Both the position numbers and the translations under genes were made by a program. From Macrostomum lignano (lineage: Eukaryota): a DNA stretch of 64,000 nucleotides. The notes below the pieces were generated by a model that was not told the DNA's origin, made no database searches, and worked only from the letters and a program-made list of their open reading frames with translations. The first letter of the stretch is position 1, and each line of letters starts with the position of its first letter. Where the stretch lies: NCBI GenBank assembly GCA_002269645.1, contig NIVC01001867.1, forward strand, positions 163,805-227,804, given 5' to 3'. Positions 1 to 64,000 of the stretch are shown in pieces.

Positions 1-95
1 ACTTTGTGAAGTCCGCATCTGAGAAATGATTTAAACAGTTTGATCAGCAATCCATAGCCATGGCGTCTGTCCCATGTCCCGCAAGTGCAACTCAC

Positions 96-189
96 CGTCC
101 GGCAGCCGGACTTCAACGCTGGCCGAGTCGCAGAGGCCGCCAGTGGCCAAAGCCAGCAGAATGAGGGCTGCAGAGCTGCACCGAAGCAT
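96..189 (-). CDS. First coding exon (signal peptide) of a gene running off the left edge; probable paralog of the mini-cadherin gene at 25282-30428
   Basis: ATG at 189 gives MLRCSSAALILLALATGGLCDSASVEVRLPD followed by a phase-1 G|GTGAGT donor. The exon at 30332-30428 (MLRYGPAVAAILLAVLASAYCDKARVEVLLPD G|GTGAGT) has nearly the same length, the same phase and the same VEVxLPD end. Confidence 0.6.
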
Positions 190-758
190 GACCGACCAGC
201 ACTGGCTCGGGCTGAAACTGAGGCGAGTCTCTGGCGCTGCGCTCGTGGCTGCTTTGTGTTTGTTTTGGTGCGCGGCCTCCACCAGTGCGGACTGGCTGGG
301 GTCAGTGGGGGAGTCGGAGGTGGCGGCGGGCACTTTAATCAGCAGGGGGAGAGAAGGGGGCGCATGGAGGCCGGGCCCAGTCCTAATGCCGAGCTCTGTT
401 GCTGATAAGCGCCGGCCTATGGCGGGTGAGTCAGGCCTTCCCGGGCCCCGCCCCGCCAGATCGAGCAGCCCGGCAGGCGCAGGACAGGTGCGCATAAAAA
501 GGAATCATTTTTTTCCTACTTTATTTCGCCTACTCGCTGCATAATTGCGGCCCAGCCACCCCCGCCGCCGCAGTGCAGGCCCAGCGAGTTGTGGGCCGCA
601 GCTTGGGGGGGGGGAGTCAGAAATATTCGAATTGCACACGCAGCTCGAGAGCATTTCTTGGAGCTGCAGGGCGAGACAGAGCAGTCACTGATAAAGTCAC
701 CGGGCAGAGCTGAGCCAAGGAGATAAGGCTGCACAGGGCGCGGCTTCGCACTGCCGCA

Positions 759-1111
759 AGTAGTAGGTAAAACGACGCTTCTAGACCCAGAGCACTTTTT
801 TAATGACCGTTTTAAGGGTCTAGAGGGGGGACACGGGGGGTAAATAAAAAAACACATCTAATCACCATTAACACAAAAAGACATCTAAAAACCCCCTAAC
901 AATAAAAATCATTCCCAACACTTCCAAACACTCCCCAACACTCCCCTCGTGTCCCCCCTCTGGAACCTTATAAACGGCCATTAAAAAAGGTCTGATCTGT
1001 AAGCGTCGTTTTACCTACTACTACACAACCCAACACTCCCCAACACTTCTAACACTTCCAAATCTCTATAACCCCTCGCACGCGCCGCAGGCGCGAAGGG
1101 TCTTTTTCTGT
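759..1111 (+). repeat. Left terminal inverted repeat (353 bp)
   Basis: Reverse complement of 18126-18478. Paired coordinates sum to 19237 at both ends, so there is no net indel. One mismatch seen, at 1101/18136. Confidence 0.95.
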
Positions 1112-1297
1112 AGTATGAAACTTCATACTAGCCCATTCATGAAGAGGAGGCATAATACCATATATGGTAGCGAGAGTTTCATTCATAAGTTATAAATCGT
1201 CTCTTTTTCTTATACCACCCACTGTTCTATTATTCTACCCCAACCTATTGTGCTTCCACTTCGTCTCTTTTTTCTGTTACTAAAAATAGAACAAAAA

Positions 1298-1696
1298 ATG
1301 ACACACGTTACTCATATGCAAAATCTGAACGAATTGCAGGTAGGAGACCCAGTTGAATACCGAGGTGAGGGGCTTTTTGATGTGGTTGGAACAGCAGCAA
1401 ATTTTGTTAAAGACAATATGGGTCTTATAGGGCAAGCAGGCTCCGCAGCAGGCTCTATAACAAATGCTGTAAAAGGAGGAATTGAAGCAGCTAGAGCGGC
1501 AGAAGAACTAAAGAAATTGAGAGATTTTAACGACACCCTCTCACAAATAAATGCAATAAAAGATTTAAAGCTGGCACAAGCCGCACAACCAACAGAAACC
1601 CCCACGAAAACCACGCCAATAAGTAATAAAGATATTCAGGATTTTAATAAAATGTTAACCACAATTAAAGGCGGAAAAGGATTAAAGAAATTTTAA
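1298..1696 (+). CDS. Polinton small protein, putative virion core or protease-processed protein (132 aa from ATG 1298)
   Basis: ORF 1250-1696, with an A-rich-context ATG at 1298. Contains RGEGLF and IKGGKGL motifs that resemble adenoviral protease sites. Confidence 0.6.
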   Translation: MTHVTHMQNLNELQVGDPVEYRGEGLFDVVGTAANFVKDNMGLIGQAGSAAGSITNAVKGGIEAARAAEELKKLRDFNDTLSQINAIKDLKLAQAAQPTETPTKTTPISNKDIQDFNKMLTTIKGGKGLKKF

Positions 1697-1706
1697 CAAT
1701 ATAAAA

Positions 1707-2681
1707 ATGGACACAGATAACGACCGCTTATATTTTATAGGAGAAATTGTAGATACTTTAGATCTAGATGATAATAAACATAGCCACGCAATGTTAAAAA
1801 AATTGGATCGTTTAGGTAAAAAACTTGACTATGATATCGATACATTTAAACTTGCTGCCAAATATGCACAAGAAGGAAGGCCAATATCCTTTAAGAATCG
1901 CGGTAGAAATTATAGGCTGACAGACTCCGATGTAAAATTTTTATTGGAGACTCATACTAAAAAAGACGGCGGATTGTTACCTATTTTACCAATTCTTTTA
2001 GGCCTCGGAGCAGCTGGAGCAGCCGGTTTAGCAGGTAAAAGAATTCATGATAACCGAAAACAGTTAGCAGAATTAAAAGCAAAACAGGGAGGCATACTTC
2101 CACTTGCAACATTGTTACCAATAATTTTTGCAGGAATAGGAGCAGCTGGTGGAATAGCAGGTGGCGCAGCTGGAATCACAAAAGCAGTAAATGATAAAAA
2201 AGCTGCGGATGAAAAAGCTAAACGAGATGCTGAATTTCAAAGACAGCAAATAACACAGGACGCACAATTCAAACAGAAACTCATTGACACCATTAATAGT
2301 AGTTCAGCAACAGCAGAGCAAAAAAGAAATGCAGAAGCTAGGTTAGCAGCCGGAAAAGGTTTACTGTTAAATGGCAGCGGTTTGGTACTAAAAGGAACAA
2401 CCCAAGGAAGTGGAGTTGTAGCAGATAAACTACAGGAATTTGGTCAAACTTTAGAAAAAACGGGTGAGAAAGCTAAAGGATTTTTTGACAATATTGGAGC
2501 TAATTTTAGGCCAGCAGTTCAGAAGATTTTTACTAAGTTAGGAAAAGATTTTAACATAATTGAAAAACACGACGGAAGCGGATTATATCTCGAAATGAGA
2601 CCAAAAGCAGGTTCAGGAATTTTCTTAAATTCAAATGTTATGGGCAATGGATTGCTATTACCAAAAGCAGATCTCGAATAG
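1707..2681 (+). CDS. Polinton virion protein with two adenovirus pX-like GG-LLP hydrophobic motifs and repeated GxG[LI]xL sites
   Basis: KDGGLLPILPILLGLGAAG and KQGGILPLATLLPIIFAGIGAAGG, plus GKGLLL, GSGLVL, GSGLYL, GSGIFL and GNGLLL. Confidence 0.7.
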   Translation: MDTDNDRLYFIGEIVDTLDLDDNKHSHAMLKKLDRLGKKLDYDIDTFKLAAKYAQEGRPISFKNRGRNYRLTDSDVKFLLETHTKKDGGLLPILPILLGLGAAGAAGLAGKRIHDNRKQLAELKAKQGGILPLATLLPIIFAGIGAAGGIAGGAAGITKAVNDKKAADEKAKRDAEFQRQQITQDAQFKQKLIDTINSSSATAEQKRNAEARLAAGKGLLLNGSGLVLKGTTQGSGVVADKLQEFGQTLEKTGEKAKGFFDNIGANFRPAVQKIFTKLGKDFNIIEKHDGSGLYLEMRPKAGSGIFLNSNVMGNGLLLPKADLE

Positions 2682-2765
2682 GCTCCTGGGGGGTGGGTCA
2701 GGACGCTAAAAACATAAAATTAAAAAACCAATAATTCAAATACTATATAAATTATATTCTATAAA

Positions 2766-5700
2766 ATGGAAGCAATTTTAGCTCAAATCGATAATCCCGA
2801 AATTAGAGCACAATTAATAGCTCAATTGGAATTAGAAAGAGCTAATATAGAAGCTAGAGTTAGGGCAGAAAATGAGATACGTTTAGAAAGACAATTAAAT
2901 GATATTGATATCCCCCAATCACAAGGACAAAATGGAGCTGAAGTAATAGATATAGATATAGATATAAATACAAATTATAAAGAATATTTTAAACAAATGA
3001 AAGATAAATTAAAGACCATATTAAACAATTATACTATAAGGCCAAATAACAAACGACAGCCAATTAAGTATAAAATAGAAGTTGAAACAGAATTTAAAAA
3101 ACCAAATATTCTTAATGCAAATTCAGAAATTGAAGTAATAAATAACTTTTCACAAGAATCATATAAAACACTACTATCAATGGGAAATTACAATAATCAA
3201 TTTAATCAAATAGAAGCTGAGTTTGATGAATGGATAGATAAGATGACAGAAAACGGATCCGGGTTTATATTTGTATCCTGTAATTCAGCAATAGTAAAGA
3301 TTGCACCCATAGAAATTCTTAAAGGACGATCACACATGAATCTTTACTTTAAATCACCAATGATCATAAATCCAGACAATAGAGATAATAAATGTTTATT
3401 ATGGTGTTTATTAATTCATAAATATCACAATCAAGTAGAATCACATGTTAATAAAATATATAATTATAGACAATATGAGAATGAAATAATAATGAAAAAC
3501 ATATCATACCCAGTAGCAATAGATGATATATATAAGATTGAAAAAATGAATGGTTTAAATATTAATGTTTTTACAATTGAAGAACCAGAAGATCTAGAAG
3601 AAATTTCAACCGATCCAGAATGGTATAAGAAAAACTGTTATTTAGTAAAACCAGCAACTGATATAACTGCACCAGATCAAATCGATCTTTTGTACATGCA
3701 GCGCGAAAATGAAACACATTATATATACATAAAAGATATTAGTTCTTTTTTAAGAGAAAATAGAAATAGATATCCACTATGTAGAAATTGTTTCACATTT
3801 AAAAAGGATGAAACAGCTCTTAAAAATCATCAACGATTTTGTTTAGATCACAAATTTACTAATGCTGTGATGCCAAATTCTGAAGATGCAACCTTAAAGT
3901 TCCAACAACATTATACAGCAATTAAAAAACCAATAGTAATATATGCTGATTTTGAAGCAACAAATGTTCCCTTAAAAGAATCACAGACAGTATCTGATGG
4001 TGAATGCACAAAAAAATTAGCACAACAGTTTCCTAATAGTTATTGTATATATGTACACTCCGTAGCTGATCATATATTTAAATCAAGGATGATTACTTAC
4101 CACGGTAAGGATGCAGCAAAACACATGGCAGAATCATTAGTAAATGTATTTGAATATATTCAAATTCAATATGATAAATTATCAAAAAATATTATTATGA
4201 CAGATAAGGATAGAGACAATTATAAAAATGCAACAAATTGTTTTATGTGCAAAAGGTATTTAAGTAAGAAAAATAAGATACGAGAACATTGTCATCTAAC
4301 GGGAATTTATCGAGGGGCAGCATGTAGATCATGTAATGCAAAAGAAGGAAAAGGATGTAAGGAAATACCAGTATTTTTTCATAATGGTTCCGGATATGAT
4401 TTTCATTTCTTAGTTCGAGAATTGCTTCATTTAGGAAAGGATGAATATGAAATAAATATATTACCTAAAACATCAGAAAATTACATATCAATAACATATG
4501 GTAAGAAATACTCCCATCTAGTTTTTCTAGACTCCTTGAGATTCTTATCAACCTCCCTAGCGAATGTTGTTTCATCATTAGTTCCAAAACCATGGGATTT
4601 AGAAATAGTAAAGAAAAACTTTCCAATACTATTGAATCGTTTCAAAAAAGAAAAACTATCCGAGGATGAACTAATGCTATTAACTCGCAAGGGCATCTAC
4701 CCATATGAATATGTAACATCTGAAAACGTATTTAGTGATACTCAACTACCCCCAATTGAAAAGTTTTATTCAACATTATCACAATCAAATATAAGTGAAT
4801 CGGATTATGAACACGCTCAAAAAGTATGGAAATACTTTAATTGTAAAACATTTAAAGATTATCATGATCTATATCTTAAAGCAGATGTTCTCCTATTAGC
4901 TGATGCATTTGAAAACTTTAGGAATCATACATATGAGAATTTTAAAATTGATCCCGCATATTGTTTCAGTGCACCGGGATTAACATGGGCTTGTGGTTTG
5001 AAACATACAGATGTTGAGATTGATTTACTAACTGATCATGATATGTTGTTAATGATTGAGAGAGGAATTCGCGGCGGATTCTCGGGTGTACTAGGAGATA
5101 GATATACTAAAGTAAATAATAAATATCTACCAAATTATAATAAAAAAGAAAAATCATCATATGTATTATATCTAGATGCAAACAATTTATACGGTGGTTG
5201 TATGAAACAAAAATTACCAATAGCTGATTTCCAATGGGAAGATGACCCCGATTATTACAAAAATATTCCCGAAGGAAGGGGTTGTATTGTAGAGGTGGAT
5301 TTGCAATATACTCGGGAAGCAAAAGCAAAAACATATAAATATCCTTTAGCTCCAGAGCATTGTTCAGTTAATGAAAATGATTTATCACAAACACAAAAAG
5401 ATTATCTTAAAGCAGATAATGCAAAACATCTAGCAACAAAAAAATTAATATTAAATTTACATGATAAGAAAAACTATGTAGTGCATTATAAGCTTCTACA
5501 ATTTTATGAAAAGCAGGGATTAAAAGTGTCTAAAGTACATCGAACAATATCGTTTATTGAGGAAGATTGGTTAGCTAAATATATTGATTTTAATTCAAAT
5601 CAGAGACAGATGTCAAAAACAAATTTTGAGAAAGATTATTGGAAATTAATGAATAATGCTTTTTATGGAAAAACGGTTGAAAATATTAGAGATAGAACCC

Positions 5701-6674
5701 AATTCCATTTAGAAAAGGATATTGATAAAGCAAAGAAATATTTCTCAAAACCTAACTTTAAAGACTTTATAAAATTTGATGATAACTTTATGGGTATTCA
5801 TATGAGAAATAAAACAACAAAATTTCTTAAACCAATATTTATTGGAATGGTTGTTTTAGATTATGCAAAGCTAGTAATGTATGAATATTATTATGATGTT
5901 ATAAATAAAACATGGCCAGATAACTATCCAATATATGCAGACACTGACAGTTTGGTATTTAAGGTTGAAACACCGGATGTCTATAAAGATATGGAAAAAA
6001 TTAAAGATACATTGGATACCTCCGACTATCCGGATAACCATCCCTTAAAATCAGATCAAAATAAAAAAGTTGTACTTAAAATGAAAGATGAATTAAATAG
6101 CAAAATCATAACCGAGTTTATAGCAATAAGATCAAAATGCTATGCATTTAAAGTTTTAGGACAGGAGGGAGAGGTAAAAAAAATAAAAGGGGTATCAAGG
6201 GCAGCAGTTAAAAAGATAACATTTGATGATTATAAAAACGTACTTTTAGATTACCTTAATACAATTGAAAATTATCACGCTCCACAATATCGATTAAATT
6301 CAGAAAAGCATCAGATGTTTGTCATCGAGACAGATAAAAAAACATTAAGTCCATTTGATGATAAAAGGTATTTAGATGATAAAATTAAAACATTTCCATA
6401 TGGTTTAAAAGAAGAGATAATAAACATGATAAAAGATAAAAAACAAAAAGAAGATATAATAAGCAAATATAAAGAATACAAAGAAGCAATAAATAATTAT
6501 TATTACGATTGTGATTGCGAATCCGAATGTGAATGTGAATATAATACATTTCTAGAATATAAAAAAGATATAGATAATTATTATGCAACATTTCCAAAAG
6601 AACTTAAAAAATTAAACAAGGAAAAAGTCTTGAATAACTGGAAGAGATTAACAGAAAAATTACTTATCGGATAA
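2766..6674 (+). CDS. polB: Protein-primed family B DNA polymerase (pPolB), 1302 aa
   Basis: ExoI IYADFE, ExoII FHNGSGYD, ExoIII YLKADVLLLADAFE. Polymerase motifs YLDANNLYG, KLMNNAFYGK, YADTDS. EndoVII-like Zn insert (CFMC...HCHLTGIYRGAACRSCN). N-terminal DNKCLLWC...THY is compatible with the vOTU-like domain of polinton PolBs. Confidence 0.97.
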   Translation: MEAILAQIDNPEIRAQLIAQLELERANIEARVRAENEIRLERQLNDIDIPQSQGQNGAEVIDIDIDINTNYKEYFKQMKDKLKTILNNYTIRPNNKRQPIKYKIEVETEFKKPNILNANSEIEVINNFSQESYKTLLSMGNYNNQFNQIEAEFDEWIDKMTENGSGFIFVSCNSAIVKIAPIEILKGRSHMNLYFKSPMIINPDNRDNKCLLWCLLIHKYHNQVESHVNKIYNYRQYENEIIMKNISYPVAIDDIYKIEKMNGLNINVFTIEEPEDLEEISTDPEWYKKNCYLVKPATDITAPDQIDLLYMQRENETHYIYIKDISSFLRENRNRYPLCRNCFTFKKDETALKNHQRFCLDHKFTNAVMPNSEDATLKFQQHYTAIKKPIVIYADFEATNVPLKESQTVSDGECTKKLAQQFPNSYCIYVHSVADHIFKSRMITYHGKDAAKHMAESLVNVFEYIQIQYDKLSKNIIMTDKDRDNYKNATNCFMCKRYLSKKNKIREHCHLTGIYRGAACRSCNAKEGKGCKEIPVFFHNGSGYDFHFLVRELLHLGKDEYEINILPKTSENYISITYGKKYSHLVFLDSLRFLSTSLANVVSSLVPKPWDLEIVKKNFPILLNRFKKEKLSEDELMLLTRKGIYPYEYVTSENVFSDTQLPPIEKFYSTLSQSNISESDYEHAQKVWKYFNCKTFKDYHDLYLKADVLLLADAFENFRNHTYENFKIDPAYCFSAPGLTWACGLKHTDVEIDLLTDHDMLLMIERGIRGGFSGVLGDRYTKVNNKYLPNYNKKEKSSYVLYLDANNLYGGCMKQKLPIADFQWEDDPDYYKNIPEGRGCIVEVDLQYTREAKAKTYKYPLAPEHCSVNENDLSQTQKDYLKADNAKHLATKKLILNLHDKKNYVVHYKLLQFYEKQGLKVSKVHRTISFIEEDWLAKYIDFNSNQRQMSKTNFEKDYWKLMNNAFYGKTVENIRDRTQFHLEKDIDKAKKYFSKPNFKDFIKFDDNFMGIHMRNKTTKFLKPIFIGMVVLDYAKLVMYEYYYDVINKTWPDNYPIYADTDSLVFKVETPDVYKDMEKIKDTLDTSDYPDNHPLKSDQNKKVVLKMKDELNSKIITEFIAIRSKCYAFKVLGQEGEVKKIKGVSRAAVKKITFDDYKNVLLDYLNTIENYHAPQYRLNSEKHQMFVIETDKKTLSPFDDKRYLDDKIKTFPYGLKEEIINMIKDKKQKEDIISKYKEYKEAINNYYYDCDCESECECEYNTFLEYKKDIDNYYATFPKELKKLNKEKVLNNWKRLTEKLLIG

Positions 6675-7043
6675 AATCCGCGACCCTTCGGGGCGGAAAA
6701 AAACTAAAGCATGTAATTGTTTAAGCATAATATCCATTTCCATTTCATATTTTATTGAGCACCAATTATCCTCACAGTCGGCAGGGTAACTTAAACATTC
6801 TTTTATTTTTTTCCTAAGTACTTTTATTCTTCTAACAAGACGATCAATTTCAATTTCAATTACTGTTTCTGCATAAGCAATTGCTTTTTGTATAAAACGT
6901 TTTCTTTTATCTAATTTGTATCGGATGGGAAACATATCTTCATCATAATCACTATAAAATAAACTATTAATATAATTAAGTTCACGCTCTTTAGTGATAA
7001 GGATTTTTATTGTCTCCATTTTCTTATAAAAAAATTTAGTCAT
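6660..7043 (-). CDS. Polinton hypothetical protein (probable start at ATG 7019)
   Basis: 127-aa ORF in the gene-dense element, convergent with and overlapping the polB end. No recognised motif. Confidence 0.55.
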   Translation of the reverse strand: MTKFFYKKMETIKILITKERELNYINSLFYSDYDEDMFPIRYKLDKRKRFIQKAIAYAETVIEIEIDRLVRRIKVLRKKIKECLSYPADCEDNWCSIKYEMEMDIMLKQLHALVFFRPEGSRILSDK

Positions 7044-7314
7044 CTTCGTCAGCCTCCCAAACCGAAGCCAATTTTACAGTCCTATCACACTTTTTATTTT
7101 TTGGTTGTTTTAGTTTAAATTGCAACCCACCCTCCAGACTGTATTTCATAACAAACGCTTTTGGTTTATTAATAACTAAAACAGGAAAATTTTTAACATC
7201 ATCTCCGCTTAGACATAAAATTTTATGCCCATCCAATTGTAAAAATATCGATTGAAGTCCAATAAATTTAACCTGTCTCAAACATATAATATTATATTCT
7301 TTATTCTCCAACAT
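7036..7314 (-). CDS. Polinton hypothetical protein (possibly extends to ATG 7367 across a frameshift)
   Basis: 92-aa ORF abutting the next ORF. No recognised motif. Confidence 0.45.
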   Translation of the reverse strand: MLENKEYNIICLRQVKFIGLQSIFLQLDGHKILCLSGDDVKNFPVLVINKPKAFVMKYSLEGGLQFKLKQPKNKKCDRTVKLASVWEADEDD

Positions 7315-7393
7315 ATTGGGGTGACATAATTAATCACATTAGAATCAGTTTTGAACCAGCTTTCCATTTTTAATCTAAAAAAATAACAAAAAA

Positions 7394-7906
7394 ATGAAAG
7401 ACATTTACGAATGTAAAAAATGTAACGTGACTATGCATAGAGCTCAAACAGCAAGCGGAGATATATATCATATGTGCTATTCATGTTCTAAAATATATCA
7501 ATTTGAAAAAACAAAAAAGATTGAAAACTCATATTACTATTTTAAAAACACAATTTTAAGAAATCTTACAAGAGACATATCTGATCCAATTTTAATTCCC
7601 GGAAATAATGTTTATTTATATAATAACTTTTTCCATTTAAATAAAGGAGTGGGATTAAGTTCGAAAGACTCCGAAAGGATTTTAATTTTAGTTGGATATT
7701 ATTTTAATTTTCTTATTCGAGAGAATACAAAGTTTATAAGGATAGGTAACATACCTAACGAAATGTTACTGAAAAAGTCGTTGGAATTTTTATGTATTGA
7801 TAAAAAATTTAAACCTAGGATTACAAGAGAATTACCACTTTGGGAAGAATATATAACGTATGCGTTAGAAAAACTAAACAACATTAAGTTCTACACCACT
7901 ACCTGA
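7394..7906 (+). CDS. Polinton hypothetical protein, 170 aa, N-terminal CxxC...CxxC
   Basis: A-rich ATG context. CKKC...CYSC could bind zinc. Confidence 0.55.
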   Translation: MKDIYECKKCNVTMHRAQTASGDIYHMCYSCSKIYQFEKTKKIENSYYYFKNTILRNLTRDISDPILIPGNNVYLYNNFFHLNKGVGLSSKDSERILILVGYYFNFLIRENTKFIRIGNIPNEMLLKKSLEFLCIDKKFKPRITRELPLWEEYITYALEKLNNIKFYTTT

Positions 7907-8470
7907 TCGCCGGCTTTGTACCCCAGTACCAATAGTTTCGGGTTCGTAAATACCTAATGTTTCTATAGGTGGAGCTTTGGGTTTATCGAGTCTCAACTCT
8001 TTTAATTCCATATCGGTAAAAGTTTCAACATCTAAAATTCTATTTCGATCTTTTAAATATTTTTCGTATAATTCCACCGCGGTTGATAATTCATGAATTG
8101 TTATCTCTCCGTCATCCAATATTTTTTGCACATATAAATATAACTGATTTTTATATTGTTTAGCAATATCTCTTAATGATTTATATTTATCCTTTCTTTT
8201 TTTAAGATATAATTTAATTGCTAAAAGTATTGATAAGTTTCTGATCATTTCAAAACCTGATATTGAGCCAATTGAAATACCTAAAAATAATTGAGATAAA
8301 TTAAGAGTTGGAATAGATTGTAAAATACCTAAAACGATTACACATAACATTGATAAGCTTCCAAATCCAATATTGAAAAAATCCATATTTCTGATATGGT
8401 TTGAAACTCTTCTTACTTTTTTGGTATATAAATCATAATCATAGTTAATACGATCAACATTACTTAACAT
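7874..8470 (-). CDS. Polinton membrane-associated protein (two hydrophobic helices)
   Basis: Hydrophobic segments FFNIGFGSLSMLCVIVLGIL and LFLGISIGSISGFEMIRNLSILLAIKLYL, then KKRKDKY...ILDDGEITIHEL. This pattern resembles a recurrent Polinton accessory protein. Confidence 0.65.
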   Translation of the reverse strand: MLSNVDRINYDYDLYTKKVRRVSNHIRNMDFFNIGFGSLSMLCVIVLGILQSIPTLNLSQLFLGISIGSISGFEMIRNLSILLAIKLYLKKRKDKYKSLRDIAKQYKNQLYLYVQKILDDGEITIHELSTAVELYEKYLKDRNRILDVETFTDMELKELRLDKPKAPPIETLGIYEPETIGTGVQSRRSGSGVELNVV

Positions 8471-8840
8471 GTGACCTTGCGTTGGTTAAAATGGTCACGT
8501 TCCCTTTTATCTGCTTCAGATACCGACATTTTCGTCTATTTTTAATAGCACCAAAATGAATTCCCGCGCTCTTTGGGTATTTGCCCGAGCTTAATAGGTA
8601 TTGTATTGGAGTGATTCTTTCTTTTTTCTCCCATTTAAATCCAATTTTCCAAAACTCTTGAAGTATAATATGATTTTTTAATAGTTTAATTAATTCTTGA
8701 AGCTTCTTGTTATCCTGAACATTTACAGTACTAAATAAAAATTTGGTATGAGATTTGAATGTTTTTATATTTGATTCTTGTTTAGGAATAGGAATAATAA
8801 CATTATTTTGCCGCATTGATGGTGTTCTACTAAAAGCCAT
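8460..8840 (-). CDS. Polinton hypothetical basic protein, 126 aa
   Basis: TATAAAATG start context. Its stop overlaps the next ORF start. Confidence 0.5.
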   Translation of the reverse strand: MAFSRTPSMRQNNVIIPIPKQESNIKTFKSHTKFLFSTVNVQDNKKLQELIKLLKNHIILQEFWKIGFKWEKKERITPIQYLLSSGKYPKSAGIHFGAIKNRRKCRYLKQIKGNVTILTNARSHVK

Positions 8841-8855
8841 TTTATATATAAATAT

Positions 8856-10787
8856 TTAAGGTATTTCGGTTTGTGGCCGTTCCAAATATGCGGTCGCAGC
8901 AAAATCATATCCTGCTGATGTGCTACCACAAACGGCTGCACCACGAATAAAATGTGCAGCATCCGATCCTCCGGTTCGAGCACCAAAACCCATAAGTGTT
9001 CCCGTTTTATCTAAATCTCCCCAAGTTCCGCTATCATATGTAAAAAAGTTTTGCCCAATTAGCGTATATGTATTAGCTGATACATTGTATGTGCTTATTT
9101 GATACCAAACTCTTTGATTTAAAATATTAATTTCAAAAAGATGCCAATCGCCGTTATCAATATTAGCATAGGTTATAGTTTGATCTGCGTCATTAAGAAC
9201 ATCATTACGAACTGTTGCTCCGTCTGATTTTATATTGCTCCAAACAACCCCAACTCTATCATGCCATTCACTCGCAAACACAATCAAGCCGGCGCGGGTT
9301 GTTAACCCGGATCCAAATTCACTTGTTGGACGTTCGTGACAATATGCATAAAACCAAACCGCATCAGCACCACTTCCTGTAGCATTAGCAACTCGGAAAT
9401 AGAAGGAGGCGGAGATATTACGAAAATGGGTGAAATTAAATTGCAACGCTCCAGACTGACCACTTGCTTCATCAGTAATTCTAGCACCATTTTGATAATC
9501 AATATAAGTAGCGTTACCAACAAAACTTCCTGTTGGAAAAATATCGCCGGCGGTGGTTGGGTTTTGATATCCAGTCCAATTGCAAATTACAGGCTCGTAC
9601 AAAGCGGCATCGATTGCAGGTATTCCATCCAATTTTATTTTATCGTTAAAAGACATTCGGCCATCCGCCGTTTGTGTTACTCGCGTATCAACATAACCTT
9701 TAGTAACAACAGAACTGTTATTGTTTATAGTAGAGATATTAGTAATTGTATTACCTCCCATATCAATTGATTGATTAACCACTCCCAAATTTAAATCAAG
9801 AATTGTAAACGTCTGTCTATAAATCTGGAAGGTTGACAGACCCGGGTTGGTTGAACCCGAGGTTGATGTAAGACAGAACAATCTGAAATATGAATATGTT
9901 TTATCAAAATTTTGTGTGACATTAATTGTTTGAGTTGAGTTATTTATTGCTACAGAACTATCCGCAGGTATTAATACGTCCCAACTTGTATTGTCATTAC
10001 TTCCCTCAAATCGCCATGATGCTGGGTGCTCGGTTGAAGGTGATGGCCTACCACGTAAATCAATTTTATAACACATTATTGCGGAAGGGCATTGGACTTG
10101 AATCCAATAATCGGTTTGAGTATTATTTGTTGCCCAATCTGTTGAATCATTTCCATCAAACGCTTTCCAACTTGCAAAATCAGTTGTATTAAATGCAGTG
10201 CTTGCGGTTATTGCAAAACCATTTCCACTCCAATCTGCCATGGTAGGTACGTGTCCGGTTTCAACCGTTTGGAATCGATCCTGCTTTAAGGCTCCACCTC
10301 CAACTAAATTATCAACTTCGGTTTTGGTATAGGAATCAGTTATATCTCTTTTTAAATTTAGGGAATTATCAACTTCAGTTTTGGTATAGGAATCAGCAAC
10401 ATTCCGTTTTAAATTTAGGGAATTATCAACTTCGGTTTTGGTATAAGAATCGGCCGTATTGCGTTTTAAATTTAATGAATCATCTATTTGAGTTCGAGAA
10501 TAAGAATCAGTTATATCTCTTTTTAAATTTAACCCATTGTCAACCTCTGTTTTTGTATATGAATCGGCTACGTTCCGTTTTAAATTTAGGGAATTATCTA
10601 TTTGAGTTTTGGTATAGGAATCTGCAACATTTCTTTTTAAATTTAGTTTAGTATCAACTTCACTTTTTTTATAACCTTCATCTTCATTAATATATCGGTT
10701 ATCTCCGAATGTAACACTTATTCCACCAGAAGTACCACCACCAGTACTTGATGTTCCGTTCCATGAGGGTGTTCCAGAAAATAACAT
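8856..10787 (-). CDS. Fibre/receptor-binding-like protein: six 19-aa tail repeats, discoidin (F5/8C)-like domain, fibre-type linkers, C-terminal L-lectin/ConA-like domain
   Basis: LNLKRNVADSYTKTEVDNS x6; WKAFDGNDSTDW...WRFEGSND...YSYFRL; DMGGNTITNI...VTKGYVD; ADGRMSFNDKIKLDGI; GARITDEASGQSGAL...GSGADAVWF. Confidence 0.7.
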   Translation of the reverse strand: MLFSGTPSWNGTSSTGGGTSGGISVTFGDNRYINEDEGYKKSEVDTKLNLKRNVADSYTKTQIDNSLNLKRNVADSYTKTEVDNGLNLKRDITDSYSRTQIDDSLNLKRNTADSYTKTEVDNSLNLKRNVADSYTKTEVDNSLNLKRDITDSYTKTEVDNLVGGGALKQDRFQTVETGHVPTMADWSGNGFAITASTAFNTTDFASWKAFDGNDSTDWATNNTQTDYWIQVQCPSAIMCYKIDLRGRPSPSTEHPASWRFEGSNDNTSWDVLIPADSSVAINNSTQTINVTQNFDKTYSYFRLFCLTSTSGSTNPGLSTFQIYRQTFTILDLNLGVVNQSIDMGGNTITNISTINNNSSVVTKGYVDTRVTQTADGRMSFNDKIKLDGIPAIDAALYEPVICNWTGYQNPTTAGDIFPTGSFVGNATYIDYQNGARITDEASGQSGALQFNFTHFRNISASFYFRVANATGSGADAVWFYAYCHERPTSEFGSGLTTRAGLIVFASEWHDRVGVVWSNIKSDGATVRNDVLNDADQTITYANIDNGDWHLFEINILNQRVWYQISTYNVSANTYTLIGQNFFTYDSGTWGDLDKTGTLMGFGARTGGSDAAHFIRGAAVCGSTSAGYDFAATAYLERPQTEIP

Positions 10788-10854
10788 TTTTTACTGTCTA
10801 TTTTATAGAGTCTAAAATCGCCCCGTAGGGTCGCGGACTCCGTCCGATCGAACC

Positions 10855-11295
10855 TTAGGTTCGCATGCTTTGCATGATCATCTTAAATACTTCGGGGGTT
10901 TCCTTCGAGTTATTAATTTTATATAAAAAATACAACGCAGCCTGTCCGCAATAACTTTTATCAAAGGTTTGAAACTGTTCGTGATAATCTCCACATAAAC
11001 GATTTTTAGTATGATTAAATTTGTCTTTTATTTCCTGTAACGGAGGAAGCGCGTATGAATCAAAAAAATAAACAAGTTTTGGTTTTGAATAAACTGCTGA
11101 CCAATGAACACCATTTTCTTTTGTTGTTTCAATATTAACAATGAAAGATCCATATCTTGGTAAGTCTTTTATCTCATCCCGCATAACACATCTGAATGGT
11201 TTTAATTTTAACTGCCTCGCCCAATTTGTTAATTCGATATTGCTTGTTGTGTCTGTTCCATATCTTTGTTTGAACAACTGCCAATTCATGGTCAT
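10855..11295 (-). CDS. Adenain-like (C5/Ulp1-fold) cysteine maturation protease
   Basis: IVNIE...GVHW...YFFDSY...QFQ...SYCG gives the His-Asp-(Gln)-Cys catalytic set typical of Polinton PRO. Confidence 0.92.
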   Translation of the reverse strand: MTMNWQLFKQRYGTDTTSNIELTNWARQLKLKPFRCVMRDEIKDLPRYGSFIVNIETTKENGVHWSAVYSKPKLVYFFDSYALPPLQEIKDKFNHTKNRLCGDYHEQFQTFDKSYCGQAALYFLYKINNSKETPEVFKMIMQSMRT

Positions 11296-11296
11296 T

Positions 11297-11470
11297 TTAT
11301 GTTCCTGAAAAACTCTTGGTTTTAGTTAGTTTCGTAGGTGTGGGTTTTAATAGTTCCTTTCGGATTTTTTCTGCTTGTAATTGTTTCAATTTTGTTAGTT
11401 CGATTTCATAATTATCCTTTGCGTTTTGAACTTTTTCCGTTTGTTTTTTTAAAGCATTGTTGTTACCCAT
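11297..11470 (-). CDS. Small ORF absent from the track (57 aa, MGNNNALKKQ...), coiled-coil-like
   Basis: Fills the gap between the minor capsid and protease genes exactly. TAAAAATG start context like its neighbours; TAA at 11297-11299. Confidence 0.5.
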   Translation of the reverse strand: MGNNNALKKQTEKVQNAKDNYEIELTKLKQLQAEKIRKELLKPTPTKLTKTKSFSGT

Positions 11471-11480
11471 TTTTACAGTA

Positions 11481-12266
11481 CTAAACCTGTTTTATACGTA
11501 AAATTATTGTTATTGACTGCCCACCAAAACTTATTAATCTATCGCTTTCATCTACGATCCTAATATAAATTGATTGAACGCTATATTGATTTAAAGGATA
11601 ATATATTGGGGTTTGGGGTGCAACAATCATTTTCTCTCCAATTGGAACAGCAAGAAACGGGATTGAATAAATAATTCCACGTTGAACCAAAACTCCGTTA
11701 TCGTCTGTTATATAACCACCGTTTGAAATGTCGGTTGTTATATTAATTGTATTTACTCCACCCTCTATATTTCCAACTGTATCACCGGTGCTTGATGTGG
11801 TAACTATTCGGGAATTAAATCCAAGTATGGTTCTGAGTGAATTTGCAATTGTGAAATCAACCTGATATCCGGATTCGAGTGATAGTGTGAATCTTCCAGA
11901 CGGTAAATCAACACCTATAACAATTGCTCCTGCTACCCAATCTCCATTAGCTGTTAATTCTCCTTCTATATAAGCATTCAAATCAGTATAGCTATACGCA
12001 CCCGGGCTAACACTAAATGTTGTCCAATTGGCTCCGGAATCTTTAGAATATCTAAATTGATTATTTGTTGCATTAATTAATTGAGGCATGTTAAAAACCG
12101 AAAATAATATCAAACCAATTTGATAACTTAGGCTTTGATCAAGTTGTAATGGATCGCGCAATTGAATCCGTTGCTCGCTGGTTGTCATTATAAACTGTAA
12201 TGTTGTACTAAATTTTGAATTAGTTCGATCTACCAATTGTTTTATAGTATTTAAATTTGTAGTCAT
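11481..12266 (-). CDS. Minor capsid protein (penton-like, single jelly roll), probable start MTTNL at 12266
   Basis: Located between ATPase and protease. Motifs LRTILGF, VNTINITTDI, IYSIP...P..PIYYPL..YSVQSIYIRIVDESDRLISFGG..ITIILRIK are typical of Polinton minor capsid proteins. Confidence 0.85.
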   Translation of the reverse strand: MTTNLNTIKQLVDRTNSKFSTTLQFIMTTSEQRIQLRDPLQLDQSLSYQIGLILFSVFNMPQLINATNNQFRYSKDSGANWTTFSVSPGAYSYTDLNAYIEGELTANGDWVAGAIVIGVDLPSGRFTLSLESGYQVDFTIANSLRTILGFNSRIVTTSSTGDTVGNIEGGVNTINITTDISNGGYITDDNGVLVQRGIIYSIPFLAVPIGEKMIVAPQTPIYYPLNQYSVQSIYIRIVDESDRLISFGGQSITIILRIKQV

Positions 12267-12300
12267 TTTTATAGTGGGGAAATCGTGCCATAGGCACGAA

Positions 12301-13092
12301 CTAAGTCTCTTCTTCCTCATTATCTTCTTTTATCAGATCTCTTAAGATTCGATTTTTCCTTTCTAACCTAGGGTTGATATATATATGTTTGTATTGGCTA
12401 TCTTCCCAAATTTTTTTACACAAGCTTTTAAATGGTTTTGTATCCAATCCAGGATTAAATCTAGCGTGTATATTTTGTAAATCATAATTATCTAAATCAA
12501 ACATTACACAACAACTTGCATTCTTTTTTATAATCGATTCTAATTCTCTAAAGGACTGTGTTAGATAAAAAGCTCCGATTCCATCTCCTCTACCACTAAC
12601 AAAAATTTCCTTTTGCAATTCTTGATCACCGTCATTAATACAATCATCAAAAATAATTAGTGTTTTATCATTTTTTGGAATTTGATCATAGCCTAATCGG
12701 GTTGATACTCTAACAGTTGGGGCTCGTTCGGTGATGTTTTCTGGTTCGAACCTTTGTTCGCGGACTCGTCCGACCTTCTGCCATTTTTTACATAAATCCT
12801 CAATGTCATCGAGTGTAAATCGCGGTTCGTCATCATCCTCATATTGCTCATATGCTCTTAACATTCTAAACAAGACATCTTTTTTTAATTTGTTTTTTAA
12901 TCCATGTTTAAGAAATTCATAATATTTTATTCTAGGTTTATTAGTATAAATTATTAAATTATTATAGTCTAGCATTCCATCGGTTGTTAACAGGTCATAA
13001 ACAAAGTGTGTTTTTCCTTTACCCGACCCACCAATTACTAAACAAAGAAAAGGATCATTTGGAAATATTTTATTGTGTTTTGCTTTTACCAT
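12301..13092 (-). CDS. Genome-packaging ATPase (A32/FtsK-HerA family)
   Basis: Walker A GGSGKGKT, Walker B LIIFDD, and GRGDGIGAFYLTQS...IKKNAS. Confidence 0.93.
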   Translation of the reverse strand: MVKAKHNKIFPNDPFLCLVIGGSGKGKTHFVYDLLTTDGMLDYNNLIIYTNKPRIKYYEFLKHGLKNKLKKDVLFRMLRAYEQYEDDDEPRFTLDDIEDLCKKWQKVGRVREQRFEPENITERAPTVRVSTRLGYDQIPKNDKTLIIFDDCINDGDQELQKEIFVSGRGDGIGAFYLTQSFRELESIIKKNASCCVMFDLDNYDLQNIHARFNPGLDTKPFKSLCKKIWEDSQYKHIYINPRLERKNRILRDLIKEDNEEEET

Positions 13093-13203
13093 TTTTTAAG
13101 TAAATAATTTAAAGTGGGGCGACGGTCGGAGACCTGCACTCATTTTACAATGGTGCGTCTCGAACAACCGTGCCATCAGCTTTAGCAATTGACAAATATT
13201 CCT

Positions 13204-14616
13204 CTAGAAACAATACGTGGGCGTCGATTGCTGATTACCGGTTTTATTAATCTCTAACATATAATTAAGTCCAATATTGGCTATGTTTTCTTTCTGTGCC
13301 GTTAGATCATAAACAACCACTGGATGGATGTTTAGAAACTCTGTGGGTGTATACTGAGGGACGGCATATGCTTCATTTTTGGCATAATCGTGATAATATT
13401 TTATAAAATCATTAACATCATTATTTGCAATATTTAGATTAAGAGGATCTTTAACCGGATAATATTGATCATCAACCTGCAGGCGGATATTCTGAACATT
13501 AAACTCGTTAATTGCAGCAACTGCGTTGTCTGTTGCGGTAGCTGCTTGTGCTGCTATGTCACCCGATTGAAGCCAATATAAATCCCCATTTGCTCTTTTA
13601 CTCCTTCTGTTTGTTATCTTAAACCAAACAAAAATATATCTCACCCGACGTTTTGATGTCAATATTTGCCACTGGAATGAATCCTGATTGTTATTAATGG
13701 TTCGCATAAAGTGTCTACGATTCAAATAAAATATTTCCTGATCATGCGTTAACTGATTATCGATGTGTTTTAAAAGTGGGGCTGTTACCTCAATAGTTGG
13801 TACGACTAATTGAATTGAATCTATACGAACTGCTATATCGGTTGAAATTGAGGTTCCATAAAGTATCCTAGGCTGATATCCACCAGATATTTGCAACTGT
13901 ATCCCAAATTTTAATCCTTTCCATACCCGATTTGGTGAGAAAAACCCAAATAGTGGAAAGATTGAAAAGTCCTGCTCATATGCTGTTGCTGTGGTTAAAA
14001 CCGCGACTGGGAATTTATTCTGACGATCTATAAAACCAGTATTAATATCTTTTGTATTAGTCATAGTGGTTACAACTGGAACTATGTTTGTATTAAGGTA
14101 AACAATTAGCGCTGCAGTATCTGCACCGGCTGCGTTTTGTACATTAGGGAAAACTACTGCTTGACCGTTACCTTTATCCGGCATCCACCCAACATTATCA
14201 CCAACTTGTTTTGATAAATAAGTATAATTTAAATGTTTCAAAACTCCATTAATCTCTGCGGGGTTTGATGATGTCTCAACCTCAGCACCATTAACAGTTA
14301 GTTGAGCTTGGGAAAAGCATTTATAAAACCAATCATTTTCAATTATTATTCCGGATCGATCTGCGATATCTCCGGCTGCAAGAGCAGTTCCATCATTTCT
14401 AGTATACAACCATCTAACGCGGAAAAACGCATTTTTCATATCCAATATAGTGTTGGTTGCGCCGATGTCAAAAGTTACCGTTCCAGTAGTAAAGTTATTT
14501 GAATTATCACTTGTTGGTAGGGTATAATTTAAATCTCTTGCTCTGACCTCATTAATATACTGTCGGTGCTTTTTGAAATGAAATTTATCACTCCACATAG
14601 TTTTTGTTTCAGCCAT
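13204..14616 (-). CDS. Major capsid protein (double jelly roll, hexon-like); true C-terminus probably extends to 13145 via a frameshift near 13228
   Basis: 470 aa next to the ATPase. Motifs FRVRW...ENDWFYKCFSQAQLTVNGAEVE, RYIFVWF and VVYDLTAQKE fit a Polinton MCP. Confidence 0.85.
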   Translation of the reverse strand: MAETKTMWSDKFHFKKHRQYINEVRARDLNYTLPTSDNSNNFTTGTVTFDIGATNTILDMKNAFFRVRWLYTRNDGTALAAGDIADRSGIIIENDWFYKCFSQAQLTVNGAEVETSSNPAEINGVLKHLNYTYLSKQVGDNVGWMPDKGNGQAVVFPNVQNAAGADTAALIVYLNTNIVPVVTTMTNTKDINTGFIDRQNKFPVAVLTTATAYEQDFSIFPLFGFFSPNRVWKGLKFGIQLQISGGYQPRILYGTSISTDIAVRIDSIQLVVPTIEVTAPLLKHIDNQLTHDQEIFYLNRRHFMRTINNNQDSFQWQILTSKRRVRYIFVWFKITNRRSKRANGDLYWLQSGDIAAQAATATDNAVAAINEFNVQNIRLQVDDQYYPVKDPLNLNIANNDVNDFIKYYHDYAKNEAYAVPQYTPTEFLNIHPVVVYDLTAQKENIANIGLNYMLEINKTGNQQSTPTYCF

Positions 14617-14650
14617 TTTTTTAAGTTAAAAAAGTTTTTTATGTTAAAAA

Positions 14651-15337
14651 ATGAGTCAATTTATGGACGTTGATGGAGAGTTAGCGATTTATAAAGAGAA
14701 GCAAAGATATTCTGATTTTGTTAGAAATTTACAAAAAAGAAAGTTAGGAATACAATTAGCGGGTGAAAGATTTGCTGCTCCTTTTGTTAATCCTATTACT
14801 GGGAAAATTAGTGAACTAGAAAAAACAGATAAAGATCTTCTGGAAAAAATTGCTAAAAATACTGAGCCAAAAGAGGATGAACTTTTAGATGAGCCGCCTG
14901 CTTATGATGTTGATCTAGCACAATTGAGAATTGCAGAGATTAGACGTGCAGAGATTAGGGCTGCAGAAAGGGGTGAAGAAGTTAAACAATTTCCAAGAGA
15001 TGCGCCACGTAGTATTGCTGCGACAGATTTAGGTAATAATTATCGAATTGGTAACGTTGATAAAGATCGAAATGAACTATATAGAGAATTGGGCGGAGCA
15101 TATAGAATTATTACTAACCCTAGGGTTAAGTTTAACCCTGATTTTTATACTAGGGATGAATTAGTAAGTGCTAAAATTTTTTATGATGATTTAGGAGTAG
15201 GAGCTGTTAAAAATACCAACTTGTATAAAAGGATTGTTGATTCTATAAATAACAAGCCGGCTGTTGGTGAAGGATTTAAAACTCCGCGAAAACTTGTTTT
15301 AGCTGCCGCGAAAGCTGCTGGACATACTGGTGTTTAA
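14651..15337 (+). CDS. Polinton hypothetical protein, 228 aa
   Basis: TTAAAAAATG start, divergent from MCP. C-terminal VGEGFK motif resembles the other putative protease sites. Confidence 0.7.
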   Translation: MSQFMDVDGELAIYKEKQRYSDFVRNLQKRKLGIQLAGERFAAPFVNPITGKISELEKTDKDLLEKIAKNTEPKEDELLDEPPAYDVDLAQLRIAEIRRAEIRAAERGEEVKQFPRDAPRSIAATDLGNNYRIGNVDKDRNELYRELGGAYRIITNPRVKFNPDFYTRDELVSAKIFYDDLGVGAVKNTNLYKRIVDSINNKPAVGEGFKTPRKLVLAAAKAAGHTGV

Positions 15338-15364
15338 TTAATTGTTAAATTTATTTTTTATAAA

Positions 15365-15964
15365 ATGGAAACTAAAAAGATTTGTAGTCGATGTAAAGAA
15401 GAGAAACCAATGACTAAAGATTTTTTTAGATGGAGAAATGATTCAAAAAAATTTAGAAATGATTGTCGATCTTGTGAGAAAGTTATATCAAAACTGTGGA
15501 ATAAAAACAATAAAGAATATATAAAAAATAAATATCACACTGATGAAAATTACAAACTTATTATCACCTCACGAAATAGAATAAATCAACTATTAAAATC
15601 AAATAATGCTCGAAAAAATAATCATACTATTGATTACCTTGGTTGCTCAATTGAATTCTTTATTGATTGGTTAAATTTCACAAAACATTATTATGTTCCA
15701 AAAGACTATGGTGGTGCTTTACATATTGATCATTTTATTCCTGCTTCTTCATTTAATTACAAAGACGAAGATCATATGAAAAAGTCTGAACATTGGACAA
15801 ATAAAAGATACTTAGCTGCTATTGATAATAAAACTAAATTTGTTAAACAACCAACAATTGAAGAATTTGCAAAACAATTGGTGCTATCATGTATTTTTAA
15901 GGCTATAAAAAATGAGCAATCATGCGACGCATGCGAACCGAAGGTTCGACCAATTAGTATTTGA
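15365..15964 (+). CDS. Free-standing HNH (beta-beta-alpha-Me) endonuclease with N-terminal C4 zinc finger; putative homing endonuclease
   Basis: CSRC...CRSC, then YLGCSIEFF...LHIDHFIP...HWTN...IDNKTK. This is the HIDH/N/N pattern of HNH endonucleases common in large DNA viruses. Confidence 0.85.
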   Translation: METKKICSRCKEEKPMTKDFFRWRNDSKKFRNDCRSCEKVISKLWNKNNKEYIKNKYHTDENYKLIITSRNRINQLLKSNNARKNNHTIDYLGCSIEFFIDWLNFTKHYYVPKDYGGALHIDHFIPASSFNYKDEDHMKKSEHWTNKRYLAAIDNKTKFVKQPTIEEFAKQLVLSCIFKAIKNEQSCDACEPKVRPISI

Positions 15965-17552
15965 AGGAGGATTGTTAGATGTTCAAAAAGGATTAACAAG
16001 CTTACCGAGCGTTTTTACTACTGGGAGGTATACAAATGAATTACACATCCCGTCTTACAACTTCGCAGGTTAACCAGTGGCCTGAGTGAGGAAGGCAATG
16101 TCCTTGCTAGTCACTATTTGTGGCGACATCTTCAAATTGCGTGAAACCCGTCATACAGCTTCAAGTACCACTTCAATTGAGAAATCTTTTGAAGGAACAG
16201 AGGTAACTCCTCTTCCCAACGGTAACAAGCTTGAAGACACGGTGGCAATGCGCAGCCAAGCTCCTAAGTATTTTAAATATAAGGAGAAGGTTCAGAGAGC
16301 AGACGGAGATGGGCGGTAATCATCGCCGCTTAAGGTGTGCTCCAGCCTCATTCGAAAGATTGAGGGTAAACTGCCGGGGACTCGCTTAGATTTGAGATTA
16401 AATCCTGACAATACTCCAAAATCTGATTCAATTCCAATAAATGGTATTGACTGGTTAGCATATTACCATGACTTAGCATACAGAGATGCTGACAAGAACC
16501 CGCCCGAGGAAGCATTAAGATTAAAACATGATGCCGATCAAAAAATGATTCAAGGATTAGATAACTTGCAGGGATTATCGGTAGGGCAAAGATTAACTAG
16601 GTGGATGGTTAAAAAGATCTTGCAGTCTAAAGTTAAATTTGGTTTGGGAATTAATTACAACCAACATGGAAATAATTGTGTCGAGTGTTTATTATTAAGT
16701 GGTGGTGGGTTAAGTTCTGATGAGGCAAAGATTCTTCATAAAGAATATCGAAAACCGAAATTTTATAGAAAAATCATGAACTTCAAAAAGAATGAAATTT
16801 GGTATGCTGATTTAATGTCGATGCCAAATGATAATGGATATAAATATATCTTAACAATATTAGATGGTTTTACTCGCTACGCGTGGGCTGTTCCTTTAAA
16901 ATCCAAAAAGGGAGAGGAGGTTGCTGCTGCTTTTAGAAGTCTTGGAGAAAAAAGTGACCGGTTGTGTGTTGATGAGGGAAAAGAATTTTACAATCCTCAT
17001 ATGTATAAATTATATCATTTTGAAAAAGGACAAGAAAGGAAAAAAGACGCGAATGGGGAGTATATTAATAAAATTTATTCTATTTATGGAGAAAGTAAAA
17101 ACGCATTAATAGAAAGATTTAATCGAACTTTAGGTAAGAAATTGTGGTTTCAGTTTAGTCTTAATGGTAACCAAAAGTGGGTAAAAATATTACCAGACGT
17201 TGTGAAAGATTATAATAACTCATATCATTCAGCTATCGTTCCTTCGGAACGCGGACTTCGTACGATAAAGATGACTCCTCAACAAGCTTATAACAATCCT
17301 GAAAACGTTAAAGTTACTTTTGGAAAATTTGAAAAAAATAAAAAGAAATCTTTTAAGGTTGGTGATTCTGTTTATATCTATAAATGGAAAGATAAGTTTG
17401 AAAAAGGAAGAAAAGGATATTGGAAGATAAGTGAGAAATTTACTATCAGTAAAGTTTTAAATACCAATCCTACAACCTATATAATTGCTGATAAGGACGG
17501 TGAAGAAATATTGGGTTCTTTTTATGAGAACCAGATAATGTCTGCGAACTAA
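15912..17552 (+). CDS. int: Parvovirus-type PLA2 fused to retroviral-like integrase; two exons (15912-16070, 16374-17552) separated by a group I intron; 445 aa
   Basis: CTATAAAAAATG at 15912. Splicing restores ELHIPSYNFAG|PGTRLD...PINGIDWLAYYHDLAY (PLA2 Ca-loop and HD dyad). The integrase core follows: WYAD, VDEGKEF, IERFNRTL (DDE), with C-terminal FKVGDSV...GSFY. Confidence 0.9.
16071..16373 (+). ncRNA. Group I self-splicing intron, subgroup IC1-like, 303 nt, no internal endonuclease
   Basis: 5' exon ends in U16070, paired with G16080 in P1 (CAGGU/GCCUG). P3 CAUCUUC/GGAGAUG. P4 UGCGUG/UGCGCA. P5abc with GGUAACAAG A-rich bulge and GAAA loop. P6 with CCUAAG/UAAGG receptor. P7 G(A)GAGCA/UGCUCC. 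P9.0 AG/CU. P9 GAAA hairpin. Terminal omega-G16373. Confidence 0.92.
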
Positions 17553-17562
17553 GTTCAAACAG

Positions 17563-17787
17563 TTACTTAAGACAACATGGTAGTAAATTTTTTATTACAA
17601 ACAAAAACAATATTATTACTATTATTGTTACTAATATTATTATTGACATTTGTTCAACTGTTATCAAACTTAAATTTTCATTAAGTTCATTAATTGGAAC
17701 ATTTCCGATGTAGGAATAGTTTACCTTCATTTTTTTATATATATTTTTCATAATAAATGTTGTTTCTGTTATAGAATAATAATTCAT
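17563..17787 (-). CDS. Small Polinton protein with one C-terminal TM helix
   Basis: TTTAAAAAATG start. Hydrophobic IIILVTIIVIILFLFVI followed by PCC. Confidence 0.5.
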   Translation of the reverse strand: MNYYSITETTFIMKNIYKKMKVNYSYIGNVPINELNENLSLITVEQMSIIILVTIIVIILFLFVIKNLLPCCLK

Positions 17788-17802
17788 TTTTTAAATATTT
17801 TT

Positions 17803-18117
17803 TTACATAAAAATTTCAATTTCATTCTCAGAATCACTGGTTTCATATGAGCTATTTGTTGATTCGGAATCTGTTGATCTAACCTCCCAATCATCCGAAT
17901 TTAAATAATCTCCAAGTTGAAATATTAACTCTCCCTCTTGTTCTAATTCATACATCTCATCTAGCTCTAATGGATAAAGCTTTAGGTCATGCTTGTCGTC
18001 ATATTTTAAATAAACTTCATCAATTATTCCATTCAAAATATGTTGTTTTATTATCTCTGCATTTTTAGCAACAGTCTCAAAAGTATCACTAACAGAAAAG
18101 GTGTAAACTCGGGTCAT
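17803..18117 (-). CDS. Small acidic Polinton protein, 104 aa
   Basis: CTAAAAATG start just inside the right TIR. Asp/Glu/Ser-rich. Confidence 0.55.
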   Translation of the reverse strand: MTRVYTFSVSDTFETVAKNAEIIKQHILNGIIDEVYLKYDDKHDLKLYPLELDEMYELEQEGELIFQLGDYLNSDDWEVRSTDSESTNSSYETSDSENEIEIFM

Positions 18118-18125
18118 TTTTAGTA

Positions 18126-18478
18126 ACAGAAAAAGCCCCTTCGCGCCTGCGGCGCGTGCGAGGGGTTATAGAGATTTGGAAGTGTTAGAAGTGTTGGGGA
18201 GTGTTGGGTTGTGTAGTAGTAGGTAAAACGACGCTTACAGATCAGACCTTTTTTAATGGCCGTTTATAAGGTTCCAGAGGGGGGACACGAGGGGAGTGTT
18301 GGGGAGTGTTTGGAAGTGTTGGGAATGATTTTTATTGTTAGGGGGTTTTTAGATGTCTTTTTGTGTTAATGGTGATTAGATGTGTTTTTTTATTTACCCC
18401 CCGTGTCCCCCCTCTAGACCCTTAAAACGGTCATTAAAAAAGTGCTCTGGGTCTAGAAGCGTCGTTTTACCTACTACT
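18126..18478 (-). repeat. Right terminal inverted repeat (353 bp)
   Basis: Reverse complement of 759-1111. Confidence 0.95.
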
Positions 18479-18683
18479 GCCGCAGTTGCTCACACTGCAC
18501 CGCTGCCGCATCTATCTGGCAGGGTCCCGGTGTCTCTTGGATGATCATATTTGACGCCTATTAATATCTATTATAGCTTTGAGGTTTGAGTATGACCAGA
18601 CTGCTGTCACAGTACACTGGTAATTCTTCAGTTCGTAACAGATTTTAAACAAGAACTTTGTGGTGGATTCAAGTCAACTAACC

Positions 18684-19245
18684 TGAGGAGAAGAGAGGAG
18701 AGGAGAGAAGAGTAGAGGAGAGGAGAGTAGAGGAGAGGAGAGGAGAGGAGAGGAGAGGAGAGGAGAGGAGAGGAGAGGAGAGGAGAGGAGAGGAGAGGAG
18801 AGGAGAGGAGAGGAGAGGAGAGGAGAGGAGTGGAGAGGAGAGGAGTGGAGAGGAGAGAAGAAGAGAGGAGAGAAGAGGAGAGGAGAGGAGAGGAGAGGAG
18901 AGGAGAGGAGAGAAGAAGAGAGGAGAGGAGAGGAGGAGAGGAGAGGAGAGGAGAGGAGAGGAGAGGAGAGGAGAGGAGGAGAGGAGAGGAGAGGAGAGGA
19001 GAGGAGAGGAGAGGAGAGGAGAGGAGAGGAGAGGAGAGGAGAGGAGAGGAGAGGAGAGGAGAGGAGAGGAGAGGAGAGGAGAGGAGAGGAGAGGAGAGGA
19101 GAGGAGAGGAGAGGAGAGGAGAGGAGAGGAGAGGAGAGGAGAGGAGAGGAGAGGAGAGGAGAGGAGAGGAGAGGAGAGGAGAGGAGAGGAGAGGAGAGGA
19201 GAGGAGAGGAGAGGAGAGGAGAGGAGAGGAGAGGAGAGGAGGGAG
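18684..19245. repeat. (GGAGA)n pentanucleotide microsatellite
   Basis: About 560 bp of near-perfect GAGGA units, seen directly. Confidence 0.97.
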
Positions 19246-19325
19246 AAGATAGCTAAGAAGAGACACTAACAATAAGCGGGCCGAATTGGTATTGTGAAGT
19301 TTCAAAGGACACGTAGAGAGGCTTT

Positions 19326-19580
19326 GCGGTCCGTATGTGGCCGCCCTGGGTTAGAGCGTCGGACTCGCGGCTTGAAGGTCAGGGGTTCGATTCCTGATCC
19401 CACTGGAACAATTTGTGTCCTTGAGCAAGACACTTGACTCTGCATTGCTTCAGTTCATCCAGCTGTAAATTGGGTGCCATCATTAGCTGAGGTAATTGAG
19501 GGTGTGTGGTGACCCCCAGTCCTTGGACTAAACAGCCGTACGCAGCCTTCAGATGTATTCAATTATTATTATTATTATTA
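19326..19580 (+). mobile_element. tRNA-derived SINE, family A copy 1 (central domain resembles the Meta-type domain)
   Basis: B-box GGTTCGATTCC, central TGTGTCCTTGAGCAAGACACTT...CCAGCTGTAAA.TGGGT, (TTA)n tail. Homologous to 26661-26968 and 21915-22108. Confidence 0.8.
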
Positions 19581-20227
19581 CTTGTATTATAATTTGATCA
19601 ACCAAAATTTGCCAGTTATTTCACTGAAGCCCTCAGCACACCTGTGCAGCGATTCGCGTGACTGCGGCCGGCATAAATAAACTGCAGAATTGCAAATCTC
19701 GATCCGCATTGCTTTGCATAAAGCCGGGCCCGCCGAGCTTCCAACTGAGGGCAGTGGCGGTGGCAAATGCCCGCCTGTAACAAAACACCCCGCCATGCTA
19801 ATTAACCTGCGCTGTGCTGGCGTATCAGCCTCTCCGCTGTGGGAACCAGAAACTCTGTAATTGAAGACTCTCAATCTTGCATTTTCGAGGTGCGAATGTA
19901 GCCATCAGGCTTCAAGAGCTGCTCCAATCAAGATTAATGACTCTAGAAATGGTGAAGTCTAGTGCAAAACTGCTGGCCCAACAGCCAACCAACTGGACTG
20001 CAACAAATTACAAGTATTTCTGCTGTTACAATAACTCGTAAAATTCGTAATTGTTAGTAAAATCTAGTAAAATTTCTACATGCACTGGATTTCTGGTCAA
20101 CTGCGCATTGAAACAGGCAGCTGGAAGAAGCTGGAATTTGGGCGACTTCATTATTTTTACTTCTTTACTTTCATTGCTTTCTACTATGAGTAGTGCAGTG
20201 AGAATTGTTCTGCCGTATGGATAGCTT

Positions 20228-20347
20228 TATTAGGGACAGGGGCTGGGTGCACTCTGGCGCACATTGTTACACAACCGGCGAGAGGCATTACTGCCCATTC
20301 CGCCGACTCCCCTGAGCAGGCACACAAGCGAGCGGATACGTACGCAG
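20228..20347 (-). mobile_element. 3' fragment of SINE family B
   Basis: Reverse complement of about 45258-45390 (CTCAGGGGAGTCGGCGGAATGGGCAGTAATGCCTCTCGCCGGTTGTGT...). Confidence 0.75.
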
Positions 20348-20352
20348 TCAAA

Positions 20353-20670
<318 letters not shown>

Positions 20671-21324
20671 AGGCCTCCCAAAAGCCACTTCAATGTGATT
20701 GACAGAAATGAAAAATTTAAATGAGGTGTTGGAAACTAGAAGGGTGATCGATATGTGAGCTCAATAAGTGACCGATGGGAGATCGGTTGATTCGAAGCCA
20801 GCAGAAGCCAGAAATCTAAGAAATGCTTTAACAAACTGGCAATTTTTGCACCCGGCAGCTCTGCACACTCGCCCGAGCGCCCCACCCAGATCGATCCGCT
20901 GCCAGCCCGAACGGGTGAACAGCCTGCAGATTATTTTCAGCCACTCCCCGGCCCTTCAGTGCCAGCTGGATCTGCGCCGCCTCGCCTTCCCAGAGACGCA
21001 AAGAATCGCGGCAAAGGTTGCGCCAGCCGTCCACTCCGCCAATTGCACTACGTCGTAGCAGCCAGACCAAATCTGGGGGAGGGGGGGGGTTCTTCCCTCA
21101 TCCCTCTCGGGTCCGCAGGCCCTTGATCCCTGTGTAAGCACGAACTGTTAGTAGGCGCTTTTGTTCGCGACCCCTAGCGGGGTTTTAGCAGGCGGGCAGA
21201 GCGGCTAAAAGGGGATTTCTGCACGAATTTGAGAGTGCAGACACCTGGAAGCTCTCCGGGACCGCCGATCTTCGTCTGACTCACTGGGCAGCCACTCTAC
21301 CAGTGTTTAAAGTTCTCGTGTGTC

Positions 21325-22524
21325 ATGCCGCTGGCGGCTCTCTGGAGTTGCGGTGGCTCCAAAAAGCGGCAGCGGAAAGAGCAGCAGCAGCAACATGGAG
21401 GCAAGGATCCCACTGCCACCTCCCGCGAGGCTGAGGTACCCGAGGATGTCGACTTGACCGAAGCTCTGGCCGACGAAGAGATCGCCGAGTGCGTGCGGAC
21501 TTTCAACACATTCGACTACGACAACGACGGACGCATAAGCATGAAGGAGCTTGGCAACATCCTGCGCTGCCTTGGATACGGCTGCTCTCGGGCAGAGCTC
21601 AAGGTGAACTATCTTGGTATAGTTGACAATATTCCTAGAGCCGCTAGGAATACTATGGTAGTCTCTAGGTGAGACAAGTCTAAACTCTACAGAGCCTTAC
21701 CTGCCGAGCGTTCCTCCAGACCACAAAATTGTCCAGACAGAATCCTCCAGACCACAGAATTGTCCAGACAGAATCCTCCAGATCACAGAATTGTCCAGAC
21801 AGAATCCTTCAGATCACAGAATTGTCCAGACAGAATCCTCCAGATCACAGAATTGTCCAGACAGAATCCTCCAGACCATGTCCAGACAGAATCCTCCAGA
21901 CCATATCCAGACCAGATTCCGGATTCCACTGGAACAATTTATGTCCTTGATTAGCTGGGGTATTTGAGGCTGTGTGTGGCGACCCCCCTGACCATGGACT
22001 GAACAGCCGTACGCAGCCTTCAGATGCGCCGCTTCAGCTGCGGCTGAGCTGTCGGTTGCACATCTGGCCCAATTGGAGCAGGTGTAATCAGTTATTATTA
22101 TTATATTACTGGGTTGCAGAATTCACTGCAGAGGTCTCTGAATGTTTTTGAGTGGTAAGAATTCCCGGAAAACTCGAAACTTGGGCCTCAGAGTGCAGCC
22201 CTGCTCCCGCAGGAGATGTTCGCCGGCATTGACAAGAACGGAAACGGCTTCATTGACCTGCAGGAGTTCCTCGGCCTCGTGGGCCTCGGGCAGCTTCGCC
22301 ACCGGCAGCAGACGGACCGCCAGCTGGCGAAGGCCTTCCGAGTCTTCGACGCCGACCGAGACGGCTTCATTGGCCCGGCGGAGCTGCGGGCTGCCCTGCG
22401 CCGCCTGTTGAAGCCCGCTGAGGTCACCGACCGCCTGATGGACGACATGATCCGCGGCGCTGACCGTGACGGCGACGGACGCGTCTCCTTTGCCGAGTTC
22501 GTCGGCATCGTCAGCCCGCGGTAG
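21325..22524 (+). CDS. Calmodulin-like protein with four EF-hands; exons 21325-21603 and 22213-22524 (196 aa)
   Basis: EF loops DYDNDGRISMKE, DKNGNGFIDLQE, DADRDGFIGPAE, DRDGDGRVSFAE. The phase-0 intron (AAG|GTGAAC...CGCAG|GAG) keeps the frame. Confidence 0.88.
21716..21912. repeat. ~31-bp intronic minisatellite (CCAGACCACAGAATTGTCCAGACAGAATCCT)
   Basis: About 6 tandem units inside the calmodulin-like intron. Confidence 0.9.
21915..22108 (+). mobile_element. SINE family A copy 3 (5'-truncated, internally deleted)
   Basis: Shares CCACTGGAACAATTT.TGTCCTTGA and GGACTGAACAGCCGTACGCAGCCTTCAGATGCGCCG...(TTA)n with the other copies. Confidence 0.75.
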
Positions 22525-23336
22525 CCGGAGCCATTGTGGATCGAGGCCAGCTGAGAGCTGGGGAATGCGGCCCAGTTTCTTGCCTTCCATCTGAAGAGCC
22601 CAATGACTCCACAAGCTGATATTGGTTGCACTCGTAGTTAAAATTTAGCGCTGTTTTTGCTGTACAGTACAGAATTCTTGGATCGCGTGCGTGCGGATGT
22701 CATTGCCCCAGGCTGCTGCGAGAAATTTGCTTAAAAACAAACACTTTTTGTTGTCTCGATGAACTGCTGAGTTTTTTGCTAAGTTTACTCACTTCTCGCT
22801 TGTTGGGACGCAGAAGAAGAAATCTCTGCACTGTATCAGTGGGTAAATTCGCCCACTGTGCATCAGCCCTAACCCAAGGCAGATACTCAAGCCTGCTTAG
22901 TTTCTCACCGATTGGACATGGAGACATTTTGGGCTCTGTGAAGTCCTCTACTGACTCTACTCAGATGTAGATATGACCTCAGTGTAAAATTCTGGTACTA
23001 CTTAGGATGCTCCGTCAATCTTCGTCCCCCGCGAGCTCGCAGACAACTCGGTGTACAATTGGCATATGTCTCGGGGCAGAGAAGTACAACTCAGGCTCAG
23101 GCGCAAACAATGAGAACTTCAAGGCGTCCATTTCTTGCACTCAGAGCTTCTCAACAGCAGCGAAGGAAGAGGAGGCGAGGTTCGCTACCGAAACTTGAAA
23201 AACTTTGCCTACATAATTTCTATCAAGGGGACGAAAATAACGAAAATGAAACAGTCGGATGGTTGAAGCTGTGTTAGCTAACAACTGCTCAAAACGCTGA
23301 ATTTCTCAAATCACTCCAAAACTCCAATCATCAAAA

Positions 23337-24818
23337 ATGCGAGCAAGTCAAGCAGTCACCGTCGCTCACATCGCGGTGCTGCTGACGATGCGCTGCTGCC
23401 TGAAGGTTATGGAGTACCAGTTCATCACACTGGCCGCAGCAAGCTCCAATGCCAGCACCGACACCGAGGGAGTGGCGGAGTCGGCCTCGCCGATGTCCTG
23501 GATGTACACCTGCCGCTTTTTGCTAGGCGCTCTGGGCGGCCTGGTGGCCTGCTGGATCGGCCACGTGCGCACCCTGCAGCTGGGCGGCTGCGTCCTGCTG
23601 GCATCGGCTGGCTCCATGGCCGGCGCCGTGTACACAGACCAGTGGAGCCCGGACTCTGGCGCCGCGCTGACCGCCTGCGCCCTCATGCTGGTCTACAACG
23701 GCCTGGTGATCCCCAACGTGATGTACGCAGTGCTGAGCAAGCGGACGAGGCCGCAGCGCCGCACGGTGCTCTGCGCGCTCGTCTACATGTCCTCCGCGGC
23801 CGGCCTGTTTGTGGGCATCCAGGTGCAGCACCTGCTGACCAACCCGAGCGTTGGCAAACACTGCAGCCTCGTCTGGTTGGCCTTCGCCCTCGCCTTTGCC
23901 GCGCTCGCTATCCTGGCGCTGCCGCGGCTCGACGCAGCAGCCGCGATGGCACCGAGCTCCGGGCAGCTCGACACGGCTCCGCCGCCGCCGTTCCCGAAGC
24001 TGCTGTGCAACTGCGGGCACGTCCTTCTGCCGACTTGGAGCCGTCTGAAGCGCAGCTGCATCGTCTTCGGGACGCTGATCCCCTTCCTGGTGGGTCTGTG
24101 CGATGACCGGTCCTCGGCCTTCAACGCGCAGCGGGCGCTGCAGCCGCTCATCGCCAACTCCAGCGGAGGTAACTCCGGAAATGACCGATTGAGCGATTCG
24201 CTGGATAGTGCGCTGCTGGCAGTCAGCCTGGTGGCCGTCAACGGAGGTCTGGTGGTCGCCGCCTGCTGCCTGCGCGGTCGCAGACGTCTCCCAGTGCAGC
24301 CGCGGCTCCTGGCGGGCATCGTCATGGAGGCGGCCCTGGAGCTGGCGCTGGCGGCAGTCAGTGGCGTTGGGCTGGCCGACCCTGTGGCCGTGTCCGCGGT
24401 GTACACCGCTTCTACAGTGGTGGACGCGACCGCCGCCGCGCTGACGATGGTGGCCGCCTACGAGCTGATGGACAGCTTTGAGCGGGACGCGGCAATGCCG
24501 CTGATTTTCGGCATCATGCTGACGGTGTGGGGTCTCGCGAACCTGGCCAGTCGCTGTATTGTCACGATCTGCCGCCGCCTGCCGCCCGACAACCCGATCC
24601 TGCAGCCGAGCGCCGGCAAGCCGCCTCTGCTGTTCGTCTACCACTCGCTGCTGCTGGCGCTGCTGCTGCTGAGCCTCGCCTTCTGGCGGCTGTTCGCCCT
24701 GCGGCTTGCCCGCTCGCTGCAGGTTATATATGAGGACGAGGTGCCAGAAGCTTCCGCCGGCCCCGTCAACGATAGCGACGGGGAGAACCGGCCGCTGCTG
24801 GACCCCGCCATCAACTGA
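23337..24818 (+). CDS. Intronless multi-pass membrane protein, divergent MFS (POT/SLC15-like) transporter, 493 aa
   Basis: Long GC3-rich ORF with about 11-12 hydrophobic helices and an acidic dileucine-type C-terminus (DGENRPLL). Family assignment rests on topology only. Confidence 0.65.
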   Translation: MRASQAVTVAHIAVLLTMRCCLKVMEYQFITLAAASSNASTDTEGVAESASPMSWMYTCRFLLGALGGLVACWIGHVRTLQLGGCVLLASAGSMAGAVYTDQWSPDSGAALTACALMLVYNGLVIPNVMYAVLSKRTRPQRRTVLCALVYMSSAAGLFVGIQVQHLLTNPSVGKHCSLVWLAFALAFAALAILALPRLDAAAAMAPSSGQLDTAPPPPFPKLLCNCGHVLLPTWSRLKRSCIVFGTLIPFLVGLCDDRSSAFNAQRALQPLIANSSGGNSGNDRLSDSLDSALLAVSLVAVNGGLVVAACCLRGRRRLPVQPRLLAGIVMEAALELALAAVSGVGLADPVAVSAVYTASTVVDATAAALTMVAAYELMDSFERDAAMPLIFGIMLTVWGLANLASRCIVTICRRLPPDNPILQPSAGKPPLLFVYHSLLLALLLLSLAFWRLFALRLARSLQVIYEDEVPEASAGPVNDSDGENRPLLDPAIN

Positions 24819-25281
24819 TGGGTGTCGGCGATGGAATCATAACCGGCTACACATGTAATAATTGACCATTCGTAGGCTTTCTCAAGACCTACTTAGGACT
24901 TTACGAACTTTAAGAGATATCTTGCTCACATCGAAATCGCGCGCACAGAATTTGCGCAACCTATTTTAACAATTTTTGAACTCTCTTCACCGGTTACCCC
25001 AGTAGCCACATGGAATCAGTCTGCAAAACTGAGGTCCAGATCGCTCAAAGTCTCAGGTCATGCATTATGCTGGGCCGCTACAGTTGATTGATATAATGAA
25101 TAAGTAAACATATTTTTCGATAAAAAGCTCCACACAGCAATACTTTCGTTTTCATTTAACTTCTGTGAAGATTACCCTAGCCATTCTAACATAGCGAACT
25201 GTAAACACCTTCTGACAATGGTTTATTTAGTCATGAACAACTCCGAAATATGAACTAAATGTATTAATCAAGATGTAGAAC

Positions 25282-28200
25282 TCAGATGCGTTTCGCTGCA
25301 TATCTCCGCGGCGTTGAGCGCTGAGCTCCTGACGATCGTCGAGACTGCGTTCGACGCCGCAACAGAAACACAAGAGCCACCACGATGAGGATGAGCACCA
25401 TGACTCCGATGCTTACGATCAGCCAGACCCACCAGTTGACTCCGGCAGAGGTGAAAACTGTTCTGGCTTCACTGCTACTCCTGCACATGGTGACCCCCGG
25501 CGGGCAGATGCACTCGAATCCCAGGTTGACGCCCGTCGCCCGGCACGACCCGCCGCTCGGGCAGCTGATGTTGAACTTGCTGCACGGGTTCACGGCAACG
25601 CAGCTCTTGCCCGCGTCTCTCTCCTGTCCTGCTGGACACTCGCAGGTCATCTTGCCCCAGAGTCTGCGACAGACTTCCGTTGACGGACAGTCGCAGGGAG
25701 GCGTCAGGTCCACACCGTCGGAACCGACTCTGGCATCGCTGGCCAGCACTGGCGTGATGAAGCCCCCTGTGGCCTCATTGATAGACCGATCTGCAGCATC
25801 CGTAGTTGTAGACATGTACGTGCCGGAGACGCGGATGTTCCGCAGCCAGCCTGAGCGAATTCAGTGGAGAGGTGCTAATTGGTTAAACCAAGGTAGGAAA
25901 CTGACACACTGGCACAGGCACTGACTTACTGTTGGCGATCTGAGCCGTCAAGTCCAAATTCGAGAGGTCGGCCACGGTTCGGCCCAGGTCGTGCAGCCTG
26001 TCGACCCCGTCAACTCTCAGCTTGAGCACGGCTTGCCTGGTGGCGGCAAACACGGAGTGCCACTCGCCATCGTCGACTCTGATTGGCGGAAACGCGAAGC
26101 AGCTGGACGAGTCGATGCAGAGCTGCAGCAAGCCGTCCGAAATCTGGAGTCAGGGGAGGAAAATATTTGTATAAATTGAAGTTATGAGCTTCTTGGCTTC
26201 AGTTTGATAAATTCAGCTCACATCCAAGCTCTGACTCAGAACGGTTGAACGTGCCGAATTCTTGATGGTGGCATGCAGGACGCCAGTCGATGCACTGACT
26301 CGAGTTCGCAGTTCCAACTCAATCGATACGGAGTTTTTATCGCTTAACTGTAGCGGATTCTTCGGGTTCTCGAACCAAGTGCTTGGATTGCTTGATGCGG
26401 TGCTGATTATCAGTGGATCTGCAATTTCAATCAGTTCACTGAAGTTCAAGTGGGGGTTGTAGCCAGTGGGGGTTGTAGCCAGTGGGGGTTGTAGCCAGTG
26501 GGGGTTGTAGCCAGTGGGGGTTGTAGCCAGTGGGGGTTGTGGCCAGTGGGGGTTGTAGCCAGTGGGGGTTGTAGCCAGTGGGGGTTGTAGCCAGTGGGGG
26601 TTGTAGCCAGTGGGGGTTGTAGCCAATGGGGGTTGTGGCCAGTGGGGGTTGTGGCCAGTGGGGGGTTGTAGCCTAGTACTTAGAGCGTCAGACTCACGAC
26701 TTGAAGGTCGGGGGTTCGATCCCCGATCCCACTGGAACAATTTGTGTCCTTGAGCAAGACACTTAACTCTGCATTGCTTCAGTTCACCCAGCTGTAAAAT
26801 GGGTGCCAGCAATAGCTGGGGTAATTGAAGGCGTGTGGTGACCCCCCAGTCCTTGGACTGAACAGCCGTACGCAGCCTTCAGATGCGCCGCGCAATAGCT
26901 GCTACTGAGCTGTCGGTTGCACATCTGGCCCAATTGGGGCAGGTGTAACCAATTATATTATTATTATTGTTTACTGAAGTTCAGCTTTGGGTTATCAAGC
27001 TATGTGTGAATTCCAAACTCGTCTTACCTTGTGTGCACTCGTTGGACTGCCGATCTTTCCTGCACTCGGCACTGGAGCCGACCGTCTCAAGCTTCTTTCG
27101 CTTCGATCCCAGGCACTGGCAGTTGCAGTCCATCGGATATCCTTTGCTTTTAGTCACGATCCCATAGCAGACCGACTGCGCTCCGCACACGAATGTGCCG
27201 GAGCCGCCGCAGCTGCCGCTTTGAAACTTGCAGTCGTCTTCCACCTTGGAGTCCCCGGTTGTCACGGCCCTGCTGGCCTTCGCGTCCACCAAATAGCCGT
27301 TCACGGTGACTGATTGCACGCAGCCAGTGAGCGCCTGGCCGATCTCAAGCCAGAGGTTGGTAAAGTCCGAGACCGAACCACCAGAATTGACGCTCTTGGT
27401 CTGGCACTCAAGCGGAATTGGATTGCTTGAGACGCCTGCGAGCTTCTTTGGGCACAGAACTGCCCGAGTCTGCAATTGGTTGCCAAGTTGGTTCAGCTTT
27501 GGTTGATAAGCCGCAGCATGCGAGATTTATCCCAGAAACTCTCACCAGCTTTGGAGTCATGAGAATGTGAAAAGTGAACCAGTTCCCTTGGTTAAGGCCT
27601 GCAGATGATACATCAAAGCTTTTTCCAAGAAGCAGACTTCCGGCCACTCTGAGTGTTGTAGTCCGGAAGATCAGCGATGCACTGAGCATTGAACTGCCTG
27701 GATTGTTGGGACTCTTCAGCGCCAGCGTCTCGAGGCCGGCTTTTTCGATTGATCCGGACAGCTCAAATGAGATTTCCAGAGACAGAGCCGAGTGCGGCAG
27801 GCCGCCAATCCAGTGGCGAGTGAAGGCCAGACCGGATGACCCGTGGCTGTAGCTTCTGACCGGGTACTCGCATCGAGGACCCCACGGGGTGTTCGGCGCT
27901 AACGGACAGATGCACCTGCAGATTGGCAGAACTTTTTAATCCGGCTTTGCCAACAGATGCAACTAGCAATCTAGTGCCCCCTTCGGGGCGTCCAATAGCA
28001 AGAAACGAAAAGTATTTATGAGAACCTTTTAAAACGAATGCATTTCTCTTAAAAGCATTCCTATTTCAGTTTAATAAATCACTTTGTTCGAGTAAATTTT
28101 TCCCAGTAAGCCTTGACATCTCAGCAATTCCCCCAGTAAGCCTTGACATCTCAGCAATTCCCCCAGTAAGCCTTGACATCTCAGCAATTCCCCCAGTAAG

Positions 28201-30428
28201 CCTTGACATCTCAGCAATTCCCCCAGTAAGCCTTGACATCTCAGCAATTCCCCCAGTAAGCCTTGACATCTCAGCAATTCCCCAGTAAGCCTTGACATCT
28301 CAGCAATTCCCCCAGTAAGCCTTGACATCTCAGCAATTCCCCCAGTAAGCCTTGACATCTCAGCAATTCCCCCAGTAAGCCTTGACATCTCAGCAATTCC
28401 CCCAGTAAGCCTTGACATCTCAGCAATTCCCCCAGTAAGCCTTGACATCTCAGCAATTCCCCCAGTAAGCCTTGACATCTCAGCAATTCCCCCCTACATA
28501 TCAGAGACAGCAATGAGAAGGGATATACGCTATCAATTTGGAAAGCTTATCGGCACCTGCGTCAATACTCCGGCATAATGTTTTCGAGACTTCTCTTTGA
28601 AAAGCTGAAAAATAACATTCGTGCAGAAAATCTAAGAAAGCGAGCAGAACAGTCTTTAGCCACGCCTGTGCTTGAGAGCCGCCTGAATTCACCTGAACCC
28701 GAAGCCAGTGAAGTTGGCATCGCAGACTCCGCCGTTCAGGCAAGTGGCCGGCCCGCACGGCTCTGCGCTCATCTGCTCCGCTGTCTGAGCCGTCCAGCTC
28801 AGCCCGAATCCCAGGAAGTTCGAGTCGCTGTTGAGCTGCACCACAGCCGGATGCACCGATGGAAGCGAGCTGCTCGAAAAGCGCAGGCGACTGCGGCACA
28901 GCTGAGCGGACTCAGCGGGACACCGATCCGGCATCACCTGGACTCCGCTACTCGCTTCAGTTTCGTTCTTCACCAGCTCGTACGCCTCCCAGAGGGCCAA
29001 GTAGGAGCTGGTGCCGACCTTCGGTATGAGCAGGGACACCTCTGAGGTGTCGGCGGCCGGCTGCAGCTGAGAGACGAGGCGAGCCGACAGCCGACTCTTG
29101 AGTCTGGCCACCAGACTGCTGATGGGGTCTCGAGAACCTGTTTAATAATAGGCAAGCAGTGCGGGTGCTGATAATCGAGTTTGAAAATGAGCATCAGCTA
29201 TTTATACTGGCAGCTCCATACCAGCAATGAAGATGGCGCTGTCAATGACGCTCAGTGGCAGGCTGGAGACTCGCAAATTCAACTGGTGAGATACAGTTCC
29301 AGCTTTCACCTGCACCACGTGTACGCCATTCTTCAGGTCGGGAGGCCTGAGCACGAGTCTGTTGGGTGTGGAGCTCTTGTCAACGGTGAACTTGGTCGCA
29401 ACGTCGCCTGCGCCGATCACTCTGTCCATCCAGTCTACGCCCGATATTCTCAGGTAGGCGGCGCCGTACTTTCTGAAGTTGGCATCTGCGCGTTGACGGA
29501 GAGGGAGCGCAACGTTTTGATTTGTTTTAGCTGGTCGCACGGTTGCACAAAAAGTAATTAAGGGTGGGATGTGGGCACCCTGGATCAATGCTTCCGGTAA
29601 AATCGTCCCACAACCAGCGGCGGGGCGATTCTTCCCATTGCACTGACTCCTCAGCACGCGCTGTACTGTCCCAAGTGGATCAGGCGAGGGGAGAGGGGGG
29701 ACATGTTCAGTAAAGGCTATGGGGGGACATGCCAATGCGTTGTCCCCCCACCCGACCTCCTGACCCGTTGTGTGCGGCGCCAAAAATAGTGCCTGCGGAG
29801 CTAAAGGGAATGCCTGCGGCGCTTAATGAGTGCCTGCGGCGCTAAATGAGTGCCTGTGGCGCCAAAATGACTTCCTGCGGCGCCTAAATGAGTGCCTGTG
29901 GCGCCAAAATGAGTGCCTGTGGCGCCTAAATGAGTGCCTGCGGCGCCTAAATGAGTGCATGCGGCGCCTAAATGAGTACCTGCGGCGCCAAAATGAGTGC
30001 CTGTGGCACCAAAATGAGTGTCTGCGGAGCTAAAAGGAATGCCTGTGGCGCCAAAATGAGCGCTGACAACACCGATTCTCAAAATACGAGTAATGGACAT
30101 GTAGGAATTTAGTCATGTACATGTTGAATTCTTGGCTTCGTCCCCCCCCCCCACCATAAAATCCATGGCGACGCCCCTGATGTGGATACTGCACGCAGAC
30201 GCGCTCTCAAAGACACGCTTCCACAGGGTGTATAGCAGACCTCACTTCTTAATCGTCAGGCGTGTGCACTCTCTGCGCCCGAGGGATTGGCCCTCAAAGA
30301 TGTGTACGTTCAACAGGAGGCTGGCACTCACCATCTGGCAGCAAGACTTCAACTCTAGCTTTGTCGCAGTAGGCGCTGGCGAGCACCGCCAGCAGGATGG
30401 CTGCAACTGCAGGCCCGTACCGGAGCAT
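25282..30428 (-). CDS. 8-exon, 880-aa type I membrane protein derived from invertebrate classical (DN-cadherin-like) cadherin: SP, one cadherin-like domain, NC domain, EGF/LamG x2, EGF, TM, short tail
   Basis: Exons 30332-30428, 29222-29530, 28693-29137, 27546-27915, 27028-27469, 26222-26418, 25930-26143, 25282-25850. All junctions are GT-AG and phase-compatible (2643 nt). Motifs CLNGGVC...CICP...GPRCEYPVRSY, GCVQSVTVNG, VDDGEWH, WLRNIRVSG. Confidence 0.8.
26451..26660. repeat. 17-bp minisatellite (GGGGGTTGTAGCCAGTG) at the 5' end of a SINE
   Basis: About 12 units running directly into SINE A copy 2. Confidence 0.9.
26661..26968 (+). mobile_element. tRNA-derived SINE, family A copy 2 (full length)
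   Basis: GGGGTTGTAGCCTAGT head, GGTTCGATCCC B-box, same central domain as 19326-19580, (TTA)n tail. Confidence 0.85.
28102..28494. repeat. 30-bp intronic minisatellite (CCCCAGTAAGCCTTGACATCTCAGCAATTC) x~13
   Basis: Near-identical tandem units with no spacers. Confidence 0.95.
29790..30060. repeat. ~21-bp minisatellite (AAATGAGTGCCTGCGGCGCC)
   Basis: Seen directly, in intron 1 of the cadherin-derived gene. Confidence 0.9.
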
Positions 30429-31439
30429 GGCTGAGTCAGACTGGGCTTCGATCTCGGATGCTCTGCTCTCAGCTTGAATCAGCAGAGCAGCTCTCGGTCG
30501 GCTGGGCAGTTCATTTTAAGGTTGCGACTCGCGCGGCCCGGCAGTGACAGGCGCGCAATTTTGCGCACAATTTGCTAGCAACGCCTGCGGCCCGGCTGAA
30601 GCTGGCAAAACCTCGGTAACCCGGTTAAGCTGTCTCTATTAATATTCAATTTGTTTGCAATTACGCAGCACATTAAGAAACGTAATTTTATCAGATATTT
30701 TCTCGAATTAGCATTTCCACAATGCCTTACGCTTGTAACCGCACCTGCTCAGACCCCACAGGTAAATCATTGCGAAGTTCTTCTACGAGCGTATGTGCGT
30801 ATTTTTAACAGAAAGGGATCGGAGTTTTATCCCCATTGCATTAATTTTGTCTGTAGGACCGAGAGTTACGCGCGATTTCACGTCTGCAGTTGCTGGCGAC
30901 GAGCTACGAGAGTAACTGCAACTGCCTGTCTGTACCAATTTGGTGAACCTAATTGGTCACACAATTCACATGGGCCCTGAGCCCCTGGTCCCCATTCCTT
31001 CTACGTTCATCGATCGGGCTGATTCCCACAGGGACACAGGGACAGATGGGCGGGCACCCAGGACTGCCGGCGATTCTGGTCCGCGGTTCCGAGCCCTTCC
31101 CGCAGGTTCAGAAACATCCTTCTCACTCAAAATCGTAAGGATATCCGCGCCCTTGTCATGACACTTACCGGTCACGGCTACCTCACCAGGCTCTGCTTCC
31201 TCCGAGAGTGAACTTTGCCCTTTTTGCGAATTCCCTTTCTTCACCAAAGACCGGTACGATACCTCGTACGATACCCGTCTTTTGACGAGGTCTGCCAGCC
31301 CAGCCCGAAAGCATCCCACGGCTCATCCAGTTCCTCCGGGAGACAAGACAAGCCATGCACTTTCTTCCCCACGGAAGATCACGCTGCAGGACGGACCGGC
31401 GGACCAATCCTGACCGGCTCCACGCCTCTCCCTGCCTGC

Positions 31440-31946
31440 GGTCTGAAGGACTGGCCGCATCCTGGGGAATTCCCACCCAGCGGGTCTGAAGGACTGGGCC
31501 GCATCCTGGGGAATTCCCACCCAGCGGGTCTGAAGGACTGGCCACATCCTGGGGAATTCCCACCCAGCGGGTCTGAAGGGCTGGCCACATCCTGGGGAAT
31601 TCCTACCCAGCGAGTCTGAAGGGCTGGCCGCATTGGGGAATTCCCATTTCCCACCTAGCGGGTTTGAAGGGCTGGCCGCATCCTGGGGAATTCCCATTTC
31701 CCACGCAGCGGGTCTGAAGGGCTGGCCGCATCCTGGGGAATTCCCATTTCCCACCCAGCGGGTCTGAAGGGCTGGCCGCATCCTGGGGAATTCCCATTTC
31801 CTACCCAGCGGGTCTGAAGGGCTGGCCGCATCCTGGGGAATTCCCATTTCCCACCCAGCGGGTCTGAAGGGCTGGCCGCATCCTGGGGAATTCCCATTTC
31901 CCACCCAGCGGGTCTGAATGGCTGGCCGCATCCTGGGGAATTCCCA
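31440..31946. repeat. 38-44-bp minisatellite (CCCAGCGGGTCTGAAGGGCTGGCCGCATCCTGGGGAATTCCC)
   Basis: About 12 tandem units, seen directly. Confidence 0.92.
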
Positions 31947-32982
31947 TCCCTCTTGCAAGACACGATGTGAATTCGAGCATGCCTACTGGTTGTTGTTGGT
32001 TTGAGGGGCTGAGCAGGAACTGAAAGAGGCTTCATTTTTCAGTTTAAATTGCTCACTTGAGTCGAAACCTATGTCGGCTATCTGGATAAGGGTCGGCTTC
32101 ACACGTCACTATTGATAGTAGTATCAACAGCAGTTTAAACGTTTTGGTTTCCCTTTTTCGTACCTAGTAGTGATTTTCGTTGCATACTACTGTGACGTGA
32201 TCATGAGTAAAGTGCAAGTTGATTTTTCTACACGTATTTATACGTTACAACGCCGAGATGAATCTGACATTCGATCCGGCCAGTTCCAGTTCTCCTATGC
32301 TTGCCTTGGCAGAGCGAGTCTGTTGCTTGCATAGGCTGAGAAAGTCAACACAGACCGCTCCGTTTGTCCTCGACAAACTGTGATGCAGACAGCCCTCCGC
32401 TTGTCTAATATTCATGCTGAGCTGTCTATGACAGAAAAGCTCTCAAAACAAAAAAGACTGCTAGCAACCCGCAGTTAACTCAATCACCGAAGTGCGGGAC
32501 TGTATTTTCCTGATGGCTCTTGGGGCTCGCATCTGTGGGGCGCAGGCGGGAGTCTTCCGAAATCACACGGCGTCATGCAAATAACATGCGAAAATTAATT
32601 AAAAAGCAATTTAGGAAACTGGACCAAAAGTTTACTGGGCATGGAGAAACGAGAGCATCGATTCGATTGACAAAGTATGCGACGTAAATCCGAGGGTGTT
32701 TCTCCTGTGGTTACTGCACAGACAACGATTAGATATCGAAAATTCGAAAGAGGCGCAGACACACTGGGCTCGAGGCCGATGTCGAGCTGAGTGAAGTTAA
32801 GCAAAGCGAGTTCCATGGGGATTCGATCAGGTTCTCAGGGAGAATTTGCGCAAATTCGAGCCAGTCAATCAATATTCGCTGATTAAGAAAATTTACATTT
32901 AAGCCGCAGTCTTTCCACTACAAAGCAAATTAATTACAGAGTGCGCATCGGCCCGAGGAAAGGGGGAGTCGCGTTGGCAGCT

Positions 32983-33339
32983 TCAGGTGCGCACCTGCAC
33001 GGTGACACCGCTGAGGGTGTTCCACAGCTGCAGCACTTTGCCCCTGGAGGCGCTGGCGCTCTTCGCCTGCCTGCGATCGTACAGCGACGGCAGCGGCGGA
33101 GCCACGAAGTAGGTCGTCGGCCGGCTGCTGGTGTAGCTGAAGGGCGGCCGGTGCTGGCTGGGGTACGGCAGCAGCAGGTTCGGCGCCGTGCGGGCGCGCC
33201 GCAGCTGGGCCTCCTCGCGCTGCCGGTCCTGCTGCTCCAGTCGCTGCCGGCGCATCCGCATCTCCTCGCGCATGTAGAAGCCGTAGATCTGGTTGGAGGT
33301 GTGCGGCTTCTCGCTCAGCCAGTTGTTGTAGTAGTCCAT
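32983..33339 (-). CDS. Hypothetical host protein (118 aa or part of a spliced gene)
   Basis: GC3-rich coding-like ORF, MDYYNNWLSEKPHTSNQIYGFYMREEMRMRRQRLEQQ. No family recognised. Confidence 0.45.
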   Translation of the reverse strand: MDYYNNWLSEKPHTSNQIYGFYMREEMRMRRQRLEQQDRQREEAQLRRARTAPNLLLPYPSQHRPPFSYTSSRPTTYFVAPPLPSLYDRRQAKSASASRGKVLQLWNTLSGVTVQVRT

Positions 33340-36300
33340 CCTGGTGCTGCTCTCTGTCTGCTGTCTCCGTGTTGCTTATCCGGTTATCTGCCTCAGGTTG
33401 GCTCTCTGCCTCGGCTTGCGCCTGCTTAAAATACCTGCCCCCCCTTGCCTTCCACCTTGCGTTACCCTTGGATACCGCGTTGTGGGTTGGGGGGCTGGGG
33501 TGGAAAACTGTGTGCGTGCATGAGCGTCTGTCTCTCTCTCTCGGCATTGAGGCGGAGTCAGAGGCTTGAAAGTGGAGGTTGGGGCGGCTGCTGGCGCAAG
33601 CAGAGCGCGTGCATTCGGGTGGCGGAGAGCCCAGCGCCAGTGCCTGAGAAAGGCTGCTGGGCTTTGTGGGCGACAGATGGGGCTGCAGGTCGGGCAATGG
33701 CAGACTCAGGATCGTGGTGGGGACGAGTTGGGATCGGAAGCGGGCTGGGATCGCGTTGCTATGGGTGAGGGACTGAGGACTGGGTGATTTCTTACTCTTG
33801 AAACGGTGTAAATTCTCTCTAATCATTGCATATAGTGGAGACCGTCAAAACTGAAACCCAAGCAGAAGCTTTTATGCGAAGTAAATAATGAATCAGTTGT
33901 CAAGAATTACGGTAAATTGAAGATAAATATGTACAGTAAGATTTTATGAAAAACATTTTTATCGCTCTTTTGCTAAACGAGCGCAACTCCGGCTGCTTAA
34001 GCACGCATAAAGCTGTGTACAGGCGGCTCTCTCAGTCGCACTTCTAATCTCGCACAGAAGCGCAGGCCAAAGTTTACCCGATGACAGATAGTGGGGGCTG
34101 AGGCCACTTCGCAGCGCGCCATATGAATTAGAAGTGGATGGAATTAGGCTCGAATGCAGGGAGGCCCTTCTAGTTTCTGGCCTTCATACACAAGCTTTGG
34201 TCCAAATATAGGCGAGTTTTTTTAAAAAAACACAGGACTATGTGAAAATTTGATAAGAGAACTCAATATAACTCTCCTGGGCCAGGTGCTCGTAAAATAA
34301 ATTTATGAATACCAAAGCACTGCAGTTTCACTGTTTCAGCAATTAATTGCCTAAGGCACTTTCTCCATTCCTGTCTGACAGCTTCATAATATGTAAATAG
34401 TAATCTCATAAAAGACTGAATTAAGCTGCAGGCACGATTCCCAAATACTATAAAAATATAGAGTAGAATTTGGGAAGCCATCTGGTTCTATCTATATAAT
34501 CTACAAGTTAACATGTGGATAAACTTGCAGTAAGGATCTAGAGTTAAAAGACCAGAAGTCATAAAGAGACATAAAGAGCAAACGTGCACCTGGGCTGTTC
34601 AAATAATGCAGCGCAAATTAGTACGCCAGGATCCATATACATATGATATGGTGTCGATGAAAAGTGCTTGCAATTGTCCAAGCTAACTAGTACTCATTGA
34701 ATGATTCAATTTGACTTTAAATTCAACTAAAGATTCTAGTTTTCATTGAGGCGGTCAATTCTAAGTTGCTTGAATGCATCTAAAAAATTTCTGGCGCTAC
34801 TGAATCCACCCCATACGCAACTCACCGTGGATGTTTACTCAGACAAGCAAAGCAATAGGCATAGAGATATTTAAACTTTATAAATATACAAGTAATCAGA
34901 AAACACAAAGGTACATTTTTGTCATACTTTACTTTTAACTTGTTTTACTGAGGGTTATATGAACTAGTATTGTTTGGGCAAAAATCAAATACCGCCTTTT
35001 ACCAGAATTTCAGTCGACGACAACCTGATTGATTGATCACCTGACTGACTTCCAAATTTGCTTCATGCAGCAAATCAAAGACGAAAAATAAATGATATGC
35101 TCTTTCTGAAAGATGTTTTACTTTCCATTCAAGATTCCCTCAAGGGACTGACCATTGAAAGAAGATAAATTGTTGTTAGACACTTGAAATTTACATTTAC
35201 TTCATTCGTTCTTTTAATTGGGTGTAGTTATGTTATAGGAGACTTGTGCAAAATATTAAATTTAAAATGGTTTATTCAGATTACTTTTTTCTTGGTTTTT
35301 TTTTCTGATCTGGTTAAGTTTTAAAAATAGTCTTTAAAAATTTTCAATTATACTAAAACTAATTGTCTTTGTAATTGCCATGCTATAATATATACTTTTT
35401 TAATAATAGAAGGAACTAAACTTGCCTTATTATAATCTTTCCTTTGTCTAAAGCTATTATGGCTATTAAGTATTTGATTTTTTGTTCTAAAAGTAGCTTT
35501 GCTTTTGACCAGCTTTAGTACTTAGTTTATTCTAAAGTCATATAGTATTTTAATTTTAGAACATTGATTGATGTCAATAAAAAATTTAAGATCATTATAA
35601 AATACATGCAATAGCTAAATGTAATATACTTTTTTGAAACTGTTATTGATTTATAAATTTATCTTTAAAGGGTAATATTTAATGTATAGAAATAATAGAA
35701 TCAGTTTTAAAAGTGTGAAAAAGTGTAAAAAGCAGTTTATATAGATCAAACAAATTTCTAAGGTTTTATTTTTATAAACTCAATTTTCAATTTTTTTAAT
35801 ATAATAGAATTTGAAAAATAAAGCTTTCTAATAAAATGATAATAAAGTTTCATATAGTATAATAACTAAGCTATATTATCATATATAGTAAAAATGGTCT
35901 GTTAGCAAATAGGTATGTGTGTGATCAATTAGAGAAAAAATAAATATTCTAATATTTTGGAAGCAAGCTCTACTCTTGAATCTTATATATAGAATTTTCT
36001 AGCATAAAATAGACATAAAAATTGGTTGGTGTAAAATATCTAGCATGCAGAAAATCCAATGGGAAATTGTGCCACAGAGCCAGCATATGGCATAGCTATT
36101 AGTGTACAAAAGACCAAAATATTATAATGCAAGAAAGGAAGGTCCTATATTGTTGCAATGCAAAAAAAGTCCTTTATTATTGCAATGCCTTTCTGATAAT
36201 GTCTGGTGGATATATTATAAGTAAATTTGTTTTTTCTGATATAAACTTGAATTTATGGTGTAGGGGGTCACTTTTTTCGGCATAACTATATAACAGATTT

Positions 36301-36587
36301 GAGAGTGTGGGTAGCAAGAGAAGTGATTGCCACAATTTGACTATTAGCTATTTAGACAGCTGACATTTTATGTTAAACTAGGGTGGTTTAGGTTAGGATT
36401 AGGTTTATTGTTAGCTATCAATCTATACCAAATTGTTGTAGACCTAATATTCCTATATATTTATATATATCTGCATACTGAACATGTCTAGACCATGTTA
36501 AAACTTGCTAGACCTACAATGAAAAAGAAGTTCACTGCTCTCAAAGCTCTAACTGTAAGCCCCATTTGAGCTTCAGTCGCCCCCTTC

Positions 36588-47703
<11,116 letters not shown>

Positions 47704-47729
47704 CAGGCCGACTGACGCACCGTCTGACT

Positions 47730-49780
47730 CTCCTGACACACCTGCCTCCCCCTGACACACCTGCCTCTTCCTGACACACCTGCCTCCCCCTGACACACCT
47801 GCCTCCCCTGACACACCTGCCTCCCCTGACACACCTGCCTCCCCCTGACACACCTGCTTCCCCCCTGACACACCTGACTCCCTGACACACTTTCTGACTC
47901 CCCTGACACACCTTTTGATTTCCCCTGACACCGTCTGACTCCCCTGACACACCTGCCTCCCCTGACACACCTGCCTCCCCCTGACACACCTGCCTCCCCC
48001 TGACACACCTGCCTCCCCCTGACACACCTGCCTCCCCCTGACACACCTGCCTCCCGTGACACACCTGCCTCCCGTGACACACCTGCCTCCCCTGACACAC
48101 CTGCCTCCCTCTTAAACACCTGACTCCCCCTTAAACACCTGACTCCCCCTGACACACCCTTTGACTCCCCCTGACACACCTGCTTCCCCCTGACACACCT
48201 TTTGATTTCCCCTGACACCGTCTGACTCCCCTGACACACCTGCCTCCCCTGACACACCTGCCTCCCCCTGACACACCTGCCTCCCCCTGACACACCTGCC
48301 TCCCCCTGACACACCTTCTGACTCCCTGACACACCTTTTGACTTCCCCTGACACACCTTCTGTCTCCCCTGACACACCTGCCTCCCCTGACACACCTTCT
48401 GACTCCCTGACACACCTGCTTCCCCCTGACACACCTGCTTCCCCCTGACACACCTGCTTCCCCCTGACACACCTGCTTCCCCCTGACACACCTTTTGACT
48501 TCCCCTGACACACCTGCCTCCCCCTGACACACCTTTTGACTCCCTGACATACTTTCTGACTCCCCTGACACACCTTTTTACTTACCCTGACACACTTTCT
48601 GTCTCCCCTGACACACCTGCCTCCCCTGACACACCTGCCTCCCCTGACACCTGCCTCCCCTGACACACCTGCCTCCCGTGACACACCTGCCTCCCCCTGA
48701 CACACCTTTTGACTCCCTGACATACTTTCTGACTCCCCTGACACACCTTTTTACTTACCCTGACACACTTTCTGTCTCCCCTGACACACCTGCCTCCCCT
48801 GACACACCTGCCTCCCCTGACACACCTGCCTCCCGTGACACACCTGCCTCCCCTGACACCTGCCTCCCCTGACACACCTGCCTCCCTCTTAAACACCTGA
48901 CTCCCCCTTAAACACCTGACTCCCCCTGACACACCCTTTGACTCCCCCTGACACACCCTTTGACTCCCCCTGACACACCTGCTTCCCCCTGACACACCTT
49001 TTGATTTCCCCTGACACCGTCTGACTCCCCTGACACACCTGCCTCCCCTGACACACCTGCCTCCCCTGACACACCTGCCTCCCCCTGACACACCTGCCTC
49101 CCCCTGACACACCTTTTGACTCCCTGACACACTTTCTGACTCCCCTGACACACCTTTTTACTTACCCTGACACACTTTCTGTCTCCCCTGACACACCTGC
49201 CTCCCCTGACACCTGCCTCCCCTGACACACCTGCCTCCCGTGACACACCTGCCTCCCCTGACACACCTGCCTCCCCCTGACACACCCTTTGACTCCCCCT
49301 GACACACCCTTTGACTCCCCCTGACACACCTGCTTCCCCCTGACACACCTTTTGACTTCCCCTGACACACCTTCTGTCCCCCTGACACACGTGCCTCCCC
49401 CTGACACACCTTTTGACTCCCTGACACACTTTCTGACTCCCCTGACACACCTTTTGACTTACCCTGACACACTTTCTGTCTCCCCTGACACACCTGCCTC
49501 CCGTGACACACCACTGCCTCCCCTGACACACCTGCCTCCCTCTTAAACACCTGACTCCCCTGACACACCTGCTTCCCCCTGACACACCTTTTGACTTCCC
49601 CTGACACACCTTCTGTCTCCCCTGACACACCTGCCTCCCCTGACACACCTTTTGACTCCCTGACACACTTTCTGACTCCCCTGACACACCTTTTGACTTA
49701 CCCTGACACACTTTCTGTCTCCCCTGACACACCTTTTGACTTACCCTGACACACTTTCTGTCTCCCCTTACACACCGACT
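47730..49780. repeat. 2-kb complex minisatellite based on CCCTGACACACC
   Basis: Seen directly; 18-22-bp variant units with higher-order structure. Confidence 0.95.
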
Positions 49781-50609
49781 AAACCTTGATACACCGTCTG
49801 ACACTGTCTGACTCCTTACTGACACATTGTCTGATACCCCCTGACTCATCATCTGCAGCACCCTCTGAGCGACTTACCCTCGTGACGTTCCTTGACGCGG
49901 TCTCAAACCTCCTTGACCTTCATTTGCCCTTCGGCCCCAGAAATCCGCCATTTCCTCTTCCACTGCCGCAGCGGCTCACCCTCCGCAATCTTCCACAATC
50001 TGCTCGGCCCTGGCGCTGTAAATCTGCTTCTCCGCCCCTCATCTTTAAGCTGTGATGATTCATTAGGCCGCTGATTTAGCTTATTGTGCTCCCCACTGTG
50101 CTCTGTACAGCCCCGCACAGCCCGGCACTGCAACTTCTCTGCTTCATCATTTTTGTGTCATTGTGCTAACAGCCAGTGCAAAACCGTTTTTTATTATTGT
50201 CAAGATGAAGCGTTTCTTCAGCCTCCGGTAGGCAGCGGTTTTCGGAGATGACGCGGTTGGGAGGGGTCTGCCTTGTTTTGCTTGGCCTTTTTTACTGCAG
50301 CCCGTTTTTTACCTGTCCCCCGAGTTCGGCACACATTTTTACTAAAGGAGAAGCGTTAAATTTTATTCTCTCTGCGTGTTTCTCTCTTTGACCTTTTTTA
50401 TCTTCAATAAAAATCTGCTAATAAAAATGCTAAGAACTTTACTGTTTATTATAATTTATCTGTCGGTAATGCGATCAGCGAGTAGTTCAAAATATATACC
50501 TGCGTAATTTACATTTTTATTCTGATCCAATTGGCTTCTTGATCGATTTTTTTACCTTGAGCTTGATCACATAAAGCTGAGCTTTGAGGCTTTATGCTTA
50601 GCGGAGGAG

Positions 50610-51020
50610 ATTCCCAGCTGAGCGGAGGGGATTGCCAGCTGAGCGGAGGGGATTGCCAGCTGAGCGGAGGGGATTGCCAGCTGAGCGGAGGGGATTGGCA
50701 GCTGAGCGGAGGGGATTGGCAGCTGAGCGGAGGGGATTGGCAGCTGAGCGGAGGGGATTGCCAGCTGAGCGGAGGGGATTGCCAGCTGAGCGGAGGGGAT
50801 TGCCAGCTGAGCGGAGGGGATTGGCAGCTGAGCGGATGGGATTGCCAGCTGAGCGAAGGGGATTGGCAGCTGAGCGGAGGGGATTGCCAGCTGAGCGAAG
50901 GGGACCGGTAGCTGAGTGGAGGGGATTGGCAGCTGAGCGGAGGGGATTGGCAGCTGAGCGGAGGGGATTGGCAGCTGAGCGGAGGGGATTGCCAGCTGAG
51001 CGGAGGGGATTGCAGCTGAG
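50610..51020. repeat. 21-bp minisatellite (GCTGAGCGGAGGGGATTG[G/C]CA)
   Basis: Seen directly. Confidence 0.95.
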
Positions 51021-51334
51021 CGGGGTGGTTCGGCAGCAGTGTGCTGAATGCATTTTTGTCGAATTGGATCCAGGAGTCCAGTAGTATGAACAAAGTGTGC
51101 AATTTTGGAGAAGTGAAATACCCGAGTAGGTCAACACTTTATTGTGCAATTTCATGAGAGTATGATGGAAGATTCCGTACTTGAATGATATATGCTTACA
51201 TTACAAGTAAGAAAGGAGCGGCCACAGCCCCTGCAAAAGCTGCAGACAGTGCCTCAAACAGTGGAACCTGGCAGATACCACAGGCTCAGTTCGAGTTTGG
51301 AGCTGGAGCACGCGGTTCCGCACCCCCAGCGCCA

Positions 51335-53033
51335 TCACGGAGCCGAGGCCATGGGGCCCGTCCCCCGAACTAGCAGCTTCCGGTCGATGTGGTCCGGATC
51401 GCGGATCTCCAGGTCCACCGGCTCCCAGTGCTGCTGCGCCACCAGCGACTCAACGGACGGCTCCAGCCGGCCTGTCAGCAGCGCCCAGGCGATCAGGATG
51501 GCGCAGGCCGCCACCAGGAAGGTCGCAGCGGTCCCGGCCACCAGACCAACCCAGCTGTGGCTGCGGACAACTTCCGGCTTGGCCAGCTGCTGCAGCAGGA
51601 AGCGGTGGATGTCGGCTGGTAGGTCCGCGTCCATTGCGCTGCCGATCTGCCGATCACCGTTGGTGCACAGAGCTTGCTGCCGCGGAACTGCAGGTGGGGC
51701 TGCTGCTCTGTGACACCGCCTATGTCTCCGTTCCCTGTCTCCCTCCCTCTGTCTCCTCCCTCTGTCTCCTCCCTCTGTCTCCTCCCTCTGTCTCCTCCCT
51801 CTGTCTCCTCCCTCTGTCTCCCTCCCTCTGTCTCCCTCCCTCTGTCTCCTCCCTCTGTCTTCCCCCCCTGTCTCCCTCCCTCTGTCTCCTCCCTCTGTCT
51901 CCCTCCCTCTTTCTCCCTCCCTCTGTCTCCCTCCCTGTATCTCCTCCCTCTGTCTCCTCCCTCTGTCTCCCTCCCTCTGTCTCCCTCCCTCTGTCTCCCT
52001 CCCTCTGTCTCCCTCCCTCTGTCTCCCTCCCTCTGTCTCCCTCCCTGTATCTCCTCCCTCTGTCTCCTCCCTCTGTCTTCCCCCCCTGTCTCCCTCCCTC
52101 TGTCTCCTCCCTCTGTCTCCCTCCCTCTGTCTCCCTCTCTCTGTCTCCCTCTTTGTTATTCGCCCTCTCCCTCTACCATCGCCTTCCATCTCCAATATCC
52201 CTCTACTTCTCTCCCAATCATTCCCGATCCTCCAGTTCGCTGACCAATCGTCTCCGCCAGTCTGAATCATTCCCATCCCACCTGTTCTGGCGGAACTCAC
52301 TCCGGATGTAGCCAGCAGATCTCCAGGCGCTTTCAGAGCAATTAAGAAGCGATTTCGTCCTGTAGAGCTCGGTGTTTGAGCTCGACGCTCCGAACTCCAG
52401 CTGTAATTAAAATGTTACTAAAGATTGAGAAGTGGTGATAGACGAATAGGGAGAGACGGGTAGAGTGACAAGTAGAGTGACGGGCAGAGTGACGAGTAGA
52501 GTGACGGGTAGAGTGACGGGTAGAGTGACGGGTAGAGTGACAAGTAGAGTGACGGGCAGAGTGACGAGTAGAGTGACGGGTAGAGTGACGGGTAGAGTGA
52601 CGGGTAGAGTGACGGGCAGAGTGACGAGTAGAGTGACGGGTAGAGTGACGGGTAGAGTGACGGGTAGAGTGACGGGTAGAGTGACGGGTAGAGTGACGGG
52701 GAGAGTGACGGGTAGAGTGACGGCGAGAGTGACGGCGAGAGTGACGGCGAGATTGACGGGGAGAAGTTGGGAGATTTTTTATGTGATTAGTCATACGGCA
52801 CCGACTCTAACAGAAGCCGCGCACTCACCAGGATGCGGTAGGCCCGGGAGCAGAACAAAAGCTTTGCACTGAGGCGCAGCAGGGCGTAGCGATATCTCTG
52901 CCCGTCGGGCATAAGCAGCTGCTTCTGCGGGGTTGGCGACTGCTTTTGCTGAACAGCTGGCAAACAGACAGACGGACAGACAGACAGGCAGACAGACAGA
53001 CAGACAGGCAGACAGACAGACAGACAGGCAGGC

Positions 53034-53074
<41 letters not shown>

Positions 53075-53077
53075 GGC

Positions 53078-53142
<65 letters not shown>

Positions 53143-53149
53143 GGCAGGC

Positions 53150-53194
<45 letters not shown>

Positions 53195-53221
53195 GGCAGA
53201 CAGACAGATAGACAGACAGGC

Positions 53222-53258
<37 letters not shown>

Positions 53259-53283
53259 GGCAGGCAGACAGACAGACAGACAG

Positions 53284-53330
<47 letters not shown>

Positions 53331-54568
53331 GGCAGACAGACAGATAGACAGACAGGCAGACAGACAGACAGGACTCACCATTTCTACAACTGTCCCGTTG
53401 CCATCCTGTTTTCTCCACATGTCCTCAAAGCAGATCTTGGCCACTTCGGGCTGCCCGCAGTCGCTGGAGTTGTCGCATTGCCAAAAAAGGTGCAGCAGCT
53501 GGTCGGAGCCGTTTTGCAGGACCTTAGCGTGCAGGGGCAGCGTCTGCTCAGCTGCGGGTTGAACCGCGATGTTTTTTGAAAACTTTGCTTAACTTTGCAT
53601 GCGGGAACTTGGTTGGCAACCCGTCTGTTTTCAGTCGCCTACTTGATTTTCCGTCTGCCTACCTGTCCTTCTGCTAGCCTACCTGTCCTTCTGCTAGCCT
53701 ACCTGTCCTTCTGGTAGCCTACCTGACCTTCTGGTAGCCTACCTGTACTTCTGATAGCCTACCTGTCCTTCTGGTAGCCTACCTGTTCTTCTGGTAGCCT
53801 ACCTGTCCTTCTGGTAGCCTTACCTGACCTTCTGGTAGCCTTCCTGTCCTTCTGGTAGCCTACCTGACCTTCTGGTAGCCTACCTGTCCTTCTGGTAGCC
53901 TTCCTGTCCTTCTGGCAGCCTACTTGTCCTTCTGATAGCCTACCTGTCCTTCTGGTAGCCTACCTGACCTTCTGGTAGCCTACCTGTCCTGCTAGCCTAC
54001 CTGTCCTTCTGGTAGCCTACCTGACCTTCTGGTAGCCTACCTGTACTTCTGATAGCCTACCTGTCCTTATGGTAGCCTACCTGTCCTTCTGGTACCCTTA
54101 CCTGACCTTCTGGTAGCCTACCTGTCCTTCTGGTAGCCTACCTGTCCTTCTGGTAGCCTACCTGTCCTTCTGGTAGCCTACCTGACCTTCTGGTAGCCTA
54201 CCTGTCCTTCTGCTAGCCTACCTGTCCTTCTGGTAGCCTACCTGTCCTTCTGGTAGCCTACCTGTCCTTCTGGTAGCCTTCCTGTCCTTCTGGCAGCCTA
54301 CTTGTCCTTCTGATAGCCTACCTGTCCTTCTGGTAGCCTACCTGACCTTCTGGTAGCCTACCTGTCCTTCTGATAGCCTACCTGTCCTTCTGGTAGCCTA
54401 CCTGTCTTTCTGGTAGCCTTCTTGTCCTTCTGGTAGCCTACCTTTTTGGATGCTTGTCAGATTTTCTGGTTGCGCGAGTCAGGCGAGTCTCTTACCTGGG
54501 CAGCAACATGGGAAGCTGCAAGCTGAGATGAAGGCAGCCAGCGCCACCAAACAACTGCGAAGGGTCAT
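51335..54568 (-). CDS. 5-exon, 272-aa type I membrane glycoprotein of unknown family; exons 54496-54568, 53379-53551, 52829-52948, 52301-52400, 51335-51687
   Basis: Signal peptide MTLRSCLVALAAFISACSFPCCCP. All junctions GT-AG and phase-compatible (819 nt). N-glycosylation sequons NGS, NSS, NGT, NCS. TM segment WVGLVAGTAATFLVAACAILIAWALL. Confidence 0.6.
51720..52150. repeat. Pyrimidine-rich (CCCTCTGTCTCCT)n array
   Basis: Intronic, seen directly. Confidence 0.9.
52455..52760. repeat. 12-bp minisatellite (AGAGTGACGGGT)n
   Basis: Intronic, seen directly. Confidence 0.93.
52962..53372. repeat. (GACA)n microsatellite filling an intron
   Basis: Seen directly. Confidence 0.97.
53655..54445. repeat. 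~19-20-bp minisatellite (CCTACCTGTCCTTCTGGTAG)
   Basis: Intronic, seen directly. Confidence 0.95.
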
Positions 54569-55214
54569 GGGAGGCGGAGATATTGCACTGCGAATTTCTG
54601 AGCACCTCTGCGGCCAGCTGCGGCACTTGCTAGCTGAGATTGTAGCCTGCAAGGTGTGTCTGAGCTGAGACAGCTATACTTAAGCTAGAGTAAGCCCTGT
54701 TACTGTGCCATTGTTCTCCATCTGTCTCTCTGCCTCTGTTTGTACACTCTGCTTTCACACTATCCTGTTTTCTTGTTTTCTTGTTTGGTTGATTCATCCA
54801 CAGCGTCTCATTGCCGAAGTCCTGCATCTAAAGCTTTTTATTTATTTCCGGTACCTGTCGAGTGGTAACTGCGACTGGGCTTACCGGAAAAAATATTTTT
54901 AAGAATAATCTTAGCTTAATTTAATGAAGAAATGAGAGAAGCATCGATTCGGATGCTTGCGGAGCATCTACAATGAATACATTCCGGATGAAGAAAATTT
55001 AAATGTAAAAGTATGTCTCAGAGCTTCATGTTCTGATATTTAAAAAGGTCCTTACATCCTTATTAATGCGGCTTGCTGCATACGAGTAGCTTACTTAAAG
55101 TAGCTATCCGTGATGTTGAAGTTTAAGCTTTTACCACAAAAATTGCCCTGATGAGGTTACGGTTTTCTCTCGTGGTTTCCCACCGAGACTTGAATGGAAA
55201 ACAGATGGATATCT

Positions 55215-55640
55215 CAAGGGGGGGACTCCGAAACTCCAGGTGGGAAAACTCCCAAAACTCCAGGTGGTAAAATGCGGTGGGAAAACTCCGGTTGGGAAAA
55301 CTCCAGGTGGGAAAACTCCAGTGGAAAAACTCCGAAACTCCGGGTGGGAAAACTCCGAAACTCCAGGTGGGAAAGCTCCGAAAACTTCAGGTGGGAAAAC
55401 TCCGAAACTCCAGGTGGGAAAACTCCGAAACTCCAGGTGGGAAAACTCCGAAACTCCATGTGGGAAAACTCCGAAACTCCAGGTGGGAAAACTCCGAAAC
55501 TCCAGGTGGGAAAACTCCGAAAACTCCAGGTGGGAAAACTCCGAAAACTCCAGGTGGGAAAACTCCGAAAACTCCAGGTGGGAAAACTCCGAAAACTCCA
55601 GGTGGGAAAACTCCGGTGGGAAAACTCCGAAAACTCCAGG
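55215..55640. repeat. 21-22-bp minisatellite (GGGAAAACTCCGAAACTCCAGGT)
   Basis: Seen directly. Confidence 0.92.
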
Positions 55641-55849
55641 TGGAGCCTGAAGCCATCCCAGCTTAGGGATGAGAATGCACTCGCAAGTGAAGCAAAACGA
55701 GCTATCCTCCTCATTTGAAAAAAAATATTTTTCCTGAGCCTGCCAGGCCATGCAAAAGCAATTACATGTATAATGCAAGTCAATCTGCTCCATTCTAGTG
55801 AGCTGTACATTCACTCCACAGTTGGACTGCAACTGCGACAGGCCGTACG

Positions 55850-56788
55850 TAGGGATTCCAATCCCGGGATCCCGGGATCCCGGGATCCCGGGATTGGGGC
55901 CAAAAATCCGGGATTTGAATCCCGGGATTTTTTTGGGAATCGAATCCCGGGATTTTTAATCCCGGGATTGCAAAAGACCGGGATCGGGATCCCGGGATTT
56001 CAAGGCCTTAATCCCGGGATTGGTCCGGGATTAGAACGACCTTTCAATGCCTAAATTAGATAATTTAAAGTCTAAACGTTTATTTGAATAATAAAACATT
56101 TATTTGTTTTTGCTGTTTCTCAATGAAACGTTAAACATTTGCAAAGCTCCTGTCCTAATTGAGCTAAAAATTGTTAATGTGAACTGTAAATTATAGATAA
56201 TTTTAACTTTTTTTTCGTTTTCTACCACGAGACGAGACTGAGGGCCTTTTCATATTGCTTGCTCTGGTTCCAGAACAAGAACCAATTTGTGAAGTATAAA
56301 CTTTTTGTCTCCATAACTAGAGGGAGATACGTGCTATAAAGTTTTTATAATTGAATGACAGTCGCCAAGAAGAAAGTGAAAAATTGTGCTAAGTGAGGCT
56401 GTTAAGGCAGTCAAATATTAACAGAGTTTAATAGTTATACTGCTGTTTTTCTTGGAATTCCGAACCGATTCTGGTTCTGGAATTGGTAATATGAAAAGGC
56501 CCTGAGACTCTGAGAGTCGCGAGACCATGACTACTGCACGCGGCACGCCGCACAGTCCGTCTAGCAATTTAGGGATTCCAATCCCGGGATCCCGGGATCC
56601 CGGGATTGGGGCCAAAAATCCGGGATTTGAATCCGGGATTTTTTTGGGAATCGAATCCCGGGATTTTTAATCCGGGATTGCAAAAGCACCGGGATTCCGG
56701 GATTTTGAATCCCGGGATTTCAACAGCATCGGGATTTCGGGACTATTCAATCCCGGGATTGTAAAATGTCGGGATTTTGGAATCCCTA
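55850..56788. mobile_element. Non-autonomous hAT-type DNA transposon (MITE), 939 bp
   Basis: 12-bp TIRs TAGGGATTCCAA / TTGGAATCCCTA. 8-bp TSD GCCGTACG at 55842-55849 and 56789-56796. Many subterminal ATCCCGGGAT palindromes. No transposase ORF. Confidence 0.9.
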
Positions 56789-57316
56789 GCCGTACGGCAG
56801 TGCAGAAATCCAGCAAGCTCTTGCTTGAGACGAAAGACCGCTTCTCTAACCTGCCCGCTCAGCTCAAGCCCCGGCCGAGACACAGGGACAAGCCTGCGCC
56901 TTCTCTAAACACTTCTCCTGACACATGCAATGTACATTGCAGGCGGTGAGTACGCAGGTGGTACGGGGGCTTGGAGTTTCAGGGGGGGAAGAGGGGCGGT
57001 CGCGAAGGTAAGGGCAGGGGGGTCCCTCGCTGCTTCATTATTGTTCACCCCCTCGCCTTGCGCACACGGGGTCAGGGAGAGAGGGGGAGAGAGAGGGAGA
57101 GGGGCGCGGAGCCCCACCTCACCTCCGCCGCCTTGTCCACAGCTATTCAAGAGCAACCCCCTGCCCCCGCAAGTCGCACAAGCGCGAGAGAAACCCGGAA
57201 GTGACTCGGCGCAGCTCAGTGGATTTCATTAGGAGCAGCTAAAGAATTCTCAAGCCACCGACTTTGGGCAGAGCGAGGCCGGCAGCAGAGGCGACAAAGG
57301 CAGCTCCGGCAAAACA

Positions 57317-59328
57317 ATGGCCGACCCCGTGCGCGCGACCGTGTTCGGCCTGATTGTGATCGGCTTCATTCTCAGCTTCATCGGCCTGGTCACCCCGTTC
57401 TGGGGCATGGGCCTGCTCACCCGGCTGGACAAGCAGAAGGGCGTGCTGGAGAGCCTGGTTAACAACTGGGACAATCCCAACTTCATCAAGGCCAGCATCT
57501 GGAACTCCGAGGACTGGTGGCCTGAGATCAGCGCCACTGGTGAGTCTGGGTGATGGGGTGGCTGGGAAGGGGTTGATACCCTCCCAGATCCTCAGTTGCC
57601 GCCCTCCCAGATCCTCAGTTGCTGGGCCAGCCTCCCAGATCCTCAGCTGCTGCCCTCCCAGATCCTCAGCTGCCGCCTTCCCAGATCCTCAGTTGCCGCC
57701 CTCCCAGATTCTCAGCTGCCGCCTTCCCAGATCCTCAGTTGCCGCCCTCCCAGATCCTCAGCTGATACCTTCCCAGATCCTCAGTTGCTGAGCCAGCCTC
57801 CAAGATCCTCAGTTGGTGGGCCAGCCTCCCAGATCGTCAGCTGCCAACCGCCCAGATCCTCAGTGGCTGCCCTATCAAATCCTCAGTTGCTGGGCCCCTC
57901 CCCAGAAAAATTAAGATAATAATCGGAATGCAATCAACCCAGGAAAGCAAAAATCAATGGTTAAGTGAAGCAGATTAAAGGATTTCTTTGCTTGTTTCCC
58001 TATTGATTCCCAATTCCCAGCTGTCTCCATCAGATCCCAGATTATCAAAGGAAATTTCCCATAAATGCAGCTGCCCCCGGGGGCATCTCGATTCGCGGAG
58101 GTTCGGGCAGCCAAGCCGAGTTTCTTTTGTGCTGATTTTCAATGCCTCGTGCCGCATCTCCTCAATCCTGGATCCCAGTCCATCCAGGCATCACACAGCT
58201 CATCCCCAACCCTCTCCGCTGGGCTTTCAGGCAAGGGCGTGAAGGGCAAGGGCGACCTGCTAGAGGCGAAAGTCTGCGCCATCTTTGCCATCCTGACGGG
58301 AGTCGCGGCTCTGGTCAGCCAGGGAGTTCACGCCTTCTCGGCCAGGCACCGCCTGGACAAACTCTGCACCGTCATGGCCAGCGGCTTCCAGGTCACCGCT
58401 GGTGAGTTGAGGGATTGGGAGAGTAGAGGGTTGGGAGATTAGAGGGACTGAGAGAGTAGAGGGTTGGGAGAGTAGAGATGTTGGGAGAGTAGAGATGTTG
58501 GAGAGTAGAGGGACTGAGAGAGTAGAGGGTTGGGAGAGTAGAGATGTTGGAGAGTAGAGGGACTGAGAGAGTAGAGGGTTGGGAGAGTAGAGGGGTTGGG
58601 AGAGAGATTCTAGTCGTTAAAAGAGAGGTAGGGATATCAAGAAGGCAGTGCAGGGAGACTGAGAGACCAGCTGTCACATCAGAGTCAGGAAGGCAGTGCA
58701 GGGAGACTGAGAGACCAGCTGTCACATCAGAGTCAGGAAGGCAGTGCAGGGAGACTGAGAGACCAGCTGTCACATCAGAGTCAGGAAGGCAGTGCAGGGA
58801 GACTGAGAGACCAGCTGTCACATCAGAGTCAGGAAGGCAGTGCAGGGAGACTGAGAGACCAGCTGTCACATCAGAGTCAGGAAGGCAGTGCAGGGAGACT
58901 GAGAGACCAGCTGTCACATCAGAGTCAGGAAGGCAGTGCAGGGAGACTGAGAGACCAGCTGTCACATCAGAGTCAGGAAGGAAACCGGGTGCTCCGCAGG
59001 GGTGTTCGGCGGCGTGGTGAGCGGCATCATGGGCGGCTGCCTGACGAACAAGATGGCCTCGAACCCGCTGTTCCGCCTGGGCGACAGCTTCATCCTCACG
59101 GTGCTGGGCAGCATCCTGTTCTCCGTCTGCGGCCTGTTCACAGTGTTCCACTTTGTGTACAGCTTCAAGGAGTCCGCGCTGGACAAGAAGATCCTGCTGC
59201 TGTACCCGGAGCTCAACAACCCGCAGTACGAGGGGACTCGGTACGCCGAGATGCCGCAGGACCCGTTCCCGACGTCCACCAGCATCGCGCCGCACCTGCA
59301 GTCCAGCCAGGGCGAGTACACCGCCTGA
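57317..59328 (+). CDS. Claudin/PMP22-like four-TM protein; exons 57317-57539, 58231-58401, 59000-59328 (240 aa)
   Basis: TM1 ends in TPFW, followed by an extracellular loop and three more hydrophobic helices. Phase-1 GT-AG introns keep the frame (723 nt). Confidence 0.72.
57585..57900. repeat. ~24-bp minisatellite (CCCAGATCCTCAGTTGCCGCCCT)
   Basis: Intronic, seen directly. Confidence 0.88.
58640..58980. repeat. 48-bp minisatellite x~7 (GGAAGGCAGTGCAGGGAGACTGAGAGACCAGCTGTCACATCAGAGTCA)
   Basis: Identical units ending just before the exon-3 acceptor. Confidence 0.95.
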
Positions 59329-60009
59329 TGGTGTGCACTGGCCAGAGGGAACTTCCGCTAACTACTGACTGAGTCACGAGTAGTGCGATAGGGACATTGC
59401 AGGAGAAATTAAGTAGCAAAAGTAAAGTAGGTCGGCTGTGTTGCCATGGTGATAATTTATAATTGTCATTAATAATCGTGTTTCTGCACCCAAGTTTTGT
59501 TTACCTGAACTGTGTCGCATGTCGCTACTTGATCAGTAGTTTATTTGCACGCTTATGTACCAGTTTTAATTACTTATTGTACATCAGTGTCAGTGAAGAA
59601 ATTGTTTTTACGAAGCATTGTAGATACTGAATGAAGGCTGGCACCATCCGGAACCATTTTTATTGTTTATTGATTTTTCGAATATTCCATCTATCGAGCA
59701 ATTAAATATTTCGAAATGTACGCTTTTCACTTGTATTGATTTCACGTAACTAAAATTACATGTGTACGCTATAATACATTACTAACCATCAGTGCATAAC
59801 AAGTGGATAACAACTATAGCCACCTAAAAATCCTATCTTTAACCTGATTGGTCAATGACAGTTCTTTTAAAAGTACATTCGCATCTGTTCTGTTGAACTT
59901 ACCCTGCTAACCAGTAACACCGCAGCATTTTACTTTATTTGTTTGCGCTTGCAAATTCGTGTGCAAACTCGGGGTGCAAATTCGGGTGCAAATTCGGGTG
60001 CACCAACAT

Positions 60010-60565
60010 TCAGGGTGTGGGGTTTAGACAGGTATTGAGGGTGTGGGGTTTAGACAGGTATTGAGGGTGTGGGGTTTAGACAGGTATTGATGGTGTGGGA
60101 TTTAGACAGGTATTGAGGGTGTGGGGTTTAGACAGGTATTGAGGGTGTGGGGTTTAGACAGGTATTGAGGGTGTGGGGTTTAGACAGGTATTGAGGGTGT
60201 GGGGTTTAGACAGGTATTGAGGTGTGGGTTTAGACAGGTATTGAGGGTGTGGGGTTTAGACAGGTATTGAGGGTGTGGGGTTTAGACAGGTATTGAGGGT
60301 GTGGGGTTTAGACACAGGAATTCAGTGTGGATTTAGACACAGGAATTCAGTGTGGGATTTAGACACAGGAATTCAGTGTGGGATTTAGACACAGGAATTC
60401 AGTGTGGGATTTAGACACAGGAATTCAGTGTGGGATTTAGACACAGGTATTCAGTGTGGGATTTAGACACAGGTATTCAGTGTGGGATTTAGACACAGGT
60501 ATTTCAGTGTGGGATTTAGACACAGGTATTCAGTGTGGGATTTAGACACAGGTATTCAGTGTGGG
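60010..60565. repeat. Two related ~26-bp minisatellites (GGGTGTGGGGTTTAGACAGGTATTGA and GGAATTCAGTGTGGGATTTAGACACA)
   Basis: Seen directly; one unit type grades into the other. Confidence 0.92.
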
Positions 60566-60809
60566 ATTTGTATGCCACAGACAGCTCGCAAGAACCAGTG
60601 GCTATAAGTCAGGCTGAGCCTATCATAGAATTTTATTTGATACAGGACACCATCACAGCGGACACGCTTAGCAGTACTGCATGCTTCTCAAATGAAAAAT
60701 ACACTACTCGTACTGTTAGTCTCTCGGGGATTCGATCCGCCTCGTGCTCAGCTAGAGGATCTCAACTGTAAACCTGCCTATAAACCTGAGTTGCAACTTC
60801 GTCCTCACC

Positions 60810-61307
60810 GCTGATGCGATGGGTTCGCTTCTTGTCCTGCTTTTTCTTCTTTTTCTTGGCCTTGTCTGCTTCCGGCTCTGCCGCTGCCTGCGGCGTTGTT
60901 TCTTGTGGAAGTGGCGGCGGAGGCGGCGCCTTCACCGGCAGCGGCTGCGGCTTCAAAAAGCGACGGCGGAGGCGGCAGACGGCGGCCACCTGGCGTAGCG
61001 ACCGCCAGCGCGGCGAATCGGTGGCGGCGGCAGCGGCGGCGGGGTGGTGTCCCGGTGACTTCAGAGAGCACCAGCGGCCGGCAGACGGGCTGCAGCCGCT
61101 CCAGCACCCAGCGCTCCGGCATTCGCAGGTGCACCGCTCCGCCAGCGCTGGCCGCGGCAGCCGAGCCGTCCTGGTTTTGACCAGGCTGACCGGAGCTGCC
61201 GATGGCGCGCTGGTCGCTCCGGCTGGTCGAAGGCGGGCGTCAAGTTCAGCGAACGGAGCTCCGCGTCCGAGACTGCCGTGGAGACTTCGACCGACAGTAG
61301 TCCTGTC
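60810..61307 (-). CDS. Probable internal coding exon of a minus-strand host gene (Pro/Lys-rich)
   Basis: Open GC-rich frame between a CCAG acceptor near 61308 and a G|GTGAG donor near 60810. Ends ...KAPPPPPLPQE...DKAKKKKKKQDKKRTHRIS. Boundaries are approximate. Confidence 0.4.
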
Positions 61308-61329
61308 CGCCTGGAATGGAAACCACGGG

Positions 61330-62050
61330 TAGGATCAGGGATAGAGAAACGGGAACTGAGGAGATCAGGGATGAAAAGAAAGGGGAACTGAGGGATCAGG
61401 GATGGAGAAACGGGAACTGAGGAGATCAGGGATGGAGAAACGGGAACTGAGGAGATCAGGGATGAAGAAACGAGAACTGAGGAGATCAGGGATGGAGAAA
61501 CGGGAACTGAGGAGATCAGGGATGGAGAAACGGGAACTGAGGGAGATCAGGGATGGAGAAACGGGAACTGAGGAGATCAGGGATGGGGAATCGGGAACTG
61601 AGGAGATCAGGGATGGGGAATCGGGAACTGAGGGGATTAGGGATGGGAATCGGGAACTGAGGGGATTAGGGATGGGGAATCGGGAACTGAGGGAAATCAG
61701 GGATGGGGAATCGGGAACTGGGGGATTAGGGATGGGATCGGGAACTGGGGGATTAGGGATGGGGAATCGGGAACTGAGGGAAATCAGGGATGGGGAATCG
61801 GGAACTGAGGGATTAGGGATGGGAATCGGGAACCTGAGAGGATTAGGGATGGGAATCGGAACTGAGGGAAATCAGCGGATGGGGAATCGGGAACTGAAGG
61901 GAGATCAGGGATGGGGAATCGGGAACTGAAGAGAGATCAAGGATAGGGAATCGGGAACTGAAGGGAGATCAGGATGGGGAATCGGGAACTGAAGAGAGAT
62001 CAAGGATGGGGAATCGGGAACTGAGGGAGATAAGGAATTAGGAACTAGGA
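61330..62050. repeat. ~30-bp minisatellite (GGGAACTGAGGAGATCAGGGATGGAGAAAC)
   Basis: Seen directly; degenerates toward the 3' end. Confidence 0.92.
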
Positions 62051-64000
62051 ACTGAGGGATCAATGATTTTTTTTCAAATACAGTGTATGGTGTATGAAAA
62101 ATTGTATATGCAAATTTATTATGTTAAGTATATACAAAATTAACAACTTTGTTATCAAGAAATATAACAATTAGGCCCATTTTTGCTCCAAAATGGCTTG
62201 AAGATACTAATATATCATAATTTACTAAATAATATATTGGAATGCATAAAAATCTTTGTACTTTTTCTTATGAATAGATACACTTACATAAATAGTCAAA
62301 GATGGCTTGTGTAGTCTAGGGGTTGGTCTATAGCAAAATAGAATATATAACTACATTTTAATTGCATGTACTTATATGCAAGAATAAATTTTCATACCTA
62401 TTAAATGCTTATAATACCTGCAAAAAATAATACCATTTTTATAATCTGGTCTTGGCAACATTTATAATACATTATATATTATAAATAACAAAATTACTAA
62501 ATATTTAAACACTAAGCCTATTAGATCCCTATTTATATTTATAATCTCTAGGCTATGCATGACCACTAACTAATGGCCATCTTACATAATACAAGTGTAT
62601 TTATTTCTATAAAAGGCAGTGCTATTAACAAAACAAGAAATATCCTAGTTTCTTAATATTAAACTATTTTGATACTAGATTTTTAACAAATGAAAACAAG
62701 TTTATTAATGCATACTTAAAGTCTTATAAGGTCTTATGTTTAAGGTTGAGATAAAAAATATAGTGATTGACAAGCATGTAACTAGGAAGTGCATTGTATG
62801 CTTACTAGCCATCATTAGTCAAAATGTATATCTTAGGCAACACATATTAGCTAGGCCTATTGCTTTAATTTGCAATAGTGACTTAGCAGACCTTAAATAT
62901 ACTTTAATAAACTTGTTTTAGGCCTAGTTCATTTGTTAAAAAACTAATGTCAAAATAATTTAATGCTAGAAATTAGGACATTGCCTTAAAACCATATTTG
63001 CCAAAATTACCTTTGCAAAAAATCCAAAATGTCTTTGAGCTAGGCTATATTTCATTAAAATACCATAGGCCTACTATAAAAAACTAACTTGTTAAAATTA
63101 CAAATTTTGAGTAGGCTAAGATAATGGTATTTAAGAATAAGATTTTTTATTTTTGTAGGCCAATCTCAAATGACAAATACGTTAAATACTTATATAGTTA
63201 TACTCTATAGCTATAGGCCCTAGCTAGGCCAAAACTAAACTCAAAATTTACTTGTTATAAACCCTAGTTCTACTTCTAGATTAGATTGAACATAACAAAT
63301 AACTGGATATTAAATACTTAGTTATATTATAATGCCTATCTGGCTTTTTTAGATCTATTATCACAGATAACTCATTTTAGTATATTGGACTCTAGCTTTG
63401 TGAAATAAATTAGGGCTAAAATTATCAAATAGGCCCTAAAGTCCCTAAGACACAAAAGATAATCATAATGTTACAAGCATAAGGACAAGGTGAGTAAGTG
63501 ATCAAAATTAAAGGCATGGCGGCATGGCCCATTGCAATAGGTCTACCATAGGCGTCAACAATAATGCCTATCACTCTTATCAGTATCAGTGACAGTAACT
63601 CAGTTGTCAATGCAATGTCAAATACAATTGATTTGAATCGGATGGATTCTTTATTGGCCATATTGGATGAATTTATTGAATTCTAAGGAAACTTTCAGTT
63701 TATATTTACTTCTGAGCCCAGTAACAACCAACATGAGTTGTCTGGGATGTATCTGACCTATGATATTTTTCTATTCTTCAAGATCGTCAATCCTGGATGC
63801 CCACGTGGAGCATGGTTTCTCGAAATTTCTAACAATTTTAACGAGCTTTTTCTACTCGTAGTTTAAAGCATGGGTGAATAAAACCATGGTTTAAGGCCTG
63901 CCTCAGATATATGATATACTTATTGCATATCTCAGGCGATTTTGTCTGATTCACGATTCAAGATGATGTTGTCTGAGTTGAAGGCTGAGTTAAACAAAAG

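What the first reader, a model, noticed from the sequence alone, without database searches (positions are those of the whole stretch)
15912..16420. Self-splicing group I intron inside a Polinton integrated in an animal nuclear genome, splitting the PLA2 calcium loop of the PLA2-integrase gene
Seen in sequence: exon 1 (ATG 15912) ends ...HIPSYNFAG at U16070 and is followed at once by an in-frame TAA. Removing 16071-16373 gives NFAG|PGT, the GPG calcium loop of parvovirus-type PLA2, in frame with HD and the integrase. The removed 303 nt fold into a full catalytic core: P1 with U.G at the splice site, P2, P2.1, P3, P4, P5abc, P6 with a tetraloop receptor, P7, P8, P9.0, P9 and omega-G. P7 is G(A)GAGCA/UGCUCC instead of the usual GACUA/UAGUC, a fully compensatory change that argues for selection on function. 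The boundaries are U|...G|, not GT-AG. Established: IC1 introns occur in protist/fungal nuclear rDNA and in chlorella viruses; animal group I introns are known from mitochondria of early-branching animals. Inference: to my knowledge (literature not searched) group I ribozymes are not described in animal nuclear genes or as Polinton cargo, so this may be a new route by which ribozymes enter animal genomes.
Basis: partly seen in the sequence, partly recalled or inferred. Interest (0 to 1): 0.95.

Follow-up and report, generated by a model that had tools for sequence, protein, structure and literature searches.

The report
Group I intron in flatworm Maverick
A structurally intact self-splicing-type RNA (group I intron) interrupts the integrase gene of a virus-like Maverick/Polinton element inserted in a Macrostomum-type flatworm genome; such ribozymes have been counted in protist relatives of these elements, but I found no report of one in an animal nuclear genome.

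Summary
Window 16071-16373 (303 nt) matches Rfam RF00028 at 65.9 bits against a gathering score of 50. It follows a U paired to G in P1 and ends in G. Exon 1 and exon 2 are exactly colinear with an intron-less relative (residue 32 | 33), so the intron splits the PLA2 glycine loop of a PLA2-rve integrase.

Eight further copies at the same codon boundary and seven related introns, some in giant-virus genes, gave a 13-sequence alignment. In it 95.4% of cells pair and 43 of 64 pairs carry compensatory changes, including the unusual P7. The window copy keeps 59 of 60 alignable pairs.

The carrier is a 17.7-kb element with perfect 353-nt inverted repeats and a 6-bp target duplication. A flanking gene is 87% identical to a Macrostomum lignano protein, so the host is an animal.

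New here: the HNH/Endo VII gene just upstream of exon 1 is homologous to endonuclease ORFs inside the same-site introns of relatives.

The novelty claim needs correcting. Rfam hits to group I introns in protist Polinton-like viruses were published in 2025. I found no report of the animal host, the insertion site or the endonuclease arrangement. Splicing itself is untested.

The parts
759..18478 (.). Integrated Maverick/Polinton element, 17,720 bp, GC 0.33 against about 0.53 in the right flank
   Evidence: TIRs and TSD; composition; gene content
753..758 (.). Left copy of the 6-bp target-site duplication GCCGCA
   Evidence: read directly
18479..18484 (.). Right copy of the 6-bp target-site duplication GCCGCA
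   Evidence: read directly
759..1111 (.). Left terminal inverted repeat, 353 nt, starts AG
   Evidence: 100% complementary to 18126-18478
18126..18478 (.). Right terminal inverted repeat, 353 nt, ends CT
2766..6674 (+). [quoted passage not shown]
   Evidence: nearest named homologues are Mya arenaria and Nasonia vitripennis 'DNA-directed DNA polymerase' proteins, 33-36% identity
12301..13092 (-). A32-type genome-packaging ATPase
   Evidence: PF04665, E 4.9e-7; 27% identity to the ATPase of L002
13204..14616 (-). Major capsid protein candidate (470 aa)
   Evidence: 22% identity, E 5e-8, over nearly its full length to the L002 protein annotated PF21738 DJR-like
15365..15964 (+). Intact free-standing HNH/endonuclease VII-family gene (199 aa). 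It overlaps the start of exon 1 by 53 nt and is a candidate homing endonuclease
   Evidence: phrog_1035 endonuclease VII, E 2.9e-11, and phrog_2255 HNH. Homologous to ORFs inside the same-site introns of L004 (51% over 100 aa, E 1e-29) and L010 (E 1e-18). Absent at this position in the intron-less locus L003
15912..16070 (+). Exon 1 of the PLA2-integrase gene (53 codons, ends ...HIPSYNFAG; last base U16070)
   Evidence: residues 22-53 align to residues 1-32 of intron-less P0001 at 72% identity
16071..16373 (+). Group I intron, 303 nt, no internal ORF, IC1-like architecture, phase 0, begins with an in-frame UAA
   Evidence: RF00028 at 65.9 bits; covariation; 59 of 60 alignable pairs intact
16078..16084 (+). 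Internal guide sequence (P1 3' strand UGGCCUG), pairing with exon/intron CAGGU|UA at 16066-16072; U16070.G is the wobble at the splice site
   Evidence: cmscan alignment. The guide co-varies with exon position -5: C-G in the window, L001, L010 and L011; U-A in L002, L004 and L005
16110..16124 (+). P2.1 hairpin, minimal here. In relatives its loop holds the endonuclease ORFs
   Evidence: read directly
16171..16194 (+). P5b with a GAAA tetraloop, part of the P5abc extension (16159-16236)
16261..16286 (+). P6a/P6b with CCUAAG...UAAGG. Most relatives have CCUAAG...UAUGG, which I recall as the tetraloop-receptor motif
   Evidence: the receptor role comes from general knowledge and was not tested
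16295..16301 (+). P7 5' strand G(A)GAGCA with the bulged A (guanosine-binding helix)
   Evidence: columns 224/284 are G-C in 13 of 13; the two variant pairs are compensated
16338..16343 (+). P7 3' strand UGCUCC
16373..16373 (+). Terminal guanosine (omega-G), last base of the intron
   Evidence: all same-site introns end in G immediately before CCN GGN (Pro-Gly)
16374..17552 (+). Exon 2: rest of the PLA2 domain (PGT...YYHDLAY...) fused to an rve integrase, through the stop codon
   Evidence: PF00665, E 1.6e-7; PF08398, E 0.034, below cutoff; 70% identity to P0001 from its residue 33
23337..24818 (+). Host gene (MFS-type membrane protein) that identifies the flank as Macrostomum-like
   Evidence: 87% identity, 100% coverage, E 1e-264, to M. 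lignano PAA65691.1

Best explanation
Window 16071-16373 is a bona fide, structurally intact group I intron with IC1-like architecture. It sits in phase 0 between the Gly and Pro codons of the glycine loop of the PLA2 domain, at the N-terminus of the rve integrase. The carrier is a recently integrated 17.7-kb Maverick/Polinton in a Macrostomum-type flatworm genome. Shown: it belongs to a ribozyme lineage that occupies exactly this site in at least eight other integrase genes from metagenomes, and other sites in giant-virus genes. Its helices are maintained by compensatory substitutions. Removing it would restore a protein that is contiguous in intron-less relatives. Inferred: the unspliced transcript stops after 53 codons. 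The RNA folds and uses a free guanosine bound in P7 to cut after U16070. The freed exon 1 then attacks after G16373, joining ...NFAG to PGT..., so that a full PLA2-integrase is made only from spliced RNA. Inferred with less certainty: the intron spreads or persists by homing. Relatives carry one of two endonuclease ORFs in the P2.1 loop, either an HNH/Endo VII type or an Eco47II-like type. In the window the intron has no ORF, but an intact HNH/Endo VII gene of the same family lies directly upstream of exon 1. The likely logic is that this nuclease cuts intron-less alleles at or near the insertion site when two elements share a cell. The intron protects its own copy by splitting the target.
For: Ribozyme identity: RF00028 at 65.9 bits against a gathering score of 50, full model. 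Structure under selection: 13-sequence alignment A2; RNAalifold finds 41 of 62 pairs with double changes. With the P3/P7 pseudoknot added, 95.4% of cells pair against 35-46% when slid, 43 of 64 pairs carry double changes against 7-15 when slid, and 0 of 500 shuffles reach the observed values. Window copy intact: 59 of 60 alignable pairs. Splice sites: U.G in P1, terminal G, and the guide sequence co-varies with the exon. Exon colinearity: exon 1 ends at P0001 residue 32 and exon 2 starts at residue 33. The intron-less locus L003 gives no Rfam hit. Same-site introns are in L001, L002, L004, L005, L006, L007 (partial), L010 and L011. Giant-virus relatives are L009 (RNA polymerase), L013, L008 and L012/L014. 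Endonucleases: the window ORF 15365-15964 hits phrog_1035 endonuclease VII, E 2.9e-11, and is homologous to the intronic ORFs of L004 and L010. The Eco47II-like ORFs of L001, L002 and L005 are 52% identical to one another. Element and host. The perfect TIRs imply a recent integration, which is consistent with a working integrase in the donor.
Against: No expression or splicing data were available, so catalysis is inferred from sequence alone. P10 pairing with exon 2 is weak in the window. P8 is shorter than in relatives, and the P6a motif differs by one base from the common form. One A.C mismatch lies in the P5a/P5b junction helix. Natural group I splicing from a Pol II messenger in an animal nucleus has, to my knowledge, no precedent. 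The target of the HNH protein is unknown, and it could be an unrelated selfish insertion. Intronic HNH copies in two relatives are disrupted (one frame change in L004, one in-frame stop in L010), so homing may be extinct in parts of the family. Neither the window's element nor its host gene was found by exact look-up in the assemblies on hand, so copy number and polymorphism in the host are unknown.
Confidence: 0.78

Rival explanations
1. The intron is a dead relic. The ribozyme no longer splices, or never splices in an animal nucleus. The integrase gene is then effectively truncated after 53 codons, and the element is a non-autonomous fossil.
For: No expression data. Weak P10, a shortened P8, a one-base variant of the P6a motif and a non-consensus P7 lower the Rfam score (65.9 bits against 100-105 bits for the giant-virus relatives).
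Against: 59 of 60 alignable pairs are intact, and the P7 changes are fully compensated and shared with L001. The guanosine-binding G-C pair and bulged A are retained, as are the U.G pair and the terminal G. Every long ORF of the element is open. The TIRs are 100% identical, so the insertion is too young for decay to be expected.
Confidence: 0.15
2. Assembly artefact or contaminant. The element belongs to a protist or environmental virus in the flatworm culture and was joined to flatworm DNA by mis-assembly, so there is no intron in an animal genome.
For: The closest integrase relatives (up to 70% identity) all come from metagenomes. Published group I introns in such elements are from protists. 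GC differs sharply from the flanks. The left flank held in the window is only 758 bp.
Against: A perfect 6-bp direct duplication, GCCGCA, brackets perfect TIRs with AG...CT ends, which is the signature of rve-mediated integration into this very sequence. A Macrostomum-type gene lies 4.9 kb from the right end on the same contig. The polymerase's nearest named relatives are from animals. A GC contrast between element and host is usual for these elements.
Confidence: 0.05
3. The intervening sequence is removed by the spliceosome or is not removed at all, and the integrase is translated from an internal start in exon 2.
For: The host is an animal with a spliceosome. A GU lies at 16069-16070.
Against: Read directly: the intron ends ...CUG, not AG. 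The only GU...AG choice near the borders (16069...16364) leaves an in-frame UAA. There is no AUG between the UAA and the PLA2 motifs; the ORF 16335-17552 starts at GUG inside the ribozyme. The borders coincide to the base with group I rules in nine independent loci.
Confidence: 0.02

Closest known systems
Group I introns in Polinton-like viruses integrated in protist genomes (Rfam survey in PMC12220804, 2025: Paulinella micropora 53, Rhodomonas lacustris cluster C3/Gossevirus 44, Desmodesmus armatus 2)
   Same: RF00028-type ribozyme carried by an integrated element of the Polinton kind with rve integrase, TIRs and 6-bp TSDs. The reported size is 309-376 bp. [quoted passage not shown]
   Different: Those hosts are protists, and the interrupted gene was left unannotated. 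No splice sites, covariation or endonuclease link were described. Here the host is an animal, the polymerase is of the animal Maverick type, and the gene and site are identified. I could not test whether the published introns occupy the same site.
Homing-endonuclease-bearing group I introns in giant-virus genes, such as the RNA polymerase genes of Bodo saltans virus (PMC5871332)
   Same: Same ribozyme lineage: L009 (RNA polymerase largest subunit), L013, L008 and L012/L014 share the P5b signature and 56-67% core identity with the window. Both insert in a conserved catalytic motif. Both show a mix of ORF-bearing 'parent' introns and ORF-less introns thought to depend on an endonuclease supplied in trans.
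   Different: Those are in large cytoplasmic viruses of protists. Here the carrier is a 17.7-kb integrating element resident in an animal chromosome, and the target gene is a PLA2-integrase.
Collaborative homing in phages: an ORF-less intron plus an adjacent free-standing endonuclease; F-CphI, a cyanophage S-PM2 free-standing endonuclease with an Endo VII motif (PMC6083498), and the psbA-intron case of Zeng et al. 2009 and Bonocora and Shub 2009 as cited in PMC11296320. That F-CphI is the psbA-site enzyme is my recollection, not stated in the text I read
   Same: An ORF-less group I intron with an intact Endo VII/HNH-family nuclease gene immediately beside the interrupted gene. Homologues of that nuclease lie inside the intron in relatives, which is the intermediate predicted by the Bonocora-Shub pathway.
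   Different: This is a eukaryotic virus-like element, not a phage. The cleavage specificity of the window's nuclease is unknown, and the direction of the move (into or out of the intron) is unresolved.
IC1 group I introns of nuclear rDNA in protists and fungi (Tetrahymena type), from general knowledge
   Same: The same helix set: P2, P2.1, the P5abc extension with a GAAA loop on P5b, a CCUAAG-type motif in P6a, and a GAAA loop on P9.
   Different: Those interrupt Pol I rRNA genes. This one interrupts a protein-coding gene, presumably transcribed by Pol II. Subgroup membership was not tested with subgroup models.
Group I introns of animal mitochondria (cnidarians, sponges, placozoans; e.g. PMC1762336, PMC5633667, listed)
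   Same: The only group I introns I know of in animals, and often associated with homing endonucleases.
   Different: Those are organellar. The present one lies in nuclear chromosomal DNA, inside a mobile element.

Membership tests
Group I intron (Rfam RF00028) | Covariance-model score at or above the curated gathering score | tested here: met
   65.9 bits against 50, full model 1-253. One scan of intermediate size missed it, which I take to be a filter artefact.
Group I intron (Rfam RF00028) | Conserved core helices P3-P8, including the P3/P7 pseudoknot, supported by covariation | tested here: met
   All 14 helices are 88-100% paired. 43 of 64 pairs carry double changes against 7-15 in slid controls, and 0 of 500 shuffles reach the observed values. 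The window keeps 59 of 60 alignable pairs.
Group I intron (Rfam RF00028) | 5' splice site after a U that forms a U.G wobble with the internal guide sequence in P1 | tested here: met
   U16070.G in the cmscan alignment. The guide co-varies with exon position -5 across loci.
Group I intron (Rfam RF00028) | Terminal guanosine at the 3' splice site | tested here: met
   G16373. All eight complete same-site introns in relatives also end in G before CCN GGN.
Group I intron (Rfam RF00028) | Guanosine-binding site in P7 (conserved G-C pair next to a bulged A) | tested here: met
   Columns 224/284 are G-C in 13 of 13, 225/283 are A-U in 13 of 13, and the bulged A is present. This is a sequence feature only.
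Group I intron (Rfam RF00028) | Removal restores the interrupted gene | tested here: met
   Exon 1 ends at residue 32 and exon 2 begins at residue 33 of the contiguous homologue P0001. The exons were analysed separately and not joined.
Group I intron (Rfam RF00028) | Protein-independent, guanosine-initiated self-splicing | not testable with these tools
   No expression or biochemical data were available.
Subgroup IC1 | P2 and P2.1, a P5abc extension with a tetraloop-receptor contact to P6, and a fit to subgroup-specific models | tested here: inconclusive
   The architecture is present, but no subgroup models or curated IC1 comparators were available in the tools.
Maverick/Polinton (Polintoviricetes) | [quoted passage not shown] | tested here: met
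   1302-aa ORF. Homologues are named DNA-directed DNA polymerase, and one carries PF03175.
Maverick/Polinton (Polintoviricetes) | Retrovirus-like (rve) integrase | tested here: met
   PF00665, E 1.6e-7, 31.9 bits against a cutoff of 32.6. 696 homologues have precomputed PF00665.
Maverick/Polinton (Polintoviricetes) | Long terminal inverted repeats and a 6-bp target-site duplication | tested here: met
   353-nt TIRs at 100% identity; GCCGCA on both sides.
Maverick/Polinton (Polintoviricetes) | Virion module: double jelly-roll capsid protein, penton protein, A32 ATPase, adenain-like protease | tested here: inconclusive
   The ATPase is met (PF04665). The capsid candidate shows only a distant match to a DJR-annotated protein (E 5e-8). 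The penton and protease candidates (11481-12320 and 10855-11295) have no significant hit.
Parvovirus-type phospholipase A2 domain (PF08398) | Profile match plus the glycine loop and His-Asp catalytic motif | tested here: inconclusive
   Exon 2 alone scores E 0.034, 14.9 bits against a cutoff of 23.9. Close homologues carry precomputed PF08398. ...YNFAG | PGT... and YYHDLAY are present by reading. I did not score a joined protein.
Homing endonuclease acting with an ORF-less intron (collaborative homing) | Nuclease-family membership, and homology to intron-encoded endonucleases of the same intron family | tested here: met
   phrog_1035 endonuclease VII, E 2.9e-11; tblastn to the intronic ORFs of L004 (E 1e-29) and L010 (E 1e-18).
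Homing endonuclease acting with an ORF-less intron (collaborative homing) | Cleavage of the intron-less allele at or near the insertion site, and biased inheritance | not testable with these tools
   Not testable by sequence analysis.

The most novel reading that the evidence does not exclude
A group I ribozyme is active in an animal nucleus. It would splice itself out of a Pol II messenger of a resident Maverick, so that production of the element's PLA2-integrase depends on RNA catalysis. The same intron/endonuclease lineage moves between giant viruses, protist Polinton-like viruses and animal Mavericks, giving a virus-borne route by which catalytic introns and homing endonucleases reach animal germlines.
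Probability: 0.4. Interest if true: 0.85.

Novelty: new member of a known kind. Interest (0 to 1): 0.68.

Why it matters
Group I introns are known from rDNA of protists and fungi, from organelles, bacteria and phages, and from giant viruses. In animals I know them only from the mitochondria of a few early-branching phyla. This case places an apparently functional one inside chromosomal DNA of a bilaterian animal, carried by a recently inserted virus-like element.

It also names the gene and the exact site that this intron lineage occupies in Polinton-type integrases, which the 2025 protist survey left unannotated. It links that lineage to giant-virus introns.

Within one family it captures three states: an empty site, an intron with an internal endonuclease gene, and an ORF-less intron with the same type of endonuclease gene beside it. 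That series is what models of how mobile introns form predict, and until now it has been documented in phages.

Practically, gene callers truncate these integrases at the intron. Single-pass cmscan surveys also miss some copies (and 91/93), so the phenomenon is probably under-counted.

Tried and rejected
- **Spliceosomal GT-AG reading:** rejected by reading. The 3' end is CUG, and the only nearby GU...AG choice leaves an in-frame UAA.
- **Exact look-up of window proteins** (capsid candidate, host gene) in public assemblies: nothing on record, so the source assembly and other copies could not be examined.
- **Integrase scan of IMG/VR with the single protein:** no confirmed relative.
- **Pfam on 30 flank ORFs:** only one EF-hand. 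Host identity came from one large protein search instead.
- **The HNH ORF:** no hit in Pfam or PDB sequences and only sub-cutoff noise in NCBIfam. PHROGs and tblastn to relatives' introns gave the answer.
- **The Eco47II-like intron ORFs:** only weak Pfam support (E about 6e-4, below cutoff) and nothing in PHROGs, NCBIfam or PDB. Their nuclease nature stays tentative. They are unrelated to the window's HNH ORF.
- **Rfam on L004-L006:** no hit, although the alignment shows they are homologous introns lacking P9.
- **Rfam 'evalue' scan of 700-18600:** returned nothing, contradicted, so I treat it as a filter artefact.
- **Other low-GC patches of the window:** no similarity to the element.
- **Minimum-free-energy folding of the single sequence:** uninformative (z = -1.66). 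The comparative analysis was needed.
- **Intron versus exon conservation:** the core is 72-79% identical against 61-66% for exon 2. This cannot separate horizontal spread from structural constraint.
- **Building a covariance model of my own:** not attempted, because the model would exceed the practical length limit.
Full report
**1. The observation**

An ORF starts at ATG 15912, runs 53 codons to ...ELHIPSYNFAG (last codon GGU, 16068-16070) and meets UAA at 16071-16073. From 16374 the same frame continues PGTRLDLRLNPDNTPKSDSIPINGIDWLAYYHDLAY... into an rve integrase core (PF00665, E 1.6e-7) and ends at 17552.

A scan of the whole window against Rfam gave one strong hit: RF00028, Group I catalytic intron, at 16061-16364 on the + strand. 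It scored 65.9 bits against a gathering score of 50, covered the full model and had E 1.7e-14. A local rescan gave the same 65.9 bits. One scan of 700-18600 in 'evalue' mode returned nothing. The same size-dependent loss happened with locus L002, which was missed and scored 59.4 bits. I therefore read as a speed-filter artefact and report it as such.

**2. Splice sites and the restored protein**

In the cmscan alignment, P1 pairs exon/intron CAGGU|UA (16066-16072) with UGGCCUG (16078-16084). This puts U16070 opposite G. The intron ends at G16373.

A search with exon 2 alone found 696 relatives, most with the architecture PF08398 (PLA2) plus PF00665. The closest, P0001 (70% identity), is contiguous across the site. 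Exon 1 residues 22-53 align to its residues 1-32, and exon 2 residue 1 aligns to its residue 33, with nothing missing or added. Its DNA (L003) has no intron hit. I analysed the two exons separately and did not build a joined sequence.

A spliceosomal reading fails. The 3' border is CUG, and the only nearby GU...AG pair leaves an in-frame UAA.

**3. The same site is occupied in other elements**

Six of the 70 best integrase hits start at or just before PGT. In all six the DNA shows an intervening sequence at the same codon boundary:

| Locus | Intervening sequence | Note |
|---|---|---|
| L001 | 835 nt | |
| L002 | 852 nt | |
| L004 | 922 nt | |
| L005 | 798 nt | |
| L006 | 339 nt | |
| L007 | partial | cut by the contig end |

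A pattern search with the conserved P5b stretch added L010 (1212 nt) and L011 (328 nt) from another metagenome. All follow ...AGGU, and the eight complete ones end in G.

The guide sequence co-varies with the exon. In the window, L001, L010 and L011 the exon is cAGGU and the guide GCCUG. In L002, L004 and L005 the exon is uAGGU and the guide GCCUA. P2 also shows compensated changes.

**4. Structure under selection**

I aligned thirteen cores, from the P3 5' strand to the P7 3' strand (A2). RNAalifold recovered P4, P5, P5a, P5b, P5c, P6, P6a, P6b, P7 and P8 unaided, with 41 of 62 pairs showing changes on both sides.

Adding P3 as a pseudoknot partner of P7 gave the following:

| Measure | Observed | Partners slid by 1-3 columns |
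|---|---|---|
| Cells paired | 95.4% | 35-46% |
| Pairs with compensatory change | 43 of 64 | 7-15 |
| Shuffles reaching the observed values | 0 of 500 | not applicable |

The window and L001 have GAGCA/UGCUC where the other eleven sequences, like the Rfam consensus, have GACUA-type/UAGUC-type strands. That is two pairs changed on both sides. The G-C and A-U pairs next to the bulged A are invariant.

The window's own copy forms 59 of its 60 alignable pairs. The helix set is that of IC1 introns: P2, P2.1, P5abc with GAAA on P5b, CCUAAG...UAAGG in P6a, and GAAA on P9. I could not test subgroup membership with subgroup models.

**5. The carrier and the host**

Perfect 353-nt inverted repeats lie at 759-1111 and 18126-18478. 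The ends are AG...CT, and a 6-bp direct repeat GCCGCA flanks them. The 17,720-bp element has GC 0.33 against about 0.53 in the right flank.

It encodes:
- a 1302-aa protein-primed polymerase with an internal Endonuclease_7 domain;
- an A32-type ATPase;
- a capsid candidate;
- a repeat-plus-discoidin protein;
- the PLA2-integrase.

All long ORFs are open. The polymerase's nearest named relatives are from the clam Mya arenaria and the wasp Nasonia vitripennis (33-36% identity), and most of the Nasonia ones carry the same Endonuclease_7 domain. The best hit overall, from a metagenome, is only 38% identical, so this is a divergent lineage.

The flanks are GC-rich, gene-poor and full of mini- and microsatellites. 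ORF 23337-24815 is 87% identical over its full length (E 1e-264) to Macrostomum lignano PAA65691.1. The host is therefore a Macrostomum-type flatworm. The 87% figure fits a sister species or a diverged homeologue.

**6. Relatives of the intron outside integrases**

The P5b pattern also found related introns that score 53-105 bits:
- In L009 the intron splits a giant-virus RNA polymerase largest subunit, between ...NSDFDGD and MNMHVAQS....
- In L013 two introns follow a Cys-rich ORF of a small IMG/VR contig.
- L008 has two introns, and L012/L014 lie on 132-kb and 100-kb IMG/VR contigs.

Core identity to the window is 72-79% for same-site introns and 56-67% for these. The lineage is thus shared between giant viruses and Polinton-type elements, with the PLA2-site introns forming their own branch.

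The integrase is better conserved between the window and L002 (47%) than the capsid (22%) or the ATPase (27%). The elements that share this site are therefore not one close family.

**7. Endonucleases**

The long same-site introns carry ORFs in the loop of P2.1, as read.
- L001, L002 and L005 share an ORF of about 200 aa (52% identity between L001 and L002). Its Pfam similarity to the Eco47II restriction endonuclease family is weak (E about 6e-4, below cutoff).
- L004 and L010 instead carry an ORF with a CxxC...CxxC finger and an H-x-D-H...N motif. Both copies are disrupted: one frame change in L004 and one in-frame stop in L010.

The window's intron has no ORF. However, the intact 199-aa ORF at 15365-15964 lies directly upstream and overlaps the exon 1 start by 53 nt. 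It hits phrog_1035 'endonuclease VII' (E 2.9e-11) and an HNH family. It is homologous to the intronic ORFs of L004 (51% over 100 aa, E 1e-29, plus the finger) and L010 (27% over 205 aa, E 1e-18).

In the intron-less locus L003, the homologue of window ORF 14651-15337 abuts the integrase directly. L003 is therefore empty for both the intron and the nuclease gene.

This arrangement, an ORF-less intron plus a neighbouring free-standing nuclease of the intronic type, matches 'collaborative homing' in phages. A free-standing Endo VII-motif homing endonuclease, F-CphI, is known from a cyanophage. It also matches the trans-homing proposed for ORF-less introns of Bodo saltans virus. That the window's nuclease targets the intron-less site is my inference.

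**8. What is already known**

PMC12220804 (Microbiome, 2025) scanned integrated Polinton-like viruses of protists with Rfam. It lists RF00028 hits in Paulinella micropora (53), Desmodesmus armatus (2) and Rhodomonas lacustris cluster C3 (44). [quoted passage not shown] That description fits an exon 1 like the one here, but I could not check the site.

A 2026 preprint notes phospholipase domains in about half of the protist 'Gosseviruses' and in many animal Maverick-Polintons, and it does not mention introns. Searches combining group I intron with Polinton, Maverick, adintovirus, polintovirus or virophage, and Macrostomum with Polinton or Maverick, found no description of such an intron in an animal-genome element. 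The library does not hold all journals.

**9. Verdict**

The ribozyme itself is an ordinary member of a known class, and carriage by Polinton-like elements is already on record for protists. I therefore rate it a new member of a known kind.

To my knowledge four things are new:
- the animal nuclear setting;
- the identification of the gene and the exact site;
- the kinship with giant-virus introns;
- the free-standing versus intronic endonuclease series.

Splicing in the animal, and homing, remain inferences.

Noticed in passing
window 26449-26731: Fourteen tandem copies of a 16-nt unit run into a tRNA-like hit (RF00005, 33.5 bits, 26662-26731). The repeat unit equals the 5' end of that tRNA-like sequence, as if a tandem array had grown out of a tRNA- or SINE-type head.
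   Followed up: no
window ~34000-36400 and ~62100-64000: Two further low-GC patches (about 0.30) lie in the GC-rich flank. They have no long ORFs and no nucleotide or translated similarity to the element, and their nature is unknown.
   Followed up: partly
window 18685-62062: The host flank is unusually dense in micro- and minisatellites (43 TRF rows; periods 4-121). Several arrays have extreme GC skew.
   Followed up: no
window 8856-10787 (-): An element protein of 643 aa has N-terminal 19-aa repeats (57-nt tandem period at 10307-10667) followed by an F5/8 type C (discoidin) domain, E 1.2e-11. It is a candidate fibre or receptor-binding protein.
   Followed up: no
window 2766-6674 (+), residues 487-538: The protein-primed polymerase contains an Endonuclease_7 domain that most of the Nasonia vitripennis homologues also carry. 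It appears native to this polymerase type rather than a recent insertion.
   Followed up: partly
window 1707-2681 (+): This ORF has a glycine/alanine-rich hydrophobic middle and a weak, sub-cutoff match to adenovirus core protein X (PF05829, E 1.4e-4). Adintovirus papers describe PLA2 fused to a pX-like domain, whereas here the PLA2 is on the integrase instead.
   Followed up: no
window 21280-21669 (+): An exon-like ORF with an EF-hand (PF13405, E 1.5e-7) lies in the host flank.
   Followed up: no
L009 1981-2291: A related group I intron (104.7 bits) splits a giant-virus RNA polymerase largest-subunit gene between ...NSDFDGD and MNMHVAQS.... The contig carries an NCBI WGS-style name, JACCDO010770855.1.
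   Followed up: partly
L013 4133-4483 and 4623-4923; L008 465-753 and 891-1183: Two related introns lie close together in each of two loci. This is reminiscent of the 'parent and offspring' introns described for Bodo saltans virus.
   Followed up: no
L002 1-8500: The intron-bearing element of L002 (GC 0.25-0.30) abuts about 8 kb of gene-poor DNA with GC 0.36-0.44 on a 47.6-kb contig. It is probably integrated in an unidentified eukaryote too.
   Followed up: partly
L004 2082-3003, L005 2206-3003, L006 687-1025: These same-site introns end only 7-8 nt after the P7 3' strand, so they lack a P9 hairpin. They escape Rfam detection although their cores are about 76% identical to the window's.
   Followed up: partly
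window 16061-16364; L002 9678-10014: Detection by cmscan depended on how much sequence was searched (against 91; against 25). Single-pass surveys will under-count these introns.
   Followed up: yes
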